From NCBI GenBank assembly GCA_964469295.1, contig CAYXYJ010000004.1, forward strand, positions 17,557 to 81,556: DNA of 64,000 bases, read 5' to 3'. Position numbers and translations under genes: made by a program. Origin of the DNA: an uncultured Candidatus Saccharibacteria bacterium. GTDB lineage: Bacteria > Patescibacteriota > Minisyncoccia > Phycocordibacterales > UBA918. Below are positions 1 through 64,000 of the stretch, piece by piece (the first letter of the stretch is position 1; each line of letters begins with the position of its first letter). The notes under the pieces are model-generated. The model saw nothing but the letters and a program-made list of their open reading frames with translations, made no database searches and was not told where the DNA came from.

Positions 1-117
1 CAAAAAGCAAACCCCTGACAGAAGTTACCTGGTAACAATTGCTTATCACGGCAATCGTTCGATACCAACCGGGACGATGCAATCAATTGTGCGCCAATCA
101 GGTATTGCAAAAGATAC

Positions 118-768
118 ATGGATAAAATAAATACAACAGTATTCGATATTGACGATACACTCACAACGAGCAACAGCTGGGAGCGACTTAATGTGGCAGC
201 GGGAGTCACTGCCGACGAAGATTATGAACTGTACTCTGGCTTTATGCGCGGCGATTTTGACTACGAGAGCTGGATACAACAATTGGAAAATTTGTATCGT
301 GAACGAAATATTTTGACGAGGGAACTAGCTGAAGAGACACTACTTAATTTCACTTTACGTGAGTATGTGGTCAACACCATATTAGAACTAAAAAGTAATG
401 GCTATACAATCGTTCTTCTCAGCGGTGGTTTCCGCACCATGGCAGAGGCGATGGGCAAGCTCGTACACGCAGACAAAGTATTTGCGCTATCAGATATAGT
501 CTATAACGACAACAATCGCTTTGATCATTTTTTAAGTCATGGGGAAGAAGGACATGCCAAACTTCAGACCCTAGAAGGTTACTGCACACAGGCTGGCATA
601 CTCCTGACTGATTGTATAACTATTGGCGACAGTATGAATGACGTGCCGCTTTTTGACGTCACTACAAATGGTGTGACGTTTAGTTGGTGCAAAGATGCTG
701 TCAAAGCCAAAGCCAAAACGGTCATCAATGACATCCGCGATCTCATCCCTCTACTCCAGACAAAATAA
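118..768 (+). CDS. HAD-superfamily hydrolase (phosphoserine-phosphatase-like subfamily IB)
   Basis: N-terminal DxDxT motif (FDIDDTLT), downstream LSGGF and GDSMNDVP motifs typical of HAD phosphatases. Confidence 0.6.
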   Translation: MDKINTTVFDIDDTLTTSNSWERLNVAAGVTADEDYELYSGFMRGDFDYESWIQQLENLYRERNILTRELAEETLLNFTLREYVVNTILELKSNGYTIVLLSGGFRTMAEAMGKLVHADKVFALSDIVYNDNNRFDHFLSHGEEGHAKLQTLEGYCTQAGILLTDCITIGDSMNDVPLFDVTTNGVTFSWCKDAVKAKAKTVINDIRDLIPLLQTK

Positions 769-1193
769 AATCAGAGAGGGGAAGTGAGGATGCATTTTAG
801 AGTCTCGACTTCCCTGTTATTTTTTAAAAAAATTTTTGAAACAATTTCCGTGGTATGCGGATCATGGCATGAATCAAGGCGAGGCGTTATGCACCTCTAT
901 GAGCTTGCCAAGGTGATAGAGATGATACAGACATCAGGTCAAAAGCTGACGAAGCCGAGAGGACCGGTACTGAGATCGGCTCAAAAGCCAATTTGGGCTG
1001 ATGTATATATCACGTGGCAAAATTAAAATTAAACCAAACGATAATTAAGAAAAAAATAAATAAGTTTAGAGAAAAATAAAAATATTTTTATACTGAGTTA
1101 GGGAAGAGCAGCAGAATGATTGAGCACTGCCAAATTATACGAACAATTTATTTGTGGATTACCAAGGTGTAATATAGCGTTATTTTAGATATA

Positions 1194-1225
1194 ATACTGA
1201 GTATTAGAGTTATTATACTCAGTTA
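1194..1225. promoter_or_regulatory. 9-10-9 inverted repeat (ACTGAGTAT / ATACTCAGT) upstream of xer gene; candidate dif-like or operator site; a third half-site TATACTGAGTTA lies at 1089-1100
   Basis: seen directly in sequence; the position adjacent to a single Xer recombinase gene resembles the XerS/difSL and XerH/difH arrangements. Confidence 0.3.
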
Positions 1226-1301
1226 ATAATAACCTAAAGGGAGGTGCCCTACTGTCGGGTATAATACAAATGTCAGTCAAACAAATCGCACCCCGTATCA
1301 A

Positions 1302-2264
1302 ATGTCTATGGCCAAAACTTTTTCTAACACTCTTCCTTCAATTGATGATTTTTTGTTGCATATACAAGCGAACAATTATTCACACGAAACGTTGTACAAC
1401 TACGAACGTGACCTCGACACGTTTGCCAATTTTTTAAAAAATGAAATGCGCGACTTGCCATTTGAAAAAGTCACCAAGAAAACCATCGAACACTACAAGG
1501 CCTACCTTAACTCCCCCACTCGCAAGACATCGGCCGGACAAGAATCAGAGGTGAAATTAAAAAGTGGTTCAATTAATCGTCACCTGACATCACTGCGACG
1601 CTACTTGTCATATCTTCTTGATATGGACGAATTTGTACCAGTACCACCTCAAGCCATCAAATTATTACGTATGGGTAAACAACATGGTCAAGTGGCTGAG
1701 TTACATGAGCTGATCCGTCTGATTGAGTGCCCCACTACCGTTGAGAAAGATGTTTTTGTACAAAAGCGAAATCGAGCAATTTTGGAAACCCTTTTTGCGA
1801 GCGGGATGCGTATCTCAGAACTTATTTCACTAAAGATTAACCAACTCGATCATTCAGGGAAAATATTTGTCGAGGGTAAGGGACGAAAACGCCGCTTTAT
1901 TTACCTCACCGCCCGGGCCGAGGGATTCATACGTGATTATTTAAAAATTCGTGACGATGATAACCCGTACATTTTTGTCGCTGAACGTGGGCTTAATGCA
2001 AACAATAAGAAAAAACACATTTCTCCTAACTATGTTCAGATGAAAATTAAATGGTATCGTGAGTATCTCGGTATGAGTATTAAAACCAGTGCGCACAGTC
2101 TCCGTCACGGCTTCGCCACCTATCTCGCTGAGCAAGGCGCCAACCCAGCCGCCATTCAAGTGCTCCTCGGTCACGAATCACTCGAAACCACAACTCGATA
2201 CGTCCATGCCAGTGATCGCTACGCCGAAACCACTCACCGCGACTTTCACCCACTGAAGAAATAA
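1302..2264 (+). CDS. tyrosine site-specific recombinase, XerC/XerD family
   Basis: C-terminal catalytic motifs HSLRHGFATYLAEQGANPAAIQVLLGHESLETTTRYVHA; N-terminal core-binding (SAM-like) domain; R..K..H..R..H..Y pattern. Confidence 0.8.
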   Translation: MSMAKTFSNTLPSIDDFLLHIQANNYSHETLYNYERDLDTFANFLKNEMRDLPFEKVTKKTIEHYKAYLNSPTRKTSAGQESEVKLKSGSINRHLTSLRRYLSYLLDMDEFVPVPPQAIKLLRMGKQHGQVAELHELIRLIECPTTVEKDVFVQKRNRAILETLFASGMRISELISLKINQLDHSGKIFVEGKGRKRRFIYLTARAEGFIRDYLKIRDDDNPYIFVAERGLNANNKKKHISPNYVQMKIKWYREYLGMSIKTSAHSLRHGFATYLAEQGANPAAIQVLLGHESLETTTRYVHASDRYAETTHRDFHPLKK

Positions 2265-2299
2265 ATAACTGCAGCGTACGAATCTATCATTTATAAAAC

Positions 2300-2587
2300 T
2301 TATATACTCGGATACTTTATTTTACGCGCTGCCGTATATTTAAACCAATATTTTGGTACCCCACCGTTCATAAAATCAGTAACGGCAAGATACGTATCAA
2401 GTAAGCAAGGATCGTGGCGAACCCCAGTTGTACGACAAAGCTTGGTATACAACTCAAAGCCATCACAACCAATCAACTGTGATGGGTGTGTGATACCAAT
2501 CTGTTCAAACGTAACCGCCACCGCTTTACCCACATTTGGAATATCAACAAACTTTTTTACATCTGCAACCTTACGAGCTTTTGCCAT
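2300..2587 (-). CDS. helix-hairpin-helix DNA-binding protein (TfoX_C / Cdd1-like)
   Basis: DIPNVGKAVAVTFEQIGI helix-hairpin-helix signature. Confidence 0.4.
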   Translation of the reverse strand: MAKARKVADVKKFVDIPNVGKAVAVTFEQIGITHPSQLIGCDGFELYTKLCRTTGVRHDPCLLDTYLAVTDFMNGGVPKYWFKYTAARKIKYPSI

Positions 2588-2592
2588 AGTAA

Positions 2593-3054
2593 CTATGTTG
2601 CCATTTTCTTAAGCAACTCATAATGCACACTGCTTATTGGCATAATTGACAACCGATTTCCCTTTTTGACTAATGGCAATGCGGAAAATTGCGGATTCGT
2701 CTTAATCTCTGCCAATGTCAGCAGGTTTGGAAATTTAGACACAAATTGTACATCCACAGAAAACCACCGCGGACTTTCTCGCTTTGAACCAACATCAAAG
2801 TATTTACTCTGTGCAACAAACTGTGTTGGGTCTGGGAAGGCGCTGGATATAATTTCCATCTCCCCCACCACCCCTACATCTTTGCATGACGAGTGGTAAA
2901 ACAGGGCCTTGTCCCCTACTTTCATATCGTCACGGATCATATTACGTACCTGATAGTTACGTACACCGTCCCATAGTGCTACCCCTTTCTTTTCCAAATC
3001 GTGAATACTAAATTCACTTGGTTCGCTTTTCATGAGCCAATAATTATGAGACAT
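2593..3054 (-). CDS. EVE (PUA-like) domain protein
   Basis: N-terminal YWLMKSEP...FSI and internal ALFYHS motifs characteristic of the EVE/thymocyte nuclear protein family. Confidence 0.55.
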   Translation of the reverse strand: MSHNYWLMKSEPSEFSIHDLEKKGVALWDGVRNYQVRNMIRDDMKVGDKALFYHSSCKDVGVVGEMEIISSAFPDPTQFVAQSKYFDVGSKRESPRWFSVDVQFVSKFPNLLTLAEIKTNPQFSALPLVKKGNRLSIMPISSVHYELLKKMAT

Positions 3055-3214
3055 ACTTATATTGTTAGATAGTAGTATATTCGGTATGACATGTATACAT
3101 TGGTTGTATACGCGCTGTCGATACAGCTTTCACAAAATTTTAACGACTACATCATAACTAACAAATACACCGCTGCCAAATGGCAGCGGTGTATTTGTGT
3201 ATACGATTGTGAAT

Positions 3215-3631
3215 TTAGATATTCATAGCCAGTTCGCCACCCCAACAGGGTCGAGAGGCATTCCATGGTTGCGTCCCTTGCGTTTCGTACAAGTGACGAG
3301 CATAGGCCATGTTCTGGTAGATATCATCGAGATTAAGTCCCATCGCCGATGCCGCCCGTTCGTGGTAACGCTTGTTGATTTGCATTACACCGGTGTCAGC
3401 GCTGTCGATACGACCGCGGAGAATCGAACCATCAGCCAAGGTATGCTGAAAGGTTGATTCACATCTGGCGACTTGAATCATGACTGGAATATCCTTAAAG
3501 TATGAACGAACGATGGCTTCAGTATTGTTTGATACCGTTTTTGAAGCAACCTCTTCGATCGGACGTTCCGTCACGATCTGTCCGTACGCTGTGCCTTGTG
3601 TCGATGGAACCGAAGCGGTTGAAACCGCCAA
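3215..3631 (-). CDS. lytic transglycosylase / lysozyme-like (SLT-domain) protein; true start probably upstream at a non-ATG codon, giving a signal-peptide-like N-terminus
   Basis: catalytic ES...GVMQIN motif (ARCESTF...DTGVMQINKRYH); hydrophobic IVLAALAVSTA segment when the frame is extended upstream. Confidence 0.45.
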   Translation of the reverse strand: MAVSTASVPSTQGTAYGQIVTERPIEEVASKTVSNNTEAIVRSYFKDIPVMIQVARCESTFQHTLADGSILRGRIDSADTGVMQINKRYHERAASAMGLNLDDIYQNMAYARHLYETQGTQPWNASRPCWGGELAMNI

Positions 3632-3860
3632 GGCAGCGAGGACGATAGTCGATATAATAAGCCAATTGTCTTATCTGGTAAGTACCGGTGGGAGCCTACC
3701 CAGAAAACCGGTAACCGCACTATCCTAGCAGACTTTTGCGGATTTCTACCATAATAGCATATTTTGGCTATTTTGTCAATGAATTTATGGCCAATTGAGT
3801 GGTTTTTAGGGGCAAAAAATGGCTTAAATAAGCCATTTTTTGCCCCTTCTATACAAATTA

Positions 3861-4745
3861 CTATTTATTTGACTTTTTATGATTCTGTTGCACAAAAGCC
3901 AAAGCGCCATACAAACCAGCTTCATCTCCTAAGGCCGCTGTCGTAATAAATGGACACGGGACCACTCCGTCCAGTACGGCAACGGTGGCTTTACGGACTG
4001 ACTCAATCGGGATTTTTGGGTCCCCTACCATCATCGACCCGCCTAATACAATCACCTCTGGCGACCAATACAATACCGTATTGCGTAACCCTTGAGCCAA
4101 ATAACCAGCCAATTCATCCCAAATTACGTCTTCTTGGGGTATATCATACGGTTTGACTCCCATCCGATTCTCCACGGCCGTACCTGATACCAAATTTTCC
4201 AATGTCGGCGGAATATTTTCACCCAAAATAGTCCTGTCAATATCCAAAACTTGGTGTCCTGGTTCAAAACCAATACTCGCATCATCAATGACACCACGTT
4301 CAATTTTTGCACCACCAACGCCTGTACTTACTGTATGATAAACCACAATATCAATACCCACTCCCGCGCCGTACGTCGCCTCACCCAGCCCAGCGAGGGC
4401 TGTATCATTTTCCAAATACACGGGTACAGCAAAAGCCTCACGCAAGTGATCAACGACAGACACATTTGCCCACTTTGTCAAAATACCATCATGGTCAATG
4501 CCTAATCGATCTTCTCGTAAAATGCCACGAACCCCGCCAGCAATAGCCGTTAGTTGTCCCGTCACTAATTCACGAATTGTATCAACGACCAGCCCCAGAC
4601 CTTCGCCGGGATCGGCTGGTGTATGAAAACTTTTTACCGCATCAATTTTTTTGCCGGTATTTGAAATCGCTACTCGGGTTTTGGTCCCACCAATATCAAA
4701 CATTACAAACGCCATACTAGAGTTGTTTAATATTATTACAATCAA
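3861..4745 (-). CDS. ROK-family sugar kinase (glucokinase-like)
   Basis: N-terminal MFDIGGTKTRVA ATP-binding motif; ROK glycine-rich signature; likely start at MAFVMFDIGGT. Confidence 0.6.
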   Translation of the reverse strand: MIVIILNNSSMAFVMFDIGGTKTRVAISNTGKKIDAVKSFHTPADPGEGLGLVVDTIRELVTGQLTAIAGGVRGILREDRLGIDHDGILTKWANVSVVDHLREAFAVPVYLENDTALAGLGEATYGAGVGIDIVVYHTVSTGVGGAKIERGVIDDASIGFEPGHQVLDIDRTILGENIPPTLENLVSGTAVENRMGVKPYDIPQEDVIWDELAGYLAQGLRNTVLYWSPEVIVLGGSMMVGDPKIPIESVRKATVAVLDGVVPCPFITTAALGDEAGLYGALAFVQQNHKKSNK

Positions 4746-5493
4746 CGTTTTTTAAGATAAATTTACAAGCTTCATCGATATCATCAAAGATTTTGAATAT
4801 ATCTAAATCTTCTTTACTAATTGTTTTAAATTTCTTAATCAACTCCTTTTCAAACCACGCCATCAGTGGATTCCAAAAATCACTTCCGATCAACACGACG
4901 GGAATTTGTTCAATTTTTTTAGTTTGAATCAATGTCACAATTTCAAAAAATTCATCAAGTGTACCAAAGCCACCCGGAAAATAAACATACGCTTCGGAAG
5001 CAAACGTCAGCATTACTTTACGTGAAAAAAAGAAATCAAAACTCAGGGATTCAGTGGTGTAAGGATTTAGTTTCTGTTCAAAGGGTAACTGAATATTTAG
5101 ACCAATTGATTTACCACCAACTTTAAATGCGCCGACATTTGAGGCTTCCATAATCCCACCACCACCACCAGAAATAACAGAAAAACCCTTTTTAGCTAAC
5201 TTAGCGGCCATTTCTTCAGCCATTTTATAATAGGGATCATTGGGAGTTAATCGGGCACTTCCCCAAAATGTCACTGCCAACCCATGATTACGCAGTAATT
5301 CAAACCCCGACACAAATTCAGACATGATACGGAACACCCGCCACGACTGAATCGCATCACCATCAGTACCTTTTGGATCGAGCAAGTCGGTCACAATTCG
5401 ACAGTGCGGAATACTTTTTTCGGCTCTTTTGGTCGCTTTCTTTCGCGACGAAATCCCCAAGATCTTACGAACCATATAAGAATATTCTATCAT
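4717..5493 (-). CDS. LOG-family protein (cytokinin riboside 5'-monophosphate phosphoribohydrolase / TIGR00730)
   Basis: VFCGS-like WGSARL, GGGGGIMEA and PGGFGTLDEFFE motifs; real start probably an internal Met (the ORF-track N-terminus overlaps the next gene). Confidence 0.7.
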   Translation of the reverse strand: MIEYSYMVRKILGISSRKKATKRAEKSIPHCRIVTDLLDPKGTDGDAIQSWRVFRIMSEFVSGFELLRNHGLAVTFWGSARLTPNDPYYKMAEEMAAKLAKKGFSVISGGGGGIMEASNVGAFKVGGKSIGLNIQLPFEQKLNPYTTESLSFDFFFSRKVMLTFASEAYVYFPGGFGTLDEFFEIVTLIQTKKIEQIPVVLIGSDFWNPLMAWFEKELIKKFKTISKEDLDIFKIFDDIDEACKFILKNVDCNNIKQL

Positions 5494-5502
5494 GAACCCG
5501 GT

Positions 5503-6093
5503 TTACCAAGGCAATGGAAAGTGACTAAATTCGGGGAGAAGTCCCTGACTAAACAATAGTCGCGACGTAACTTCGGCATGACATTTTGCTCCGGTTAAGG
5601 CGTTGTGTGGATTGGGTTCAGCTGGAATACCACAATAATGTAATACCGCATTAAGATCGAGAGCCGTTCTTTTGTGTTGTGTGTCAAGCGGCGGTAAGAT
5701 GCCGCGTTTAATCATATGCATATAACACATAGTGTGGGTATCAAGCGTACGATTTGGCAATGTCCAATTTTGCCCCGCTCGACCGAGCGCTGCTCGCAAC
5801 ATATCACGATCAAAAGAAACATTTTGACCAACCAACGTACGGTCAGCACATGACATGGTCCATTCCATAAACTGAATCACTAGCTCACTTTCGGTCATTT
5901 TATCTGATTGGGTAATTTCTGTTTCGGTAAACCCGTTAACGCTGAGCGCTTCTTCCATAATGTGTGCCCCATCCCAAATCCGACATTCGATATAAAATTG
6001 GCGAGCTGGCGCATCCATATCAATAGCACCTAACGACACGATGGAGTGTTTTTCGTAATGAATCCCCGACGCTTCCACATCAATACTGATCAT
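5503..6093 (-). CDS. DEDDh-type 3'-5' exonuclease (DnaQ/oligoribonuclease-like)
   Basis: Exo I motif ISIDVEASG, Exo II SFDRDML, Exo III H..NALTGAKCHAEV. Confidence 0.5.
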   Translation of the reverse strand: MISIDVEASGIHYEKHSIVSLGAIDMDAPARQFYIECRIWDGAHIMEEALSVNGFTETEITQSDKMTESELVIQFMEWTMSCADRTLVGQNVSFDRDMLRAALGRAGQNWTLPNRTLDTHTMCYMHMIKRGILPPLDTQHKRTALDLNAVLHYCGIPAEPNPHNALTGAKCHAEVTSRLLFSQGLLPEFSHFPLPW

Positions 6094-6151
6094 CGGTTTA
6101 TTTTACCATATCCTTTATTTAGGACATTTTGTATACTATGGGCACTAGTGT

Positions 6152-6814
6152 ATGAACGTACGAATGGAAACATCTTGGCAACAAGCACTGGCGACTGAGT
6201 TTTCAAAACCGTATTTTATACAGTTAACCGACGCCGTGCGCCAAGCCTACCAATCAGAAACCATTTACCCGCACCCGACTCATGTATTTAATGCGTTTCT
6301 GCACACACCCTTGCCACAGGTAACAGTAGTTATCTTGGGTCAAGATCCCTATCATGGACACCATCAAGCGCACGGATTGGCCTTTTCGGTACCGACCGGT
6401 ATCGCCATTCCCCCATCGTTACAAAATATCTACAAAGAAATTTTGGCTGACACCGGCAGCCCGTCACAGACACACGGTGACTTAACAGCCTGGGCTGACC
6501 AAGGAGTACTATTGCTTAATAGTACGCTTACCGTTAAAGCCAATACTGCTGGTAGTCATCAACATTTAGGCTGGGAAACATTTACCGACGCGGTAATTAA
6601 AACCGTATCAACCGAACGAGAGCATGTAGTATTTTTGCTCTGGGGTGCTTTTGCTATCAAAAAGAGAACATTGGTTGATGAAACCAAACATTTGGTACTC
6701 ACCGCACCGCACCCTTCACCATTATCCGCGCACCGGGGCTTTTTGGGATGCAAACACTTCAGTCAATGTAATGCGTATCTCGCCAAACACCAGCACCCTC
6801 CCATATTATGGTAA
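6152..6814 (+). CDS. ung: uracil-DNA glycosylase (family 1)
   Basis: VVILGQDPYHGHHQAHGLAFSV water-activating loop and HPSPLSA motif; N-terminus aligns with E. coli Ung. Confidence 0.85.
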   Translation: MNVRMETSWQQALATEFSKPYFIQLTDAVRQAYQSETIYPHPTHVFNAFLHTPLPQVTVVILGQDPYHGHHQAHGLAFSVPTGIAIPPSLQNIYKEILADTGSPSQTHGDLTAWADQGVLLLNSTLTVKANTAGSHQHLGWETFTDAVIKTVSTEREHVVFLLWGAFAIKKRTLVDETKHLVLTAPHPSPLSAHRGFLGCKHFSQCNAYLAKHQHPPILW

Positions 6815-7651
6815 GGAACGATTTTTTTGTCTTTCTTCATCATACACCTTGGCAAAAGCAGCACCATATAAAATAATGCCAGCTGCTACATATACCCAAA
6901 CTAACAACGATATAAGAAGTCCAGCTGCTCCGAATAGTGATTGTACCGGCGAAGTAGAAAAATGTAACGCGACTAATTCGCGGCTAAACAGGAGTAGCAA
7001 CCCCGCTACCATGGCTCCAGCAAAACGTCCCTTGAATGAGGGGCTTTTTAATGACAACAACCCATATCCAATCGCCAGCAACATCATCGTCAAGAGAAAC
7101 GACGCGGCAAAAGAGACAAAACCCCAGATCGGTAAGGGAATGGTTCGATCAACGTACCAAATAAACTCACCCAGGATAATTATTGATATTAAATATAATT
7201 GAATCACTACGATAAACACTGTGATTCGCCACAATCGTTGGATAAAACTTCGCCACCCAGACGGTTGCACTTGCCAGATTTTATGAAAGCCAATCATCAG
7301 TGAATTTAAAGCGATGTATACTACCAATGACAAAAATATCACTCCGATAACCGGCACATAATAATATCCCGATACGGTATCAAAATTTTGGACTGAGGAA
7401 TAAATTAGATCAGACACTCCCGCATCTACAGTATTTCCCCATCGCAATAGCATAGCCACAACTCGGTCACTACCAACAAATATTCCCACGATGGAAATTG
7501 ATACGATGATGAGTGGCGTCAACGCAAATGGAGTAAAATACGCCAACGCAGCAGCATTTTGATCAGCATCACGTAAAAACCACAATGTAAAAGCTCGGCC
7601 GAATAAACGAAAAATTGACATGAAACTAGTATACGCTATAGCCCAGGACAA
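6806..7651 (-). CDS. YihY/BrkB-family inner-membrane protein
   Basis: AAALAYFTPFALTPLIIVSI signature and about 6 predicted TM helices. Confidence 0.6.
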   Translation of the reverse strand: MSWAIAYTSFMSIFRLFGRAFTLWFLRDADQNAAALAYFTPFALTPLIIVSISIVGIFVGSDRVVAMLLRWGNTVDAGVSDLIYSSVQNFDTVSGYYYVPVIGVIFLSLVVYIALNSLMIGFHKIWQVQPSGWRSFIQRLWRITVFIVVIQLYLISIIILGEFIWYVDRTIPLPIWGFVSFAASFLLTMMLLAIGYGLLSLKSPSFKGRFAGAMVAGLLLLFSRELVALHFSTSPVQSLFGAAGLLISLLVWVYVAAGIILYGAAFAKVYDEERQKNRSLP

Positions 7652-8046
7652 TTGCTGGCTTTGCTATACCCAGCTGCTTCTGCTTCCACGGCAGTGGCAA
7701 AGAAAATTTTATTTTCTTCTTTTATTTGCGAGGCGCCAGGACAGGTGTGTAAATGGTATTTTGTGCCAGATTTTGACGCGACGTATGTTGCAGTCAGATT
7801 TGTGGTGGTTGATGGCAAGGGTACAGACGCCACAGTGGTTATGGGCGTAGCGGTTTGCAGTCGCACCGAAGGCGCGGCAGTAAGTGATGGTAGAGATTGA
7901 TTTATCATGATTGATTGTCGACCAAGCAAAAAAGCCACTACCGCAATACAACACAAAAGCAACGCTGTAAATAGGCTATCGTCAACCAAAAAAGACTTGA
8001 GTTTTTCCCACATATATCGTATAATCGCCCCGTTACGAATTTGCAT
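7636..8046 (-). CDS. membrane-anchored protein with a C-terminal Ada-like Cys/His metal-binding motif
   Basis: single TM helix; C-terminal KYHLHTCPG...[17 protein letters not shown]...CPG resembles the Ada N-terminal zinc-binding fold pattern; recognition is weak. Confidence 0.3.
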
Positions 8047-8060
8047 ATTTATTATACCCT

Positions 8061-8339
8061 ATGGCAACAAAGAAATCGGCCGGTTCGGCCAAAAACCTCA
8101 CTGATTCCAAGCCAAAATATCTTGGAGTCAAACGAGCAGACGGTCAAACTGTAAAAACTGGTCAAATCATCGTTCGACAACGCGGAACTAAAATCGAAGG
8201 TGGTAAAAATGTAAAAGTTGGTAAAGACCATACTATCTTTGCTATGACCGATGGCGTGGTGTCATTTCGCACTGTGCGCAAAGTCCGTTTTGACGGACAA
8301 CTTGTCCACAAAAAAGCGGTGGATGTTGTGGTAGCGTAA
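8061..8339 (+). CDS. rpmA: 50S ribosomal protein L27
   Basis: [23 protein letters not shown]...GKDHTIFA matches the L27 consensus. Confidence 0.9.
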
Positions 8340-8354
8340 GGACTAAAATGCGGT

Positions 8355-8400
8355 AAAACGAACAAGCGGCGGGGCTTTAGCCCCGCCGCTTGTTCGTTTT
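8355..8400. terminator. bidirectional rho-independent terminator
   Basis: perfect GC-rich hairpin AACAAGCGGCGGGGC-TTTA-GCCCCGCCGCTTGTT flanked by A/T runs. Confidence 0.7.
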
Positions 8401-8421
8401 ACCCCTTCATCTTAATTTCCA

Positions 8422-9141
8422 TTAGGCTCCTGGCTTGATGGTGGCTGATTCAATAATAATTGGTTCAAGCGGTCGATCATTAGCATCAGTTGCCGTTTTG
8501 CTAATAGCGTCAACGACATCCATGCCAGAAATCACTCGTCCAAAAACTGGGTGTTTGGTATCGAGGTACGTATTATCGTTGGTGTTAAGGAAAAACTGAC
8601 TCCCGCCAGTATTTGGCCCGCTGTTAGCCATTGATAGAGTTCCTCGGACATTGGTAATGCGCGGATCAGTTTTGAATTCGTCGGCAATAGCATACCCTGG
8701 CCCACCAGTTCCCCACATCGCTTGTTTACTATCATCTTTAGTCAACGGATCACCACCTTGAATCATAAAACCATCAATAACGCGATGGAATTTGATACCA
8801 TTGTAAAAACCTTCGTTTACCAGCTTTTCAAAGTTGCCAGCCGTCGTTGGCATCACATCAGCAAATAATTCAACTTCGATTGTTCCTTTGTTTGTGTTTA
8901 ATACAGCAATTGGATTCATAGTGTTAATATTTTCTGGATTAGTAACCGCAAGCTCATCAGGTGACAATGGCGCCGGCAATGCCGAATCAGTTTCACCGAC
9001 ATTTACCGCTTCGGTATCGTTTATTAAATTGAGTTCTGGTGCTGAATTTCTTTGTCCGGCAAAGTAGGCTAATCCTACTGTTAATAACAAAGAAATAGCG
9101 ATGATTCCTACTACTTGTTTAATATCTCCCATACAATGCAT
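8422..9141 (-). CDS. peptidyl-prolyl cis-trans isomerase, cyclophilin type, membrane-anchored/secreted
   Basis: FHRVIDGFMIQGGDP and downstream cyclophilin motifs; N-terminal hydrophobic segment. Confidence 0.8.
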   Translation of the reverse strand: MHCMGDIKQVVGIIAISLLLTVGLAYFAGQRNSAPELNLINDTEAVNVGETDSALPAPLSPDELAVTNPENINTMNPIAVLNTNKGTIEVELFADVMPTTAGNFEKLVNEGFYNGIKFHRVIDGFMIQGGDPLTKDDSKQAMWGTGGPGYAIADEFKTDPRITNVRGTLSMANSGPNTGGSQFFLNTNDNTYLDTKHPVFGRVISGMDVVDAISKTATDANDRPLEPIIIESATIKPGA

Positions 9142-9584
9142 TAATTTACTGCCGTTATAACTACAGACAACGTACCAGTTACCTCACCATGGTGCACTGG
9201 CACATCGTACGTACCAATGGTTTTAATCGGCTCAGCCAACGTGATATGCGTTTCTCGTAACACCAGTCCTCTTTTTGTAGCGGCGTCCACAATATCTGAT
9301 GCTTTAATTTGTTTGAATAAATGACCTTGTTCATTGGCTACCACAGTAATGGTAAGCGGGTCAACAACAACCGCAGCGATAGTAGATTTTATTGATTCGG
9401 CTTCTTGCATTTTTCCCGCGGCCGTTTCTTTTGCTTGGTTTACTACTCGTTTTTGATTTTCAGGTGTGGCCGGGACAGCCATACCTTGCGGGAGTAGTTT
9501 ATTGAGCGCATACCCATCTGGCACCACGACAACCGCATGCCGCTTCCCCAATCTGGCCACATCACGAAGTAAGATGACTTTCAT
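9141..9584 (-). CDS. rplI: 50S ribosomal protein L9
   Basis: MKVILLRDVARLGKRH...VPDGYALN matches the L9 N-domain. Confidence 0.85.
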   Translation of the reverse strand: MKVILLRDVARLGKRHAVVVVPDGYALNKLLPQGMAVPATPENQKRVVNQAKETAAGKMQEAESIKSTIAAVVVDPLTITVVANEQGHLFKQIKASDIVDAATKRGLVLRETHITLAEPIKTIGTYDVPVHHGEVTGTLSVVITAVN

Positions 9585-9675
9585 AAGAGTGACATGAATT
9601 ATTTAATAATGTGTTTCAGCATAACAAAATTACCTCAGAAGCTCAAACCCGAACGGTACCGCAAAGGAACCGGGG

Positions 9676-10998
9676 CTATTGGGGATTTGTACTTGTCGCC
9701 ACAGGAGCAACGTAGGTACCAGCAATAATAGCCAACGCCGCATCAAGCTGTGGATCACGGTTTGCTTCGCGATCTTCAATGGTTCGTTCCACAACGATAT
9801 CGGGTTTTAAGCCACCATTGGAAATCGAAATACCATTTGGAGTAAGCCAACGAGCAATCGTGATTTTGACCGATGATCCATCATCAAGATCAACTAATTC
9901 TTGTACTGAACCCTTACCAAATGAAGCACTTCCAACTAACGTCGCATATTCTTGTTCCTGTAACGCACCAGCAAGAATTTCCGAGGCGGACGCCGATCCG
10001 CCATCAATCAAAACAATCATGTCTTTGGGAGCAAATTCTTTCAGGGTGTGACCTTGGCTGCGATAGATTTCTTCTTCACGACCATCACCGAATTGTTCAC
10101 GAAGTACAACTTTTCCGCTTGGTAAGAAATAACTCGCAATAGCAACCGCACTTTGCAAATAGCCACCCGGGTTGCCACGCAAATCAAGGATCATTGTGTC
10201 AGCGCCACTCGCCACATATTCGCGTAGTGCCTGTTGCATTTTGGCTTCAGCCAAGGCATTGAAACTATACAGCGTAATAATAAAGGTATCACCTCGTTTT
10301 TCTGTTTTTACGGTTGGTACTTCGATTTGAGCGCGAGTAATCGTAACATCAAACGGTTCTGGTTGTCCGACTCGGGCAATACTTAATGTTACTGTCGTAT
10401 TTTCTGGTCCTCGGATGAGACGCACCGCTTCATCTACTGAAATATGTTCGGTACTCGTGCCGTCAATCGCCAACAAATAATCCCCGGCCAGTATCCCCGC
10501 TTTTTCGGCTGGTGTACCCACAAGTGGTGCAATCACGGTAATCACGTTATTGCGCATACCAACCTCCATTCCCACGCCGCTAAAGTTACCCGAAATTTCA
10601 TCGTTAAATTGTTCGGCTTCTTTTGGGGGAAAGTAAGCAGTATAAGGATCACCATATACGTCAACCAAACCATTAATCGCACCACGAATTTTTTCTTCGG
10701 TTGATAGTGGAGTGGTGCCACTGGCTTGGGCAAATTTTTCTTCAAGGAGTTGCCACACATTCCAAAACTCGGTTAAGTCAGCATCAGCGGGCGGTTGCGC
10801 ATCACCGGCTAATAAGCGTGACAAGCGAAATGATTGGCTGTAACTTTCTTTAAACGAACCAACTTGTAATCCCGAAAAGAAAGCTCCCACGGCAATCACC
10901 GACACCAATATAATCCCCATCAATACGGTAAAATATGTGGGTTTTCTTTGTGTATGAGTTGGTTGGTGACCGGAACTTGCTGTGGTATCGTTATGCAT
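9676..10998 (-). CDS. ctpA: carboxyl-terminal processing protease (S41 family)
   Basis: PDZ region followed by the S41 catalytic block DLRGNPGGYLQSAVAIASYFL...GSASASEILAGAL; N-terminal TM helix. Confidence 0.8.
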   Translation of the reverse strand: MHNDTTASSGHQPTHTQRKPTYFTVLMGIILVSVIAVGAFFSGLQVGSFKESYSQSFRLSRLLAGDAQPPADADLTEFWNVWQLLEEKFAQASGTTPLSTEEKIRGAINGLVDVYGDPYTAYFPPKEAEQFNDEISGNFSGVGMEVGMRNNVITVIAPLVGTPAEKAGILAGDYLLAIDGTSTEHISVDEAVRLIRGPENTTVTLSIARVGQPEPFDVTITRAQIEVPTVKTEKRGDTFIITLYSFNALAEAKMQQALREYVASGADTMILDLRGNPGGYLQSAVAIASYFLPSGKVVLREQFGDGREEEIYRSQGHTLKEFAPKDMIVLIDGGSASASEILAGALQEQEYATLVGSASFGKGSVQELVDLDDGSSVKITIARWLTPNGISISNGGLKPDIVVERTIEDREANRDPQLDAALAIIAGTYVAPVATSTNPQ

Positions 10999-11185
10999 AT
11001 GGTACTAGTATCGCATAGTCGTCATTGTTTTCAAATGAGATACTGTGGCTCTGATTATCGGTGTTTCTCTAGCCTGAAATCTCCCTTACACATCTGTCTG
11101 TTTTCTTCTCTCTAAACTTTACCCAACTCCCAAAGACCAGCGTTACACCAACGTCATCAATCCTATCACTAGCCTTTCCATTCAT

Positions 11186-12646
11186 ATGTTTGCCCGCTTC
11201 AAAACACCAGCATCAATCGCTTCACATCCGCCGTTAACCCTTTTTTCCACCGAAACGAGAGAGTTGGCTTATTTTATTCCGCGTGTACCGGGCGAAGTAA
11301 CCATGTATTCGTGCGGTCCAACGGTATACGATTATGTCCACATCGGCAATCTGCGGGCATACGTGTTTGTAGACATTTTACAAAAGACACTTGCATACAA
11401 CGGCTACAAAGTAAAAAACACTATCAATTTAACTGACTTTGGTCATCTTACCAGTGACGGGGATGCCGGCGAAGACAAAATGATGAAGGGCTTACGCCGT
11501 GAAGGTAAACCCATCACTCTCACGGCCATGCGTGAGTTATCGGATTTTTATATCACCGCCTTTAAAAATGACATCGCCCAGTTACGCATCAAATCCCCCA
11601 CCACCTTTTCTCGAGCCAGTGATTACATTGAAGAACAAATTGCTTTGGTAAAAACATTAGACGAAAAGGGCTACACCTATGAAACGAGTGACGGTGTGTA
11701 TTTTGATATTGCCAAATTCCCTGCCTACGGCCGGCTTGGTCACATCAATGTTGAAGAGCTCCGTGCTGGTGCTCGCGTCGAAGAAAATACTGAAAAGCAT
11801 CACCCGGCTGATTTTGCGGTTTGGAAAAAAGGTTTACTCGGTTGGGATAGTCGTTGGGGTAAAGGGTTCCCCGGTTGGCATATTGAATGTTCAGCTATGG
11901 CAATGGCCACGTTGGGTAAGGAAATCGATATTCACACTGGTGGTATTGATCATATTCATACACATCACAACGCCGAAATTGCCCAAAGTGAAGCGGCCAC
12001 GGGTAAACAATATGTCCGCTATTGGATGCATAATGAGTTTATTACTATTGACCACGGCAAAATCGGTAAATCGTTAGGCAATGCCATCACGTTAAAACAA
12101 ATTATCGACAGCGGATTTTCGCCTGATGATTTTCGGTATTGGCTGTTAACGGCACACTACCGATCACCGTTGAATTTTAGTTTTGAAGCGTTAAAGGCGG
12201 CCAGACAAGCGTTATTTCGTCTCAAACGATATGTCTATGAAGAATACAAAAATGCATCGACAACCCCCGATCAGCATTACATTGCAGAGTTCCATACCTA
12301 TATCAATAATGATTTGGATACACCGAAAGCCATCGCCCTGTTATTTGATATCACTAAAGACACGACACTCGATGCGGGAGTAAAGTGTGCTACTATCCAA
12401 CATATTGATTCCGTTCTGGATATTGGATTGCATGATGCCATTGATACGGGGTTAGCTTCTCTTGGTGTCGTCTCCGCCAATACACTCCCCGATGAGATTG
12501 AAACATTAGTGACCGCAAGGCAAACTGCTCGCCATAATAAACAATGGGACGAGGCCGATCGTTTGCGCACTAAACTTAATCTGGCAGGATATATCATCGA
12601 AGATACGCCCCAAGGACAAAAGGTGTCAAAAGCCAATTCCAATTAG
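11186..12646 (+). CDS. cysS: cysteine--tRNA ligase
   Basis: HIGH region (CGPTVYDYVHIGNLRAY), zinc-site Cys, KMSKS equivalent KIGKS; the true start may be about 15 codons downstream of the ORF-track Met. Confidence 0.9.
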   Translation: MFARFKTPASIASHPPLTLFSTETRELAYFIPRVPGEVTMYSCGPTVYDYVHIGNLRAYVFVDILQKTLAYNGYKVKNTINLTDFGHLTSDGDAGEDKMMKGLRREGKPITLTAMRELSDFYITAFKNDIAQLRIKSPTTFSRASDYIEEQIALVKTLDEKGYTYETSDGVYFDIAKFPAYGRLGHINVEELRAGARVEENTEKHHPADFAVWKKGLLGWDSRWGKGFPGWHIECSAMAMATLGKEIDIHTGGIDHIHTHHNAEIAQSEAATGKQYVRYWMHNEFITIDHGKIGKSLGNAITLKQIIDSGFSPDDFRYWLLTAHYRSPLNFSFEALKAARQALFRLKRYVYEEYKNASTTPDQHYIAEFHTYINNDLDTPKAIALLFDITKDTTLDAGVKCATIQHIDSVLDIGLHDAIDTGLASLGVVSANTLPDEIETLVTARQTARHNKQWDEADRLRTKLNLAGYIIEDTPQGQKVSKANSN

Positions 12647-12670
12647 AGAGTAAGTATGGCCACGCGCGAT

Positions 12671-12704
12671 AAAGCGACGAAACGTTAAAACGTTTCGTCG
12701 CTTT
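12671..12704. terminator. rho-independent terminator after cysS
   Basis: perfect hairpin AAAGCGACGAAACGTT-AA-AACGTTTCGTCGCTTT. Confidence 0.65.
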
Positions 12705-12945
12705 CGGTGACGATGGTCTTATTGGTCAATCGTCATCAACCATTTCGTCGCTTTGTTCGAAAAAGCCAGACAAGACCCACTGGCCAAACAAATACAGGAC
12801 GATGCCACCGCCAGATATCCAGAAAAACATCCACGACATCATGATTTCCTCCTCTTTCTTTTAAAACTATACCCAGTCCCCACACTTTCCACAAGTACGA
12901 GATTGGTAGTCTGCATATGCAGACTACGGTATACTACACGCACAT

Positions 12946-14346
12946 ATGGCCGATCAATACCCTCCCACCAACCGAAACCTTCGTGTCGCCCCACACAATA
13001 TTGATGCTGAACGGGCGCTCCTTGGAGCGATTTTATTAAAGCCCGATGTTATGCACGACGTTTCAGTCACGATTTTCCCGGAAAGCTATTACGCGGATAA
13101 ACACCGAACAATTTACGATGCGATTTACCAAATTTTTCTCAAGGGTGATCCGATTGATATCGTTTCCGTGACGAATAAATTAACGACTATGAATGCGCTT
13201 GATCGCATTGGCGGAGCAGCGTACATAGCCGAATTAATTGAAACAGTACCCGCAGCTGGAAACGCCCAATATTACGCCGATTTGATTCAAGCCAAGTCCA
13301 CGTTGCGCGGACTCATTCACGCCGCTGACGATATTGCAGAAATGGCTTACCAGAATCCCGAAAACACCGAAGAAGCCGTTGATCGTGCCGAAAAAACTAT
13401 TTATCAAGTCACGAACGCCCCCACGACACAAAAGTTCGAGCAAATCGGCCGACCGTTGAAAGACGCTTGGGATAAGTTTGAATACCTCAGTGCTAATCGT
13501 GATGAAAAACGTGGTGTGCCAAGTGGATTTACGGCCGTTGATAATTTACTCGGCGGTTTTCAAAATTCTGATTTGGTTATTTTGGCAGCCCGTCCAGGTA
13601 TGGGTAAAACGACTTTTGCGCTTGATATCGCTCGTAATGCAGCACTGCTTCATAACGCATCGGTGGGCATCTTTTCTCTCGAAATGAGTTCGCAACAATT
13701 AGTTGAACGAATGTTGGCGTCAGAATCAGGTGTCGACTCTTGGAATCTGCGTAATGGACGATTAAAAAGTGACGATGAATACCGATCATTGCAAGAAGCG
13801 ATGGCTAAATTGGACGCTGCGCCGATTTATATTGTTGATGAGCCCGCCTTAAATATTGTGAAAATGCGTTCGGCAGCGAGACGCTTAAAAAATGAATTTG
13901 GCTTGCACATGATTATCGTTGATTATTTACAACTCATGTCTCCTACCGCCACCAAAGCCAGTGATTCAATGGTGCAACAAGTCACCGAGATTTCCCGATC
14001 CCTTAAAATTCTCGCTCGTGAATTGCAAGTACCAGTGGTAGCGTTATCACAATTATCACGAGCAGTAGAACAACGTGGCGGTAAACCGCGACTATCGGAT
14101 CTTCGTGACTCTGGATCAATTGAACAAGACGCAGACGTCGTTATGTTCATTCACCGTGAAGATAAAATGAATAAAGATCAACCATCAGAACGACCAAACG
14201 TGGCAGAAATCCTCGTGGAAAAACACCGCCATGGCGCTGTCGGCCAAGCCGAATTGTATTTTGATGGTAAGCACGTTCGTTTTCTTAATCTCGATACTCA
14301 TCACACTGCCGGTCCATATATCAATGCGAGCAACGATGATTTTTAA
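12946..14346 (+). CDS. dnaB: replicative DNA helicase
   Basis: N-terminal PHNIDAERALLGAILL, Walker A ARPGMGKT, and an SQLSR-containing motif H (IG.SLEMS..QL) block. Confidence 0.9.
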   Translation: MADQYPPTNRNLRVAPHNIDAERALLGAILLKPDVMHDVSVTIFPESYYADKHRTIYDAIYQIFLKGDPIDIVSVTNKLTTMNALDRIGGAAYIAELIETVPAAGNAQYYADLIQAKSTLRGLIHAADDIAEMAYQNPENTEEAVDRAEKTIYQVTNAPTTQKFEQIGRPLKDAWDKFEYLSANRDEKRGVPSGFTAVDNLLGGFQNSDLVILAARPGMGKTTFALDIARNAALLHNASVGIFSLEMSSQQLVERMLASESGVDSWNLRNGRLKSDDEYRSLQEAMAKLDAAPIYIVDEPALNIVKMRSAARRLKNEFGLHMIIVDYLQLMSPTATKASDSMVQQVTEISRSLKILARELQVPVVALSQLSRAVEQRGGKPRLSDLRDSGSIEQDADVVMFIHREDKMNKDQPSERPNVAEILVEKHRHGAVGQAELYFDGKHVRFLNLDTHHTAGPYINASNDDF

Positions 14347-14387
14347 TAGTCGTTTGATTTTGTACGATCATGTTACAATAGCAACTT

Positions 14388-15008
14388 ATGACGAATATCG
14401 ATAAACTCACTGCGTATTTTGAGCAATTTCCGGGCGTGGGCGGTCGTCAAGCCAAACGGTTTGTGTATCATGTTCTCACTCTCGACAAAGGAGCTATTCA
14501 TGAGCTGTCATCGTTAATTGCCACCTTAGAACAAACAGTGACAAAATGTGCGTCCTGTCATCGTTTTTTTTCTTCATCACATACCACCACGGTTACGGTA
14601 TGTGCGATTTGTAATGACAGTCACCGCGACCAAAAAAAATTATTAGTGGTAGCGAGCGATAACGACATCATCGCTATTGAACGGAGCGGTTTGTATGATG
14701 GACTGTACTTTGTCCTTGGCGGGACCGTTCCCCTTCTCCATAGCGAAGACCAAAAAAAGTTACGTGGCGGAGCGTTGAAGGCCACTATCGAAGCCCGACT
14801 AAAAACCGGTTTATCCGAAATTATTTTGGCGTTTGCGGTTAATCCTGATGGTGAAAACACGGCCCGGTTTGTGGAATCAATTATTGCCAGCATTGACACC
14901 ATAACGCCGCCCCAGGTATCCCAATTAGGCCGCGGTCTTTCAACCGGTAGTGAACTTGAATACGCTGACCCGGATACCATCAAAAGTGCATTACAGAATC
15001 GTTCTTGA
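14388..15008 (+). CDS. recR: recombination protein RecR
   Basis: FPGVG HhH motif, C4 zinc finger (CASCHRF...CAICND), Toprim region. Confidence 0.9.
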   Translation: MTNIDKLTAYFEQFPGVGGRQAKRFVYHVLTLDKGAIHELSSLIATLEQTVTKCASCHRFFSSSHTTTVTVCAICNDSHRDQKKLLVVASDNDIIAIERSGLYDGLYFVLGGTVPLLHSEDQKKLRGGALKATIEARLKTGLSEIILAFAVNPDGENTARFVESIIASIDTITPPQVSQLGRGLSTGSELEYADPDTIKSALQNRS

Positions 15009-15047
15009 TTTTATTTGATTAGTGTTATATAATTTTATTGTTCACTA

Positions 15048-15284
15048 GTGGAGGACATCAGAGTGACTAATTTTGTGGTGACGTTCACACATGAGCGGAC
15101 GGGCGAAACTCGCACGTTTGAATTTTCGCTCAGTGAATACGTGCGCGCCAGCCAGTGGCTGGAACACCCCATCACAGGCATCGACGCGGCGTTTTGGCTG
15201 AATGAGAGCAATCTCAACCGCCAAACCGCCTTCTCGGCGGTCTTGGTCTGGAGAAACGAGCTAAAACAGAAAGGCGCCCCCTAG
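15048..15284 (+). CDS. small GC-rich hypothetical protein (ORFan); likely start GTG at 15062 behind a GGAGGA RBS
   Basis: ORF with local GC well above its flanks; SD GGAGGA 7 nt before GTG; followed by a GC-rich terminator. Confidence 0.35.
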   Translation: MEDIRVTNFVVTFTHERTGETRTFEFSLSEYVRASQWLEHPITGIDAAFWLNESNLNRQTAFSAVLVWRNELKQKGAP

Positions 15285-15293
15285 GGCGCCTTT
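15270..15293. terminator. rho-independent terminator (AAAGGCGCCC-CCTAG-GGCGCCTTT)
   Basis: perfect hairpin seen directly in sequence. Confidence 0.6.
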
Positions 15294-15303
15294 ACTCTTT
15301 GAC

Positions 15304-15636
15304 TTAAATTGTTTCGATCTTGATCTTGGCGTAGTGTTGGCGGTGGCCGATCTTGCGATCACGGTTACTCTTGGCCTTAAAACGAATGATGGAAAGCTTG
15401 GGACCTTTCGTTTCACCAAGATACGTCGCGGTAACATTGGTACCAGTGTGTGGAGTACCCACTTTTGCCTTGACTCCATCATCAGTTAATAACACCGTAT
15501 CAAAGGTAATTTTGTCGCCTTCTTTATGGTCGCCAAGAAGCTCGACTTCGAGTGTATCACCAACGGATACGACGTATTGCTTGCCACCAGTCATAATGAC
15601 GGCGAACGCATCGGATTTTGTTGTAGTTGTTGCCAT
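15304..15636 (-). CDS. rplU: 50S ribosomal protein L21
   Basis: FAVIMTGGKQYVVSVGDTLEVE matches the L21 N-terminus. Confidence 0.85.
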   Translation of the reverse strand: MATTTTKSDAFAVIMTGGKQYVVSVGDTLEVELLGDHKEGDKITFDTVLLTDDGVKAKVGTPHTGTNVTATYLGETKGPKLSIIRFKAKSNRDRKIGHRQHYAKIKIETI

Positions 15637-15747
15637 AGTGGTCGCTATTGTACTAGAAAGTTAAAAAATTGCAATATGTCTGTCAGTATCATGTTCCTGA
15701 CAAGGAATTTGACAAAATTAATTAATATTGTGCAAATCTATCCCAGA

Positions 15748-16860
15748 TTATTCGGTATCGCGGATAGGTTTATCGAGTTCAAGTACTTCGACCCCAGCGG
15801 CTTCACCGGTAATTTTTAAGATATCTTTGTCTACCTTATTTAATTCTTTATAGCCAGCGTTGTAATGATTCACCGTCGTCGACAAGGTCGTTCCTAATTT
15901 ATTGTAATACTCTTCGTATTTTACAATGTGACCACGCAATTTTTCTACGTTTTTAATGATTGACTCGGCCTTTTCTTCGATTTCCAGCGCTTTTAATCCT
16001 TGTAGTACCGTTTGTAAGTAAGCCAAAAATGACGTCGGCGAAACGATAATTACTTTGTACTTCCCGGCGGCTCGTTGAATGAGATTTTCTTCACCAGCAC
16101 CCACGCGATTGGAAAGCAAATCATAATAAATACCCTCGTGTGGAATAAACATAAACGCAAAATCCATTGTATTTTCGTTTGGGCGAATATATTTGGCCGT
16201 TTCGGTAATGCGCAACTTTAAATCATTTACAAACGCTTTTTCAAAATTCACTTTGTCCGCACCATCAGCCGCTTCGGCAAACCGATTGTAATTATCGAGG
16301 GAGAATTTGGAATCAACTGGAATCACCTTCCCTTTTACAAACACCGCAGCGTCGACAATTTCTCCATCAGTAAACGCGTATTGCATGGTGAAACTTTCTG
16401 GTGGAAGCACATTTTGCAATACCGTTTCCAAATAATACTCACCGAGTATTCCGCGTTGCTTAGGATTTTTCAAAATACTCTGTAATTCTTTGAGTTGATC
16501 AGCTACCTGAAACACTTGTTTACTGCTTTCACCGACCGTAGCGACGCTTTTTTCGACATGAAGTAATTTTGCACCGACACTTTCTTGGATGGCGCGAATT
16601 TGTTCGTTCACGTCCCGATTGATTTGTTGCATCAACTCCCGACTCTCACGAAATTGCATCTGACTACCCTCGCGCGATTGTTTCGCTTGCTCGCTCATTT
16701 GGTTTTGTACCGTTCGAGACAATTCCTGCATTTGTTGTTGCATGAGGAGAAGTGATTCTGGCGGTTGAGTCGAAGTTGACGGTCGCAAAAACAAGGCATA
16801 CACCACTAGCCCAATTAAAATTACTAATAACACCGCCACTACTGGTAACAGGATTTCCAT
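15748..16860 (-). CDS. rmuC: DNA recombination protein RmuC
   Basis: N-terminal TM, long coiled-coil, C-terminal RmuC nuclease-like block (GKVIPVDSKF...FMFIPHEGIYY). Confidence 0.75.
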   Translation of the reverse strand: MEILLPVVAVLLVILIGLVVYALFLRPSTSTQPPESLLLMQQQMQELSRTVQNQMSEQAKQSREGSQMQFRESRELMQQINRDVNEQIRAIQESVGAKLLHVEKSVATVGESSKQVFQVADQLKELQSILKNPKQRGILGEYYLETVLQNVLPPESFTMQYAFTDGEIVDAAVFVKGKVIPVDSKFSLDNYNRFAEAADGADKVNFEKAFVNDLKLRITETAKYIRPNENTMDFAFMFIPHEGIYYDLLSNRVGAGEENLIQRAAGKYKVIIVSPTSFLAYLQTVLQGLKALEIEEKAESIIKNVEKLRGHIVKYEEYYNKLGTTLSTTVNHYNAGYKELNKVDKDILKITGEAAGVEVLELDKPIRDTE

Positions 16861-16981
16861 ATTGCGTCCATTCTAACACAACGAGCCTACGCACACCGAA
16901 AAATTGACCAGCAAAAAAATCGGTCTACAATACTGACACGACCGGAATAGCCGGCGAGTTCTCCAATAACAGGGATGGAAA

Positions 16982-17263
16982 ATGGTTACTCGTGCTTGTG
17001 CAAGTTTTGCATTCTGTGACGTGTCACATCGTGTCACTATCACGTTCCCTATCGTGCTCTCGGAACGTGGCAAAGCTATTTATTTGGATTGGTTACAACG
17101 AGAATTTTGGCGGTACACCAAAGTGATTTGTTGGGTAACGGACAACACCGTCCGATTGGTCGCACGTGGCGGCAAAGACTTAGCTGAAAACATGATGTTC
17201 CTGAAGCAATACGCGCGCACCATCGTTGGCCGTATTAACGGGACCCCGCCCCGCGCGTACTAA
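16982..17263 (+). CDS. small hypothetical protein
   Basis: ORF followed at 17287-17315 by a hairpin plus T-run terminator; no recognisable domain; weak RBS. Confidence 0.25.
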   Translation: MVTRACASFAFCDVSHRVTITFPIVLSERGKAIYLDWLQREFWRYTKVICWVTDNTVRLVARGGKDLAENMMFLKQYARTIVGRINGTPPRAY

Positions 17264-17286
17264 GGTACCAATAGGTGCCTTACCTG

Positions 17287-17315
17287 GATCCGGCACCTGC
17301 CGGATCTTTTCTTTT
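17287..17315 (+). terminator. rho-independent terminator (GATCCGGC-ACCT-GCCGGATC + TTTTCTTTT)
   Basis: seen directly in sequence. Confidence 0.6.
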
Positions 17316-17357
17316 GTGGTATGCTAATGTGGTGTTATTGTTAAGTAAAATACTTCT

Positions 17358-17810
17358 ATGTCCCTCCACGAATCCCTCCGTGAATCACTAAAAGACGCCA
17401 TGAAAGCGAAAGACGCCGTTACACTTCGCACTGTTCGCAGTATTATGACCGCTGTCACCAATGAATTAGTCGCTACTGGGAAAACGCCACAAAGCGCACT
17501 TGATGATGCTGGAGTATTGACGGTTATTAAACGCCTCGCCAAACAACGAAAGGAATCAATCATCCAATATGAGGCGGCGGGACGAACTGATTTATCTGAA
17601 CCAGAAAAAGAAGAGTTAACGGTGCTCGAAGCGTATCTCCCCACGCTCATGAGCCAAGACGCTATTCGTCCATTGGCTGAGGCTAAAAAAGCAGAGCTTG
17701 GTATTACTGACAAAAGTAAAATGGGAATGCTCGTTGGTGCGCTGATGAAAGATTTGAATGGACAAGCTGATGGCGCTGACGTTAAAGTAATTGTCGAAAG
17801 TTTATTTTAA
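17358..17810 (+). CDS. yqeY: GatB/YqeY domain protein
   Basis: LKDAMKAKD...TLRTVRS..T N-terminal signature and overall approx 150-aa helical YqeY pattern. Confidence 0.75.
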   Translation: MSLHESLRESLKDAMKAKDAVTLRTVRSIMTAVTNELVATGKTPQSALDDAGVLTVIKRLAKQRKESIIQYEAAGRTDLSEPEKEELTVLEAYLPTLMSQDAIRPLAEAKKAELGITDKSKMGMLVGALMKDLNGQADGADVKVIVESLF

Positions 17811-17819
17811 ATTATTCGC

Positions 17820-18140
17820 ATGCGATTTGAAGGTCAGCCAAAACCTCATACCCCAACCGAAATATTGGCGGCACTTGATCGTGGTGACATCATATCAGGA
17901 AAGCGACTGTACGATGTGACTTTAGAAGCACCGTACGGAAATATTATCGCGCGGGTTAACGAAACTGAAAAAACTATTACCTATACACATAATGGTGTGT
18001 CGATTGAGGCTCATTTTGATGATGAAAACATCACTCATTTTGAAGTAACTGACTCCATTACTGCACGGTCTATTTCAACCCCCATTATTAGACAGCAACA
18101 CCAGGCAATTCTGAATGAGTGGCATAATGCTAGACAATAA
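17820..18140 (+). CDS. hypothetical protein
   Basis: ORF only; no motif recognised. Confidence 0.3.
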   Translation: MRFEGQPKPHTPTEILAALDRGDIISGKRLYDVTLEAPYGNIIARVNETEKTITYTHNGVSIEAHFDDENITHFEVTDSITARSISTPIIRQQHQAILNEWHNARQ

Positions 18141-18188
18141 CTACTTTTGTTGTATAGTAAATAAGGAGCCCCAGTAACGGAGGAAGAA

Positions 18189-18497
18189 ATGTCACCAAAA
18201 TACGTTGGTTCGTTTCACTCCATTCGTGACGACGGCTTTTGCTGTCGCGTTCATGTATGGGTGATGAACGACGCCATGATGGGTGGTGTGGAATCAATCT
18301 ATGTCGGTAATTCATTGATTTTGCCGGCGGCGGACGGACCACTCTTCGGTCGGAACTGTGATACCCGTCTGCGCAAAGAGGCGTGGCGGTTTGCCGAATT
18401 GGCCAGTCAAGACATGATTATTGATGATGGCGATGATGCTGTCATTGAATCTTATCCTGATCACGTCGTTTCGAAGGATGTTCGACATGGACATTGA
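18189..18497 (+). CDS. hypothetical protein (first gene of an overlapping pair)
   Basis: ORF; its stop overlaps the ATG of the next ORF at 18487 by 11 nt. Confidence 0.3.
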   Translation: MSPKYVGSFHSIRDDGFCCRVHVWVMNDAMMGGVESIYVGNSLILPAADGPLFGRNCDTRLRKEAWRFAELASQDMIIDDGDDAVIESYPDHVVSKDVRHGH

Positions 18498-18798
18498 GCT
18501 GAAGAAACGACTCATCTTTCGGGGTTTTGTTCGTTACCTACGGCGTAGTGGCTACGACAGCAAAACTGTAGGAATAAATCTCCGCAGTATTTTTCACAGA
18601 TGGATCGCTCTGCCAACCTGGCGCCACATGTACGACATCGATAGTCTACTCCCGCATGAGTGGGACAGTATCGAGGAAGCTGTCGTTGGTGTGTTGCGTC
18701 AAAGTTGGGAAGCTAAAGGCCAAAAAACTTTACAAGAAAACAAAAAACGGGCGAAAAAGCACGCCAACGAAGCCAAACAATTACGTTTCCAATTCTAA
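18487..18798 (+). CDS. hypothetical basic protein (second gene of the overlapping pair), Lys-rich C-terminus
   Basis: ATG at 18487 inside ATGGACATTGA, overlapping the upstream stop; followed by terminator hairpin at 18822-18854. Confidence 0.3.
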   Translation: MDIELKKRLIFRGFVRYLRRSGYDSKTVGINLRSIFHRWIALPTWRHMYDIDSLLPHEWDSIEEAVVGVLRQSWEAKGQKTLQENKKRAKKHANEAKQLRFQF

Positions 18799-18821
18799 TT
18801 TCAATATGTGCGGGTATGTGC

Positions 18822-18854
18822 GGGGTCGAGTTGTGTAAACACAACTCGACCCCA
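18822..18854. terminator. bidirectional rho-independent terminator (GGGGTCGAGTTGTGT-AAAC-ACAACTCGACCCC)
   Basis: perfect 15-bp stem seen in sequence. Confidence 0.65.
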
Positions 18855-18864
18855 TTTGTATTTC

Positions 18865-19566
18865 CTAAAACAATTCCATGTTGTACTCCTTTGCCAAGAC
18901 TTCCAATGTGACGGCCTTATCAATCGAAAAATTTCCAACCTTTGTACGGCGTAAATTATATAATGTCGCGGGATAACCAAGTCTTTGACCAAACGCTTCG
19001 GCGAGCGAGCGAATATAGGTACCGCTACCTACTTGAAATTTAACCGTTACCAGTTGGAACTGTTTGTTATCAATGAAGAGTGCTTGGGACGTCATTAATT
19101 CGGTGGAGTAGACGTGCATGGCGCGCGCGGGCACGGGGAGCGCTTGGTGGCCTTGGCGCGCTGCGGCCCGCGCGCGCTTATACATCGGTACACCATCGAC
19201 TTTGATGGCGCTATAGGCGGAAACCGGCAGAGTGATGTCACCGTGCAGTGTGGCCAGGGTCGCGGAAATTTTTTCGGCCGAAAAAATTTCCGCCATTTCA
19301 CGCTCTGCCAACACCACCCCTTCCATATCCCCCGTACTTCGCTGTTGACCAATCAATATTTCAGCCACGTATTCTTTATCGAGTTTAACCAAAGCCGCAA
19401 GCTGCTTTGTCCACCCGCCAACGCCAACCAGCATAAGTCCTGTCGCCAGCGGATCGAGCGTCCCGGCATGACCAGCCTTTTTTACACTCAAAATCCGTCG
19501 CACGCGGGCAACGACGCCAAACGATGTCATACCGGCAGGCTTATCGATCAACAGAAGCGTTTCCAT
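18865..19566 (-). CDS. truB: tRNA pseudouridine(55) synthase
   Basis: LLIDKPAGMTSFGVVARVRR...GHAGTLDPLATGLMLVGVG catalytic Asp motif. Confidence 0.85.
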   Translation of the reverse strand: METLLLIDKPAGMTSFGVVARVRRILSVKKAGHAGTLDPLATGLMLVGVGGWTKQLAALVKLDKEYVAEILIGQQRSTGDMEGVVLAEREMAEIFSAEKISATLATLHGDITLPVSAYSAIKVDGVPMYKRARAAARQGHQALPVPARAMHVYSTELMTSQALFIDNKQFQLVTVKFQVGSGTYIRSLAEAFGQRLGYPATLYNLRRTKVGNFSIDKAVTLEVLAKEYNMELF

Positions 19567-19587
19567 ATCCGCACCAAACCCATTTCC

Positions 19588-20859
19588 CTAAAGCACCAAC
19601 AATTCGGGCGCCGTAATGAGAAGCGCACCTAAGAGCAGCATCAAGACTCCGCCAATCAGCAGCGACCAGCGCGAATATGTAGCACCATGGGCTTCAAGCC
19701 GTGTAAAGCCCCAAATCGCCAACCCAAATACAACAAAGTCGTCAATCATGTATCCTAAGGTGTAGAGCAAAATGTAGAACTGCCGCTCGACGAAAGTAAG
19801 TAAATTAAGATCAAGGATTTTCGTGTAGGCTTGCGGGATACCGATCGAACAGGCGAACTCGATAATATTGACTGAAAAGGCAATGAGAACAATCGCGCCA
19901 ATGGTCGTCAGGGTTAACGGCTGATTGATGATGGCCTTTAATTTATTCACGGTTTTCGTCTGACTATCGATATCGGTGATATCGCAGACGAGCGCTGTCG
20001 CCTGGCTCTTGTGCCAGCGGTATAAAAAGAAACTGCCCCCGCCGACCGCCAGAATGCCAACAAGTGGCGTGACGATCTGATCGAGCGCCACGAAATCCCA
20101 CGTCTTGTACCACACATTTAAAATCAGGTTGTACATGACGGCTTCGGCGACGATAAACAGTCCAGCCAAAAAGAGCATTTTGCGACGGCTGCCGGCCTGG
20201 GCCAAGAGCATCAAAAAGGTGATCAAAACCCACATGGCACATGGATTGAAGCCATCAATAAGACCAAGAAGGAGTGAGAGTGAAATGAGCGAAAATGATT
20301 TGAGATCAACCACCCCAATTACCGGCAAATCAAATGTAAACGAGGCTTCGGCGGCTGTACAGCCGATTTCGGAACAACCGCCACCAAATGGTACGACTTG
20401 CACCGGTGCCTGGGCGATATGATCTTCGACCGTGATTACGGTGGTATCGGACTGCGACTGAATCGCTTTTTCCAATTCGATTCCAGTGGTGCGAGGACTG
20501 TCAAAACCCAAAAACACTCGGTCTCCAATCACCGTCACTGGCGTTACTTTTGTCAGGTTGTGTTTGGCAGTTACCTGGTCATAGAGGTCTTTGGCAGCCG
20601 CATCCGTTTCGATATTAAGGTAGACGTAATCAATCCCCGCTCCGGTTAAAAATTCTTTTTCCGCTTTGCAAAAACCGCAAGTATCGCGACCAAACAGGTA
20701 CACGGTGGGTTCCTTACTGGTAGCCGGTACATTCATTACCTCATTCACAACTATACTGGGGTCAGTCACCGGTTCGGCTGCCGCCGAGGATACTGTCCAT
20801 CCGACTGAGATTGCTCCAAAGAATATCCACCCGGCCACCAAAACTTTTTTCGTTATCAT
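19588..20859 (-). CDS. glutaredoxin/thioredoxin-like domain fused to a polytopic DsbD/CcdA-like (DsbD_2) thiol-disulfide membrane protein
   Basis: signal/TM, CGFC redox motif, then a multi-TM domain with GFNPCAMW (Cys within TM) and a second Cys-containing TM segment. Confidence 0.45.
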   Translation of the reverse strand: MITKKVLVAGWIFFGAISVGWTVSSAAAEPVTDPSIVVNEVMNVPATSKEPTVYLFGRDTCGFCKAEKEFLTGAGIDYVYLNIETDAAAKDLYDQVTAKHNLTKVTPVTVIGDRVFLGFDSPRTTGIELEKAIQSQSDTTVITVEDHIAQAPVQVVPFGGGCSEIGCTAAEASFTFDLPVIGVVDLKSFSLISLSLLLGLIDGFNPCAMWVLITFLMLLAQAGSRRKMLFLAGLFIVAEAVMYNLILNVWYKTWDFVALDQIVTPLVGILAVGGGSFFLYRWHKSQATALVCDITDIDSQTKTVNKLKAIINQPLTLTTIGAIVLIAFSVNIIEFACSIGIPQAYTKILDLNLLTFVERQFYILLYTLGYMIDDFVVFGLAIWGFTRLEAHGATYSRWSLLIGGVLMLLLGALLITAPELLVL

Positions 20860-20882
20860 AGCGCACTCTAGTATATCAGAAT

Positions 20883-20919
20883 AACCACCGGGCGGGGGCT
20901 ACACCCCCGCCCGGTGGTT
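20883..20919. terminator. rho-independent terminator (AACCACCGGGCGGGGG-CTACA-CCCCCGCCCGGTGGTT)
   Basis: perfect 16-bp GC stem overlapping the 3' end of the DUF45 ORF. Confidence 0.6.
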
Positions 20920-21375
20920 ATTTCCCCTCTCGCCCCCGCCTGTCATCAGAGACGCAGTTTGATACGCCACCAAAGCTCCTCGACTCATTCCAATAGTTCT
21001 TTCGAGCAAACGCAATTCCTGACGATCCGCCACAAAGGTGGGGCACCAAATGGCTACTTCCTGCCAGAAAGCGGCGCCGTGATGTAAATGCCGACGATGA
21101 CACAATTCATGAATGACTACATACCGCATGAGATGTTCCGGCAAAAATAATAATTTGTAATGAAAATTCAGATTGCCTTTGGCGGAACAACTGCCCCAAC
21201 TGCGTTTGGTGTCCTTGATCGCTACACGATTATAAGTAACCCCGATCCGAGCAGCTTCAGCGGCAATAAGCGGCGCAAGCTTCGCTCGCGCCGCTTCTTT
21301 ATACGCCAAATACGCCTTGCGTTTTGGTGAGGCGTCACGAATGACCCGTCGCGTTGTCCGCCACAATCGCCGCAT
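20899..21375 (-). CDS. YgjP/DUF45-family metal-dependent hydrolase (WLM/SprT-like zincin)
   Basis: HELCHRRHLHHGAAFW zinc-binding HExxH-like motif typical of DUF45. Confidence 0.6.
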   Translation of the reverse strand: MRRLWRTTRRVIRDASPKRKAYLAYKEAARAKLAPLIAAEAARIGVTYNRVAIKDTKRSWGSCSAKGNLNFHYKLLFLPEHLMRYVVIHELCHRRHLHHGAAFWQEVAIWCPTFVADRQELRLLERTIGMSRGALVAYQTASLMTGGGERGNNHRAGV

Positions 21376-21377
21376 AC

Positions 21378-23162
21378 TTATACCGCGACCGCCTGTCGAT
21401 GATACGCTCGCACCAGTCGAATAAGATCGTAACCATACTGCTCGTCGGTCGCTTCATAGAGCGGTTTTAATTTATCGCTGCCGTGGACGGCAATGGCCTC
21501 ACAAATTTTTTTTATCGCGTGCCCAGAAACATCTAATTCAGCAATAGCTCGCTCTAAATCAGCAACTACCAAATTTCCATCTGCGACCAGTTTCTCAATA
21601 TGTTCCGCAATGGTACCAATATTAATCTCGCGATTTTTAGCGATTGACCGTAATGTCTCTCCCGCTTGCCAACGAGATTTGGTTTCTTCATAGGTTGACA
21701 GTTTTTTTGCACGTTCTTTGACCGCTCGTTTCCCGGGCAAGATAACCGTATCAGCACTTGGCAATTTCCCGCCACAACTCGTAATAAATTGCGTTTGTAA
21801 GGTAAGCAAATTGTCGTCACTCATAGCGACAAATGTATCTTCGGTATATTCAGAATCCATATGAAATTGCCTATCTCGGGTCACGACTTTTGGATCTACC
21901 TGCAGTGCATTTGGATGCATGCCCAAGACCTTTAAACCCGAAAGTGACCGCACCCGCGACAGCGCCACGTACCCCTGCCCGAACACAAACGCCTTCGATA
22001 AATCTACTTCAGCCGCATCGAGTGACATCCCCTGGCTTTTATGGACCGTGATCGCCCACGCCAGGCGAAGCGGGATCTGCTCGATTGAAGCGCGAATCTT
22101 GCCATCTTCGATGACATCCCAACTCATTGGTTCCATCAAGATTCGTCTTCCATCGAGAGTTTCAATAATCGGATGCGCATCGGTACTATTATCAAACCCC
22201 ACCACGCGCGCGAGCGTACCGTTGACGTATCCCGCTTCAAAATTATTCTTCGTACACATCACCATCGCGTCTTCTTTTACCGTCAAGGTATCCGGCGACA
22301 AGCAATTCTTCACGAGCACTTCAAGTAACGGTTTACTCCCCCGTCCCACCATCGTGTACGTTTTTGCACGTCCGGGCAACGCCGCTAATTTGGTGGCGTT
22401 CACCGCATCAACATCGGCATTGTGTGTATACAATTTCGTTGGCTCAACACCTTCGTACGCGATATCAGTCTGCTCATTCAGTAATGTGTAATGATCTTCC
22501 TCAATTTCATTGCGACGGATTGACGAGAGTAAACCGAGCAACAACTCATCCTCCTGTCGATGTTGTTCGGTCAGATAACAGACAAGCGGACGCGATTCAA
22601 GCCACGCCCGCGATTCAAACGCATAACGCATCATGTCACCTTGCCGCGTCACTGGTGGTAATTGGAAAAAGTCACCAACGAATATAACTTGTAGTCCGCC
22701 AAAGGCATCCTTTCGTTGTCTGATCGTCCGACAAATCACATCCACCATATCAAGGAGTTTCCCATCGAGCATCGAGATTTCGTCGATAACCAGCACGTGG
22801 GCTTTTTTAACTCGCTTTACGGTCGCCTCGCGACCGACAATTTGATCGAGGTCGTACTGTGTCAAAGTATCACGCGCCCCGGCGCCACTCCACGAATGAA
22901 TTGTCATGCCCCCGATATGCGTCGCCGCAATCCCGGTCGACGCCGTCACCGCGACGTGAAGCCCGCAGGCTTCAAGCCACGCGATATATTGGTTAATGAC
23001 ATACGTCTTCCCCGCCCCCGGCTCTCCGGTCAAAAAGACATTGGCACCGGTTTTTAGCACCTCTAACGCCCGCGCTTGGTTCATAGTGCCACTATCATAC
23101 CACGGCGACACAAACATTGACTTTTTTAAAAAATTGATAATATCACGGACGTCACCAACCAT
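21378..23162 (-). CDS. Pif1/RecD-like ATP-dependent DNA helicase with a C-terminal helicase-associated HTH domain
   Basis: Walker A GEPGAGKTYV, Walker B VLVIDEISM, SF1 motifs (VGDFFQLPPV, HKSQGMS), C-terminal helical HTH-like 130 aa. Confidence 0.75.
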   Translation of the reverse strand: MVGDVRDIINFLKKSMFVSPWYDSGTMNQARALEVLKTGANVFLTGEPGAGKTYVINQYIAWLEACGLHVAVTASTGIAATHIGGMTIHSWSGAGARDTLTQYDLDQIVGREATVKRVKKAHVLVIDEISMLDGKLLDMVDVICRTIRQRKDAFGGLQVIFVGDFFQLPPVTRQGDMMRYAFESRAWLESRPLVCYLTEQHRQEDELLLGLLSSIRRNEIEEDHYTLLNEQTDIAYEGVEPTKLYTHNADVDAVNATKLAALPGRAKTYTMVGRGSKPLLEVLVKNCLSPDTLTVKEDAMVMCTKNNFEAGYVNGTLARVVGFDNSTDAHPIIETLDGRRILMEPMSWDVIEDGKIRASIEQIPLRLAWAITVHKSQGMSLDAAEVDLSKAFVFGQGYVALSRVRSLSGLKVLGMHPNALQVDPKVVTRDRQFHMDSEYTEDTFVAMSDDNLLTLQTQFITSCGGKLPSADTVILPGKRAVKERAKKLSTYEETKSRWQAGETLRSIAKNREINIGTIAEHIEKLVADGNLVVADLERAIAELDVSGHAIKKICEAIAVHGSDKLKPLYEATDEQYGYDLIRLVRAYHRQAVAV

Positions 23163-23173
23163 AGGAGGTAAAA

Positions 23174-23812
23174 GTGACGAAAAAACGTAAAACTGGATTG
23201 TCCAATCCGCTGATCGATCTTTGCGCGGAGGTCTTCGGGTTGACCTCCATCACCTGTCCCCGCCGCTGCAGGCTCCCGGACGAGTACCGGAACATCGGTC
23301 TGAAGAATGTGCTTGGGGCTTGGGACGTCTGCTCTGACGTGATCAACTCCAACCAGGGCAAGTTGTACCTGCCGAAGGGCTGGGAACTGACCTTCCCTGA
23401 TACCCTGCGGATGGTGGTGGATTCTGAGCGTGGCCATCGTATGACCATTTCCGACAGCCGTGTCTATATCCATTCGCCGATCAGGGTTCAGATGAACGGT
23501 GACCTCGAGACGATGACTACCGAATGGGTCGAGGTACTGCATCACGGAGAGGTGGTCTTCCGTTCGACCATCCTGTCGTCCAAGGAACGTCCGATGGCTC
23601 CCGATGTCTACGAACTCATGAAGGAACTGGTTCCTCCGGACAATCCCTACTGGGAAAACGTGCCGGATGTTGCCATGCCCACTTCGGAAGAGGAACGGGA
23701 GCGTGCGAACTACGAGGCGTATCTGGCCCTGAAGCCGTACTACGATGAGGCCGAGGCGTTCGTTCGGGAGCACTACCCGCTTCTCAACAGGGACCCCAAC
23801 GCTTACTGGTAG
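23174..23812 (+). CDS. GC-rich hypothetical protein (ORFan)
   Basis: about 58-60% GC ORF with high GC3 in an AT-rich genome; AGGAGG RBS; the antisense ORF 23126..23773 is judged spurious. Confidence 0.4.
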   Translation: MTKKRKTGLSNPLIDLCAEVFGLTSITCPRRCRLPDEYRNIGLKNVLGAWDVCSDVINSNQGKLYLPKGWELTFPDTLRMVVDSERGHRMTISDSRVYIHSPIRVQMNGDLETMTTEWVEVLHHGEVVFRSTILSSKERPMAPDVYELMKELVPPDNPYWENVPDVAMPTSEEERERANYEAYLALKPYYDEAEAFVREHYPLLNRDPNAYW

Positions 23813-24211
23813 ATCAAGGCTCGCCAGACATTATATAGCACGACCTGGGTAGTGACGAGTTCCTTGAATCCATATTGGATTAATGTAAGTTCTTAAATAT
23901 GTACGCTCGCGTATTGAGCACCACCTGAGCCAGACATGAAAACGACAGCGATTCGCCGCATCACCCCCCTGCTACATGCATGGGGGTTTATTTTATAAAA
24001 ACATGGCTAACGACACGAATCATAATAGCGTTTTATTGACTCTTTCGTAGATATCGTTACTCTATCGTTAGATGTCCAAACCGCTTAGTTGCTAAACGGC
24101 AAACCGGTCCGCAGTCGCACACCTATCATGACCCTGCTGACGCCTTATGTTTCTGCTAAGGCCTGCACGGACGATTCCAACAACGCACACAAAAAAATGG
24201 AGGAGACTAAA

Positions 24212-24490
24212 ATGAGCTGGCGGCAAAAGTTGCTCTGCAATCTCGCACAACCCTACATCCTCGTTGATGCTGGCAACATCTTGTATGTCAGCAGCACCGA
24301 TTGGGTGACTGAACGCGAATTACAGGAACGTGTACACAGCATCTTTCCGGAACGATGGTCATCATGGGATATCGTCAGGTTTCGCCTTGGCCTTGGTTAT
24401 CTGGTGGCACACGGCCACCTTGAACAACAACGGTTTTCCGCCAAACACCATGACGAATTGCGGTATCGACAAGCAGGAAGGACCGAATGA
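24212..24490 (+). CDS. GC-rich small hypothetical protein
   Basis: GGAGGAG RBS 7 nt before ATG at 24212; followed by hairpin plus T-run at 24516-24545. Confidence 0.3.
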   Translation: MSWRQKLLCNLAQPYILVDAGNILYVSSTDWVTERELQERVHSIFPERWSSWDIVRFRLGLGYLVAHGHLEQQRFSAKHHDELRYRQAGRTE

Positions 24491-24601
24491 GATTTACGTC
24501 GACACCAAGCCGCGCACCACCCCGGTGCGTGGCATTTTAAATTCTTTATTTGTGGACAGTGAAATGCTTTTTAAAAAGAGTGCGCTACAATAGATGTATC
24601 T

Positions 24602-26689
24602 ATGGCCATTCGTTCTTTATCTATCATTAATGCTGATGACGTCACCCACGCACGTTCTACAAAAATAAAAAAAACAACGTCAAAAGTTGCAAAAAAAACG
24701 ACGAAAAAAACTGTGATTGAAGCCAAAACCATTTCGGCGGATAATTATATCAGTGCGGAAACAACCGAAAAAGATCGAGTCACCTTACCCACAGTCCCAG
24801 CAAAATCAGTCACTAAAAAGGCCACCAAGAAAGTTGCAAAAAAGGCATCGGCTAAAAAATCAACCGCAAGATCCAAAGCGACCACCCCTACCGACGAATC
24901 ATCACACCATCATCCAACGTACACTCACGATAACGAAATGCCATTGTCTCGGGTACCCGCCAGACCACTATCTGGCAAAGATAAGTTAACCATCAAACGT
25001 CACCCGCTTGGTCATTTGTTGTTGGAAAAAAAGTTACGTGAAATTGGATTTAAGGGTGGTATTAGCAGTGAACGTAAGGTGCTCGAAAAATACAGCACTG
25101 ATGAAAGTATTTTCCATATTCGTCCACAGGTAGTCATTCAACCAAAATCAGTACACGACACTGAACTAGCCACACGACTGATTGCAGAAGAGACAAAACG
25201 ATTTACTTCCCTGTCTCTCACTCCGCGCGCGGCTGGCACGGGATTATCGGGCGGCTCTCTTACCGATTCAATCGTGATTGATGTATGCCCACACTTACAC
25301 CACATCGGCGTAGCGAAAGAAACTCCCAATGGTGCTACCATCACTTGTGGTCCGGGCGCAATGTGGCGCGACGTTGAGAAAAAATTAAAAGCCGTTGGTT
25401 CGTATATTCCGTCATATACGTCTTCAAAAGACATTTGTACCATTGGCGGATCTGTTGCTAATAATGCTGCAGGACCCGATTCATTACGGTATGGTCATTG
25501 CGCTGACTGGGTAGAATCACTTGATGTTGTGCTCTATGACGGGAAAACCTATACCCTCGCACCGATCACCTACAAAGAATTTAAGGTTTTAGCAAAAGAA
25601 AAGCACGCACATGCGCGGATTGCCCGTGAGATTTTTGCCTTGATTGAAGCCAATGAAACCACCATTAAAAATGGTCGGCCAAAAACGGCCAAAAACTCGG
25701 CCGGGTATGCCTTGTGGGATGTGTTGTCTCATTCAGTTGCTGAGTTTAAAAAAGGCAAAGGAACGTTTGATTTAACGAGAATCATTGCCGGTAGCCAAGG
25801 TACTGTTGGTATCATTGTCGGCATCACTATGCGGGCCATAAAAATCCAGAAAAATACCACCCTGATTGCTTTGCCACTTTTTAAGCTTGATGATGCCGCC
25901 AAAGCCATCACTACCGCTTTAGAATACAACCCCATTAATATTGAAATCTTTGATGCGTTAACGTTTGATTTAGCTCTCAAAAATCCAGATTTCTTTAAAC
26001 AACGATTAGATGGATTGTCTTATTATAAAGTCATTCTGGCGATGTACACCACGTTTCATATTCGCTTTGCTCGACGAACACCCGAGTTCACTATTTTGAT
26101 TACCTTGGATGAGGAAACCACGAATAAAACACCAGCGACAGACATTGCGCGAGCAGTGTCAGTGCCCGGGGCGAAAGCCCGCGTTGTGCGCAACCAAAAC
26201 GAAATTGAAATGTTCTTGCAAATTCGTCGCGCCAGTTTCTCATTATCGAAATTGTTGGATCCAGACAAACGTCCAGCGGCTTTCCTCGAAGACATGACGG
26301 TACCACCAGAACAGCTCGGAAAATTCTTTTTAGAAATTAAGCAACTATTTAAAGAGTTTAATGTAAAGTCAGCCATTCATGGGCATGGTGGCAATGGACA
26401 CTTCCATTTCTATCCATTATTAGACTTTACCAAAGCGAACACACCACTTCTCATTGAACGAATGGCTGAACGGTTTTATAACACTGCTATTAAATATAAG
26501 GGAAATATTTGTGGTGAACATAATGACGGCATTATTCGTACGCCACACTTATCTAAAATGTTCAGCAAGCAAGTGCTCGAATTATTTAAACAAACCGAAG
26601 CAATTTTTGACCCGGACGATATCTTTAACCCTGGCAAAAAAGTCAATCCACGCTTTGATATCAAAGAATCAATTCGGCATACGAATTAA
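24602..26689 (+). CDS. FAD-linked oxidase (GlcD / D-lactate dehydrogenase-like) with an approx 130-aa Lys/Thr/Ala-rich N-terminal extension
   Basis: FAD_binding_4 motifs (PRAAGTGLSGGS, DICTIGGSVANNAAG), C-terminal FAD-oxidase_C region; N-terminal KKTTKK low-complexity repeats. Confidence 0.75.
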   Translation: MAIRSLSIINADDVTHARSTKIKKTTSKVAKKTTKKTVIEAKTISADNYISAETTEKDRVTLPTVPAKSVTKKATKKVAKKASAKKSTARSKATTPTDESSHHHPTYTHDNEMPLSRVPARPLSGKDKLTIKRHPLGHLLLEKKLREIGFKGGISSERKVLEKYSTDESIFHIRPQVVIQPKSVHDTELATRLIAEETKRFTSLSLTPRAAGTGLSGGSLTDSIVIDVCPHLHHIGVAKETPNGATITCGPGAMWRDVEKKLKAVGSYIPSYTSSKDICTIGGSVANNAAGPDSLRYGHCADWVESLDVVLYDGKTYTLAPITYKEFKVLAKEKHAHARIAREIFALIEANETTIKNGRPKTAKNSAGYALWDVLSHSVAEFKKGKGTFDLTRIIAGSQGTVGIIVGITMRAIKIQKNTTLIALPLFKLDDAAKAITTALEYNPINIEIFDALTFDLALKNPDFFKQRLDGLSYYKVILAMYTTFHIRFARRTPEFTILITLDEETTNKTPATDIARAVSVPGAKARVVRNQNEIEMFLQIRRASFSLSKLLDPDKRPAAFLEDMTVPPEQLGKFFLEIKQLFKEFNVKSAIHGHGGNGHFHFYPLLDFTKANTPLLIERMAERFYNTAIKYKGNICGEHNDGIIRTPHLSKMFSKQVLELFKQTEAIFDPDDIFNPGKKVNPRFDIKESIRHTN

Positions 26690-26713
26690 ATAGACGAAAT
26701 TACTGACAACGAT

Positions 26714-26743
26714 GGTCCCATCTGGAAACTTCCAGATGGGACC
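26714..26743. terminator. bidirectional terminator (GGTCCCATCTGG-AAACTT-CCAGATGGGACC)
   Basis: perfect 12-bp stem between convergent genes. Confidence 0.65.
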
Positions 26744-26751
26744 TAGTCTTG

Positions 26752-27315
26752 TCAGGCGCGACCTTGCACTGGCTCACATAGTAATCTTTTGTCCATTTCG
26801 GATAAATCACCGTCATGGAGCATCAACATCATTGCTAGACGCTCAATTGCACTTGCGCATTCACTCAGATACAAATCTACTTGGTTAATTGCTATTCGTC
26901 CGTTCGTATCAGTGATAATTTCTGCTTTCCAAAATATACATTCATCATTGGTATCGAGATAAAATGTTCCAGGGACAATATGTTCATTAATGTCATTTGT
27001 AATCCTAAGCATTGATCGAAGATTCCATGTCACATTTGGTTGGTAAGACACCCGAATCTGTAGAAAGCAACCGTTGTCACTTACAAATGCCACTGCTTCA
27101 GGCTGACAAACAGGATGATGGAAAGTAAACCGAAGGAACTCACTATCGGCATCAATCACCCAGTCGTATGATTTGCCAAAACCGGAATATCGTACCCACA
27201 TTTCCACCGCCACCAGTGGATCACGTGGTTTGTCCATGCTTGGATAGGTCACCACACATCTCCATCTCACGTTATGATTTTCTAATGTCTGAGCATACTC
27301 CGAGATTACCCTCAT
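26752..27315 (-). CDS. hypothetical protein; start at MRVISEY with a GGGGGGAG RBS
   Basis: ORF; good SD 5 nt before ATG at 27315; no recognised domain. Confidence 0.35.
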   Translation of the reverse strand: MRVISEYAQTLENHNVRWRCVVTYPSMDKPRDPLVAVEMWVRYSGFGKSYDWVIDADSEFLRFTFHHPVCQPEAVAFVSDNGCFLQIRVSYQPNVTWNLRSMLRITNDINEHIVPGTFYLDTNDECIFWKAEIITDTNGRIAINQVDLYLSECASAIERLAMMLMLHDGDLSEMDKRLLCEPVQGRA

Positions 27316-27356
27316 GTCCACTCCCCCCTTTATTTTTTTGCAAATGTCTGCTATAA

Positions 27357-27392
27357 ATATGGGCACTTTTGCTATAGCAAAAGTGCCCATAT
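27357..27392. promoter_or_regulatory. perfect 36-nt palindrome ATATGGGCACTTTTGC-TATA-GCAAAAGTGCCCATAT; candidate operator or terminator
   Basis: seen in sequence; lies about 45 nt upstream of gene 26752..27315 and about 35 nt before tRNA-Glu. Confidence 0.4.
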
Positions 27393-27426
27393 TTCATTAC
27401 GTCAAAACGCAGTATACGATTTATAT

Positions 27427-27498
27427 GGTCCCATCGTCTAACGGCTAGGACAGCAGGTTTTCATCCTGCAAATCGGAGTTCGATTCTCCGTGGGATCA
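27427..27498 (+). tRNA. tRNA-Glu (anticodon UUC)
   Basis: cloverleaf folded by hand: acceptor GGTCCCA/TGGGATC, D-arm GTCT-AACGGCTA-GGAC, anticodon stem GCAGG/CCTGC with loop TTTTCAT (UUC), T-arm CGGAG-TTCGATT-CTCCG; resembles canonical bacterial tRNA-Glu; no encoded CCA. Confidence 0.85.
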
Positions 27499-29162
27499 CA
27501 AATAGAGGATAATCGGTCAGAGAAAGGTTCAAATCCTTTTTTGACCTTATAATCAAGCATATTTTTTGCTACATAGAGTTCTGAAAAGATGACACGTGCG
27601 ATGTTCTCTTTTTCGTGCGGTTTTGCATAATCGTAAACAGGCACAACGTTTTTTATCAGTTCTGAAAGAATGATAATCTCTTTCATCAGCTCTGCCATCG
27701 CTTCGTCTGATGCGCTCTCTGCCTCCTGTAGTGCTGTTAGTTCTCCCTGTAGTCGCTCACCCTCGGCAACAAGTCCCTCTGGGGTGTACACGCCTGATTT
27801 GAGTAGCTGTAAACGATTGGTATTTAAGTATGAGATGTCATCTCGAATACGCTTTTTTGTACGCTCCATCTGTTGTATCTCTCTAAAGCGACGCTCATCC
27901 AACAAAGCAACATCGGTACTGGTCCGCGCATCTAAATCAGCAAGTTCGTCATCTGTAAAATGTAGTCCTGCAATCAGTCCACTTATTTTGTTAGAGATAA
28001 AATCAAAGTTGCAGTTTTTGAGAGTGTTCTCGCAATCCTTTACGCATCGTGAATTGAAATACAGGATGCCTTTCTTGGTATATGGAGTATAAACTCGTTT
28101 ACAGTGAGCGCATCGGACCATACCGCGCATTGGGTGGTCCAGTTTTTCTGTATAGTGGACACTTACTTTCTTTTTACCCAAGAGTGATTGGACCAGATTA
28201 AATAACTCATCATCAACAAGCGCCTCGTGGCTAGTACTCTGAATATAAATGCCGTCTGGACCGATTATCTTTCCCGTATAAAACTGATTGGTCAAAATAC
28301 GGCTAATGCTATTCTCATTTACTGGACGAGTGGTTTTTTCAATCTCAATATCCTCATCCTCATCGGCGAGGATTTCATCTCGTGAGCGACGACGGCGCAT
28401 TGGTACAGTCGTAAAACCTTGGTCATTTGCAAAACGTGCAATGTCTGACAAGCTCCAGTCACCCGTTGCATATTTTTCAAACATTTCTTTTATTATCGGC
28501 GCTCGCACAGGGTCCAACGGCTTATCGTCCATACTACCGATATTTAGATACCCGATTGGCGCTCTGTAGGTACATTTTCCTTTAGTACGGCTATTTCTAG
28601 TACTCATCGTTACTTTCTCGCTAGTTACGCGAGAATGATGTTGAGCAAACATTCCATCAATATCCATATGGAGCGCACCAGCACTTGTGTCGTCATACGT
28701 AGCGTAGGCAAAACGCACGTCAATACCTCGTCGCATCAATTTGCGAATGATTGTATCGTCACCTTTATTTCGACTAATACGGTCCCAACAAAGGACCACC
28801 ACACCCTTGAAATAACCTCTGCTTAAATGTTGTAGTAGCTGTTGGAACTTTGGTCGGTCAATACGGTACTGAACCACGCCATCATCAGAAATATGTAAAT
28901 CATCTGTCTCCTTAAATCCAGAGTGCTTTTCAGAAACAACACCATCGGTACAAAAGCCCTTTAGAGTTACTGGAGCAAGTTGTAGACGTTCACGTGTCAA
29001 AAAACGCATATTCTCTACTCGTTGGTATGGGATAGAGTTCTTTTGATTATTCGCCTCGTCGGTACTTTTACGATTGTAAATAAGATAGTGGTCACTATAA
29101 ATACCGCTTTGAATAGCTTTCAGAATATCTGTCTCTATTTTCGGCTTTTTATTCATTTTCAT
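27438..29162 (-). CDS. large serine recombinase (integrase)
   Basis: N-terminal resolvase domain (IYNRKSTDE catalytic Ser, VVLCWDRISR), recombinase domain, zinc ribbon CAHCKRV...CVKDC, C-terminal coiled-coil; the last approx 20 codons overlap the tRNA-Glu gene. Confidence 0.85.
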   Translation of the reverse strand: MKMNKKPKIETDILKAIQSGIYSDHYLIYNRKSTDEANNQKNSIPYQRVENMRFLTRERLQLAPVTLKGFCTDGVVSEKHSGFKETDDLHISDDGVVQYRIDRPKFQQLLQHLSRGYFKGVVVLCWDRISRNKGDDTIIRKLMRRGIDVRFAYATYDDTSAGALHMDIDGMFAQHHSRVTSEKVTMSTRNSRTKGKCTYRAPIGYLNIGSMDDKPLDPVRAPIIKEMFEKYATGDWSLSDIARFANDQGFTTVPMRRRRSRDEILADEDEDIEIEKTTRPVNENSISRILTNQFYTGKIIGPDGIYIQSTSHEALVDDELFNLVQSLLGKKKVSVHYTEKLDHPMRGMVRCAHCKRVYTPYTKKGILYFNSRCVKDCENTLKNCNFDFISNKISGLIAGLHFTDDELADLDARTSTDVALLDERRFREIQQMERTKKRIRDDISYLNTNRLQLLKSGVYTPEGLVAEGERLQGELTALQEAESASDEAMAELMKEIIILSELIKNVVPVYDYAKPHEKENIARVIFSELYVAKNMLDYKVKKGFEPFSDRLSSICDPTENRTPICRMKTCCPSR

Positions 29163-29376
29163 TTTGTTTGACCAGTCGTCCCTCTATTATAACGTACCCA
29201 TCTTTCCTCATCCTGATGTATATAGGTTTGAGTACCTCGGACAGCTCTACCAGTGCCTTTAGCGAGCAGTCGGATAGCACCTTATTTGGGACCTTATCGC
29301 AACTCACAAAACCGCGTTGCAAATCGCTTTTTTCAAACGTACTGGTTTTGTGTAGCTCGCTCATTATCGTGTGCAA
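29149..29376 (-). CDS. small protein overlapping both neighbours; candidate recombination directionality factor/regulator
   Basis: 75-aa ORF whose ends overlap the Rep gene (13 nt) and the integrase gene (14 nt); no motif recognised. Confidence 0.3.
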   Translation of the reverse strand: MHTIMSELHKTSTFEKSDLQRGFVSCDKVPNKVLSDCSLKALVELSEVLKPIYIRMRKDGYVIIEGRLVKQNENE

Positions 29377-30545
29377 TTAGCCAAAACAGAGCGAGTAACG
29401 AGTTCATATTTTTCGATTTCGTCATCTACAAAAGCCACACCATTTGCATATGGCAAACCTTTTGTAAGTTCTGACGCTTGGTTGATTTTCTCATTTAATC
29501 GCTCTGGATGTTCTCCGTTCCAGTGACTAAATATAAGTCGGCGGAACTCTTTAACACCGTTTTCACGGATGATACAAGTCAAACCATATGCTACGAGCGC
29601 CTTGTTCATACTATGAGCGCCACCAAGCGCTTTTGCGCCCTCTACAATGCGCTGTAGCAAGCGAAAACTATCAATAGGACCAATGAGTGCTAGTTGGTTT
29701 TCTGGACGGCTAACAATGTCGCGCCACGAGTTCAATAGCACTTTTTGAGATAATCCCTCCGTAAACAGGTCCCTGAAAGCTACGTAGGTTAATGGCTTAC
29801 GGTCCATTGCAGAATTGATGTCTCGCTGTACCGTCTGGGTTTTCTTGATGCGATACTCGTAGCGAAAAATCTCCGTATGCTCTAGGTTATATTCGTCAAT
29901 AAGAGTTCGCTCATAATCAATATGACCCTTATCTTTTCGCTTCACCTTGGGTCGCATTGCATCTACTACCTTGTCGTAAAAAACTCGCTCTACGGTCCCA
30001 CAGTAGAGGTGTAATATCTGACCACCGTTTTTTGTTTCTTTGGCGGTCACATCAAATGCTTTCCCAATATCTACACGCCCAAGCTCTGCCAAAATATCTT
30101 GTAAGCGTATGTCTCTTGGCAATAGTACATTCTTGCAAAAATGAACCGCCGAAACGCGAGCGCTCGCAATAGCTTCATTTTCGATTTTGATACCAACACG
30201 TAAAAGTACATCTCTAAACACGGTCACTACTTTCCCAAAGTCCTTATCTGACACCTCTTGTAAACTGTTGCCGTAAAGTAACTTCGGTATTGAAAACTCT
30301 GCAATGAGTACGTACACAATCGTTTTATGCTCTCTATCCAGAGTTTCAAGAACATCAATTTTTGGGGTGTAGCGAGATTGATGTGGAGCTTTAAGCACAA
30401 ACCGTCGCAAATACATTCGATTTGAAAGCTGTTCAGTTGGTGAAAGCTCGTGATATTTACGGCTATATATTTCAGGCAAGAACCAATCCTTTTTTGTAAA
30501 GGTAAACTTCTTGGGTCCGTATATCTTGAGAATGACTGTATCCAT
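29364..30545 (-). CDS. replication initiation protein, Rep_trans-like (rolling-circle type)
   Basis: blocks resembling Rep_trans conserved regions (ILHLYCGTVERVFYDK... and EIFRYEYRIKK); recalled from memory, not searched. Confidence 0.4.
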   Translation of the reverse strand: MDTVILKIYGPKKFTFTKKDWFLPEIYSRKYHELSPTEQLSNRMYLRRFVLKAPHQSRYTPKIDVLETLDREHKTIVYVLIAEFSIPKLLYGNSLQEVSDKDFGKVVTVFRDVLLRVGIKIENEAIASARVSAVHFCKNVLLPRDIRLQDILAELGRVDIGKAFDVTAKETKNGGQILHLYCGTVERVFYDKVVDAMRPKVKRKDKGHIDYERTLIDEYNLEHTEIFRYEYRIKKTQTVQRDINSAMDRKPLTYVAFRDLFTEGLSQKVLLNSWRDIVSRPENQLALIGPIDSFRLLQRIVEGAKALGGAHSMNKALVAYGLTCIIRENGVKEFRRLIFSHWNGEHPERLNEKINQASELTKGLPYANGVAFVDDEIEKYELVTRSVLANCTR

Positions 30546-30591
30546 AGTGATATTCGTTGTTGTCGGTATTTTTCAAGGAAACCTCTGCTCG

Positions 30592-30858
30592 CTAGTCGGA
30601 GTAGAGTTTTGTCTTGATAGCTTTTAGATTGTCAAAGTACGACCGCGCTTTGACTTTAAGGTCGTCACTGAAAAAGCGATTGGAGGCAATCTCAATTCCT
30701 TTCTTATACTCAAATACAAACAAGACACGCCGTCCGTTTGAGCGGTCCAGATTTTGCAACTTATAACCGACAGTCAAGAGTGCTGTTGAAAGTCCCAAGT
30801 CGTATGTTGTGAAAACGTCGTCACCACTGTTCTCTTCATTGCTCTTTTCTTTATTCAT
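30592..30858 (-). CDS. DUF5659-like small protein
   Basis: TTYDLGLSTALLTVGYKL...RVLFVFE core typical of DUF5659 proteins found beside integrases in mobile elements. Confidence 0.5.
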   Translation of the reverse strand: MNKEKSNEENSGDDVFTTYDLGLSTALLTVGYKLQNLDRSNGRRVLFVFEYKKGIEIASNRFFSDDLKVKARSYFDNLKAIKTKLYSD

Positions 30859-30976
30859 AGTAATTGTTTATGTGTTAGTGCGAGACGATGTCTCATACAT
30901 AAATGGCATAAAGTTACCGAGTAAGAAAAAACACCCAGTTTACGGGTGTTTCGTCCGTTAGATTTTATTCTATTTG

Positions 30977-32227
30977 TTACTGCGAGAATGATTTGAAAAT
31001 GTCATCTGCTTCACTGGCGAGGGTTTCTGCTTTTGTTGGTTCAGTATTTTTATCCGTATACCCGATAGTCATTTTGAGTGTGTACGCTTTCTCCTTTGTG
31101 TAAGTCTTAAATGGGTCAGTATCAAGACGGAAGTAGTTTTTGAGAGCAGTTGAGAGGCGAGCTTTTTGTTGTTTATACTTATCTTTTGCTTCTGGGTCAG
31201 ACGCGGGTAGTGAGCCACCCTGTTTTGCAAGCAGTCGGAGCAGTATCCATAACTCATTGCAAACACCTTTCTTTCTACCATCAGCAAAACCCATATCCGC
31301 AAAACCTGTTTCAAGTGAATTGCCAGCAACATTGATTTTGACATACTCATCATTCAAGAACGTGAGCATTATATTTTCCCAGCGTGTACCATCAGGAATG
31401 GTGTACGGGAAACCAACTTTGGTGGTTTTATCTGGGCTAGTGTTGTTGATATTCAAGTCAATCGGCTTCTCTTGGATGCTGTTCTCAAAGCGATGGTTAT
31501 GCTCGTGCCGTATCACTTTTTCAACTATCTTTTCTGCATTTTCCTGTGTCACTTTAGGACTTTCTTTTGGTGCAATAAGCATATCCTCATTTATTTTGCA
31601 GTGTGCATAGTCAAATATCCAGCCATAGTCGTCAACAGCTCGCTCTTCAAACTCATATGAGGTTACCAAGCCAATTTCGTGTAGACGTTCAATTGCAATT
31701 CGGCGGTAGTACGGGAGATTTACATCATCAGGAGCAGGGTCATAGTTCGATAACGTAAGATTATCTCCCATTGGATACTCATACGTCACACCTTTGATAC
31801 GTATTTTGTTGTATTCATTCTTAAAAAAGTTCACCGCTTCCATTAAATAATCAGTTGATGTCTTACCCTTTTGTGTAAAATCTACCGCCACTTTTTCGGT
31901 ACTAAAACTATCAACCTTTTCGAGCATATAATAATCACCGTTCCCCACAAGAGTGAGGTCTTTGATATATTGTTCCTGCTCCAATTTCTGCAAAATCCGC
32001 CGATGCTCATTCCTTGTTAAAGCTGTCCACTCTTCTGGATTATCAGGATGCCCGACACTGGTGACGTGATACCGAATAGGTCCCTTTGGGCTTATCAAAG
32101 TTTCACCGTCTATATTGTCTTTTACATACTGTATTTTTTCTTCGGGCGACATAATATATTCATTTTCATACTCATCAAAAGCAATGCCTTTAATATGGCT
32201 TATTGTAAAGGTATTATTATCTTTCAC
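30977..32227 (-). CDS. hypothetical protein (416 aa), first gene of the leftward island operon
   Basis: long ORF; no recognised motif. Confidence 0.4.
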   Translation of the reverse strand: MKDNNTFTISHIKGIAFDEYENEYIMSPEEKIQYVKDNIDGETLISPKGPIRYHVTSVGHPDNPEEWTALTRNEHRRILQKLEQEQYIKDLTLVGNGDYYMLEKVDSFSTEKVAVDFTQKGKTSTDYLMEAVNFFKNEYNKIRIKGVTYEYPMGDNLTLSNYDPAPDDVNLPYYRRIAIERLHEIGLVTSYEFEERAVDDYGWIFDYAHCKINEDMLIAPKESPKVTQENAEKIVEKVIRHEHNHRFENSIQEKPIDLNINNTSPDKTTKVGFPYTIPDGTRWENIMLTFLNDEYVKINVAGNSLETGFADMGFADGRKKGVCNELWILLRLLAKQGGSLPASDPEAKDKYKQQKARLSTALKNYFRLDTDPFKTYTKEKAYTLKMTIGYTDKNTEPTKAETLASEADDIFKSFSQ

Positions 32228-32322
32228 AAGGTGCTTGCATTTTTGTGAATATATTGTATATTACTTTCTGAAAGAACCCTCGTCGTGGAGGTCTCACGAA
32301 GTTCAATAAGACGGAGGAATAA

Positions 32323-32862
32323 ATGTCCGACACATATGGTTCGCAAGAAGCCCAAGACCTCATCACCTTGGAGGTGAAGGTCGAAGGTTATGACAATTGG
32401 CGCGACGCTTTCGCTGAAGAAGTCGAGCTTTCGGGAACTTGGGCAAAGGAAGCGGGGAAAAGCAAAGCTTCGTTGCTCGAAGCGTGCGATATCACTGCAC
32501 GTCTGAACCGCATTTCCCGAGAGGTTGAATACTTCTCGACCCTCATCAATATGGGCTATGCCCTTGAAGAAGCTGTTGTCACCTTCGACAACGACAGCTG
32601 GGGCAAGTTCGGGAAATGCACGTGGATTAAGGACCATACGTCGTACTCTGACCCCGAGGTCTTCTGGCGGAAGGTGGTTCCTGAAGCATCCGATTACTCT
32701 GTGTCCCTCGTTGCCGCCTGTTTCAACACGGAAAACGCGGGCGAGCAGAAAATCACGCTGTCCTCGGTCGCTATCAGCTCTGGCTTCCTCTTTCACAAGA
32801 CCCTTCGTTTCCACCGTATGGTTTTTTCAAAACCGAAGGAGAAAGAAGCAGTCGCCGCCTGA
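32323..32862 (+). CDS. GC-rich hypothetical protein (cargo)
   Basis: GGAGGAATAA RBS, elevated GC, downstream hairpin plus T-run; the antisense ORF 32224..32814 is judged spurious. Confidence 0.4.
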   Translation: MSDTYGSQEAQDLITLEVKVEGYDNWRDAFAEEVELSGTWAKEAGKSKASLLEACDITARLNRISREVEYFSTLINMGYALEEAVVTFDNDSWGKFGKCTWIKDHTSYSDPEVFWRKVVPEASDYSVSLVAACFNTENAGEQKITLSSVAISSGFLFHKTLRFHRMVFSKPKEKEAVAA

Positions 32863-32967
32863 TTGGTCCTATCGCCTTGAAGCCGTCTCGGTTTCGAGGC
32901 GGTTTCTTTTTTATATAACAAACTCTTGTAGTATTTGTATGTTTGATTTGATGTACTGCCTCTCTTT

Positions 32968-32999
32968 ATAAAGTTCTGAAAGCCACGCTAATGGGTCAC
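32968..32999 (+). repeat. island repeat copy 1 (left half only): ATAAAGTTCTGAAAGCCACGCTAATGGGTCAC
   Basis: seen directly; 32/32 identical to copy 4. Confidence 0.8.
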
Positions 33000-33047
33000 C
33001 AATTAGAGAGCTGGTTCGAGCACTCGAGAAGGCTCGAATCTCGAAAC

Positions 33048-33077
33048 AAAAAACTACTCAGATCTGAGTAGTTTTTT
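33048..33077. terminator. bidirectional terminator (AAAAAACTACTCA-GATC-TGAGTAGTTTTTT)
   Basis: perfect hairpin with flanking A/T runs. Confidence 0.7.
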
Positions 33078-33666
33078 GTTATTAGCTCACAATACTTTCA
33101 TCAACCATAATTAGCTGGACGAGCCAGTCCAAGTTCTTCAACATAATCTCTCTTATCATTAGATTCACCCTTCACGATATCAAAAGAGATGTCGCTGATA
33201 CACACGATATTGATTTAGTGTATTTTGACAATATAAACATAGATGAAGAAAAAGACAGAAAACTTTCAGAGAGTATGAAAGGTGCTCTTGGCCTTGATTG
33301 GGAAATAGTTAATCAAGCTTACACACATAAATGGCACGACAGAGACACTCCGTATACGAACACTGCAGAAGGGTTGTCAGAGTGGGTAGAAACACCTACT
33401 TGCGTTGGGTGACACTAGAGAACGAAGAACCAAAGATAGTAGCTCCTCACGGGATTGATGACCTCGTTAACTTGATAGTTAGACCAACTCCAAGTCGGAA
33501 AGGTGATTTGAGTATTTTTTACAAAAGAATTGAGAGTAAAAAATGGTTAGAAAAGTGGCCCAAACTACGAGTGGTTACTGAAAGAAGATAAGAAACAAAA
33601 TCAAGAACTATATGAAAACCCCGACAGACTTGCGTCTATCGGGGTCCCCCCCTGACGGTCAGACCG

Positions 33667-34080
33667 TCAAATCACGATATCGACCGGGGAGATGCTCCAC
33701 CCCATCACACCTTGCGGAACGAGGTCGGCTTTCTTGCCCTGCTTGGGGCGAGTGCCGAGTCGGTCACGCAGGTACTGAAGCAGGCTGTTTACTGCCTTCT
33801 TGTGGGTCTTCTTCTCGCCATCGGGGAGGATGTAGTGGAACGCAATGTAATGCGTGCCATCACCGCCTGCACCACGGATGTGGAGGTCAACCCAACGTTC
33901 GGGCGTGCGAGACTTCATTTCGGAAATGAAGTCAGCGAGCTTCTCGATGGACACCGAAGCGTCGAACTTCACGGTGCCAGCGACATGGTGGTCACGGTTC
34001 AAAAGAGCAGTCATCAGTTTCTCCCATAAACGTGGAGGGTACGCATAATCGGGATTGACTATGCTTTTTTTTAATATCAC
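33667..34080 (-). CDS. GC-rich hypothetical protein (cargo)
   Basis: approx 58% GC ORF; the antisense ORFs 33612..33929 and 33712..34029 are judged spurious. Confidence 0.4.
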   Translation of the reverse strand: MILKKSIVNPDYAYPPRLWEKLMTALLNRDHHVAGTVKFDASVSIEKLADFISEMKSRTPERWVDLHIRGAGGDGTHYIAFHYILPDGEKKTHKKAVNSLLQYLRDRLGTRPKQGKKADLVPQGVMGWSISPVDIVI

Positions 34081-34160
34081 ACTTTTGCGTGTTTTGCAAG
34101 CCCTCGCCTATACCAAACTACCAAGCAAAACAATGCTACTTTTAATATATTCTCGGTCCT

Positions 34161-34253
34161 TATACAGTTCTGAAAGCCACGCTAATGGGTCACAAAGTAA
34201 AGAGCTATAGTTATCGAGGTATTTCAGGGCACCTTACTGGGAGTTCAGAACTC
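34161..34253 (+). repeat. island repeat copy 2 (full approx 93-nt dyad unit: left half 34166-34193, imperfect inverted right half 34219-34253)
   Basis: seen directly; followed by a TGTATAAT -10-like box 8 nt upstream of ATG at 34275. Confidence 0.8.
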
Positions 34254-34274
34254 TTTATTGTATAATTTTACTAT

Positions 34275-35066
34275 ATGGAAAATATGCCAATAGTAGATGA
34301 ATTTGTTGCACCGAAAAAGAATGTTTTATTTGAAATGACTACTGTATCAAAGACACTCGCTGCAATTTTATTCATTTTGATGCCATTCGTAGGTGGCTAC
34401 ATCGGATTTAAAATAGCAAATTCTATAAAAGCGACGCCCGTTATTGAGGTGCCGACCATAACAGATACAACCGCTGTTTCAGAAGTAAAAATCTTGCGAG
34501 TCAGAGGAGAGTCTATGTCTAACAGAATGTTAGCCTACTGGTGTAATGAGTCCGACATAAACTGTCTGCAACACAAATCTTCCGTTCCTAACGATTCAGT
34601 AGACGTTACTGCCTTGTATGCAGAATCTGCAACAAGTACATACTTGCTAGATTTACTTTACATATCAGAGTCAACTTCTAAAGCTTATTTTAGAACGGCA
34701 AATGAACGAGACGAAGTTGTAGGTCTTGTTAGTTTTGATATGAACACAAAATCTATTATTAATGCAGATGAACTATATGGAGAACTCGAAGCAATGGATA
34801 TTGCATATGATGGTCGTTACATTGTGTTTGCAAACAAAGAACGAAATGAAGTGCTTGTATCTGACCTTGAAAAGGGTGCACTTATAAATAAGGAAAAAGT
34901 TACAGGTGGAACACTCCAAAAATCTAACTGCGATCCCGCATTAAAACCTGCTGATATAACACTCACATATAACTATCAGGTGCGTTTTCAAATCTACTCT
35001 AGTGAGTTGACTAGTAGTTGCGAATACAAGCCAACTGCAGTTGGCAACTTCCCAATTACACACTAA
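34275..35066 (+). CDS. membrane-anchored/secreted hypothetical protein (263 aa)
   Basis: N-terminal TM helix (LAAILFILMPFVGGYIGF); no SD, so possibly leaderless. Confidence 0.4.
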   Translation: MENMPIVDEFVAPKKNVLFEMTTVSKTLAAILFILMPFVGGYIGFKIANSIKATPVIEVPTITDTTAVSEVKILRVRGESMSNRMLAYWCNESDINCLQHKSSVPNDSVDVTALYAESATSTYLLDLLYISESTSKAYFRTANERDEVVGLVSFDMNTKSIINADELYGELEAMDIAYDGRYIVFANKERNEVLVSDLEKGALINKEKVTGGTLQKSNCDPALKPADITLTYNYQVRFQIYSSELTSSCEYKPTAVGNFPITH

Positions 35067-35137
35067 TTAATTTATGCGTAATCCTTTAAACAGATTTTTA
35101 ATGAAATGATACTCCGCTTAATATTTTCTCTTTCTAG

Positions 35138-35230
35138 ATAAAGTTCTGAAAGCCACGCTAGTGGGTCACAACATAAGAGCTATATTTACCAACGTATTTC
35201 AGGGCACCATAATGGGTGTTCAGAACTTTG
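35138..35230 (+). repeat. island repeat copy 3 (full dyad unit; terminal inverted repeats AAAGTTCTGAA / TTCAGAACTTT)
   Basis: seen directly; one substitution (CTAGTGGG) relative to the other copies. Confidence 0.8.
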
Positions 35231-35243
35231 ATATACTTTTCCA

Positions 35244-35714
35244 ATGAATAGGGACGTTTGTTTCGTTGCATTCAATAACACCATAGCTGCTAAAGTGCTG
35301 TCTCGTCTTTCCCAATTTCAGACCTATACAATTGAGAGTGATTTTTCTTCATTGGCTGATTTTGTAAAAACAGCGGATGTTTTGGATGCAAAATACATCA
35401 TTGGTCTTGGACAATACTCTGGGAGAGATAGAGATATGCTACGCATCGAGACCCGATGTAATAAAAACTTTAGAAACAATCCGATAGAAAAATCTAATAA
35501 GTTACAATTGGACGACATTCTTACGTTGACAGACAAATCCAAGCGAGCAACTGGTCTGGGTAACTCCTGGTGCAATCTCATATCTGTAATGATGCTAAAC
35601 AACACAAAGCGCAACTACTTATACGCATTCATACATATACCAAAAAACTTCAATCCTAAAGTCGCTGCAAAAGAGATACTTGAGATGCTTCCAAACAATC
35701 TTGTAGTTCGATAA
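35244..35714 (+). CDS. short peptidase C15 (pyroglutamyl peptidase I)-like protein
   Basis: GLGQYSGRDRDMLRIE (Glu region) and GLGNSWCNLI (catalytic Cys region) resemble Pcp motifs; shorter than canonical Pcp. Confidence 0.35.
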   Translation: MNRDVCFVAFNNTIAAKVLSRLSQFQTYTIESDFSSLADFVKTADVLDAKYIIGLGQYSGRDRDMLRIETRCNKNFRNNPIEKSNKLQLDDILTLTDKSKRATGLGNSWCNLISVMMLNNTKRNYLYAFIHIPKNFNPKVAAKEILEMLPNNLVVR

Positions 35715-35742
35715 TGCTTTGATGGATAGTTACTCTATCCTC

Positions 35743-35774
35743 ATAAAGTTCTGAAAGCCACGCTAATGGGTCAC
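35743..35774 (+). repeat. island repeat copy 4 (left half only)
   Basis: seen directly. Confidence 0.8.
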
Positions 35775-35781
35775 TAGTATA

Positions 35782-35807
35782 GAAAATGCGCCCTTGGGCG
35801 CATTTTC
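35782..35807. terminator. bidirectional terminator (GAAAATGCGCCC-TT-GGGCGCATTTTC)
   Basis: perfect 12-bp stem. Confidence 0.7.
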
Positions 35808-35895
35808 TATTTACAAGCTTCAAAATCAAACAATTTCGGAAACTTTTTTACTTACAGTAATCACATAAGCAATACTGGGAATGCTTGAGATGGAT

Positions 35896-36883
35896 TATCT
35901 AAAATCCTGCATACTTACCTTTCCTGAAACGCTTCCTTGCTCGAGCAAGGTGATGAACGCTTGTTCACGGAGATTGGCTTCTTCATCAATACACGCTTTT
36001 TTGGTACTGACTCCCTGACCAAAGACCACACTGTCGCCTTCAATACTGTATTCGCCGACAATATTGTTGCAACAAAATTTGCCATATAGCGACCATCGGC
36101 AAACGTAATCGTGCCACCGTTATAACTCACCCCTTTTCCGTCGAGAGATGATACCCCTGTGTCAGCATTTGTTGTCGCTTCGGCTTCGATGTCTACAGAC
36201 ATGGTGCCGTCAGCATTAAATCCGTTTTCTACCGTACAGGTATGACAAATGCCATATTTGTCTTTCCAGACCTTGTTTTCAGCATCAAAAACGATATCGT
36301 TTTCTTTGCCGTTGATTGAGGTGATGTTGACCAAGGTATATTCGTAGGCACTCGCGTCAGCGGGAACATTGGTCTTTTCCTTCCGTTCTACTTCTATTAC
36401 GTAGGAATTACCCTCTATATAATCAAAACCGGCAATAGTATCGTAGAACATTTCGTTATTTATCATCAAACACTTTTGTGGACCAACACCAACACAATCA
36501 ACTTTTTCTGGACCGACGTTGAACGTCAGAGTATCGGCTGTGGTAGTTGCGTCACGTTCGGTGGTAATGAGCTTTGCTCCTTCAGCGACTGTTTCACCAT
36601 TGATTTCTAGTGATGCTTCACCTTGATGTTCCCAAAAAACCACACTTTCGTCTTTATTCGTGTAGCGGGCTCCCGACCAAGACACGACTCGATCGAGTTC
36701 ATATTGTTGACCATCAATAGTCACGGTCGCGGTGTCACCATCATTGCTGTACGCCACGGCAAAATGCGTATCGGCAGTTGCAAAAACAAACGAATTGTCT
36801 TCGGTGGTAGTAGTGACAGTTTTTTCTTTGGTGTTTTCCAGCAAATAGTATCCAGCCACTAGAAATGCTACTATCCCGAGCAT
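35896..36883 (-). pseudogene. MliC-like plus META (HslJ-like) domain membrane/lipoprotein gene, interrupted by a 1-nt frameshift in an A4/T4 homopolymer (approx 36075-36078); either a true pseudogene or a sequencing error
   Basis: the ORF-track frame (35915..36883) ends in nonsense, while the +2 frame from about 36080 to 35896 reads as a clean META domain (GKFCCNNIVGEYSIEGDSVVFGQGVSTKKACIDEEANLREQAFITLLEQ); one extra T/A would join the frames. Confidence 0.45.
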
Positions 36884-37063
36884 TAAAAGAATTATTTTTT
36901 ATAGTTACAATTTGATTACAGTTATTACGCGCCTTTATCTTATCTTAGCAAATTTGTTCGGCCGGCACTAAATATTTTCACTGTACGATATTGAAAATCA
37001 TAAAATTAATTCCCTGTATGTCATTTTTGTTTTAGTCTGTCGTGCTTATTTTTCGACGCAAAA

Positions 37064-37396
37064 TTGCGGCACTACGTGGTCAATCCCAAGTCGATTATAA
37101 AACTGTGGTACGATATTTACATGGCCACCAAGAATTTTTTACACCGCACCCCAGCCGATCTCCAAGCCACACTGGAATCGAATCCGGCGCTTTTAGCGCA
37201 ATGGAACTCGCTCACTCCCCTGGCCCGTAACGAATGGATTTGTTGGGTAACCATAGTAAAAAAGACAGAAACGAGAACCAATCATCTCACTCGACTGAAA
37301 AAAGAGATTTTAGCTGGCAAAAGACGACCTTGCTGTTGGCCAGGCTGCACACACCGTCGTCCCGCTGCAACCAAATGGTTTAACACAAAAAAGTAA
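37064..37396 (+). CDS. YdeI/OmpD-associated (OmdA) family protein
   Basis: WICWVTIVKKTETRTNHLTRLKKEI matches the OmdA signature (W...AKK.ETR..R); probable start at MATKNF. Confidence 0.5.
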   Translation: MRHYVVNPKSIIKLWYDIYMATKNFLHRTPADLQATLESNPALLAQWNSLTPLARNEWICWVTIVKKTETRTNHLTRLKKEILAGKRRPCCWPGCTHRRPAATKWFNTKK

Positions 37397-37438
37397 TTTA
37401 CGTCACACGGACAAGTAAATGACCGTGGTTTTATTTTT

Positions 37439-38362
37439 TTGGTAAGACCATGCTACACTAGCGCCATGATGAAGTTATGTACAATTATCATTCGATTCGT
37501 CATTGGTATCTTTGCTCTTGTTGGACTGGCAACGGTGAGCGTGTACATCGCCATGCAATATGGGTTATTAAACGTTCGTGGTTCCATTGTTGAGCGAAAT
37601 GCGTTTTTTGGGAGGATTCCGACCATCGCCACTACCACAGACGGAACTATTGTAGCGATTGAAGACGAAACCAATGGCTGCAAACCGCCCCTATCACAAA
37701 CCGAACCCTGTGCGTGGAATGAAACAATTTATTGGGAGGTGGTAAAAGGTGGATTAGAAAAAGACACCGATGTTATTAACCGTGTCGCCAATGAAACGGG
37801 TGTACCGGCCAGAATGATCGCGGCGACCGTCGTGCCAGAACAAACACGATTTTTCACCGACAATCGTGATGTCTTTAAAAGATATTTTGAACCACTAAAA
37901 TTGTTGGGAAGCATGTCACAATTTTCGCTTGGCGTTACCGGCATCAAACAAGCCACAGCCGAGCGAATTGAAGCCTATGCCGTCAGTACTACTTCCCCAT
38001 TTTATCCTGGAGATACCATCGCTCCACTATTAGTATATGGTCCAGATGAAGATAGTAATCACGAAACTGCATTATTTAATCGATTAACAAACGAAAAAGA
38101 TCACTATTATTCTTACCTGTATACCGCGATTTATTTGAAGGAAGTGACGGCACAATGGCGAATGGCTGGCTTTGACGTGGTACATCGTCCCGATATTTTG
38201 GTCACATTATTTAATATTGGTTTCGACGCATCAGAACCAAAAGCCAATCCTCAAGTCGCCGGATCACGGGTTACCACGGGCGGTCAATCATACAGTTTTG
38301 GCTATTTAGGCACCTTGTTTTATGACTCAGAAGAACTGACAACAGTATTCCCACAGCCGTAA
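37439..38362 (+). CDS. membrane-anchored hypothetical protein
   Basis: N-terminal TM helix; no recognised domain. Confidence 0.35.
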   Translation: MVRPCYTSAMMKLCTIIIRFVIGIFALVGLATVSVYIAMQYGLLNVRGSIVERNAFFGRIPTIATTTDGTIVAIEDETNGCKPPLSQTEPCAWNETIYWEVVKGGLEKDTDVINRVANETGVPARMIAATVVPEQTRFFTDNRDVFKRYFEPLKLLGSMSQFSLGVTGIKQATAERIEAYAVSTTSPFYPGDTIAPLLVYGPDEDSNHETALFNRLTNEKDHYYSYLYTAIYLKEVTAQWRMAGFDVVHRPDILVTLFNIGFDASEPKANPQVAGSRVTTGGQSYSFGYLGTLFYDSEELTTVFPQP

Positions 38363-38388
38363 ATAGAATTACATTGATGGTGGACATA

Positions 38389-38421
38389 AAAGCGGGGCGG
38401 CCTTTGGCCGCCCCGCTTTTA
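38389..38421. terminator. bidirectional terminator (AAAAGCGGGGCGGCC-TTT-GGCCGCCCCGCTTTT)
   Basis: perfect hairpin. Confidence 0.7.
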
Positions 38422-38448
38422 TACTCTGTTGTTACTTTGAAGTTTCAA

Positions 38449-39432
38449 CTAATAACGATCTGTTTCAAATGATTCAACACGACCACATTCAAGTGTTTCG
38501 TCATCGTCTTCATCTTCGTATTGCACACAAAGGCGGAAGAAGTATTCAGTATCATTATCCAGTCCAGATACCGTGTAACTAAAATCATCGTCGCCTTCAA
38601 AACGAGAATCAATACGTACCTTTTGCAAATCGTCACCATCGGTGTCGATATCACCATAGGTATTTTCATCAATTACATCTTCAACCATGTCTTCGTCTTC
38701 ACCATAGACAAAGAACACCACGCCGTCTTCGGCATCATTCATATCAACTGCCCCAGTCAAACGAGCTGAATAATCGGTAATATTCTCGGCATCGTCAGTG
38801 GTAACACTTGGCATATCATCATCGTCGTCACGATCATTATCCCAATTACCTTTTACGGTAAAAGAACGAACCGCACCTTCACTGACGTCGCCATCTTCAT
38901 CTTCGGCAACGGCGCGATAATAGTAGGTACGATTCCCATCAATATCGTCAGCAATAATAGTAAAGTCTTCATCGTTATGTCGTTCTTTCAAGAGAATAGA
39001 CGGCGTACTGTAGGACAGAGCCTGAGTCAGACCATACTCAAACCATACCCGAGCTTCATCTTCATTACGAAAATCAACAGTACCAGACAATTCAACGGCA
39101 TTGTCGATTGAACTTTCATCAACGCCACCAGTGACGACACGAACGTCGCCTCCTTGGTACCCACCATGAGTATAATTACCATTAGCTAATAGCGTTTGTA
39201 ACTGTAATTGTAATTGAGCAATAATTGCGTATAATTCGGCAATTTTAGCGTCATTATTGTAATAATACGTTGTCGCGGCATTGGCACTTTGCGCACCAGT
39301 TGCCAAAATAACGAGACACAAAAACGACACCACCCCATATGAAAATTTTGTCATATTTAATATTCTACCATACTCTATACATTTGTAAAGACAGTCGCCT
39401 TTTAACGTCATCATTCCTATCTGGTCTGCCAA
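38449..39432 (-). CDS. secreted, highly acidic (Asp/Glu-rich) protein with two Fn3-like modules; probable start about 39354
   Basis: signal peptide plus AXA site; YYYRAV...SFTV and TEYFFRLCVQYED Fn3-like endings; poly-D tracts. Confidence 0.4.
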   Translation of the reverse strand: MADQIGMMTLKGDCLYKCIEYGRILNMTKFSYGVVSFLCLVILATGAQSANAATTYYYNNDAKIAELYAIIAQLQLQLQTLLANGNYTHGGYQGGDVRVVTGGVDESSIDNAVELSGTVDFRNEDEARVWFEYGLTQALSYSTPSILLKERHNDEDFTIIADDIDGNRTYYYRAVAEDEDGDVSEGAVRSFTVKGNWDNDRDDDDDMPSVTTDDAENITDYSARLTGAVDMNDAEDGVVFFVYGEDEDMVEDVIDENTYGDIDTDGDDLQKVRIDSRFEGDDDFSYTVSGLDNDTEYFFRLCVQYEDEDDDETLECGRVESFETDRY

Positions 39433-40706
39433 GCGCTGTCTTGTCGCACCAATAACTCACTGGCTCGGGCGGGCTCTTTCATTATTTCCTCTACCACCCG
39501 TTCCATACGTGACCCCTGCGATCCTTTTACAAATACGACATCTCCAGGCTGTAAAAACGATTCTAATTCTTTACCAGCTTTGCGAGCGTCATCGTATTGG
39601 AAAATACATTTTTCAGACAGGCCACCAGTGAGCGCCCCTTCAGCAATTTTACGAGACCGTACACCAACGGTAAATAATAAATCGGCGACAGTAGCAGCTT
39701 CAACACCAATCCGTTCATGTTCTCGTGATGAAAATTGACCGAGTTCCAACATATCACCAAGCACTACGATTTTTCGCTTAAAGCCAGTTAATTCCGCAAG
39801 AGAGCGTAATCCTGATTCGACTGCTATTGGTGAAGCATTATACGTATCATCAATGAGACATGATCCTTTAATTCCTGGAATAATTCGCATCCGCCCCGCA
39901 GGACCGTGGTAACTTTTGAGCGCTTCGGCCACCGCAACTAACGGAATATCAAATTGCATAGCCACCGCAGCAGCAGCGCCAACGATATAAGTATTTTGCA
40001 CACCAATCGTGCCGTAGAGTTTAATAGTCGCAGTTTCGTCAATATGAGTTAATAAAAATTCCGAACCGACTGGCACGTCATCGTGATACAGTACCTTGTC
40101 TCTTGCTGCCGTAAATTGCGTTGGTGCATATCGACCAAACCCAACACTTACTTGGCGTATATCAGCGGTCGCGTTGACTAACTTTGGATCATCATGGTTA
40201 TAAATAAATATACCATCCGGCACCAATGCTGCTGCTAATAATAGTTTTTCCGCAGCAACGGCTTCGGGCGATGAAAAATACTCCACATGGACAGGTACAT
40301 CGGGCAGACGGGTAATAACAACAATTGTTGGTTTTAACCATTCAGTAAGTGCCTTCATATCACCAGGACGATCAACTCCGGCTTCTAATACGAGTATTTC
40401 TGGATAGGAACGGGACAAGAGAGCGATAAAAAACCCTTCAATAATATTCCATATCCATAATATGGGATTGTCCCACGCATTTGGTAATCCGAGCACCGAT
40501 AAGGGAATACCAATTTCCGAGTTAAAACTTTTTTCACTTTTACGAGCTTTTTTGTGTTTTTTGAGTACGGCAAAGATTGCGTCTTTGGTGGACGTTTTAC
40601 CAACACTTCCTGTTACGGCAATGATAATTGGCTTTTTGCGACGTAATAAAATTGCCGCTTCAAATGTCAAAATTGCAACTATAATATTTTTGAAGAATGC
40701 TTTCAT
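39417..40706 (-). CDS. murF: UDP-N-acetylmuramoyl-tripeptide--D-alanyl-D-alanine ligase
   Basis: P-loop VTGSVGKTSTKD, Mur ligase middle and C-terminal domains. Confidence 0.85.
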   Translation of the reverse strand: MKAFFKNIIVAILTFEAAILLRRKKPIIIAVTGSVGKTSTKDAIFAVLKKHKKARKSEKSFNSEIGIPLSVLGLPNAWDNPILWIWNIIEGFFIALLSRSYPEILVLEAGVDRPGDMKALTEWLKPTIVVITRLPDVPVHVEYFSSPEAVAAEKLLLAAALVPDGIFIYNHDDPKLVNATADIRQVSVGFGRYAPTQFTAARDKVLYHDDVPVGSEFLLTHIDETATIKLYGTIGVQNTYIVGAAAAVAMQFDIPLVAVAEALKSYHGPAGRMRIIPGIKGSCLIDDTYNASPIAVESGLRSLAELTGFKRKIVVLGDMLELGQFSSREHERIGVEAATVADLLFTVGVRSRKIAEGALTGGLSEKCIFQYDDARKAGKELESFLQPGDVVFVKGSQGSRMERVVEEIMKEPARASELLVRQDSAWQTR

Positions 40707-40713
40707 AGTATAA

Positions 40714-42432
40714 TCATCGGTCTGGCGGAATATTGTAATAATTTATAAGAAAAGTTGCCAAATCTATAAATGGATCAGTCAACGTTTCAGACGCATACTG
40801 TACCCCCTTTGGTTCTACAGTATACAGGAAAACAATAAATTGTGGGTCGTATGCAGGAAAATAACCAAAAAATGAGTGTAAGTAGCGATCATCATAGTAT
40901 CCGCCAGTAGGTTTGGCTATTTGGGCGGTACCAGTTTTAGCAGCAATAGTATGGTGTGGCAAGGCCACCGCTCCCCCCCGCAAGGCGTCGTCAACCACCG
41001 TCGCCAACATCCGAGAAATCGTCTCGCTGGTTTCGGGAGTGAAGACCGTTGCGCCATCCGGATATTGAATATCCTTTTCGGTACCGTCGTCATATTCGAT
41101 TTTTGACACCACATGTGGCGTGACTAAATGTCCGCCATTCCCCAGCGTCGCAAGCGCGCGTGTGATCGCGATTGGGGTCGTAGCAATCCCCTGCCCAAAC
41201 GATGCAGTCGCATATTCAACTTCACGCGGTGACTCGAGATTGGAAACTAACCCACTCGCTTCGTTTGGCAAATCAATACCAGTTTCACTACCTAATTTAA
41301 GATTGGTAAAGTATTCACGAAACTTTTTATGTCCCATTAATTTTACAATATGTGCCACTCCCGTATTAAGCGATTGATTAAGCACTTCTTGCATGTTGAC
41401 GGTGCCGCGCCCACGACCGTCATAATTTTTAATGGTAAAGGTGTTTAGTTCTAAAAATCCTGGATCATAATAGGTCGATGCCGGCGTCACCACATGACTA
41501 TCGAGTCCAGCCGCCATGGTTAAGGCTTTTACAATCGACCCCATCTCATACACATTTTCAACCAATGGATTTTGGAACAGTTCAATTGGCACTCCTTCAC
41601 GATTATTTAAGTTAAATGTTGGCACAGCGCTTATAGCACGAATTTCACCAGTGTGTGGATCCATGATAATTCCGCCGGTAAGACTACTGTGGTATTTGTC
41701 TTGCGTTTCAAGCAAAATGCGGTCGAGCATACGAGCGACGGTTGGTTCGATAGTCGTCACAACATTACCGTGTTTCGTCTCATTTTCATTAAATACTAAA
41801 CCACCTAAGTTACTAAAAATCTCGGCGAAAAAATTCACCGACAAGGCCGTGTCGTCACGCACCAACACCTCATCGTATGAGCTTTCAATTCCATACTTGC
41901 CACGTTGCATCGTTCCGTTGTCGGTGTATCCGATAAATCCAAGCGTCCGAGCCATCACTTCATTCCCAGGATAATAGCGCCATTTTGTACGAGATAAAAT
42001 CACGCCGGGAATATCCATCGCGTCAATAGCGGCGGCGTCATCGTTACTAATTTGAGTATCAATTTCCACGTAGATGCGGTTACTTTTTGCAACTGCATCA
42101 AGGAACGTTACTTTGTCACAGGTAGTGTATGCAGAAATTTTTGAAAATGTGCTTTCAGCATCAGTGATGAGCGTTGGGTTAATCGCAAGCACATACCCAG
42201 CTTTCATACTGGCGGCACCAACTTTTTCGCCGTCCTTCGTAGTAAAATAAATTGTACCACGATCGAACATTCCCTTTGACGTATGGACATACTGACGAGT
42301 GGCGCTTTCGACGTACGCCTCATGATGGGCAATTTGCACATTGTACAACCGCACCATCAACAACAACCCAATCGCTAATATAAAAAAAGATACTACTCTG
42401 ATTCGCTTGGGATACAACCGTGGACCGCGCAT
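40714..42432 (-). CDS. ftsI: peptidoglycan D,D-transpeptidase (class B PBP, FtsI-type)
   Basis: N-terminal TM, SIVK (SxxK), SLN and KTGTA motifs; position in the dcw cluster. Confidence 0.8.
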   Translation of the reverse strand: MRGPRLYPKRIRVVSFFILAIGLLLMVRLYNVQIAHHEAYVESATRQYVHTSKGMFDRGTIYFTTKDGEKVGAASMKAGYVLAINPTLITDAESTFSKISAYTTCDKVTFLDAVAKSNRIYVEIDTQISNDDAAAIDAMDIPGVILSRTKWRYYPGNEVMARTLGFIGYTDNGTMQRGKYGIESSYDEVLVRDDTALSVNFFAEIFSNLGGLVFNENETKHGNVVTTIEPTVARMLDRILLETQDKYHSSLTGGIIMDPHTGEIRAISAVPTFNLNNREGVPIELFQNPLVENVYEMGSIVKALTMAAGLDSHVVTPASTYYDPGFLELNTFTIKNYDGRGRGTVNMQEVLNQSLNTGVAHIVKLMGHKKFREYFTNLKLGSETGIDLPNEASGLVSNLESPREVEYATASFGQGIATTPIAITRALATLGNGGHLVTPHVVSKIEYDDGTEKDIQYPDGATVFTPETSETISRMLATVVDDALRGGAVALPHHTIAAKTGTAQIAKPTGGYYDDRYLHSFFGYFPAYDPQFIVFLYTVEPKGVQYASETLTDPFIDLATFLINYYNIPPDR

Positions 42433-42443
42433 ATAATCATTGT

Positions 42444-42755
42444 CTAGCGATTAGCCGATACCGTTGTTGCTTTTGCTCTGGTAACAAAAATCTTTTCGCT
42501 TGTTTCTGATAAGTTTGATACCGAGGCAATACGCTCACTGACAGTATGTTGTCGTTCCAAATACGTCGATTCGAGCATCGCGATATCGGTTTCGAGTGAC
42601 CGAGACTTTTCTTGTAACTCTTTTCGTAACACCACCTGTACAACAGACGCTGATAAAAAATACATATACGCAACCAAAAGCAAAACCAAACACAATCCCA
42701 ATAGCCCAGCGAGTATCTGTGGGGTAAGAAATACTTTTTTGGTAGTGGTGGTCAT
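42444..42755 (-). CDS. ftsL: FtsL-like cell-division protein
   Basis: small bitopic protein with a coiled-coil, between rsmH and ftsI. Confidence 0.45.
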   Translation of the reverse strand: MTTTTKKVFLTPQILAGLLGLCLVLLLVAYMYFLSASVVQVVLRKELQEKSRSLETDIAMLESTYLERQHTVSERIASVSNLSETSEKIFVTRAKATTVSANR

Positions 42756-42771
42756 ACGTTCGGTGTAATGT

Positions 42772-43659
42772 TTATAATTTCTCTATAATGCGTAACTTTG
42801 CGCTGCGGGCGCGGGGGTTTTTCTGTAATTCTTCATTTGATGCGGTAATTGGCTTTTTGCAAACCAATTGACCAGTGTGATCATGTGTATACGACCGAAA
42901 TGCTAGTTTAACTATTCGATCTTCGAGACTATGAAACGTGATGATTGCCAATCTTCCTCCCGGCAATAAACGGTGGAATGCTTCAGCGACAAAACGTTCG
43001 AGTACATTTAGCTCATCGTTCACAGCAATGCGAATCGCTTGAAAAGTTTTCGTCGCCGGGTGAATACGTCCCCGACGATGTGGTAGGCGCATCGCGTTTA
43101 CAATAATCTCAGCCAACATTTTTGCGTTGGTGATTGGGGCAACCGCCCGCGCGGCGACGATGGCTTTGGCAATTTTGCGTGACTGGTGCTCTTCTCCATA
43201 ACCGTAAATAATGTCTGCAATGGAAGATTCTTCCCACTCATTGACGATGTCGTAGGCTGTGAATGTATATGATTCACTATCGCCAAATGTCATCAACAAA
43301 CCTTCTTCATCGGTGAAAGAAAAGCCCCGACCATTTGTTATAAATTGATCTGACCGCCATCCGAGATCGGCCAAGATGCCATGCACGAAAGGAATTTCTA
43401 GTTCATCGAGCACGTGCCCAATGTCCGCAAAATTACTTTGTCGAATATGTACCATTGCCAAGCCGTTAATAGTTGGTGTTACTTCTTCAACTGCCGTTTC
43501 GTCTACATCAATACCGATGAATGTACCTTGTGGCCCCAGCGCCGAGACAATGTCTCGGGCATGTCCACCAGCACCCAAGGTAGCGTCAACAATGATGCTC
43601 GCTCGGGTAATCCGCAGCGCATCTATAGCTTCCTTTTGTAGCACGGTAATATGCTCCAT
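42772..43659 (-). CDS. rsmH: 16S rRNA (cytosine1402-N4)-methyltransferase
   Basis: HITVLQKEAIDAL, DATLGAGGH, SAM-binding and C-terminal RsmH motifs. Confidence 0.9.
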   Translation of the reverse strand: MEHITVLQKEAIDALRITRASIIVDATLGAGGHARDIVSALGPQGTFIGIDVDETAVEEVTPTINGLAMVHIRQSNFADIGHVLDELEIPFVHGILADLGWRSDQFITNGRGFSFTDEEGLLMTFGDSESYTFTAYDIVNEWEESSIADIIYGYGEEHQSRKIAKAIVAARAVAPITNAKMLAEIIVNAMRLPHRRGRIHPATKTFQAIRIAVNDELNVLERFVAEAFHRLLPGGRLAIITFHSLEDRIVKLAFRSYTHDHTGQLVCKKPITASNEELQKNPRARSAKLRIIEKL

Positions 43660-43695
43660 ACACTGCTTTGGTAATTTATGTAGAAGTACGGTGAC

Positions 43696-44178
43696 TTAGA
43701 AGACACCAATATCAGAAAGTTTTTCGGCGAGTGCATCAGCCTGCATCTCAATTTTTGCCTTGTACTCTGTCCAACGATTATCATCCCAAATTTCTACACG
43801 ATCATGGATTCCGGCCAAAACGACTTTGGTGTCTAATTTAGCAAAATCCTTCAAAAAATCTGGAACGAGAATACGTCCAACTGAATCTACCTCTACCTCT
43901 ACTGCTCCTGATAAGAAGAAGCGGTTGAAACTTCGTGTGTCCGCTGACCCGAGTGAGAGTTCACCAATTTTGCTGGTGATTTTTTCCCACTCGGTGTGCG
44001 GGTACACAAAGAGACAGTTATCAAGACCTCGGGTGATTATAAGCGTCTTCCCAAGTTCCTTGCGCCATTTTGACGGCAAGGACAGCCGTTTCTTGGGATC
44101 CAACGTATGCGTATATTCTCCGATCAACATAATTTTGTCTTGATAGCCATCCACGTCCATCCCTGACAGCGGCAGCAA
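43696..44178 (-). CDS. mraZ: transcriptional regulator MraZ; likely start at MLIGEY (approx 44127)
   Basis: duplicated DxxxR motifs (LDPKKRLSLP / VDSVGRILVP). Confidence 0.85.
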   Translation of the reverse strand: MLPLSGMDVDGYQDKIMLIGEYTHTLDPKKRLSLPSKWRKELGKTLIITRGLDNCLFVYPHTEWEKITSKIGELSLGSADTRSFNRFFLSGAVEVEVDSVGRILVPDFLKDFAKLDTKVVLAGIHDRVEIWDDNRWTEYKAKIEMQADALAEKLSDIGVF

Positions 44179-44248
44179 ACGGTGGAGCGTTGCGGCAGCT
44201 GTCAGAGATAGCGTGGATCAGTCTAGAACTTTCATTCTATACCACTAT

Positions 44249-44290
44249 CTCCCACCACACGTACACTATACACCACTTTGTCCCACTGCA
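44249..44290 (-). promoter_or_regulatory. candidate MraZ operator: direct GTGGG/GTGGT repeats upstream of mraZ
   Basis: minus strand reads GTGGGAC-aaa-GTGGTGT-...-GTGGTGGGAG at approx 10-nt phasing; resembles the E. coli MraZ box arrangement. Confidence 0.3.
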
Positions 44291-44340
44291 AACCATATTT
44301 GTGCACAATTTTGGTGGATAACCAAACTACAAAACAAAAA

Positions 44341-44366
44341 CCCACGGGGCGCTAGCGCCCCGTGGG
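44341..44366. terminator. bidirectional terminator (CCCACGGGGCG-CTAG-CGCCCCGTGGG with A-run and T-run flanks), followed by a second hairpin at 44391-44415
   Basis: seen directly. Confidence 0.7.
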
Positions 44367-44437
44367 TTTTTGTTTTTAATATTTTATAGGAACGCGCGGC
44401 CGGAGGCCGCGCGTTTGGATGCTGGTGATCGGGCAAT

Positions 44438-44583
44438 CACTCAACCGTCGTTGGTACAACCGTGTACCCTAACAACCGCTGATCAAAACCCCGACCAATC
44501 ACAACCGGCAGCAGCGTCGCGAGAAATGTCTCGTCATACTGTGCCCGATCACGATACGGAATAAAAAACACTCCGGGCCTCAT
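44438..44583 (-). CDS. candidate 48-aa GC-rich small ORF (below ORF-track cutoff)
   Basis: AGGAGTGA RBS 6 nt before ATG at 44583; GC-rich; no homology recognised. Confidence 0.2.
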
Positions 44584-44644
44584 CTTGTCACTCCTCTTAT
44601 AGTCTCCATACTGTTACTGACAAGCAGAGAAAAAAGTTACCGTG

Positions 44645-46153
44645 TTACGCTTCGCAACATTGTGGATTGTCAGGAGGAACGTTGGCAACACTATTCTCAG
44701 GAGTTTCGTTTTTAGGTTTTAAGAGGGGAAACATTTGCGTCTCACGCAGAGGTAGTCCAGCCAGGAACGCAAATAGTCGTTCACCAAACCCATACCCACA
44801 CGTCGGTGGCATACCATACTCGAGCATTTCGACAAACTCCCAATCGGCCATCATCGCTTCTTCGTCGCCAGCATCGAGAAGTGCCTTTTGGATTTCAAAT
44901 CGCGCTCGTTGGTCGTCGGGGTCATTTAATTCACTGTAGCCGCGCCCCACTTCACTGCCGGCGATAATCGGCTGGAACATCTCCACCGTTTCGGTACCAG
45001 GACGAGTCTTGGCGAGCGGTGCCACTAACTTTGGATGATTAATCAGAAACGCCGGACCGGCAATTTGCTTGCGGCAATACTTCCACAATGTATCAGTCAG
45101 ACGTTCACGGTTGTGACCATCATATTTCACGCCTAGTTCTTTGAGCTTTGCCTCCATTTCCGCTTCAGTGGCCGTATGAATATCAATCCCGGTTTTTTCT
45201 TTGATCGTTTCAGTATAGTCAATTTCGACCCAATCATCCGCCAAATCAAATGTATGCCCACGCATGTCGAACTTGGTTTTACCAAAGACTTCGGTCGCAA
45301 TCGTCCGATATAGGTCACGCACAAACGTCATACCATCACGATAATCGGCATACGCCCAGTAGAATTCGAGATTCGTAAATTCCTGCAAGTGTTCAGGGCT
45401 CGACCCTTCATTCCGATAGGCCCGACCGATTTCAAACGTCTTGGTGTACCCTGCCGCCATAAGTCGCTTCTGCCACAATTCACCGATGCAAATGCGCATA
45501 TAAACCGGCATGGCAAAATCATTGTGCCAAGTTTTAAACGGTCGAGCTTCGGCGCCACCGGTCGTTACTTCAATGGTTGGCGTTTCTACTTCCAAGAAAC
45601 CATGATCTTTCATGAATTGCCGGGTCACTTCCCAAAACTGGGCTTTTTTAATAAAAAGATCACGTAATTCAGGATTAAGAAGAATATCCAGGTATCGTTT
45701 CCGATAGCGAGTTTCTTCATCTTTAATGCCGAAATGTTCGGACGGAATTGATTCGAGAGCCTTTGTCAAAACGCGCCACGTGGTGACGCCCACCGCCTCG
45801 GTATCGCGTTTTGTCATAAACGGCACACCGGTGGCTTCGATAAAATCACCCACATCAATGGCGTCGGCAAACAAATTGAACAACTCGTCACCAACTTGGT
45901 CTTTCGATAAAAACAACTGGAGCTTTGCCGTTCCGTCAAAGACATCAACAAACGCCGACCCACCATGAAGCCGAATAGCGAGCACCCGACCAGCGACAAC
46001 GACGACACTGTGCGTAGCTACCAAATCAACAAATTGTTCCAACACTGCGACACCGGTATGGGTTTTGGCAGTTTTTGCCGTATAGGGATCCATGCCCGCC
46101 GCACGCAGAAGTTCGCGTTTCCGTCGTCGTTCTGCAATAATTTCACTCGCCAT
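44645..46153 (-). CDS. lysS: lysine--tRNA ligase (class II)
   Basis: OB-fold anticodon-binding N-domain, class II motifs (FLEVETP, YRNEG, GGGxGxGxDR-like GYGFGERLF). Confidence 0.9.
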   Translation of the reverse strand: MASEIIAERRRKRELLRAAGMDPYTAKTAKTHTGVAVLEQFVDLVATHSVVVVAGRVLAIRLHGGSAFVDVFDGTAKLQLFLSKDQVGDELFNLFADAIDVGDFIEATGVPFMTKRDTEAVGVTTWRVLTKALESIPSEHFGIKDEETRYRKRYLDILLNPELRDLFIKKAQFWEVTRQFMKDHGFLEVETPTIEVTTGGAEARPFKTWHNDFAMPVYMRICIGELWQKRLMAAGYTKTFEIGRAYRNEGSSPEHLQEFTNLEFYWAYADYRDGMTFVRDLYRTIATEVFGKTKFDMRGHTFDLADDWVEIDYTETIKEKTGIDIHTATEAEMEAKLKELGVKYDGHNRERLTDTLWKYCRKQIAGPAFLINHPKLVAPLAKTRPGTETVEMFQPIIAGSEVGRGYSELNDPDDQRARFEIQKALLDAGDEEAMMADWEFVEMLEYGMPPTCGYGFGERLFAFLAGLPLRETQMFPLLKPKNETPENSVANVPPDNPQCCEA

Positions 46154-46200
46154 AATAGAGCTATAGTAGCGTTAGTTTGGGCTTTTGGCAAAGTCAGGAA

Positions 46201-46235
46201 CATCAAAAGCGGCACCTACGGTGCCGCTTTTGATG
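46201..46235. terminator. bidirectional terminator, perfect 35-nt palindrome CATCAAAAGCGGCACC-TAC-GGTGCCGCTTTTGATG
   Basis: seen directly. Confidence 0.7.
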
Positions 46236-46237
46236 TT

Positions 46238-46723
46238 CTATTCGACTTTTAGGACTTTATATTTTTGCTTCCCAGCGGGGGTTTCAAAGGTGAATTCATC
46301 GCCCTTGGCCTTCCCCATCAAGGCTTCACCGAGCGGTGAGAGGTACGATAATTTATGCTCGTGAATATTCGCTTCTTCCGAACCAACAATGGTGTAGACA
46401 CGATTATCTTTTTCCTTTTCTTTTACAATCGTTACTGTTGAACCCATTACCACGATATCGCCTTTTTTGTCATGAGCAACGATTTTGGCTTCTTTGATGA
46501 CTTTTTCAAGATGCGCAATGCGCTCTTCGATGGCTGCTTGCATATCACGTGCTTCTTGATATTCAGCATTTTCGGAAAGATCACCAAGACTTCGTGCGTA
46601 TTCTAATGATTCGGCTACTTCTTTACGACGCACGGTTTTAAGATGATCAAGCTCTTGTTTTAATTCTGCAAATTTTTCTGCAGTCAAGAACGATTGTTGG
46701 TCAGTCATATAGAACGTTATCAA
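46238..46723 (-). CDS. greA: transcription elongation factor GreA
   Basis: N-terminal coiled-coil (LTAEKFAELKQELDHL), C-terminal FKBP-like domain. Confidence 0.9.
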   Translation of the reverse strand: MITFYMTDQQSFLTAEKFAELKQELDHLKTVRRKEVAESLEYARSLGDLSENAEYQEARDMQAAIEERIAHLEKVIKEAKIVAHDKKGDIVVMGSTVTIVKEKEKDNRVYTIVGSEEANIHEHKLSYLSPLGEALMGKAKGDEFTFETPAGKQKYKVLKVE

Positions 46724-46845
46724 GTAATCAGTGCCCCTATTATACGGACTTCGTCAGTCTGGTCAAATTGTGGACAGTACCGTATTCACCATCCCATTGT
46801 AGATAGCGTATAAAAATTATTTCCACAGCAAAATCGTGGCAATAA

Positions 46846-48570
46846 CTATTCCTCGATTTTGTCAGAAGACGTGGCAATACCTAAATATTCAGGGCGATTG
46901 TCATACATCCAAGTAACCACTTCACCCATAATGCGCGTAGCGCCAAGAGCGTTTGTGCGGGGAGCTTTATCCATCATTAATATAAATGCATATTTCGGCT
47001 TTTCGTACGGCCAAAATCCAGCCGCCCAAGAGTTCACATAAGCGTTCCCGGCTCCAATTTCGGCAGTCCCCGACTTTGCCGCAATCGCTACATACGGTCG
47101 CTCCAAGGCCCGAGCCGTTCCGCCTGGGAACGTCACTGTCTTGCGCATACCTTCGTGAATAATTTGTAGGTACGACGGATTGAGCCCCAAATCAGTGGAG
47201 CTACCCACCTCGCCTTTTACTACATGAGGAGTGAGTAATGTCCCACCGTTGGCCAAGGCAGCGTACGCACGCAACATCTGGAGTGGCGTTACTTGAAATC
47301 CATATTGTCCGATAGAGGTAAAATAGGTATCGCCCAACCGCCAGTCGTCATCAAATGTTTTCAATTTCCATTCTGGGTTCGGCACGACACCAGCTTGTTC
47401 AGTGGCAACATTGGTACCAGTGGTCGTTCCCATCCCAAACAACCGATAATAACGTTCCAGTTTAGTAATACCTAACCCTGGTTGATTACCAAATCCACCG
47501 CCAACAATATAGAAATAAACATTCGATGAAAAAGCGATTGCTTCGCGCATCGTCATCACTCCATGAGCCCGCCAGTCACGAAAAATGGAAGGGTTATCAG
47601 GGTTATAGGGATTTGGCACGACCAACGCACCGGTAGAAATGATTTCTTTATTAGGATCGATAATATGCTCAGCGAGAGCGGCGTACGCTACAAACGGCTT
47701 AACAATTGATCCTGGGGTGTAGACTCCACTCACCACCTTATTCAAAAACGGCAACCGATCATCGGTGTTATACGACGCAATGAGCGATGTATCATCACCA
47801 TCAGCCATTACTTCTGGATCATACGATGGGAAACTCGTCAGTGCGATAATTTCGCCAGTCGTAACATCCATAATAGCGCCCGCCCCACTACGAAATCTGG
47901 CTTGAGCACTTGATGTGGCAATAATTTGGTACATTGCTTCAGACAGTTCGGCATCCACTGATAGATGAAGTTCGCCACCCGGAATCGGAGCCGTTAACGA
48001 TCGTTCACCAATAACATCCCCCAGCGCATCAGCTTCGGTAATCTGTTCACCATTTTGTCCATGTAAGTAATCTTCAAACGCTTTTTCGACACCAGTTCGG
48101 CCAACATATTCAGTGCGAAAATAAAAGCCGTGTTTGTCTTTTTGCGGGTAACTCACATAACCAATTAATTGTCCCAATCCTAACCGATCAGTGTATGCGC
48201 GCACCGGAAAATCATATTCATCAGTAAAATCTGGCTCATTCCAAATGACCATTTCGCCATTCCGGTCATAGACCACGCCTCGTTCCGCAATAATCACTTT
48301 ACGATTCATACTATTGTTATCACTGATTGATCGGTAATTTGATCCGTCAACAATTTGTAGCTCGTAAATTTTTGTTAAAAACCCAATCGCAATCATCGAA
48401 AAAATCACCGCGACACTCATAATATTTCGAAACGCTATTGGTAATTCTCGCCGACCTTCGAGTCGGCCAGTATTAAATGACGGCAAATTTGATACATCCA
48501 TGAGGATTTCATCAAATTCAACAAATGACTTTTTTTTGCGTTTAAAAATATGCCACATGACATTATTCAC
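46846..48570 (-). CDS. mrdA: penicillin-binding protein 2 (elongasome transpeptidase)
   Basis: TM anchor, SIVKP (SxxK), SSN, KSGTA motifs; adjacent to mreBCD. Confidence 0.8.
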   Translation of the reverse strand: MNNVMWHIFKRKKKSFVEFDEILMDVSNLPSFNTGRLEGRRELPIAFRNIMSVAVIFSMIAIGFLTKIYELQIVDGSNYRSISDNNSMNRKVIIAERGVVYDRNGEMVIWNEPDFTDEYDFPVRAYTDRLGLGQLIGYVSYPQKDKHGFYFRTEYVGRTGVEKAFEDYLHGQNGEQITEADALGDVIGERSLTAPIPGGELHLSVDAELSEAMYQIIATSSAQARFRSGAGAIMDVTTGEIIALTSFPSYDPEVMADGDDTSLIASYNTDDRLPFLNKVVSGVYTPGSIVKPFVAYAALAEHIIDPNKEIISTGALVVPNPYNPDNPSIFRDWRAHGVMTMREAIAFSSNVYFYIVGGGFGNQPGLGITKLERYYRLFGMGTTTGTNVATEQAGVVPNPEWKLKTFDDDWRLGDTYFTSIGQYGFQVTPLQMLRAYAALANGGTLLTPHVVKGEVGSSTDLGLNPSYLQIIHEGMRKTVTFPGGTARALERPYVAIAAKSGTAEIGAGNAYVNSWAAGFWPYEKPKYAFILMMDKAPRTNALGATRIMGEVVTWMYDNRPEYLGIATSSDKIEE

Positions 48571-48817
48571 TATAGCGCAGATGTGGTTGTAGCACCATCA
48601 TCACCACATACAGCACCAGAGCACCCATTGTGAGCCACATATCAAACAATGGTCGATCAAAATAAACATCAATAAAAAACGCAATAAAAATTAGAACGCT
48701 GTGCGACACCCGATATTGGTACAGCACCGCAGTCGGGATCAACAACCACCAAATACCATAAAATGCCAGTATCGCACACGCTACGGCTCCGCTCACTTGT
48801 AATAGTATCGTTCGCAT
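48563..48817 (-). CDS. mreD: MreD-like small membrane protein
   Basis: 84-aa polytopic membrane ORF between mreC and mrdA. Confidence 0.4.
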   Translation of the reverse strand: MRTILLQVSGAVACAILAFYGIWWLLIPTAVLYQYRVSHSVLIFIAFFIDVYFDRPLFDMWLTMGALVLYVVMMVLQPHLRYSE

Positions 48818-48820
48818 AAT

Positions 48821-49798
48821 TTATGGCACAACTCCCGGCGCGGTGCCGGTGCTCGTCGCCGCTGGTGCAGTAGTGGTGGCCGTGGTTGAAGCAGTTTCTG
48901 GCGTCACGAGCACTCCGGGCGGTAATGATACGGTAAATAAGTCATCACGAATATCTTTTATCAGTGCTTCGGTGGCGTTATATGACTGCGTGACAATTGG
49001 TTCCCGCGCCACTGACACATATTGCAAACTTTGTAATGATAGCGGGAGTGGGACATACCCATATTGTTCTGGTTGGGTTGGTGACGTTTCAATATCAGTA
49101 ATCACACCATATACACCCGAATCAATGGCCGGCAACACTACGACATCACCGGTATGCAACGGAATACCTTGTGGTACTCTCACCCGCAGCATACCGCCGC
49201 CGATACCTTCTGAGTAGGTATAGATGTTTGGTCCAATCACATATGCTGTAGCCGTGAAATTGGCGGTGGTCACCAACGTCACCAACGCGGTGTTACTGTA
49301 CACGGTAGATACATACCCGATTACTTGATCACTACCCAAAAACACCGCGGCGTTTTCAACTACTCCATCAACACTTCCCTGATCAATCATAAGCACATCA
49401 TAAGGCAAATATGGCGGACGGGCCGCGACCCGAGCAATGATTCGTTCATCAGGAACTGCATCACATAGTTGACGAAACTGATTATTTTCAGCTTGTAATT
49501 TAGCAATCGTGTTGTCACTGGCTTCACAGATAGCGACTTTTGCTTCTAAATCATCAATGCGAGTATCTAATGTTGTGCGATCCCGAAGATAGGTTGGTAA
49601 AGAATTTGATGATTCATTAAACCATACTCGGGCCGTTTCAATCGGCCATAACAAAACGGCCGCAGTACGAGACACGACAACTGGCACAATCAGCCACAAC
49701 AACAGCAGTATCGCTAGTACAGCGATAACAAAAAAGATACGTTTATGAAAGAAGGTTTGGCGAGAGTTCCCCTTCTTTGTCAATGAGTATTTCTTCAT
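48821..49798 (-). CDS. mreC: rod shape-determining protein MreC
   Basis: N-terminal TM and coiled-coil, beta-rich periplasmic domain, Thr/Ala-rich C-terminal tail; synteny with mreB. Confidence 0.6.
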   Translation of the reverse strand: MKKYSLTKKGNSRQTFFHKRIFFVIAVLAILLLLWLIVPVVVSRTAAVLLWPIETARVWFNESSNSLPTYLRDRTTLDTRIDDLEAKVAICEASDNTIAKLQAENNQFRQLCDAVPDERIIARVAARPPYLPYDVLMIDQGSVDGVVENAAVFLGSDQVIGYVSTVYSNTALVTLVTTANFTATAYVIGPNIYTYSEGIGGGMLRVRVPQGIPLHTGDVVVLPAIDSGVYGVITDIETSPTQPEQYGYVPLPLSLQSLQYVSVAREPIVTQSYNATEALIKDIRDDLFTVSLPPGVLVTPETASTTATTTAPAATSTGTAPGVVP

Positions 49799-50819
49799 AT
49801 TGATTTAAATTTTCTACAACAATACCGGCTCCACGAATCACTGTACGAAGTGGATCAGGAACTATAATAACCGGCACTTCAAGCACTTCTTCAAGCAGTT
49901 GCTTTAGTCCGGGAATCAATGCTCCGCCACCGGCAATGTGAATGCCACGTTGCATAATATCAGCCAGGACTTCAGGTGGAGTCTTTTCAAGCACAGATCG
50001 TACTGCTTCTACGATTGTATCAACTTGGGTCGCAATCGCGTCTCGTACATCACTATCAGTGATCGCTACTTCACGCGGCAACCCAGAAATAACATCACGA
50101 CCACGAACAATGTGTTCTTTTCCACCCTCTGGTTCATCAATAGACGCGAGTAAAATTTTGACATCTTCGGCAGTTTTTTCACCAACATAAATTTTAAATT
50201 GGTCACGAATATATGTCATAATGGCCGCGTTTAGATGATCTCCAGCCACTCGTAAATTTTTCGCGACAACAATGCCATTGATCGAAATCACCGCGATGTC
50301 AGTCGTACCGCCACCAATATCAATAATCATGCTACCGACCGCTTTACCGATTGGTAATTTGGCACCAATCGCCGCCGCCATTGGTTCTTCAATTAAAAAC
50401 ACTTCTCGGGCGCCGGCATTACGGGCGGCATCACGCGCCGCGCGCATCTCTACGTTCGTGATCCCTGACGGCACCCCCACTAATACTCGAGGCGCAATCA
50501 ATGTCCGTACCTCATTACGGACTTTATTGATAAGGTAATGCAACATTTCTTCAGTCACTTCAAAATCAAAAATTACCCCGTCAACGAGCGGACGAACAAC
50601 GTCAATATGTCCCGGAGTGCGACCCTGCATCGCACGAGCTTCGTTTCCGACCGCGATTAATTGACCAGTTTTTTTGTTCATTGCGACAATGGTCGGTTCA
50701 TTTAATACAATACCTCGACCTTTAACGTACATGAGGGTATTTGCCGTTCCTAAATCAATGGCCACATCAGTAGAAAAAGACGAAAATATTTTTTGGAAAA
50801 TGGAAGACAACCACTTCAT
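49743..50819 (-). CDS. mreB: rod shape-determining protein MreB
   Basis: actin-fold phosphate motifs IDLGTANT, DIGGGTTD; MreB-length. Confidence 0.9.
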   Translation of the reverse strand: MKWLSSIFQKIFSSFSTDVAIDLGTANTLMYVKGRGIVLNEPTIVAMNKKTGQLIAVGNEARAMQGRTPGHIDVVRPLVDGVIFDFEVTEEMLHYLINKVRNEVRTLIAPRVLVGVPSGITNVEMRAARDAARNAGAREVFLIEEPMAAAIGAKLPIGKAVGSMIIDIGGGTTDIAVISINGIVVAKNLRVAGDHLNAAIMTYIRDQFKIYVGEKTAEDVKILLASIDEPEGGKEHIVRGRDVISGLPREVAITDSDVRDAIATQVDTIVEAVRSVLEKTPPEVLADIMQRGIHIAGGGALIPGLKQLLEEVLEVPVIIVPDPLRTVIRGAGIVVENLNQYEEILIDKEGELSPNLLS

Positions 50820-50822
50820 ACA

Positions 50823-52088
50823 TTACACGTTTTTGATAAATGAAATTACTTCATTGATTGGCAGTGAAGCAACAGCGCCATTAGCGCGTGTCACCACTTC
50901 AACGACTCCGGCTTCTTGAGCTTTTTTACTGGCGATGATTCGATACGGTAGTCCCATTAAATCACTATCGGCGAATTTTTCCCCGGCTCTTGCGTCACGG
51001 TCATCATACAAAACCTCGATATTAGCAGCAAGCAAAGCGTTATATAATTCATCTACCCATTTTTGTACCGATTCGTCTTCCAGATTCAGACCTACCAAAT
51101 GAACCTGATATGGTGCCACACTGGTTGGCCAGACAATGCCTTTATCGTCAGCGAATTTTTCCACAATCACACCAACCAGTCGAGTAATGCCAATACCATA
51201 CGAACCCATCCATACCGGCACATCATTACCAGTAACATCTTTCATTGTTAATCCTAAATCAGTCGCTTTTTGTTGTCCAAAGTTAAAAATGTTACCGACT
51301 TCAGCGGTTGTCACTCGTGTTAATTCTTCTTTTGTAACACCAAGATTTACCAAAATATCGTCATTTAATACTTCTTCATTAATTGCAATGCCTTTTTCGC
51401 GATTGATGTACGTGACGTCTTCACCAGCATCACAAATGGTCTGAAATTCATGACTAAACTTCGTAAAGGCACCGCCAGCAGCAAATGTAATAAACGTATC
51501 ATCCCCGAGACCAAGACGTCTGAAAACATTCATGTATGCCGGTTTAGTACTTTCGTAATACGCAACATGTGTTGCCTCATCAGCGGCAAATGAGTACATG
51601 TCTTTCATGACAAATTCACGACCGCGCATGACACCACTTTTGGCACGCATTTCATTACGAAGTTTGGTTTGAAATTGGTACACAGAAATTGGTAAATCTT
51701 TGTAACTCGCAATGTAATTCTTCATCATTTCTCCAATTGGTTCTTCATGACTCCAGCCAAAACCAACTTCCCCGCCAGCTTTCAATGTCGACTTAAACCA
51801 AACATCAACCACCGCATCATCCCATCGGCCAGTCCTCTCCCATAGCTCTTTGCGTTGAAGTGAAGTCATAATTAACTCTTGTCCGTCAATGGCATCCATT
51901 TCTTCTCGGACAATTTGCTTTATTTTCTCCACCACACGTAAACCAAGGGGTAAATATGCATACACGCCAGCCATTTCTTTGGAAATATATCCCGCCTGCA
52001 ATAACAACTGGGCATTTTTGGCGACTTCGTCGCCAGGCACTTCTTTTCGAGTTTTAGTAAATAGTTTTGATTGACGCATAAAAAGCAA
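50823..52088 (-). CDS. proS: proline--tRNA ligase (short form lacking the INS editing domain)
   Basis: class II aaRS motifs, ProRS N-terminal signature MRQSKLFTKT, C-terminal anticodon-binding domain; 421 aa. Confidence 0.85.
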   Translation of the reverse strand: MLFMRQSKLFTKTRKEVPGDEVAKNAQLLLQAGYISKEMAGVYAYLPLGLRVVEKIKQIVREEMDAIDGQELIMTSLQRKELWERTGRWDDAVVDVWFKSTLKAGGEVGFGWSHEEPIGEMMKNYIASYKDLPISVYQFQTKLRNEMRAKSGVMRGREFVMKDMYSFAADEATHVAYYESTKPAYMNVFRRLGLGDDTFITFAAGGAFTKFSHEFQTICDAGEDVTYINREKGIAINEEVLNDDILVNLGVTKEELTRVTTAEVGNIFNFGQQKATDLGLTMKDVTGNDVPVWMGSYGIGITRLVGVIVEKFADDKGIVWPTSVAPYQVHLVGLNLEDESVQKWVDELYNALLAANIEVLYDDRDARAGEKFADSDLMGLPYRIIASKKAQEAGVVEVVTRANGAVASLPINEVISFIKNV

Positions 52089-52162
52089 CTTACCTCCGGT
52101 AATTTCTCACAGTGTACCACATGGGGCGCCGGTGCGGAAACCGGCATGGGCCGGACCGTACC

Positions 52163-53254
52163 CTACAATAACTTAATAATATCGTTATAGGTCACCACCA
52201 CCATCAAGAGCATGAGTAACACAAACCCAAAGATATTTAGTCTCGTACTCCATACCGGATTAATGGGTCGGCGAGTCACCGTTTCAATCGCAACAAAAAC
52301 CAACCGCCCACCATCAAGCGCCGGGATTGGTAGTAAATTAATTACCGCCAGATTAAACGAAATCACCGCAGTAAAAAACAGCAACGATGACAGACCAAAC
52401 GATGCAGCTTCCCCTACATGTTCAACGATACCAACAGGACCAGCTACTTGAGAAAAATCAGCCGAGCCGGTAATTACGTTACCCAACAAATCAATCAATC
52501 CGACAGTAATCGCTGACAACATGTCAATCGTTTGACGAGACGCTTCGACGACGGCCTCTGGTGCACTGTACTGACGTTCTTCAATTAAAGCCGTTTGCAC
52601 GCCGATAATCGCTCGCTCGGGAGACTCGGCCACTAAACCAGTCTGAGGAGATACCGTTACCGACGCTGTGGTATCATTCCCCTCTGTATACGTTATGGTA
52701 ACCGGGTCGCTCGACATACCAACAAACGTACTGAAAGCCGATGGCGTTAGTGTCGCTAACCGGGTACCGTTGCGTTCGGCGCCAGTGATTGTCGCACCAA
52801 TAGGTAACGCTGCGGCCGGGCTTTCAGGCAAAACATTAGTAATTGTCAGCGTCGCTCGTTCACTCGCCTCATCTTCAGCCACTTGTACTGCTGTACCCAT
52901 AAGCAAAATACTGACAATCAGCAACCAGCCAAAAATCACATTCATTGTCACCCCGGCGATTAACACCAACGCTTGAGCCCATTTTGGTCGAGCATTAAAG
53001 GTACGGTTTTTGTCGCTTTCACTCAGCACTTCTTCTACACTGCCGTTTTCACCAAGAATTTTCACAAATCCACCAATTGGCAAAGCATTTATAGTATAGG
53101 TAGTTTCACCTCGTTTAAATCCCCAGACTTTTGGCGGAAATCCAATGCCGAATTCATCAACCCGCATCCCGGTCCATTTGGCAGTAATGTAATGCCCCCA
53201 CTCATGAACAAGCACCAGAACAAATAAGACCCCAAGAAAAATTATTATTGACAT
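52163..53254 (-). CDS. rseP: RIP zinc metalloprotease (site-2 protease)
   Basis: HEWGHYITAKW HExxH motif in TM1, PDZ domain, LDGG motif in the C-terminal TM. Confidence 0.85.
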   Translation of the reverse strand: MSIIIFLGVLFVLVLVHEWGHYITAKWTGMRVDEFGIGFPPKVWGFKRGETTYTINALPIGGFVKILGENGSVEEVLSESDKNRTFNARPKWAQALVLIAGVTMNVIFGWLLIVSILLMGTAVQVAEDEASERATLTITNVLPESPAAALPIGATITGAERNGTRLATLTPSAFSTFVGMSSDPVTITYTEGNDTTASVTVSPQTGLVAESPERAIIGVQTALIEERQYSAPEAVVEASRQTIDMLSAITVGLIDLLGNVITGSADFSQVAGPVGIVEHVGEAASFGLSSLLFFTAVISFNLAVINLLPIPALDGGRLVFVAIETVTRRPINPVWSTRLNIFGFVLLMLLMVVVTYNDIIKLL

Positions 53255-53266
53255 AGTAATAAATAA

Positions 53267-53809
53267 CTATCGGGAAATTTCGGCTTCTTTAGCGAGAAAA
53301 CGAGCTTCAAGGGTACGGTTGGTAGCATCGACGGCTTTTTGCACCGCTTCTTTAGCAGAAAATTTATCGTCCTGACTCATATCTCCCGCCTTTTCGGCAG
53401 CGTCAACAGCTTTCATGGCGTCGTCACGAACAGCTTTGACTGACACCCTGGCATCTTCAAACTTACCTTTTGCGATTTTAACAATTTGTTGACGTCTTTC
53501 TCCTGTTAGTTCTGGAAAGATAATGCGCACTCCAGCACTATCCGTGACCACTGACAATCCCAAATCAGCGTCGATAATAGCTTTTTCGACCGCTTTTACT
53601 TGTGATTGATCCCATGGCGATATCCGCAATGTTCTGGCATCTTCAATACCAACAGAACCAACCTGATTAAGTGGCATCATGGATCCGTAACTTTCCACCC
53701 GGACACTGTCAAGCAACGCTGGCGTTGCTTGACCAGTACGGATGCCAGTAAATTCTTTTTCAAGCCAAGTAACGACCTCCTCTAGACGTGCAATATATGA
53801 ATCATCCAT
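53267..53809 (-). CDS. frr: ribosome recycling factor
   Basis: full-length RRF-like helical protein. Confidence 0.9.
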   Translation of the reverse strand: MDDSYIARLEEVVTWLEKEFTGIRTGQATPALLDSVRVESYGSMMPLNQVGSVGIEDARTLRISPWDQSQVKAVEKAIIDADLGLSVVTDSAGVRIIFPELTGERRQQIVKIAKGKFEDARVSVKAVRDDAMKAVDAAEKAGDMSQDDKFSAKEAVQKAVDATNRTLEARFLAKEAEISR

Positions 53810-53826
53810 ACGAATATACTAAGAAA

Positions 53827-54474
53827 TTATTGTTTTATTATAGCATTTTTATTACTCAAAGCGACTGGTAACGTCAGCGCAATTTCTTCCCAAATCATTT
53901 TCTTTGAGGCACCACGCAATCGTAGATACTGCAGACAATCTGACAGTGAAGTTAATGCCGACAGTGATAACGATGACGAATAACGATTAAGATAATTGAC
54001 CAGCCCGGTTTCCAGTTGCAAAAAATCCGTGTCTGCTTTTCTTTTAACGATATCAGCAATCATCAATAAGCGTTTGGCCACTCCTGTTTCAAAAAAATCA
54101 TTAAACAGCGACGATGTGTCAGTATTAGCGACCAAAAACTCCACAGTAAATCGAGATAATAGTGTATCTGGTAACTGCGCTATTGATGGCAGCGAAAAAA
54201 TAAATGTGGTTGTGAGAGGCGGTTCTTCTAAAATCTTCAATAATGCTTCAGTCGCTTCGATGGCAATTTTTTGGGTGTGAATGACGATTACTCGCTCTCG
54301 AAACGTTGGGGCCGGTGTCTGGTGCGCTGTTTTAATGATAAAGCGTACATCACTAATAGTGAGTGTAGCAAATGGTAGTGTAAGGATTTCCAATGAAGAA
54401 TCCTCTGTCAAAGCCTTCACTCGATTTATTACCGAAACTCCTTCACCTACCAACAACAACGCATGATGATTCAT
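53827..54474 (-). CDS. holB: DNA polymerase III delta-prime-like subunit (short)
   Basis: HALLL(V)GEG box, ALLKILEEPP and TLLSRF (sensor/SRC) motifs; lacks a canonical Walker A. Confidence 0.55.
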   Translation of the reverse strand: MNHHALLLVGEGVSVINRVKALTEDSSLEILTLPFATLTISDVRFIIKTAHQTPAPTFRERVIVIHTQKIAIEATEALLKILEEPPLTTTFIFSLPSIAQLPDTLLSRFTVEFLVANTDTSSLFNDFFETGVAKRLLMIADIVKRKADTDFLQLETGLVNYLNRYSSSLSLSALTSLSDCLQYLRLRGASKKMIWEEIALTLPVALSNKNAIIKQ

Positions 54475-54481
54475 GCCGGTA

Positions 54482-55960
54482 TTATGAACTGCGCTTTTTT
54501 ATTTGCAACTCGAGAATATGATGAATGACGCGACGTAAATAATGCTCAAAGTTTTCATTTTTGTCGTAAATAATTCCTTGTTCGTATCGCCACCCATTCA
54601 TATAATCAGTAATACTTTGCTTTATTTCTGCTGTAGCGCCTTCAAACCGCCCAGATAAAATAACCGGAATTTGTAAATCAGCTAACTTTAAGAATAGTGG
54701 ATGTTGACGACCGCGCGGGCCAGTACCAAACATTCCACTTTTCTTAAATAATGACCACTCGGATAATAATTGCTGCAATCCATTATCAACATCAGTGTCA
54801 TAGAGCGGATCGACCGCGCCGTTTGCCGATCGTAATTCGGCTTCGGTCGGTAAATCTTTTGGTGTTCGTAATGCGGTAGCGGTCGCCACTGGAGCAATTG
54901 GCATTGAATAACGGCTACTTGAAATAGCAATCGGTGATTCTGCGGTATCGGCAGCAACAATTGGCAATGCAGTTTGTGTGATTGGTGATGCAGTAATCAC
55001 TGGTTGTACTAATGCGGAATCAGTGCCGTCTGCAATCACCATGGGTTTCACTGTCGATGTTGCTACTGGCATTTCAATTGACACAACCGGCGTATCAGGG
55101 ATTGCAGTTGGAGTCACTATAGATGGCTCACTATTGTGACTATCAAGCGTACCATTTACCGTTGGAGTACCGACGGTTTTGGTTAACGCATCAATCCGAC
55201 TCGCTATTGTCCGTAATGTTTGCATCGCCGGTTGTGGCGCCTGATCTCCACCGGAAACGGCTTTCATCGCATCAAGCAGTGCCGACATATACGCTCGCCC
55301 AATTTCATTATCTCGCTCAACTAAATGAACCGGGTTACCAAAGGCGGTGTTCACCCGTTGTTTAATCGCCGCAATTTCTGATCGCATTGCGTCAAGGGTA
55401 GTCTCATTAGTCGTGCCGTCAAATGATGGCGCGCTGGGGACTTTTTTTATGGTTGGCAACTTCGGTTCAATGCGAACCGGAATATCATTGCTCGTACTCG
55501 TAATGCTTTCATCAGAAACTGACGTAGTAATTGCGGTCTTGATCTCTTCTTTGGCTACCGATTGTAGCTCACGGGCAACTTTAATACCAAATTGTGGTGT
55601 AGAACGACCGTTGGTAAACCGAGCCGTATCACGCTCTACAGAAATTTGCACTGGAGTTGTCGTAACAGCAACATCATTAAGGACTGGACGAACAGTAGCA
55701 AAATCGGCTGGCGTATGCGGTGGCACTGGCGTGGCAGTTTCTGCAGTTGATTTTGTTTGAAGTGGTAGTAACCGCTTTTCAATTTCAATACGCAATTGTT
55801 CGTCTCCCCCGCTATTTGTATACGCAAACACCAAATCACGTAGTGCCCGCTGATCTTTTTTTGAGACAACATGCGTACGAATAAAACCCAATATTGTCGC
55901 CACACCATTAGTGCTACGAAAATCAAAACGTCCATCCGAAGAACTCACTCCCGAACTCAT
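54482..55960 (-). CDS. hypothetical protein (492 aa) with Thr/Pro/Ala-rich low-complexity middle region
   Basis: ORF only. Confidence 0.35.
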   Translation of the reverse strand: MSSGVSSSDGRFDFRSTNGVATILGFIRTHVVSKKDQRALRDLVFAYTNSGGDEQLRIEIEKRLLPLQTKSTAETATPVPPHTPADFATVRPVLNDVAVTTTPVQISVERDTARFTNGRSTPQFGIKVARELQSVAKEEIKTAITTSVSDESITSTSNDIPVRIEPKLPTIKKVPSAPSFDGTTNETTLDAMRSEIAAIKQRVNTAFGNPVHLVERDNEIGRAYMSALLDAMKAVSGGDQAPQPAMQTLRTIASRIDALTKTVGTPTVNGTLDSHNSEPSIVTPTAIPDTPVVSIEMPVATSTVKPMVIADGTDSALVQPVITASPITQTALPIVAADTAESPIAISSSRYSMPIAPVATATALRTPKDLPTEAELRSANGAVDPLYDTDVDNGLQQLLSEWSLFKKSGMFGTGPRGRQHPLFLKLADLQIPVILSGRFEGATAEIKQSITDYMNGWRYEQGIIYDKNENFEHYLRRVIHHILELQIKKRSS

Positions 55961-56052
55961 ATATCTTACATAGTATCATCACTTTCCTCATCTAAAGCAG
56001 ACAACCATCACAATCTGTGAATTACATGAAGTCCATCCTCGCAGTATCATTA

Positions 56053-58707
56053 TTACGATGCTTCTTTAGCGGTTTGATTCGTATGAGTAACGAGGAGTGC
56101 AATCACCTCACGCATCGGCATGTCATCAGTGATATGCAAACCGGCGGTTCGGGCAGTAATCACCACTGCTGTATAAAAGGTATCAAACAAATCTGGGTCG
56201 AATTGGTGAATACCTAACTCTGTAACTCTTTCTGTCGGACCCATCAGAGCGATATCAGTCACGTTGCGTACGGAATAATCATTTAGTAAGCGATTATACT
56301 GTTCTTGTTTTTGTTCGTATTCTGCCCGCATCGGATTGAACATATTTGGAGCGACGCCAATTACTGCTTCCATAACATCCGCGTCACTGAATTTTTCGGC
56401 AACAACTGGCATTTCGGTCAAGGCAGTATGTCCAGAGCCACTTACCTTAAGACGTTCGGCAGTCTCTAATCGATTTTTGATGGCAGTATATAATTCCGTA
56501 ATGTCGACCACCTCTCCCGGTTCGGTAACGTCCCAATCACCGTGAATAAATCCTGATGTTTCCAGCCAGGAAGCATCAGTGGTCAAACGAGCAATTTCCT
56601 CGTTAATAATTCCTTCTCGCACTGATCCGGTAATCGTTGGGGCGATTACATCAAGTGCGTGACGCAGTTCTCGTTCCACCCACATGCCTTTGGTAATTGT
56701 CAGAACACCAAATCCAGGCGTCATCGACTCAGTATTTGTATCTGCCACTGGTACATCAATAACATTCTGTTGCGATAGTAACGTCGGCATCGTTTGCGTT
56801 ATTGACGCATCAGGGGTATGAGAGACAACGTTAGGTTCTTCCATCGGAATCGAAATATTTGGTAAAGAATCTATTATTGTCGCCGTGTCAGTTGATTCGG
56901 TAAATGGTTCAAGCCGAACATCAAGCGCTTCAATAACTGGAGAGATTAATGTTGCTGGTACATCGCCAACAACAACCGGGTCGGTGTCAACAATTGAAAT
57001 TGTTTGATCATGGGTAATTGACGGTTGGTTGATGATTGATTGTGGTTCATCAAGATTAACGGCAGTTGGCCACAACGCCAATGTAGCGGCCAAAAATTGC
57101 TTTCGGGTAAAAAAGGTTGGCACCAACCGTCGCCATGATCGAGCTTTTAACTGATTAGCCGTTCGATTATATTGATCTTCAATGAATTGAATACTGAGGT
57201 CGTGTGGATATTGACGTTTGGCATTTTTTAACGTTGCCAAGAACTCGTTTTCACTGACTTCCAAATGATTGCCACGTTGAATACTCCCGTTAATACGTTT
57301 AGCATCATGGCGAAATCTTTCTTCGGCAACGCGCAGGGTATCTATCATTTGCTGTTGTGATAGTACTCTGCTGTCAACAGTAGTTTCAGTCTTTGTCTCT
57401 TCACGACCAACACGACCAACTCTCCACCCCTCCGGCGACAATACCGATTTTGTAACAGCAGTCTTAGTAATTGTCTCTGGCGACACCGTCTCTATCGATT
57501 CCCTCTTCTTATTGATCCAACCATATCTATCACCAAATAAATGCGGGTACTTTTTGGCTAATACTTCTCTCGTGGGAGGCATGGCAGGGGCGACAACAGC
57601 GACATCCGAGACCACGTCTTCAATCTTCTCCGGATTGACTTTTAAAGCCAAATCTTCGTTTACTGCGATTTCTTGATCAGTTGTCGTTTCTGTATCTAAA
57701 TTCTCTCGACCAATCGATGATTGTGGCCAGGTATCGGTCGAATCGGTTGTAGCGACCACGACTGTTTGATGAGGATTATCCGTGGATTCATCAATACTAT
57801 ACGCTGCGATTTTTTCTCTTAACGCACCGCGTCGTTTCTTTAATTGTTCCATCCGCCACGGCACCTCGGTGTGCCATCCTTTACTCTGGAGGAGCGCCTC
57901 GACTTGCCTGAGTTCTTTTTGTAATGATTCAATCTGTAAAGCAGGTAGTTCACCCACATCGGTTGGCGCTTCGTCTGTGCGTAGACTAGCATCATCCACA
58001 TCGACTATTTCTATATTCTTGTCAGGAGTGTCGGCTGGATCAATTACTCTTTCGATAGATTCAACCGCTAAAGGGTCGGTGCGTAATTTTTTCACTAATT
58101 CTATGTATTGATGGCAATCAGCCAACAAGCGTTCGGCGCAACGTTCGTATCGTTGCAAACTGGTTTCTAATTTTTCGCCAGCTAGCCTATTTACAATAAA
58201 TGTATTAACGGTCGCTTCGGTCCACGCAATAGCTTGAAACTTCTTTTTTAGACGCAACAATAACTGTTGTTCAGTTGTATGGGGTGTATCCGTAGCATCA
58301 ATAGCTAATTCTTTCGTGACGGCACTCGTGTCATTAATGATGTCATCGAGAGCCTTTTCGACAGCACGGTACCGTTCTTTGGATTCTTCAATTTGCACAA
58401 CCCATCCATTGTGTTCACGAATCATTTCCTGATATTCGTTGTCTGACACAATAGTATTCAACTCCATCGCGACACGGTCTACGACAGTTTGGTTAGCTGG
58501 TGATTCGTCAATCGTTTCAAGGAATTGATCTAACTGCAATGATAGACGATCCATTATCGTTTTACTTTTTTTACTATGACGTGCACGAATGGAAAAATGT
58601 TCTTTAGTTATCAAAATTTTCCGTCTTAATGCATCAACGATACGTTCAATATTTTCAACAGATTCAGTTGGAGCAACAGAGTAATTTGTTTCAATACGAG
58701 TACCCAT
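56053..58707 (-). CDS. large hypothetical protein (884 aa)
   Basis: ORF only; no recognised motifs. Confidence 0.35.
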   Translation of the reverse strand: MGTRIETNYSVAPTESVENIERIVDALRRKILITKEHFSIRARHSKKSKTIMDRLSLQLDQFLETIDESPANQTVVDRVAMELNTIVSDNEYQEMIREHNGWVVQIEESKERYRAVEKALDDIINDTSAVTKELAIDATDTPHTTEQQLLLRLKKKFQAIAWTEATVNTFIVNRLAGEKLETSLQRYERCAERLLADCHQYIELVKKLRTDPLAVESIERVIDPADTPDKNIEIVDVDDASLRTDEAPTDVGELPALQIESLQKELRQVEALLQSKGWHTEVPWRMEQLKKRRGALREKIAAYSIDESTDNPHQTVVVATTDSTDTWPQSSIGRENLDTETTTDQEIAVNEDLALKVNPEKIEDVVSDVAVVAPAMPPTREVLAKKYPHLFGDRYGWINKKRESIETVSPETITKTAVTKSVLSPEGWRVGRVGREETKTETTVDSRVLSQQQMIDTLRVAEERFRHDAKRINGSIQRGNHLEVSENEFLATLKNAKRQYPHDLSIQFIEDQYNRTANQLKARSWRRLVPTFFTRKQFLAATLALWPTAVNLDEPQSIINQPSITHDQTISIVDTDPVVVGDVPATLISPVIEALDVRLEPFTESTDTATIIDSLPNISIPMEEPNVVSHTPDASITQTMPTLLSQQNVIDVPVADTNTESMTPGFGVLTITKGMWVERELRHALDVIAPTITGSVREGIINEEIARLTTDASWLETSGFIHGDWDVTEPGEVVDITELYTAIKNRLETAERLKVSGSGHTALTEMPVVAEKFSDADVMEAVIGVAPNMFNPMRAEYEQKQEQYNRLLNDYSVRNVTDIALMGPTERVTELGIHQFDPDLFDTFYTAVVITARTAGLHITDDMPMREVIALLVTHTNQTAKEAS

Positions 58708-58716
58708 AACTAGTCA

Positions 58717-61551
58717 CTACAGTATAGCATCAAGTGGCGGTAACGGTGCCGTTTCTTTTATGTACCGCACGGCAATTTCAGTTTCAACGTCGGCGCGTGG
58801 ACGACCATATCGTTGACTGCTCATTGTTTTCATCTCGTTTATTCGCCTTACATCAGGAGTTTGTGGTGGCATGGTTTTCACACTAAAAGGTTTTGTTGGC
58901 ACCCCATTAGCTAACATCCGCAAAAAGCAGTGATAATTAGGAACATTCATCAAATCATTCGCACCAAACACCGGCGCAAACTGGGTCTCCAAAAACGCTG
59001 CGTCATCCGATCCTACCCGAAAGGCGGCAAGCGACCCCACATTCCCAAAGACAGCGTTTTTAATCCCTTCGTCTAATTGGGCAATAAATTGATGCGCCAC
59101 CGTCAGCGATAATTTATATTTTCTAGCCTCAGATAAAATCGAGGAAATTGATGGTGTTGAAACATTTTGAAACTCATCAATGTGGAGGAAAAACGGCGCA
59201 AAATCCATCGCTGCATTATCCACCCGTGACAAAGCCGCCATTAATAATTTTCCAACAATAATCATCCCAATTAAATTGGCGTTTATTTCTCCAAGCCGAC
59301 CTTTTGATAAGTTTACCAACAGAATTTTCTTCTCATCCATAATCTGCCGGAAATTAAATGCGCTTTTTTCTTGACCAATAATTGGTCGCATGTAGTCGTT
59401 TGCCGTAAACACATCAAATTTTGACACGATGTACGGTACGATATTTTCGAGGGAGGCTTCCCCGCCAGCTTTCGTGGCAATCTCACGCCAAAATTGAACA
59501 ACGACGGGATTTTTGGCTTTTTCCAGCTTCATCCGACGATATTTAGCATCGGCCATCACCCGACTGATATCCATGAGCGTGTTACCACTCTGAGGATCTT
59601 CCATCACAAGGAGCGTCGCATTACGGAAATATTGTTCAAACATCGGCCCCATACTTTCTGGGTTGGCTCCGTATAACTTTTGAAAAATCGAAAACAATTC
59701 GTTAACAACAAAAGTTTTCTGCTCTGGTTTCGCCACATCGTATTCGAGCATATTAAGACCAATCGGCCGATCAAGATTTGATGGATCAAAATAAATCACG
59801 TCACCCGCCCGGTCTTCTGGAATATTCCCGAGCACCTGTTCAATATCGGTACCGTGCGGGTCAATCATACACACACCATGACCGGCCTGAATATCTTGAA
59901 TAATGAGGTTTTGCAAAAAGACCGACTTACCGGTTCCGGTTTGTCCAATCACATAAAAGTGTCTCATGCGATCCTTTTCCGTCATAAAGATATCCCGTTC
60001 AACATTGCGATGTTCATTGATACCCAACAACGTTCCTTGATCCGGCATATCAGTTGGTGCTGCCGCAGTATTAGCGTGTGATTGTTTGAATTGTGGCGAC
60101 GAAACAATACCATTTCCAGGGAAATGAATAATGGTCGCTAATTCAGTTTGATTCAGTAATACAGCAGTTTTAGGATTAAACTCACGAAATGAAAAGGCTT
60201 TTTCAGCGTTTCGTAATGCCGACCGGCGGTGGTGGGTAAAGGCAAATTGGTTGCCGGTCACGTGCGAATATTGATGAAACACGGCTTCAATTTCATGCAA
60301 AATTTGTTCAGCCCGTGTAGTCGATGTCGCGGACACAGCAATACGAATGTTTGTTTCAATGATATCACTTTGCAATTTTTCATTAAATTGCTCAATTGCT
60401 TCTTGATCTGGTTCTTTCACCTCATCTCCTTCACGTTTCTGATTATTAGAAAAAAACAACCCACCAACATCAGCAAACACATCACCGGTAAATGTACTCC
60501 GTTTGATTGCCTCTTTCGGTGACATACCCTTTTTAACCCGTTTGATAATATCATCGTAGGTCTGTCGTTTCGCAGTTCCCGCATGTCTGAACACAAATTG
60601 CACCGCAGCCCCCCCACCCTCTCGTTCAATTTTAGAAAAAGCATTCAGCAACACCGCCAGCGGATCACTTTTAAATGATTCGTGGGTGCGAATCGGATAA
60701 ATGGAATGTCTTGTTTGTGATAATTCTGACACCAAACTAACGCCATTATCAACAAAAATATTATAATCATGCACTTGTTCGGTCAGTACTGCATGCGGAA
60801 ATAATGATAGGGTTTGCTTTTCAAACAATGCCACATACGGTGTTGGTACCGCTGCATAAAATATAATATCGTCACTTTTGTCTGCTACAGCAATTTCCAG
60901 AGCGACATGGAAAGCAGAATCTTTAGCGGTGATGCTCCGTAATCCGGTATAAAGTTGTTCCATCATGCCAACTAATTCGCCCAACTGATATTCCCGATCA
61001 TCAGCATTTTTTAATTCGGGCAACATGACCTCAAATAACGTCATGTGCAACATTTGCCAGGGCGGCACTCCTTCACGCAAATCTTGGGTGGTACGACCTT
61101 GTTTGATCATTGTAATCAAATGACGGTGGACTTCATCAATCACATATGGATTATCGATCTTTTCCAGCACCGACAGAGCGTTCCGCACCCCTTTTTCTAC
61201 CGCAACAGTAAGGACTTCTTCAACTGGGTTATGGGTAGTGGTGATGTGGGCTTCAAGGCTCGCCAATTCGTGATCAGCAAACAATCTATCACCACTAACG
61301 ACGACCCGCGGCGTAAACATGCTATATTCCTGCAACTCCGCTTTGGCCACGCTGGCTAATTCTTCGTGATCAGCGTCTGGTTGCATTTGCAAAAGTTCTC
61401 GTTCACGTTCAGCAATTCGTGCACGCAAAAATTCAATCTCGGCTTCAGGTGAAGAAAATGGTTTTTGTGGAAAATTCTCACGCATATTTGTATACCTTAT
61501 GATACATGAGGAGGGGCGCCGTAGGCGCCCCTCCTTCCCCACCCCAACCAT
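58717..61551 (-). CDS. VirB4/TraC/HerA-like P-loop ATPase (FtsK-HerA superfamily; candidate type IV secretion / DNA-translocation ATPase); likely start MRENFPQKP
   Basis: Walker A YVIGQTGTGKS, Walker B FFLHIDEFQN, downstream LTVAHQ and FRVGSDD blocks typical of VirB4/VirD4-like ATPases; approx 500-aa N-terminal non-ATPase domain. Confidence 0.5.
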   Translation of the reverse strand: MVGVGKEGRLRRPSSCIIRYTNMRENFPQKPFSSPEAEIEFLRARIAERERELLQMQPDADHEELASVAKAELQEYSMFTPRVVVSGDRLFADHELASLEAHITTTHNPVEEVLTVAVEKGVRNALSVLEKIDNPYVIDEVHRHLITMIKQGRTTQDLREGVPPWQMLHMTLFEVMLPELKNADDREYQLGELVGMMEQLYTGLRSITAKDSAFHVALEIAVADKSDDIIFYAAVPTPYVALFEKQTLSLFPHAVLTEQVHDYNIFVDNGVSLVSELSQTRHSIYPIRTHESFKSDPLAVLLNAFSKIEREGGGAAVQFVFRHAGTAKRQTYDDIIKRVKKGMSPKEAIKRSTFTGDVFADVGGLFFSNNQKREGDEVKEPDQEAIEQFNEKLQSDIIETNIRIAVSATSTTRAEQILHEIEAVFHQYSHVTGNQFAFTHHRRSALRNAEKAFSFREFNPKTAVLLNQTELATIIHFPGNGIVSSPQFKQSHANTAAAPTDMPDQGTLLGINEHRNVERDIFMTEKDRMRHFYVIGQTGTGKSVFLQNLIIQDIQAGHGVCMIDPHGTDIEQVLGNIPEDRAGDVIYFDPSNLDRPIGLNMLEYDVAKPEQKTFVVNELFSIFQKLYGANPESMGPMFEQYFRNATLLVMEDPQSGNTLMDISRVMADAKYRRMKLEKAKNPVVVQFWREIATKAGGEASLENIVPYIVSKFDVFTANDYMRPIIGQEKSAFNFRQIMDEKKILLVNLSKGRLGEINANLIGMIIVGKLLMAALSRVDNAAMDFAPFFLHIDEFQNVSTPSISSILSEARKYKLSLTVAHQFIAQLDEGIKNAVFGNVGSLAAFRVGSDDAAFLETQFAPVFGANDLMNVPNYHCFLRMLANGVPTKPFSVKTMPPQTPDVRRINEMKTMSSQRYGRPRADVETEIAVRYIKETAPLPPLDAIL
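61510..61540. terminator. hairpin GGAGGGGCGCC-TACG-GGCGCCCCTCC after mreB paralogue
   Basis: perfect GC stem; no strong T-run. Confidence 0.5.
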
Positions 61552-61558
61552 CCTGTCA

Positions 61559-62704
61559 TTACCGCTTCGTCAAAATTGCCCGTTTATAGGTTGCCAGATG
61601 TTCAAGCGCCGTCCCAGTACCTTTAACGACACAAAATAACGCCTGATCAGCCAAGACCGCCTTGACGCCAGTGCGTCGCTTAATAAGTTCCGGGAAATTA
61701 CGTAATTGTGACGTACCGCCGGTCATAATAATACCCGCATCAATAATGTCCGATGCTAATTCCGGTGGCGTTTCTTGAAATACATCTTTAATAGCTTTCA
61801 CCATTTCGCGCAATTCTTTGCCAATGGCGCGAACGACTTCATTGGTTTTAATTTCAGTTGTTCGTGGCAATCCGGTAAATACATCTCGTCCTTTTAAATC
61901 CATGACTAATTCTTCCTCAAGTGGTAAGGCTGACCCAACGGTAATTTTTACGTCTTCAGCAGTTTTTTCACCAATGGCTAAATTACGTGATTTTTTAACA
62001 AAATCCACAATTGCCGCGTCAATGCGATTCCCGGCACATTTGACCGAATTAGCAGCCACAATGCCGCCAAGTGAAATAACCGCAACATCAATGGTACCGC
62101 CACCAATGTCAACAATCATATGACCCTCCGCGCCATAAATCGGTACTCCGGCACCAATAGCAGCTAAAATTGGTTCTTTGACGACATAGGCATTTTTAGC
62201 ACCAGCTTTCATGGTGGCTTCGACCACCGCTCGCCGTTCGGTCGATGACACGCCGGCTGGCACTGATACCATAACGTCTGGTTTAAACAAATTATATCGA
62301 CCAAGTGCTTTATTAAGAAAATAGCGCAACATCGCTTCAGTCACTCGGTAATCAGCGATGACACCATCTTTCATAGGACGATACGCTCGAATATTATCTG
62401 GGGTGCGACCAATCATTGCTTTGGCTTCTGCTCCAACTGCCAACACCGCATTATTATCTCCAACCGCCACCACCGACGGTTCATTTAATACAATGCCCTG
62501 ACCAGGCACGTATACCAAAACACTAGTTGTTCCCAAATCAATTCCAATTTTTGGACTAAAGCGATCAAACATAGAAAAAGTCACCCCCATAGTACGAGAG
62601 TTTGTACAGTGACGCAAATGACAGGTATATAGCATATATGCTATACTTGTAAATCTATGGACAATAACATTGGAAAACGCATCGCCGACATTCGTGAAGC
62701 ACAA
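61559..62704 (-). CDS. MreB/Mbl-family actin homologue (second paralogue); likely start MFDRFSPKIGIDLGTT at approx 62571
   Basis: GIDLGTT and DIGGGT motifs; GGGGGTGA RBS. Confidence 0.75.
   Translation of the reverse strand: MCFTNVGDAFSNVIVHRFTSIAYMLYTCHLRHCTNSRTMGVTFSMFDRFSPKIGIDLGTTSVLVYVPGQGIVLNEPSVVAVGDNNAVLAVGAEAKAMIGRTPDNIRAYRPMKDGVIADYRVTEAMLRYFLNKALGRYNLFKPDVMVSVPAGVSSTERRAVVEATMKAGAKNAYVVKEPILAAIGAGVPIYGAEGHMIVDIGGGTIDVAVISLGGIVAANSVKCAGNRIDAAIVDFVKKSRNLAIGEKTAEDVKITVGSALPLEEELVMDLKGRDVFTGLPRTTEIKTNEVVRAIGKELREMVKAIKDVFQETPPELASDIIDAGIIMTGGTSQLRNFPELIKRRTGVKAVLADQALFCVVKGTGTALEHLATYKRAILTKR
62628..62645. promoter_or_regulatory. perfect 18-bp palindrome TATAGCATATATGCTATA in the divergent mreB2 / HTH-murA intergenic region (candidate operator overlapping a -10)
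   Basis: seen directly; 12 nt upstream of the HTH ORF start. Confidence 0.45.
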
Positions 62705-64000
62705 GGGTTAACCCAAACCGATCTCGCCCGGAAAATCAAAACCACTCAATCGGCCATTGCCCGGATTGAAAGTGGCACCCAAAATATCACTACAGATATG
62801 CTAAAGAAAATTAGCGGTGCGCTGGGGAAAAATTTAGTAACGCTTTCACCGGGGAGCGTTAATGTGGTCATCGAAGGTAAGAAAAAATTGTCCGGTACAA
62901 TTGAAACCAACACTTCCAAAAACGGTGCGGTTGGACTGTTATGTGCATCACTCCTTAATCGGGGTACAACCACCCTGCATCGGATGCCTCGTATTGAAGA
63001 AGTGCATCGGATTATCGAGGTTCTTGAAAGCATTGGCATGCAAGTCACTTGGAGTGGTTCAACGATAACGTTAATTCCACCGAAAAAGTACAATCTTAAA
63101 AATATCGACGTGGAAGCTGCTCGCAAGACTCGTAGTATTGTCATGTTCATTGGTGCCTTGATTCACACTTTGCCGCAATTCTCATTACCGCAATCTGGTG
63201 GTTGTAAATTAGGAAGTCGCACGGTACGTCCACATTTTTATGCGCTAGAAAATTTTGGTGTTGCGATTGAAACAACTAATGATGCATTTAAAGTTTCGTA
63301 TGCTCCGGCATCACCAACAGAGATTGTCCTATACGAATCCGGTGATACTGTCACCGAAAATGTCTTGTTTGCGGCCGCCCGGCACAGTGGTACAACTACC
63401 ATAAAATATTGTTCGGCTAACTACATGGTACAAGAAATTTGTGTCTTTTTAGAAAAGCTTGGCGTCACCATTGAAGGTATTGGTACCACGACACTGACAG
63501 TGACTGGTGTTACTGATATCAATACCAATATCGAATACACACTGGCTGAAGACCCAACTGATAGTATGTTTTTTATTGCTGCTGCTATTGTCACTCATTC
63601 CAGCATCACGATCACCCGTTGTCCAATTGAATTTCTTGAACTGGAATTATTGGTACTTGAAAAAATGGGACTGGAATATACCATCAGCAAACCGTACATC
63701 GGCGCTAACGGTCAGATAAAACTCGTTGACATAAAAATCAAACCATCAACTTTATTAGCATCACCCGAGAAGATACACTCACGTCCGTATCCAGGGTTGA
63801 ATGCAGATAACTTACCATTTTTTGCCGTCATTGCTACCCAAGCCGAAGGTCAAACGTTAATTCATGATTGGATGTACGAAAAACGAGCGATTTATTTTAC
63901 TGAATTAGAAAAATTGGGAGCTGATACTGTCTTGGCTGATCCACATCGTATTTATATCACTGGACCAACCCCACTACGAGCAACCGAACTTATTTGTCCA
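62657..64000 (+). CDS. murA: XRE-family HTH domain fused in-frame to UDP-N-acetylglucosamine 1-carboxyvinyltransferase (MurA); 3' end beyond the window
   Basis: open reading frame with no stop from ATG 62657 to the window end (not in the ORF track because open-ended); residues 1-65 form an XRE HTH (GKRIADIREAQGLTQTDLARKIKTTQSAIARIESG); residues from approx 70 align with the MurA N-terminus (VVIEGKKKLSGTIETNTSKNGAVGLLCASLL...PRIEEV). Confidence 0.7.
   Translation, partial: MDNNIGKRIADIREAQGLTQTDLARKIKTTQSAIARIESGTQNITTDMLKKISGALGKNLVTLSPGSVNVVIEGKKKLSGTIETNTSKNGAVGLLCASLLNRGTTTLHRMPRIEEVHRIIEVLESIGMQVTWSGSTITLIPPKKYNLKNIDVEAARKTRSIVMFIGALIHTLPQFSLPQSGGCKLGSRTVRPHFYALENFGVAIETTNDAFKVSYAPASPTEIVLYESGDTVTENVLFAAARHSGTTTIKYCSANYMVQEICVFLEKLGVTIEGIGTTTLTVTGVTDINTNIEYTLAEDPTDSMFFIAAAIVTHSSITITRCPIEFLELELLVLEKMGLEYTISKPYIGANGQIKLVDIKIKPSTLLASPEKIHSRPYPGLNADNLPFFAVIATQAEGQTLIHDWMYEKRAIYFTELEKLGADTVLADPHRIYITGPTPLRATELICP

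Follow-up and report, generated by a model that had tools for sequence, protein, structure and literature searches.

Our analysis points, with a probability of roughly 0.45, to a domesticated coupling-protein motor that came from Gram-positive (monoderm) conjugation, works with private cargo or adaptor proteins and is probably tied to MreB2, a second MreB paralogue. The cassette formed by mreB2, the ATPase and its partners in the ultra-small Paceibacteria/CPR is previously undescribed, and it may be a missing motor of the host-dependent lifestyle in these bacteria. In the window, which is the whole stretch of 64,000 nucleotides that was analysed, three consecutive minus-strand ORFs of 944, 884 and 492 aa at 58717-61551 (the ATPase), 56053-58707 (X) and 54482-55960 (Y) agree with the original prediction, which had also placed them correctly between a second mreB paralogue upstream and holB-frr-rseP downstream. 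The gaps of 9, 92 and 7 nt along this run and the shared minus strand suggest, as far as strand and spacing can indicate, that the ATPase, X and Y may be co-transcribed. A short holB-like gene (53827..54474, minus strand, 215 aa) with a partial match to Pfam DNA_pol3_delta2 directly follows Y in 15 of 16 loci and is part of the conserved gene order, its membership in the system being putative only. The wider block runs from mreB2 through holB-frr-rseP-proS-mreB1-mreC-pbp2 and then on to the dcw genes, and the GC content of the locus is unremarkable. A serine recombinase gene and a tRNA gene are found elsewhere in the window.

The ORF of the ATPase reaches 61551 on the minus strand, and its start is most likely not the first codon of this 944-aa frame but M23 at 61485, giving an anchorless coupling-protein-family ATPase of 922 aa (58717..61485), because an identical database protein (P0001, 100% identity) and all homologues are 912-935 aa long. 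The region of about 500 aa that had been described as an N-terminal domain of unknown function is not wholly anonymous, since it consists of a helical module (residues ~1-130, 61096..61485, minus strand; helices at 13-128 in the AF2 model) and an alpha/beta domain of the DUF8128 type (residues ~145-470, 60076..61053, minus strand). The helical module is homologous to a product of ~141 aa that some lineages encode in a gene of its own, directly upstream of the "type C" ATPases (profile E 6e-10). The DUF8128-type domain carries the precomputed Pfam annotation PF26449 in homologues as well as in the identical protein, is modelled by AF2 with pLDDT mostly 75-93, and aligns with the N-domains of coupling ATPases from plasmids and phages. 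The P-loop NTPase domain (residues ~480-910, 58756..60048, minus strand) contains the Walker A motif GQTGTGKS (59923-59946, minus strand) and the Walker B motif HIDEFQN (59164-59184, minus strand) with a helical insert between them; these blocks and the AHQ and FRVGSDD blocks, all noted earlier, are present and invariant across homologues. The catalytic residues are invariant in near and distant homologues, and the mean column identity is 75% (38 homologues). These intact catalytic motifs and the strong purifying selection described below suggest that the ATPase assembles into an active ring NTPase. A different lineage has an ATPase with a Pro/Ala-rich tail of 300-1200 aa that ends in a short conserved motif, similar to the C-terminal tails by which F-plasmid TraD and DotL bind their partners.

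The original prediction of a VirB4/HerA-like ATPase held for the T4SS-type motor and failed for the family, which by sequence is that of VirD4/TraD-type coupling proteins (T4CPs), here lacking the membrane anchor. The ATPase exceeds the Pfam cutoffs for T4SS-DNA_transf (28 bits, cutoff 20.1), TraG-D_C (23.4 bits, cutoff 22) and DUF87 (29.1 bits, cutoff 23.2), and its best NCBIfam matches are TraD/VirD4 models, with equivalog scores far below their cutoffs. When the family profile was compared with PDB sequences, TrwB (1e-6) and DotL (2e-5) ranked first, and the Foldseek matches of the NTPase domain were TrwK, TrwB, Cag-beta and HerA. Assignment to HerA or VirB4 was ruled out, as the equivalog models scored 12-17 bits against cutoffs of 643-970. 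FtsK is not the closest family either: PF01580 was below its cutoff, no FtsK gamma domain was detected in the ATPase, and coupling proteins were closer. The broad idea of a divergent T4SS-type motor with novel partners is thus upheld by the two T4SS-related Pfam matches, by TrwB and DotL as nearest solved sequences and by relatives in conjugation clusters, and the opposite outcome, a HerA-NurA repair helicase beside partners from housekeeping families, was not what the searches returned.

The first gene of the conserved block, mreB2 (61559..62572, minus strand), encodes 337 aa from M45, its ORF extending to a TTG at 62704. The protein matches Pfam MreB_Mbl with an E value of 9e-126, is 42% identical to MreB1 (49743-50819) and shows 83-95% identity across orthologous loci, with a dN/dS of 0.006. 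Of the 28 type-A loci, 21 have mreB2 immediately upstream of the ATPase gene, and 25 have it within two genes. A perfect 18-bp palindrome, TATAGCATATATGCTATA (62628..62645, no strand), is located in the 84 bp that separate mreB2 from a divergently transcribed gene for an HTH-MurA fusion; it occurs once in the window and not at all in 100 shuffles. Its core, TAGCATATATGCTA, is found unchanged in 20 loci, and a comparison of coordinates for some of them (e.g. L003, L001, L004, L007) placed it immediately upstream of mreB2. This palindrome is a candidate operator or promoter element of a putative mreB2-ATPase-X-Y transcription unit, in which it may have a regulatory role.

The locus is a vertically inherited, chromosomally fixed housekeeping block and not a mobile element. 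The ATPase retains 65-77% identity across more than 120 clusters in Paceibacteria, with a dN/dS of 0.045; this degree of conservation is close to that of the neighbouring housekeeping genes frr and proS and would be unusual for a coupling protein of a typical mobile element. The order mreB2, ATPase, X, S, Y, holB, frr, in which S is a small partner present in most relatives, recurs in about 30 loci. Furthermore, two or three paralogue classes of the ATPase were found, the one in the window belonging to type A, and cassettes consisting of an ATPase, a large variable protein and S, also in permuted order, adjoin paralogous ATPases in other genomic contexts, for instance after secY-adk-map. The same ATPase-X-S cassette in unrelated contexts suggests that the module does not need the holB/mreB neighbourhood.

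The gene immediately downstream of the ATPase, in the "cargo/adaptor" position, encodes X (56053..58707, minus strand), an acidic, fast-evolving protein of 884 aa. The original description of two ORFans was right in this case, in that a search of 5.8 billion proteins retrieved only X itself, and not for the 492-aa Y, which has 752 homologues. A leave-one-out profile of 17 positional analogues nevertheless scored X at 14.4 bits, with colinear matches, against 5.9 bits or less for 200 shuffles; X is a strongly diverged member of a syntenic family that evolves fast. Its conserved C-terminal blocks correspond to residues 689-764 (56416-56643, minus strand) and 806-876 (56080-56292, minus strand), and a conserved block also occurs in X-analogues adjoining paralogous ATPases. 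The Thr/Pro/Ala/Val-rich tracts previously ascribed to both partners are a feature of the linkers of Y and not of X, which has a net charge of -48, is rich in Thr, Glu and Val and has a coiled-coil-like N-terminal part. The dN/dS of 0.37 for a close pair of relatives indicates that the X gene is coding, and X is the fastest-diverging gene of the locus; relaxed constraint on a coiled-coil or disordered scaffold fits this value as well as an arms race does.

The third protein, Y (54482..55960, minus strand, 492 aa), consists of three helical modules, at residues 17-71 (55748-55912), 186-263 (55172-55405) and 385-491 (54488-54808), all on the minus strand, joined by disordered Pro/Thr/Ala/Val-rich linkers (residues ~72-185 and 264-370). 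In the AF2 model the pLDDT exceeds 90 for the modules and is less than 50 for the linkers. Y homologues are without Pfam annotation, and comparison with the PDB by fold and by sequence gave no match for Y. Y is confined to type-A loci, at position +3 in 16 of 17. S is an acidic helical protein of ~100 aa (pI about 4.2), whose gene is absent from the locus in the window; its protein identity diverges faster than that of the housekeeping neighbours, at a dN/dS of 0.09, no higher than theirs. As had been anticipated, no known domains were found in X and Y, and by hydropathy the ATPase, X and Y have neither a TM segment nor a signal peptide, so that none is a polytopic membrane protein. No relaxase homology was found in X, S or Y.

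The origin of the motor is suggested by its relatives outside CPR. The full-length homologues there, N-domain included, are coupling ATPases encoded directly upstream of "replication-relaxation" relaxases, in a B. subtilis plasmid conjugation cluster (NZ_CP154917, a DUF87 protein), on an Embleya plasmid and in the Bacillus phages CampHawk (CampHawk_129) and 0305phi8-36 (orf201); phrog_5156 was matched with an E value of 1.5e-79. Both phage loci have a codirectional actin-like gene upstream, the one in the Bacillus plasmid is divergent, and none is annotated in the Embleya stretch. The phage version is known as a coupling ATPase without an anchor, its gene belonging to a "DNA translocation operon" that includes an MreB homologue (Pathria et al. 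2012, PMC3357382). The position of the relaxase, which in these relatives is handed over by the coupling ATPase for transfer, is occupied by X, S and Y in Paceibacteria. The ATPase might recognise X through the conserved C-terminal blocks, aided by S as a chaperone or adaptor where S exists, and, driven by ATP, might feed its substrate, either X itself or a nucleic acid bound by the partners, to a translocon in the membrane, for which the Patescibacterial T4SS, encoded at another place in the genome, is the most plausible candidate. MreB2 would supply membrane attachment or positioning for the anchorless motor, and Y possibly acts as a tether.

Several observations count against the coupling-motor reading. 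No T4SS component (VirB4 and VirB6 included), relaxase or pilin gene was found in the 64-kb window, a membrane anchor is lacking in the ATPase, and no secretion signal is recognisable in X or Y. S, the proposed chaperone, is missing from this locus, MreB2 is absent immediately upstream in 3-7 of the 28 orthologous loci, the closest relative (L006) included, and the AF2 model of the whole ATPase is moderate (pLDDT 68) with low Foldseek TM-scores. In addition, in Southlakia the T4CP homologue is reported to be non-essential for epibiotic growth, in contrast to the essential T4SS genes (PMC12102498). The last point also suits a cytoplasmic housekeeping machine, i.e. a soluble FtsK/SftA-like DNA translocase or remodelling motor on an MreB2 cytoskeleton that would serve chromosome segregation, division or the control of cell shape, with X and Y as coiled-coil or disordered scaffolds. 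The housekeeping-level conservation of the ATPase among cell-shape and replication genes suits such a role equally, as do the embedding of the cassette in the block from mreB2 to the dcw genes, the extreme conservation of MreB2, the absence of TM segments and signal peptides, the coiled-coil-like part of X, the tether-like architecture of Y and the linkage to holB or dnaX, which is kept even in distant relatives (L064, L072, L145). However, the closest families are coupling proteins rather than FtsK, the ATPase-X-S cassette also occurs in unrelated contexts, and the holB linkage in distant loci is more like synteny kept from an ancestor than the product of several independent recruitments; we regard the cytoplasmic machine as a possible but rather doubtful alternative.

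A nucleic-acid import or export motor, in which the ATPase has retained the DNA translocation of its conjugative ancestors and pumps DNA or host RNA through the T4SS and X, S and Y replace the relaxase as handlers, draws on the pairing of the ancestral relatives with relaxases. Patescibacteria do not make their own nucleotides, and in one cultivated member, which has T4SS-like tubes where it meets its host, host RNA is taken up by a route not yet resolved (bioRxiv 10.64898/2026.06.21.733656). Yet searches of X, S and Y revealed no domain for nucleic-acid binding, X lacks relaxase homology, and X and S are both highly acidic; we consider this version unlikely. Far less probable, and poorly supported, is the view that a prophage or an integrative conjugative element left a remnant here, or that a HerA-type module for defence or repair is located here by chance. 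Homologues on plasmids and in phages, a partial PADLOC mad8 match (E 4e-13), weak HerA matches and the serine recombinase and tRNA in the window would fit, but the cassette keeps one chromosomal position in about 30 loci with a comparable divergence of their housekeeping genes, genes for an integrase, relaxase, nuclease or NurA are not found beside it, the recombinase is 25 kb away, and both the GC content and the HerA/VirB4 scores argue against it.

In comparison with the T4CPs (VirD4/TraD/TraG/TrwB/DotL), the ATPase shares the NTPase domain that passes the Pfam cutoffs and its helical insert, but it has a soluble helical module and DUF8128 in place of the N-terminal TM anchor, relaxase and T4SS genes are not nearby, and it is a vertically inherited core gene with paralogue classes. 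Triads of effector, chaperone or adaptor and coupling protein are known, for example DotL with IcmS/IcmW, and VirE2 with VirE1. The gene arrangement is similar, in that genes for a coupling ATPase, a large substrate-like protein and a small acidic helical protein are neighbours, but there is no sequence or fold relationship to these triads, S is missing in the window and export of X is putative. The Patescibacterial T4SS, with its virB4 cluster near dnaA (Quinonero-Coronel et al. 2025, who cite Wang et al. 2023), shares a monoderm MPF-FATA conjugation origin with the ATPase. In Patescibacteria, 5,713 VirD4-type homologues were reported in 2,918 of 3,035 genomes, only 148 of them near virB4, and the authors suggested that these homologues may be exapted (Quinonero-Coronel et al. 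2025, PMC12102498). The ATPase falls in their class of T4CP homologues encoded far from virB4, whereas the DUF8128 architecture, the X/S/Y partners, the MreB2 linkage and the paralogue classes are not described there. The closest likeness in full length is to the anchorless ATPases of Firmicutes/Actinobacteria plasmids and Bacillus phages (orf201, SPO1 gp27.4, CampHawk_129, NZ_CP154917), at 20-27% identity; the Bacillus plasmid protein and both phage proteins also have no TM helices (a single TM-like window is present near the N-terminus of the Embleya protein), and an upstream actin-like gene, divergent in the Bacillus plasmid, and a substrate gene immediately downstream recur. However, the downstream gene there is a relaxase instead of X, (S) and Y, the actin-like proteins are not orthologous to MreB2, and those loci are on mobile elements, the 0305phi8-36 operon being dispensable in the laboratory, whereas the Paceibacteria locus is core-fixed.

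The three minus-strand open reading frames of 944, 884 and 492 aa are present at exactly the positions claimed in the original prediction, and encode an ATPase (58717-61551), a protein here called X (56053-58707) and a protein here called Y (54482-55960), with gaps of 9, 92 and 7 nt around them. The true start of the ATPase is very probably M23, at 61485, because an identical database protein (P0001) has 922 aa and homologues have 912-935 aa. The upstream gene, at 61559-62572 on the minus strand, does encode an MreB, as had been claimed (MreB_Mbl match, E 9e-126, 419.6 bits), and this protein, MreB2, is 42% identical to MreB1, the mreC-linked paralogue at 49743-50819. The predicted holB, frr and rseP genes do lie downstream of the three ORFs, and are themselves followed by proS, the second mreB, mreC, a PBP2-type transpeptidase gene, greA and lysS, beyond which lies the division block mraZ-mraW-ftsI-murF. 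The operon structure of this block is deduced solely from strand and spacing; scans for promoters and terminators were uninformative on this point, returning sites no commoner than in shuffled sequence. The named homologues come from metagenome-assembled genomes of Candidatus Paceibacteria, Parcubacteria, Nomurabacteria and Kaiserbacteria, and the GC content is ~44% with no local anomaly at the ATPase locus. Therefore, the locus is chromosomal DNA of the CPR (Patescibacteria), inside a cell-envelope and housekeeping block. Elsewhere in the window, a possible integrated element spans ~18000-29200, where the gene for a large serine recombinase (27438-29162) adjoins that for tRNA-Glu (27427-27499), 21378-23162 encodes an HTH-bearing helicase of the PIF1-like kind, and the GC content is 0.48-0.52 at 18-24 kb, compared with ~0.44 elsewhere.

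The motif blocks claimed for the ATPase are found in its sequence and are invariant among homologues, and its NTPase domain has the intact Walker A and Walker B motifs that are a criterion for type IV coupling proteins (T4CPs). It scores above the Pfam cutoffs for PF02534 (T4SS-DNA_transf, VirD4/TraG; 28.0 vs 20.1), PF12696 (TraG-D_C; 23.4 vs 22) and DUF87/HerA-central, and slightly below that for PF10412 (TrwB_AAD_bind; 19.4 vs 20.5). When a profile of diverse ATPase homologues was compared with PDB sequences, TrwB (1e-6) and DotL/IcmO (2e-5) ranked first, and HerA-type helicases followed at ~0.01. The best NCBIfam matches are TraD/VirD4 coupling proteins, all far under the equivalog cutoffs (TIGR03743, TIGR03754 and NF045973 with 50, 36 and 31 bits against 366, 648 and 250). 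On these sequence comparisons, the ATPase is classified as a VirD4-type coupling protein. Neither family affiliation named in the original prediction was borne out: for VirB4, TIGR00929 gave 17 bits against a cutoff of 643 and no VirB4 was among the PDB sequence matches to the family profile, and for HerA, NF040819 gave 12 bits against a cutoff of 970, with only the generic DUF87 central domain matching. A HerA-NurA repair helicase, put forward as the outcome that would overturn a role in secretion, was not recovered, the ATPase having neither a HerA equivalog match nor a nuclease neighbour. An FtsK/SpoIIIE identity was also rejected, because PF01580 (FtsK_SpoIIIE) stays below its cutoff (22.7 vs 24) and covers the P-loop only (residues 517-551), and a defence system, suggested by a partial PADLOC mad8 match, was rejected on genomic context. 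No relaxase or T4SS channel genes were found among the ORFs scanned within the 64-kb window.

The AF2 model of the ATPase is of moderate confidence (pLDDT 68) and has three parts. Residues ~13-128 form a helical N-module, and residues ~145-470 an alpha/beta domain (pLDDT mostly 75-93); the third part is a RecA-type NTPase domain, in which a putative helical insert separates Walker A (514-521) from Walker B (768-774), with helices modelled at 575-717 and pLDDT <50 across much of 587-709. The alpha/beta domain, in the N-terminal half, carries PF26449 (DUF8128), a call that comes from precomputed database annotation of the 100%-identical P0001 and of nearly all homologues, the local Pfam run having given no PF26449 row. 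Foldseek placed full-length TrwK/VirB4 on top for this model (E 3e-9, alignments of ~900 columns, TM-score only 0.27-0.31), followed by TrwB, Cag-beta and HerA; at such scores, a likeness of the N-domain to that of VirB4 is no more than possible. As for the N-terminal transmembrane anchor of T4CPs, no 19-residue window in the N-terminal 500 aa of the ATPase is sufficiently hydrophobic, and the ATPase, X and Y all lack the hydrophobic segments typical of transmembrane or signal-peptide sequences, in agreement with the earlier statement that none is a polytopic membrane protein.

For comparison, at least 164 related loci were gathered, with ORFs called mechanically and with taxon labels on many assemblies as deposited, some of them doubtful; the neighbour statistics refer to a sample of loci, up to 80 per scan. 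Identity to the window ATPase is bimodal, at least 60% in what we call type A, the class of the window ATPase, and 40-52% in the remainder. Type A comprises at least 29 distinct loci. Directly upstream lies MreB2 in 21 of the 28 type A loci sampled, and one gene further in four more; the closest relative, L006, has no mreB2 at that position. Downstream, at positions +1 to +5 in turn, come a large unclustered protein of 437-1423 aa (X), an acidic protein of ~100 aa, here called S (16 of 19 loci sampled), Y (16 of 17), holB (15 of 16) and frr (15 of 16). The holB-like gene of the window (53827-54474) is short, with 215 aa and a partial DNA_pol3_delta2 match (positions 80-153 of 161); it is similarly short in related type A loci (206-210 aa), and distant loci have a 360-587-aa holB or dnaX. 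The 40-52% group includes a full-length paralogue class, type B (43-50% identical), which often follows secY-adk-map, a position where, on our reading, the ribosomal-protein operon ends: it is downstream of these genes in L008, L013, L014, L021, L029-L034, L038, L039, L041, L047, L053 and others, and in many of them it comes soon after map. In type C, the first ~130 ATPase residues are encoded by a separate upstream gene, and some type C loci retain the holB-proS-mreB1 neighbourhood, which probably makes them distant orthologues of type A by position. On a 565-kb metagenome contig (L145), behind a 38%-identical homologue come a gene for a 613-aa protein of no known kind, an ORF of 76 aa and a full-length dnaX (gamma/tau), a linkage that echoes that of the ATPase and holB in the window. 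Another lineage (L005, JGI 3300025904 contig; P0278-P0301) has the ATPase fused to a Pro/Ala-rich acidic tail of 300-1200 aa that ends in a short conserved C-terminal motif, at a locus near pheST and gyrBA. The ATPase gene is a core, vertically inherited, anchorless member of the coupling-protein family with a recurrent partner cassette. In Paceibacteria, the anchorless DUF8128 ATPases fall into two or three conserved classes of paralogues, and to each class belongs a hypervariable giant protein X of its own and usually an acidic S.

A search for X among 5.8 billion proteins matched only X itself; Pfam and NCBIfam gave nothing, and PADLOC and PHROGs gave only marginal single matches (E 0.027 and 0.003). 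Thirteen X-analogues of other loci likewise had no Pfam match at thresholds, except for one unrelated transporter in that position. The positional analogues are connected through chains of weak similarity, and a leave-one-out profile of 17 of them matched the window X colinearly at residues 689-764 and 806-876 (14.4 bits, compared with at most 5.9 for 200 shuffles). The profile also detects the large variable proteins beside type B and type C ATPases (1e-13 for L111; 1e-4 to 6e-4 for L050, L052 and L024). X is acidic (net charge -48), and its N-terminal part appears coiled-coil-like, because the family profile matches such proteins (dynein heavy chain, keratin, designed coiled coils and Hsp104). 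Kinship of X with the plasmid relaxases that occupy the same slot was rejected by profile comparison (hhalign probability <0.1%).

The smaller partner S has a pI of about 4.2 and, by our own reading of its sequence, is probably helical. It follows X in type A loci, comes after a large variable protein at six loci of type B and two of type C, precedes the X-like protein in the type B locus L111, and takes part in a permuted order (large protein, S, N-module, ATPase) in five Moranbacteria-like loci. It is absent from the window, whose six-frame translation has no match to the S profile and which shows no remnant of the gene; the X-Y gap where S would sit (55961-56052) is only 92 bp. A search of the PDB with the S profile returned nothing convincing, the best match (E 0.024) being an unrelated protein. 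Y had been regarded as an ORFan, a description that does not survive the finding of 752 homologues; the named ones are all of Paceibacteria type, and none has a Pfam annotation. Its three conserved blocks, of which the C-terminal ~110 residues are the most strongly conserved, are modelled by AF2 as helical modules at 17-71, 186-263 and 385-491 (pLDDT >90) joined by disordered linkers, a modelled design of three modules on strings that suggests a tether. For these modules, Foldseek against the PDB gave nothing better than E ~1 and a sequence profile gave nothing. Among the loci compared, Y was seen at type A loci only. No kinship was detected between Y and the Pro/Ala-rich tails of the fused ATPases, and two protein clusters considered as its counterparts in distant loci, c37 and c100, are unrelated to it; c37 is presumably a GtrA-type membrane protein, judging from its motif.

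The components of the locus evolve at very different rates. Between the window and the related locus L003, identity is 94% for MreB2, 87% for MreB1, 84% for frr, 82% for proS, 76% for the ATPase and 39% for Y, and X is practically unalignable; MreB2 is better conserved than MreB1. In the closest pair available for a comparison of rates, L093 and L103, of which frr and holB are 98% identical, identity is 71% for the alignable part of X, 78% for S and 83% for Y, and dN/dS is 0.006 for mreB2, 0.045 for the ATPase, 0.09 for S, 0.10 for holB and frr, 0.33 for Y and 0.37 for X, these values being gene-wide averages in which diversifying selection and relaxed constraint look alike. X and Y are real genes, whose non-synonymous evolution is about 6-15 times faster than that of the ATPase.

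The gap between mreB2 (up to 62572, minus strand) and the divergent gene (62657 to 64000, plus strand) contains a perfect 18-bp palindrome, TATAGCATATATGCTATA, at 62628-62645. Its 14-nt core is identical in 20 related loci, at the same position in those checked, despite a divergence of 6-35% in the proteins on either side. The product of the divergent gene joins an HTH of the Xre type to a MurA/EPSP-synthase domain and is 90% identical to its homologue in L003. This HTH-MurA protein may regulate the mreB2-ATPase operon, with the palindrome as a candidate operator. An ORF antisense inside the HTH-MurA gene (62746-63150, minus strand, 134 aa) has an odd composition and is almost certainly spurious.

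The ATPase family is very large, with 20,915 representative clusters found at E<=1e-3 and, at <=1e-30, 5,437. Outside the CPR, tblastn found relatives that are 20-27% identical over the full length, N-domain included, on plasmids of Bacillus, Streptomyces/Embleya and haloarchaea and in phages of Bacillus and Geobacillus, and phrog_5156 matches ATPase residues 195-905 (E 1.5e-79). Plasmid proteins of B. subtilis (E 6e-32) and Embleya (E 2e-65) are homologous over residues ~193-894, and their genes are each followed by a relaxase gene and lie among annotated conjugal-transfer genes; the ATPase has, then, full-length homologues among the coupling proteins of genuine conjugation clusters. On the B. 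subtilis plasmid (NZ_CP154917, L165), the homologue is directly followed by a 'replication-relaxation' protein, behind which lie conjugal-transfer genes and the gene of another large ATP-binding protein; on the Embleya plasmid, the homologue is flanked on one side by a PrgI-family and an ATP-binding protein and on the other by a replication-relaxation and an NlpC/P60 protein. Phage CampHawk (L168) has an annotated ParM-like actin gene a few genes upstream of the homologue and a replication-relaxation gene directly downstream, and in phage 0305phi8-36 (L167) the order is orf207 (MreB-like), further on orf201 (the homologue) and orf200. Transmembrane segments are absent from the Bacillus plasmid and both phage homologues, and the Embleya homologue has a single one. 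Because the relatives outside the CPR are mostly coupling ATPases of mobile elements without transmembrane segments, the window ATPase is a member of an anchorless coupling-protein sub-type.

By analogy with these systems, X, together with S, would most likely be a cargo or adaptor of the ATPase, because the mobile-element relatives encode the ATPase substrate immediately downstream and because the ATPase-X-S triad survives duplication and rearrangement. MreB2 is a plausible membrane anchor or positioning filament for the ATPase, since non-orthologous actin-like genes accompany the ATPase in the CPR, in both phages and, divergently, on the Bacillus plasmid; that the actin gene was acquired together with that of the ATPase is not supported, as MreB2 is not detectably related to the actin-like proteins of the phages and plasmid. 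The obvious candidate for the translocon is the Patescibacterial T4SS, which is near-universal, chromosomal, usually near dnaA, devoid of a relaxase and essential in Southlakia (PMC12102498; review PMC12857230). VirD4-type homologues number 5,713 in 2,918 of 3,035 genomes, just 148 of them near virB4, and their exaptation has been raised as a possibility (PMC12102498). At a probability of roughly one in four, we propose that the DUF8128 ATPase classes are cytoplasmic motors of this T4SS, which would deliver strain-specific giant proteins (X) to the host interface or import host RNA or DNA, with MreB2 as membrane anchor or track.

A cytoplasmic housekeeping role, in DNA handling or in cytoskeletal organization with MreB2, would fit where the genes lie and how extremely they are conserved, and also the lack of export signals and the fact that X and Y are coiled-coil-like or disordered; it is a serious alternative to a coupling-protein motor with cargo or adaptors, and somewhat less probable than that reading. 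Transport of nucleic acids by the ATPase is unlikely: the ancestry of the family points to it, and the route of host RNA uptake is unresolved in a cultivated Patescibacterium (bioRxiv 10.64898/2026.06.21.733656), but no nucleic-acid-binding domain was detected and X and S are strongly acidic. That the locus is the remnant of a mobile element, or a HerA-type defence or repair module, is poorly supported.

A T4SS motor with its own partners would matter for the Patescibacteria, which represent much of the diversity of bacteria and live at the expense of host cells, by routes that for macromolecules such as RNA are still unresolved. Their T4SS, essential in the sole genetically tractable member, has neither a relaxase nor a coupling protein encoded beside it, and what it transports has yet to be identified. 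Thousands of 'orphan' homologues of coupling proteins have been counted and never dissected; this locus places them in conserved cassettes with specific partners, namely a hypervariable X, an acidic S, a Y that resembles a tether and an MreB of their own, and these cassettes are passed on vertically as housekeeping genes are. A vague annotation thereby becomes a testable system with candidate cargo or adaptors, a proposed cytoskeletal anchor and a candidate operator. In outline, the ATPase family was already known from its Pfam entries (DUF8128 and DUF87), from bulk tallies of T4CP homologues and from work on phage orf201; we found no description of the CPR cassette (X, S, Y), the paralogue classes, the MreB2 linkage, the rate contrast or the conserved palindrome, none of which is mentioned in the T4SS papers, and no literature on DUF8128 or on the CPR together with DUF87.

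The comparison with known systems connects these genes of the CPR with a little-known group, the coupling ATPases without anchor that are found in phages and plasmids of Bacillus. In the 'DNA translocation operon' of 0305phi8-36, a relaxase (orf200), a coupling ATPase (orf201), a VirB6-like protein (orf203) and an MreB-like protein (orf207) are encoded together (PMC3357382); orf201 is VirD4-like without transmembrane helices, as are most family members, and MreB has been proposed as the membrane anchor (Pathria et al. 2012, PMC3357382). In such mobile-element members, the coupling ATPase passes the relaxase to the transfer apparatus, and an actin-like gene is often nearby. An MreB-like or ParM-like gene lies near the ATPase in three Firmicutes elements, upstream and in the same direction in the two phages (L167 and L168) and as a divergent parM on the plasmid (L165), and in each of the three a relaxase gene is directly downstream of the ATPase. 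The two phage loci mirror the CPR gene order, with the relaxase occupying the slot that is held by X in the CPR.

What the first reader, a model, noticed from the sequence alone, without database searches (positions are those of the whole stretch)
62620..64000. In-frame fusion of an XRE-type helix-turn-helix domain to MurA, preceded by a perfect palindromic operator
An ORF runs from ATG 62657 to the window end with no stop. Its first approx 65 residues form a complete XRE HTH. Without interruption it continues into a MurA N-terminus that aligns from the very start of canonical MurA, at residue approx 70. A GGGGAG SD and an in-frame GTG at 62864 could also allow independent MurA translation. 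A perfect 18-bp palindrome, TATAGCATATATGCTATA, lies 12 nt upstream, in the shared intergenic region with the divergently transcribed second mreB paralogue. A DNA-binding domain on the first committed enzyme of peptidoglycan synthesis is not an arrangement I know from characterised MurA proteins. It could couple cell-wall precursor flux to autoregulation, or to control of the divergent mreB.
Basis: seen in the sequence. Interest (0 to 1): 0.6.

Follow-up and report, generated by a model that had tools for sequence, protein, structure and literature searches.

The report
Self-repressing MurA with built-in DNA-binding domain
The first enzyme of cell-wall synthesis (MurA) is here genuinely fused to a DNA-binding domain that most likely shuts off its own promoter; the fusion is not unique to this genome but is a widespread family (many ultra-small "CPR" bacteria and Streptomyces MurA2), and I found no paper describing its regulatory half.

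Summary
ATG 62657 opens a reading frame with no stop to the window end. It encodes an XRE-type HTH (res 9-61) joined by about 12 residues to a MurA-type domain (from res 69). The perfect palindrome TATAGCATATATGCTATA lies at 62628-62645, 11 nt before the ATG, not 12. The divergent neighbour is an mreB paralogue.

The fusion is real but not rare. At least 587 species-representative genomes encode it: many Patescibacteria/CPR lineages, Nonomuraea and Streptomyces, where it sits at the murA2 locus. Databases already name it MurA or "HTH domain-containing protein".

The new result is the operator. A palindrome AT-NN-CA-N4-TG-NN-AT lies just upstream in 64 of 83 fusion loci, against 0.005 expected per region. 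It usually ends 12 nt before the start codon and overlaps an extended -10. Its sequence co-varies with a residue at the recognition helix. Unfused close relatives lack it.

All 83 proteins keep nine MurA catalytic or binding residues. The best reading is an active MurA that represses its own leaderless promoter. Ligand gating is only inferred.

The internal GGGGAG/GTG start is not conserved (2 of 83). Control of mreB is unsupported outside one clade. No searched paper describes the HTH or the operator.

The parts
62657..64000 (+). HTH-murA fusion gene: the first 448 of 500 codons, cut by the window end
   Evidence: Open frame with no stop. 100% identical to the 500-aa P0001. Pfam HTH_3 plus EPSP_synthase. 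Full-length P0001 scores 314.7 bits on NCBIfam NF006873 (MurA subfamily, cutoff 297) but 301.3 bits on the TIGR01072 equivalog (cutoff 392.7).
62657..62824 (+). XRE/Cro-C1-type helix-turn-helix domain (res 1-56). The recognition helix is res 31-39 (62747-62773), preceded by Thr30.
   Evidence: Pfam HTH_3 res 9-61, E 6.8e-16. AlphaFold2 helices at 5-15, 20-26, 31-39 and 46-56. Nearest solved HTHs are DBP48, MBF1/EDF1, PezA and 434 repressor.
62825..62860 (+). Short linker (res 57-68, ...KNLVTLSPGSVN). Its length is nearly invariant across the family.
   Evidence: Low pLDDT, with res 63-65 below 50. Linker length varies by at most about 2 residues in 83 orthologues, with no stop or frameshift.
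62861..64000 (+). MurA (enolpyruvyl transferase) domain, res 69-448 of 69-500. The Cys115-equivalent codon TGT is at 63203-63205 and the Lys22 equivalent is Lys88.
   Evidence: Alignment to solved MurA chains. Foldseek top hits are all MurA, TM-score by target 0.86-0.92. K22, N23, R91, C115, R120, D305, R331, R371 and R397 equivalents are kept in 83 of 83; D369 is Ala in 82 of 83.
62628..62645 (.). Predicted operator: perfect 18-bp palindrome TATAGCATATATGCTATA. The family core is ATAGCA-N4-TGCTAT at 62629-62644.
   Evidence: It is the only conserved block in the mreB-murA intergenic alignment of 12 species. The family-wide motif is in 64 of 83 loci against 21 hits in 571 kb of background. It co-varies with the HTH residue TTQ/TSQ. 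It is largely absent from unfused relatives: 2 of 17 against 37 of 63, Fisher p = 7e-4.
62618..62647 (+). Sigma-70-type promoter of HTH-murA: -35 ATGACA (62618-62623), 18-nt spacer, TG (62639-62640), -10 TATACT (62642-62647). The operator fills the spacer and overlaps the extended -10. The ATG lies 9 nt after the -10, so the mRNA is leaderless or nearly so.
   Evidence: Promoter scan: 10 of 12 matches with TG upstream. No SD before the ATG. An SD-like motif precedes the start in only 2 of 83 orthologues. The modal distance from operator end to start codon is 12 nt; 43 of 64 fall within 7-14 nt.
61559..62572 (-). Divergent mreB paralogue. It shares the 84-nt intergenic region, but this neighbourhood is clade-specific.
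   Evidence: Pfam MreB_Mbl 5.7e-126. It is the divergent neighbour in 19 Kaiser-like loci only.
62851..62866 (+). GGGGAG plus in-frame GTG (codon 70). This is incidental coding sequence (Pro-Gly-Ser ... Val), not a conserved internal start.
   Evidence: Present in the window. A start codon with an SD-like motif at the junction occurs in 2 of 83 orthologues. Residue 70 is I, L, F, V or H in the orthologues.

Best explanation
The locus encodes one 500-aa polypeptide. An XRE-type HTH is tethered by a short linker of fixed length to a MurA-type enolpyruvyl transferase that looks catalytically complete.

The HTH, presumably as a dimer, binds the palindrome ATAGCA-N4-TGCTAT. This site occupies the spacer and extended -10 of the gene's own promoter, so the protein represses its own leaderless transcript. 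The amount of the first committed peptidoglycan enzyme is thereby set by direct negative feedback.

The window gene is an ordinary orthologue of an old family. The family is shared by many Patescibacteria and by Actinomycetota, where the Streptomyces copy sits at the murA2 locus.

Shown here:
- the fusion itself;
- conservation of nine MurA catalytic or binding residues;
- the promoter and operator geometry;
- family-wide linkage of the operator to the HTH.

Inferred:
- actual DNA binding, and its sign (repression);
- dimerisation;
- enzymatic activity on UDP-GlcNAc;
- any modulation of DNA binding by MurA ligands (UDP-GlcNAc, PEP, UDP-MurNAc).
For: Fusion is real and selected: 120 of 120 top homologues carry HTH plus EPSP_synthase at about 500 aa. 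At least 587 species genomes encode it. 83 distinct orthologues have near-constant linker length.

Enzyme: the MurA fold is supported (Foldseek TM 0.86-0.92; PDB phmmer 2.7e-49). Nine catalytic or binding residues are invariant in 83 of 83. The full-length protein passes the NCBIfam MurA subfamily cutoff.

Operator:
- The strict motif lies upstream in 64 of 83 loci, against 0.005 expected per region. Four more loci have it at -152 to -265.
- It is the only conserved block in otherwise unalignable intergenic DNA.
- It persists as an AT-rich site, ATCTCATATCTGAGAT, in Streptomyces loci, 11-12 nt before the ATG.
- It persists before 29-39%-identical degenerate members.
- Half-site changes are symmetric and track the residue before the recognition helix. 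All 15 TTQ proteins have ATAGCA in at least one half-site (13 in both). None of 49 TSQ proteins does.
- Unfused close relatives mostly lack it: 2 of 17 against 37 of 63, p = 7e-4.

Geometry: the operator lies inside the -35/-10 spacer and overlaps TG-n-TATACT. The start codon is 9 nt after the -10, and 81 of 83 orthologues have no SD.
Against: - No binding, expression or activity data exist. None of the papers I found on Streptomyces murA2 mentions an HTH or autoregulation.
- The TTQ/TSQ covariation follows clade boundaries, so it may reflect only one or two evolutionary events.
- MurA is usually monomeric, and nothing here shows how a dimer forms on the palindrome.
- The AlphaFold model gives no confident HTH-MurA interface (linker pLDDT about 61), so allosteric coupling is unproven.
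- The D369 equivalent is Ala, and the protein fails the TIGR01072 equivalog cutoff (301 against 392.7 bits). Identical chemistry or substrate is therefore not guaranteed.
- 19 of 83 loci lack the strict motif within 130 nt, although most show near-matches.
- Each half-site (TGCTAT / TGATAT) is itself an extended -10-like element, so part of the conservation could be promoter rather than operator.
Confidence: 0.7

Rival explanations
1. The MurA-like domain is mainly a sensor. The protein would be a transcription factor for cell-wall genes whose effector domain derives from MurA. It reads UDP-sugar or PEP levels, and its catalysis is secondary, absent, or directed at another substrate (as in NikO). 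A separate MurA would do the housekeeping.
For: - Degenerate family members have lost the K22, C115, R371 and R397 equivalents. They still keep the HTH and the same operator. They lie beside a separate murA, mur ligases and murB.
- Streptomyces is reported to have a second MurA-type enzyme besides MurA2 (PMC12161575).
- The protein fails the TIGR01072 equivalog cutoff, and D369 is Ala.
- NikO, an enolpyruvyl transferase with a different substrate, is a detectable relative (2e-23).
Against: - In the window's clade and in 83 of 83 species orthologues, nine catalytic or binding residues are invariant.
- Unfused proteins of the same subfamily, 60-65% identical, occur as stand-alone MurA-like genes. 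This fits an orthologous working enzyme.
- No second murA lies in the 64-kb window. Whole genomes could not be checked.
Confidence: 0.15
2. The palindrome is not the fused HTH's operator. It would instead be promoter architecture (two back-to-back extended -10 elements, TGCTATACT on the + strand and TGCTATATA on the - strand, giving divergent transcription of murA and mreB) or the site of another regulator. The HTH would act elsewhere.
For: Each half-site reads TG-n-TAT, the start of an extended -10. In the window's clade a divergent gene, mreB, shares the region.
Against: - The palindrome persists where there is no divergent mreB. In Streptomyces the upstream gene is on the same strand.
- It persists in Streptomyces loci as ATCTCA-N4-TGAGAT.
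- It tracks presence or absence of the HTH among close MurA relatives.
- Its variable positions change symmetrically, in step with the HTH sequence.
- The scan called no - strand promoter in the intergenic region.
Confidence: 0.08
3. The HTH is a protein-protein module like the XRE-type HTH of RodZ. It would tether MurA to MreB filaments, matching the adjacent mreB paralogue, rather than bind DNA.
For: RodZ's cytoplasmic HTH binds MreB (established knowledge; the RodZ literature surfaced). The gene is divergent from mreB in the window's clade.
Against: - A conserved, co-varying palindrome sits at the promoter.
- The mreB neighbourhood is restricted to one clade.
- The best Pfam match is HTH_3, and the RodZ-type HTH_25 model is not among the hits.
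- The invariant Q31, S32 and R36 align with the base-contacting Q28, Q29 and Q33 of 434 repressor. This is my own alignment, using coordinates and prior knowledge of the 434 complex.
Confidence: 0.05
4. Two products are made: the fusion, and a stand-alone MurA translated from the internal GTG 62864 behind GGGGAG.
For: The motif is present in the window with 7-nt spacing.
Against: Only 2 of 83 orthologues have any in-frame start codon with an SD-like motif at the junction. Codon 70 is a start codon in 2 of 83. The GGGGAG arises from the conserved Pro-Gly-Ser codons.
Confidence: 0.03

Closest known systems
Streptomyces MurA2 (SCO5998 / sven5810 / vnz_28735)
   Same: - Same architecture and family. 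The Streptomyces proteins are 509 aa and 52-53% identical over res 5-500. They carry HTH_3 plus EPSP_synthase.
- Same operator type, ATCTCA-N4-TGAGAT, 11-12 nt before the ATG.
- The locus lies beside aconitase, as published for SCO5998/SCO5999.
- A sequence resembling the published SCO5998 SigB-dependent promoter lies about 340 nt upstream (28 of 36 matches in L081).
   Different: - It is reported as one of two such enzymes in S. coelicolor.
- It is a BldM-WhiI (sporulation) target, and SigB-dependent.
- A small DUF4236 gene, not mreB, lies upstream.
- The papers treat it simply as a MurA paralogue. The passages I read mention no HTH and no autoregulation.
- I did not have the SCO5998 sequence itself, so the identity rests on synteny and promoter similarity.
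Canonical MurA (E. coli / E. cloacae; PDB 1UAE, 1EJC and others)
   Same: Same two-domain inside-out alpha/beta barrel fold (TM by target about 0.9). The Lys22, Asn23, Arg91, Cys115, Arg120, Asp305, Arg331, Arg371 and Arg397 equivalents are kept.
   Different: - It has an N-terminal HTH, which no solved MurA chain has.
- Sequence identity is only 22-28%.
- Asp369 is Ala.
- It scores below the TIGR01072 equivalog cutoff.
Enzyme-repressor fusions ('trigger enzymes'): BirA, PutA, NadR
   Same: Same logic, by inference. A working metabolic enzyme carries a DNA-binding domain and represses its own gene or pathway at an operator overlapping the promoter. In these precedents the enzyme's ligand state controls DNA binding (established knowledge).
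   Different: - The enzyme fold is different, and so is the DNA-binding class (XRE HTH, against winged HTH in BirA and ribbon-helix-helix in PutA).
- No evidence here for ligand control.
- No cell-wall enzyme is among these three precedents.
BzdR / BoxR (XRE HTH fused to a shikimate-kinase-like sensor domain)
   Same: Same HTH class fused through a short linker to a domain derived from a metabolic enzyme. NCBIfam NF006015, 'anaerobic benzoate catabolism transcriptional regulator', matches res 4-63 (E 2.4e-7 to 2.9e-7). The degenerate HTH-MurA-like members (P0172, P0184) resemble this pseudo-enzyme design most closely.
   Different: The BzdR effector domain is non-catalytic and senses benzoyl-CoA (established knowledge). 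The window protein keeps a full catalytic residue set.
434 / lambda-type Cro-C1 repressors
   Same: Same HTH fold, a palindromic operator overlapping the promoter, and autoregulation. The repressor mRNA is leaderless, as for lambda cI from PRM (established knowledge). 434 repressor matches res 5-61.
   Different: These are phage immunity proteins with a dedicated dimerisation domain, not an enzyme.

Membership tests
MurA (UDP-GlcNAc 1-carboxyvinyltransferase) | EPSP-synthase/MurA two-domain fold | tested here: met
   Pfam PF00275, E 1.1e-37. AlphaFold2 model pLDDT 87.7. The Foldseek top 45 hits are MurA or NikO, TM by target 0.82-0.92.
MurA (UDP-GlcNAc 1-carboxyvinyltransferase) | Catalytic and substrate-binding residues (E. 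coli K22, N23, R91, C115, R120, D305, R331, R371, R397) | tested here: met
   Equivalents K88, N89, R159, C183, R188, D384, R410, R452 and R478 are invariant in 83 of 83 orthologues.
MurA (UDP-GlcNAc 1-carboxyvinyltransferase) | Asp369 equivalent | tested here: not met
   Ala450 (motif PPALRP) in 82 of 83 and Gly in 1. The unfused relative P0224 also has Ala.
MurA (UDP-GlcNAc 1-carboxyvinyltransferase) | Curated NCBIfam score thresholds | tested here: inconclusive
   Full-length P0001 passes the subfamily model NF006873 (314.7, cutoff 297). It fails the equivalog models TIGR01072 (301.3, cutoff 392.7) and NF009470 (212.6, cutoff 552).
MurA (UDP-GlcNAc 1-carboxyvinyltransferase) | Enolpyruvyl transfer from PEP to UDP-GlcNAc; essential or sole MurA of the cell | not testable with these tools
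   No assay is possible. Whole genomes could not be read. No second murA lies in the 64-kb window.
XRE / Cro-C1 HTH transcription regulators (PF01381) | HTH_3 domain above the curated threshold | tested here: met
   58.5 bits against a cutoff of 23, res 9-61. Four helices in the model.
XRE / Cro-C1 HTH transcription regulators (PF01381) | Cognate palindromic operator at a regulated promoter | tested here: met
   Comparative evidence only. The motif is upstream in 64 of 83 loci and overlaps the -10 and spacer. It co-varies with the HTH. It is largely absent in unfused relatives.
XRE / Cro-C1 HTH transcription regulators (PF01381) | Sequence-specific DNA binding as a dimer | not testable with these tools
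   Needs EMSA, footprinting or ChIP. Only a monomer could be modelled.
Trigger enzymes (BirA / PutA / NadR type) | One polypeptide with an active enzyme and a DNA-binding domain that regulates its own pathway | tested here: inconclusive
   The architecture and the operator at its own promoter are met. Activity and regulation were not measured.
Trigger enzymes (BirA / PutA / NadR type) | DNA binding controlled by the enzyme's substrate or product state | not testable with these tools
   The model shows no confident inter-domain interface.
RodZ-like MreB-binding HTH | HTH_25-type domain followed by a transmembrane segment and a periplasmic domain | tested here: not met
   The Pfam hits are HTH_3, HTH_19, HTH_31, HTH_37, HTH_26 and HTH_92, not HTH_25. 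The MurA domain follows directly.

The most novel reading that the evidence does not exclude
HTH-MurA is a metabolite-gated trigger enzyme. The open/closed transition of MurA on binding UDP-GlcNAc and PEP, or the feedback ligand UDP-MurNAc, is passed through the short fixed-length linker. It changes HTH dimer geometry and operator affinity. Transcription of the first committed peptidoglycan gene would then read the precursor pool directly, with no separate regulator. This would be an ancient, minimal cell-wall homeostat, shared by transcription-factor-poor CPR bacteria and by Streptomyces MurA2. Catalytically dead descendants would have become dedicated regulators of mur genes.
Probability: 0.3. 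Interest if true: 0.8.

Novelty: new variant of a known kind. Interest (0 to 1): 0.58.

Why it matters
MurA is the fosfomycin target and the entry point of peptidoglycan synthesis. The controls I know of are post-translational: ClpCP/ReoM proteolysis in Firmicutes, feedback by UDP-MurNAc, and partner proteins.

A MurA that carries its own repressor domain and a deeply conserved operator would be a direct transcriptional feedback loop built into the enzyme. It occurs in lineages where regulation is otherwise obscure (Patescibacteria/CPR, including Saccharibacteria). It also occurs in a genetically tractable model: Streptomyces murA2, already known as a sporulation target of BldM-WhiI.

The hypothesis can therefore be tested at once with standard Streptomyces tools. 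The result would then transfer to bacteria that cannot be cultured.

The family also offers natural enzyme and pseudo-enzyme pairs for studying how enzymes become regulators.

For this particular window the gene is an ordinary orthologue. The value lies in the family-level observation.

Tried and rejected
- **Assembly or frameshift artefact at the junction.** Rejected. Hundreds of independent assemblies carry the same fusion with near-constant linker length.
- **Internal GTG/SD start.** Rejected as a conserved feature: 2 of 83.
- **Regulon search.** Scanning the 64-kb window for further operator copies found none of the Kaiser type with up to 1 mismatch. One 2-mismatch hit (8230) and two loose generic hits (35575, 56120) were not followed up.
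- **mreB co-regulation.** The neighbourhood holds only in the Kaiser-like clade. The scan predicts no - strand promoter overlapping the palindrome. By eye, a weak TTGCGT-17-TACTAT candidate would put the operator upstream of the mreB -35. This stays open for this clade only.
- **The repeat finder** did not report the palindrome because its arms are contiguous. I confirmed it by direct reading, by the DNA search and by a script.
- **Source contig.** An exact look-up of P0001 to fetch it failed because the protein is not on record. Orthologous loci were used instead.
- **Literature.** Eight searches found no description of an HTH on MurA/MurA2 or of the operator. Two word-start hits were only 'Murakami' and 'muralytic'. 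Subscription-only papers are not covered.
- **Sole MurA?** I could not establish whether the fusion is the only MurA in CPR genomes.
- **Fuzzy regex search** for the published SCO5998 promoter timed out. A simple Hamming scan replaced it.
- **Structure prediction** gave a good MurA model, but no confident placement of the HTH relative to it. It neither supports nor refutes allostery.
Full report
**1. What is in the sequence**

Translating 62657-64000 gives 448 codons with no stop. The product is 100% identical to the first 448 residues of a 500-aa public protein, P0001.

Pfam places an HTH_3 (XRE/Cro-C1) domain at res 9-61 (E 6.8e-16). It places an EPSP_synthase/MurA domain at res 73-436 (E 1.1e-37). 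NCBIfam MurA models align from res 70 to model position 4, so the MurA part starts at its normal N-terminus.

The palindrome TATAGCATATATGCTATA is perfect and lies at 62628-62645, 11 nt before the ATG.

The divergent neighbour at 61559-62572 is an MreB (5.7e-126). A second mreB lies at 49773-50789 with 42% identity.

GGGGAG (62851-62856) and the in-frame GTG (62864-62866) are also present.

Perfect palindromes are not rare in this window. There are 13 of at least 14 bp, and the four longest (32-46 bp) look like terminators. The palindrome matters because it is conserved across species, as shown in section 4.

**2. The fusion is real, old and widespread**

- All 120 best database homologues are about 500 aa and carry both domains. 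Where named, they come from Kaiserbacteria, Paceibacteria or Parcubacteria.
- A search of 1.84 billion cluster representatives with res 1-160 found many clusters spanning both domains. Some full-length proteins there are only 29-52% identical.
- The best 80 genomes include Kaiser-, Taylor-, Uhr-, Lipton-, Doudna-, Nomura- and Zambryskibacteria, and many Saccharibacteria including Nanosynbacter. They also include Actinomycetota MAGs and cultured Streptomyces.
- Nonomuraea has the fusion too.
- In Streptomyces the protein is near-universal. One 90%-identity cluster has 4337 members.
- The Streptomyces gene sits beside aconitase, as published for SCO5998 (murA2) and SCO5999. A sequence resembling the published SigB-dependent SCO5998 promoter lies about 340 nt upstream in two Streptomyces loci.

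I therefore equate the Streptomyces orthologue with murA2. This rests on synteny, not on the SCO5998 sequence itself.

Papers describe murA2 as a BldM-WhiI target, as SigB-dependent and as a possible DmdR1 target. None of the passages I read mentions the HTH.

Across 83 distinct orthologues the linker length varies by at most about two residues. None has a stop or frameshift.

**3. The enzyme half looks competent**

- The alignment to solved MurA chains, mapped onto the family alignment, shows nine conserved positions. The equivalents of K22, N23, R91, C115, R120, D305, R331, R371 and R397 are invariant in 83 of 83 proteins. D369 is Ala in 82 of 83.
- The AlphaFold2 model (pLDDT 87.7, pTM 0.84) superposes on MurA structures with a target-normalised TM-score of 0.86-0.92.
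- Full-length P0001 passes the NCBIfam MurA subfamily model (314.7 bits, cutoff 297). It fails the TIGR01072 equivalog (301.3 bits, cutoff 392.7). The same holds for Streptomyces MurA2 and for an unfused relative.

This is therefore a divergent MurA subfamily. Activity on UDP-GlcNAc is likely but untested.

Unfused proteins of the same subfamily exist. They are 60-65% identical to the fused MurA domain and begin exactly at the junction. The HTH has thus been gained or lost within one orthologous group.

**4. The palindrome is a family-wide operator tied to the HTH**

- Reading 70 nt upstream of each orthologue shows a palindrome of the same design in nearly every lineage. The forms are:
  - TATAGCATATATGCTATA in the Kaiser-like clade;
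  - TATATCA(T/C)AT(A/G)TGATATA in other Paceibacteria and in Saccharibacteria;
  - ATCTCATATCTGAGAT in Streptomyces, an AT-rich site within G+C-rich upstream DNA.
- The strict pattern AT-NN-CA-N4-TG-NN-AT occurs within 130 nt upstream in 64 of 83 loci. The remaining 571 kb of locus sequence holds 21 hits, or 0.005 per equivalent region.
- Four more loci have the motif at -152 to -265. Most of the rest show one-mismatch versions.
- In an alignment of the mreB-murA intergenic region from 12 Kaiser-like species, the palindrome is the only conserved block.
- The variable half-site positions change symmetrically, in step with the residue before the recognition helix. All 15 'TTQSA' proteins have ATAGCA in at least one half-site (13 in both). 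None of 49 'TSQSA' proteins does. The Streptomyces 'TSQSAVNRIE' type goes with ATCTCA. This pattern follows clades, so it reflects few independent events.
- By my alignment to 434 repressor (coordinates), the invariant Q31, S32 and R36 fall on its base-contacting Q28, Q29 and Q33. The variable T/S30 falls on T27.
- As a negative control, I analysed 80 independently retrieved metagenome loci of the same MurA subfamily. The motif is upstream of 37 of 63 fused genes. It is upstream of only 2 of 17 unfused genes, and both of those hits are asymmetric (Fisher p = 7e-4). No separate HTH gene was found near the unfused genes.
- Two highly divergent members have lost the catalytic residues but keep ATATCA-N4-TGATAT directly before their start codons. 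They lie among murA, mur-ligase and murB genes.

**5. Geometry and mechanism**

The promoter scan finds -35 ATGACA (62618-62623), an 18-nt spacer and a TG-extended -10 TATACT (62642-62647), with 10 of 12 matches.

The palindrome fills the spacer and overlaps the TG and the first four bases of the -10. A bound dimer would therefore exclude RNA polymerase.

The ATG is 9 nt after the -10 and no SD precedes it. The same holds family-wide:
- the modal distance from motif end to start codon is 12 nt (23 of 64 loci);
- 43 of 64 loci fall within 7-14 nt;
- only 2 of 83 loci have an SD-like motif.

In Streptomyces the operator is followed by a TAnnnT -10-like hexamer and the ATG. The transcript is thus leaderless or nearly so, as is common for Cro/CI-type repressors.

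The best-supported mechanism is negative autoregulation of a bifunctional enzyme-repressor. Whether MurA ligands modulate binding is inference only. The linker is short and of fixed length, but it has low model confidence and no interface is predicted.

**6. What is not supported**

- The internal GGGGAG/GTG start is incidental. Only 2 of 83 orthologues have a start codon with an SD-like motif at the junction.
- mreB is the divergent neighbour only in the Kaiser-like clade, in 19 loci. The operator stays with the fusion gene wherever it is found. Control of mreB is therefore at most a clade-specific side effect, and no overlapping - strand promoter was predicted.
- Only one operator copy occurs in the 64-kb window.

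**7. Comparison and novelty**

The protein is a member of the XRE HTH family and of a divergent MurA subfamily. It works, by inference, like the enzyme-repressors BirA, PutA and NadR. Its degenerate relatives resemble BzdR-type regulators (XRE HTH plus an enzyme-derived sensor).

No solved structure covers an HTH-MurA. Eight literature searches found no description of the HTH or its operator.

The existence of the fusion is already recorded in databases, so the window gene is itself an ordinary orthologue. The regulatory design, meaning the conserved operator, the leaderless promoter, the co-variation and the pseudo-enzyme derivatives, appears undescribed. It can be tested directly in Streptomyces.

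I rate it a new variant of a known kind, with moderate to fairly high interest.

**8. Limits**

- No experiment supports binding, repression or catalysis.
- I could not establish whether the fusion is the sole MurA in CPR genomes.
- The co-variation is phylogenetically clustered.
- Part of the motif's conservation may reflect its dual role as an extended -10 element.

Noticed in passing
window 12906-12927: A perfect 22-bp palindrome, GTAGTCTGCATATGCAGACTAC, is followed 2 nt later by TATACT. It looks like another operator sitting on a -10 element, for an unidentified regulator.
   Followed up: no
window 19262-19293, 27355-27394, 33045-33080, 44331-44376: Very long perfect palindromes of 32-46 bp; two or three have G+C-rich cores flanked by A/T runs. 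They look like bidirectional intrinsic terminators.
   Followed up: no
window 49773-50789 (-): A second MreB homologue, 42% identical to the one beside HTH-murA. The genome therefore carries at least two mreB paralogues within 13 kb.
   Followed up: partly
window 56053-58707 (-) and 58717-61551 (-): Two large ORFs of 884 and 944 aa lie next to mreB. The syntenic genes in L001 (1146 and 920 aa) carry DUF8128 and a weak DUF87 hit, suggesting an ATPase. Function is unknown, but they are conserved neighbours in at least some relatives.
   Followed up: no
L036, L038, L043, L048, L049, L066 at +142 from the start codon: Saccharibacteria-type loci carry a second operator-like site, ATATCAG(C/T)CTTGA(T/G)AT, inside the HTH coding region. 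It could be a second operator allowing looping, or simply conserved codons for NISL(D/E)M.
   Followed up: no
L088 3498-5003 (P0172) and L087 5001-6467 (P0184): Degenerate HTH-MurA-like proteins have lost the K22, C115, R371 and R397 equivalents. They keep the HTH and an ATATCA-N4-TGATAT site at their start. They sit beside a separate murA-like gene and mur ligases (L088), or beside murB and relA/spoT (L087). They are probably pseudo-enzyme regulators of cell-wall genes.
   Followed up: partly
L059-L086 (Streptomyces) against L036-L049, L078, L083 (Saccharimonadales): Outside their own phylum, actinobacterial MurA2 proteins are closest to the Saccharimonadales versions (62-66% identity, against 55-57% to other CPR). 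Both share the 'TSQSA(I/V)NRIE' helix. This hints at gene transfer between Saccharibacteria and Actinomycetota; Saccharibacteria are known (my own knowledge) to live as epibionts on Actinomycetota.
   Followed up: partly
window 62583-62601 (-): A terminator-like hairpin call in the mreB 5' region includes the mreB Shine-Dalgarno sequence (GGGGGTGA). It may be a chance call or an SD-sequestering structure.
   Followed up: no
L102 and L106 (unfused MurA loci): Two unfused relatives keep an asymmetric remnant...TGCTAT, 10-12 nt before the start. This could be a leftover half-operator or -10 element after loss of the HTH.
   Followed up: no
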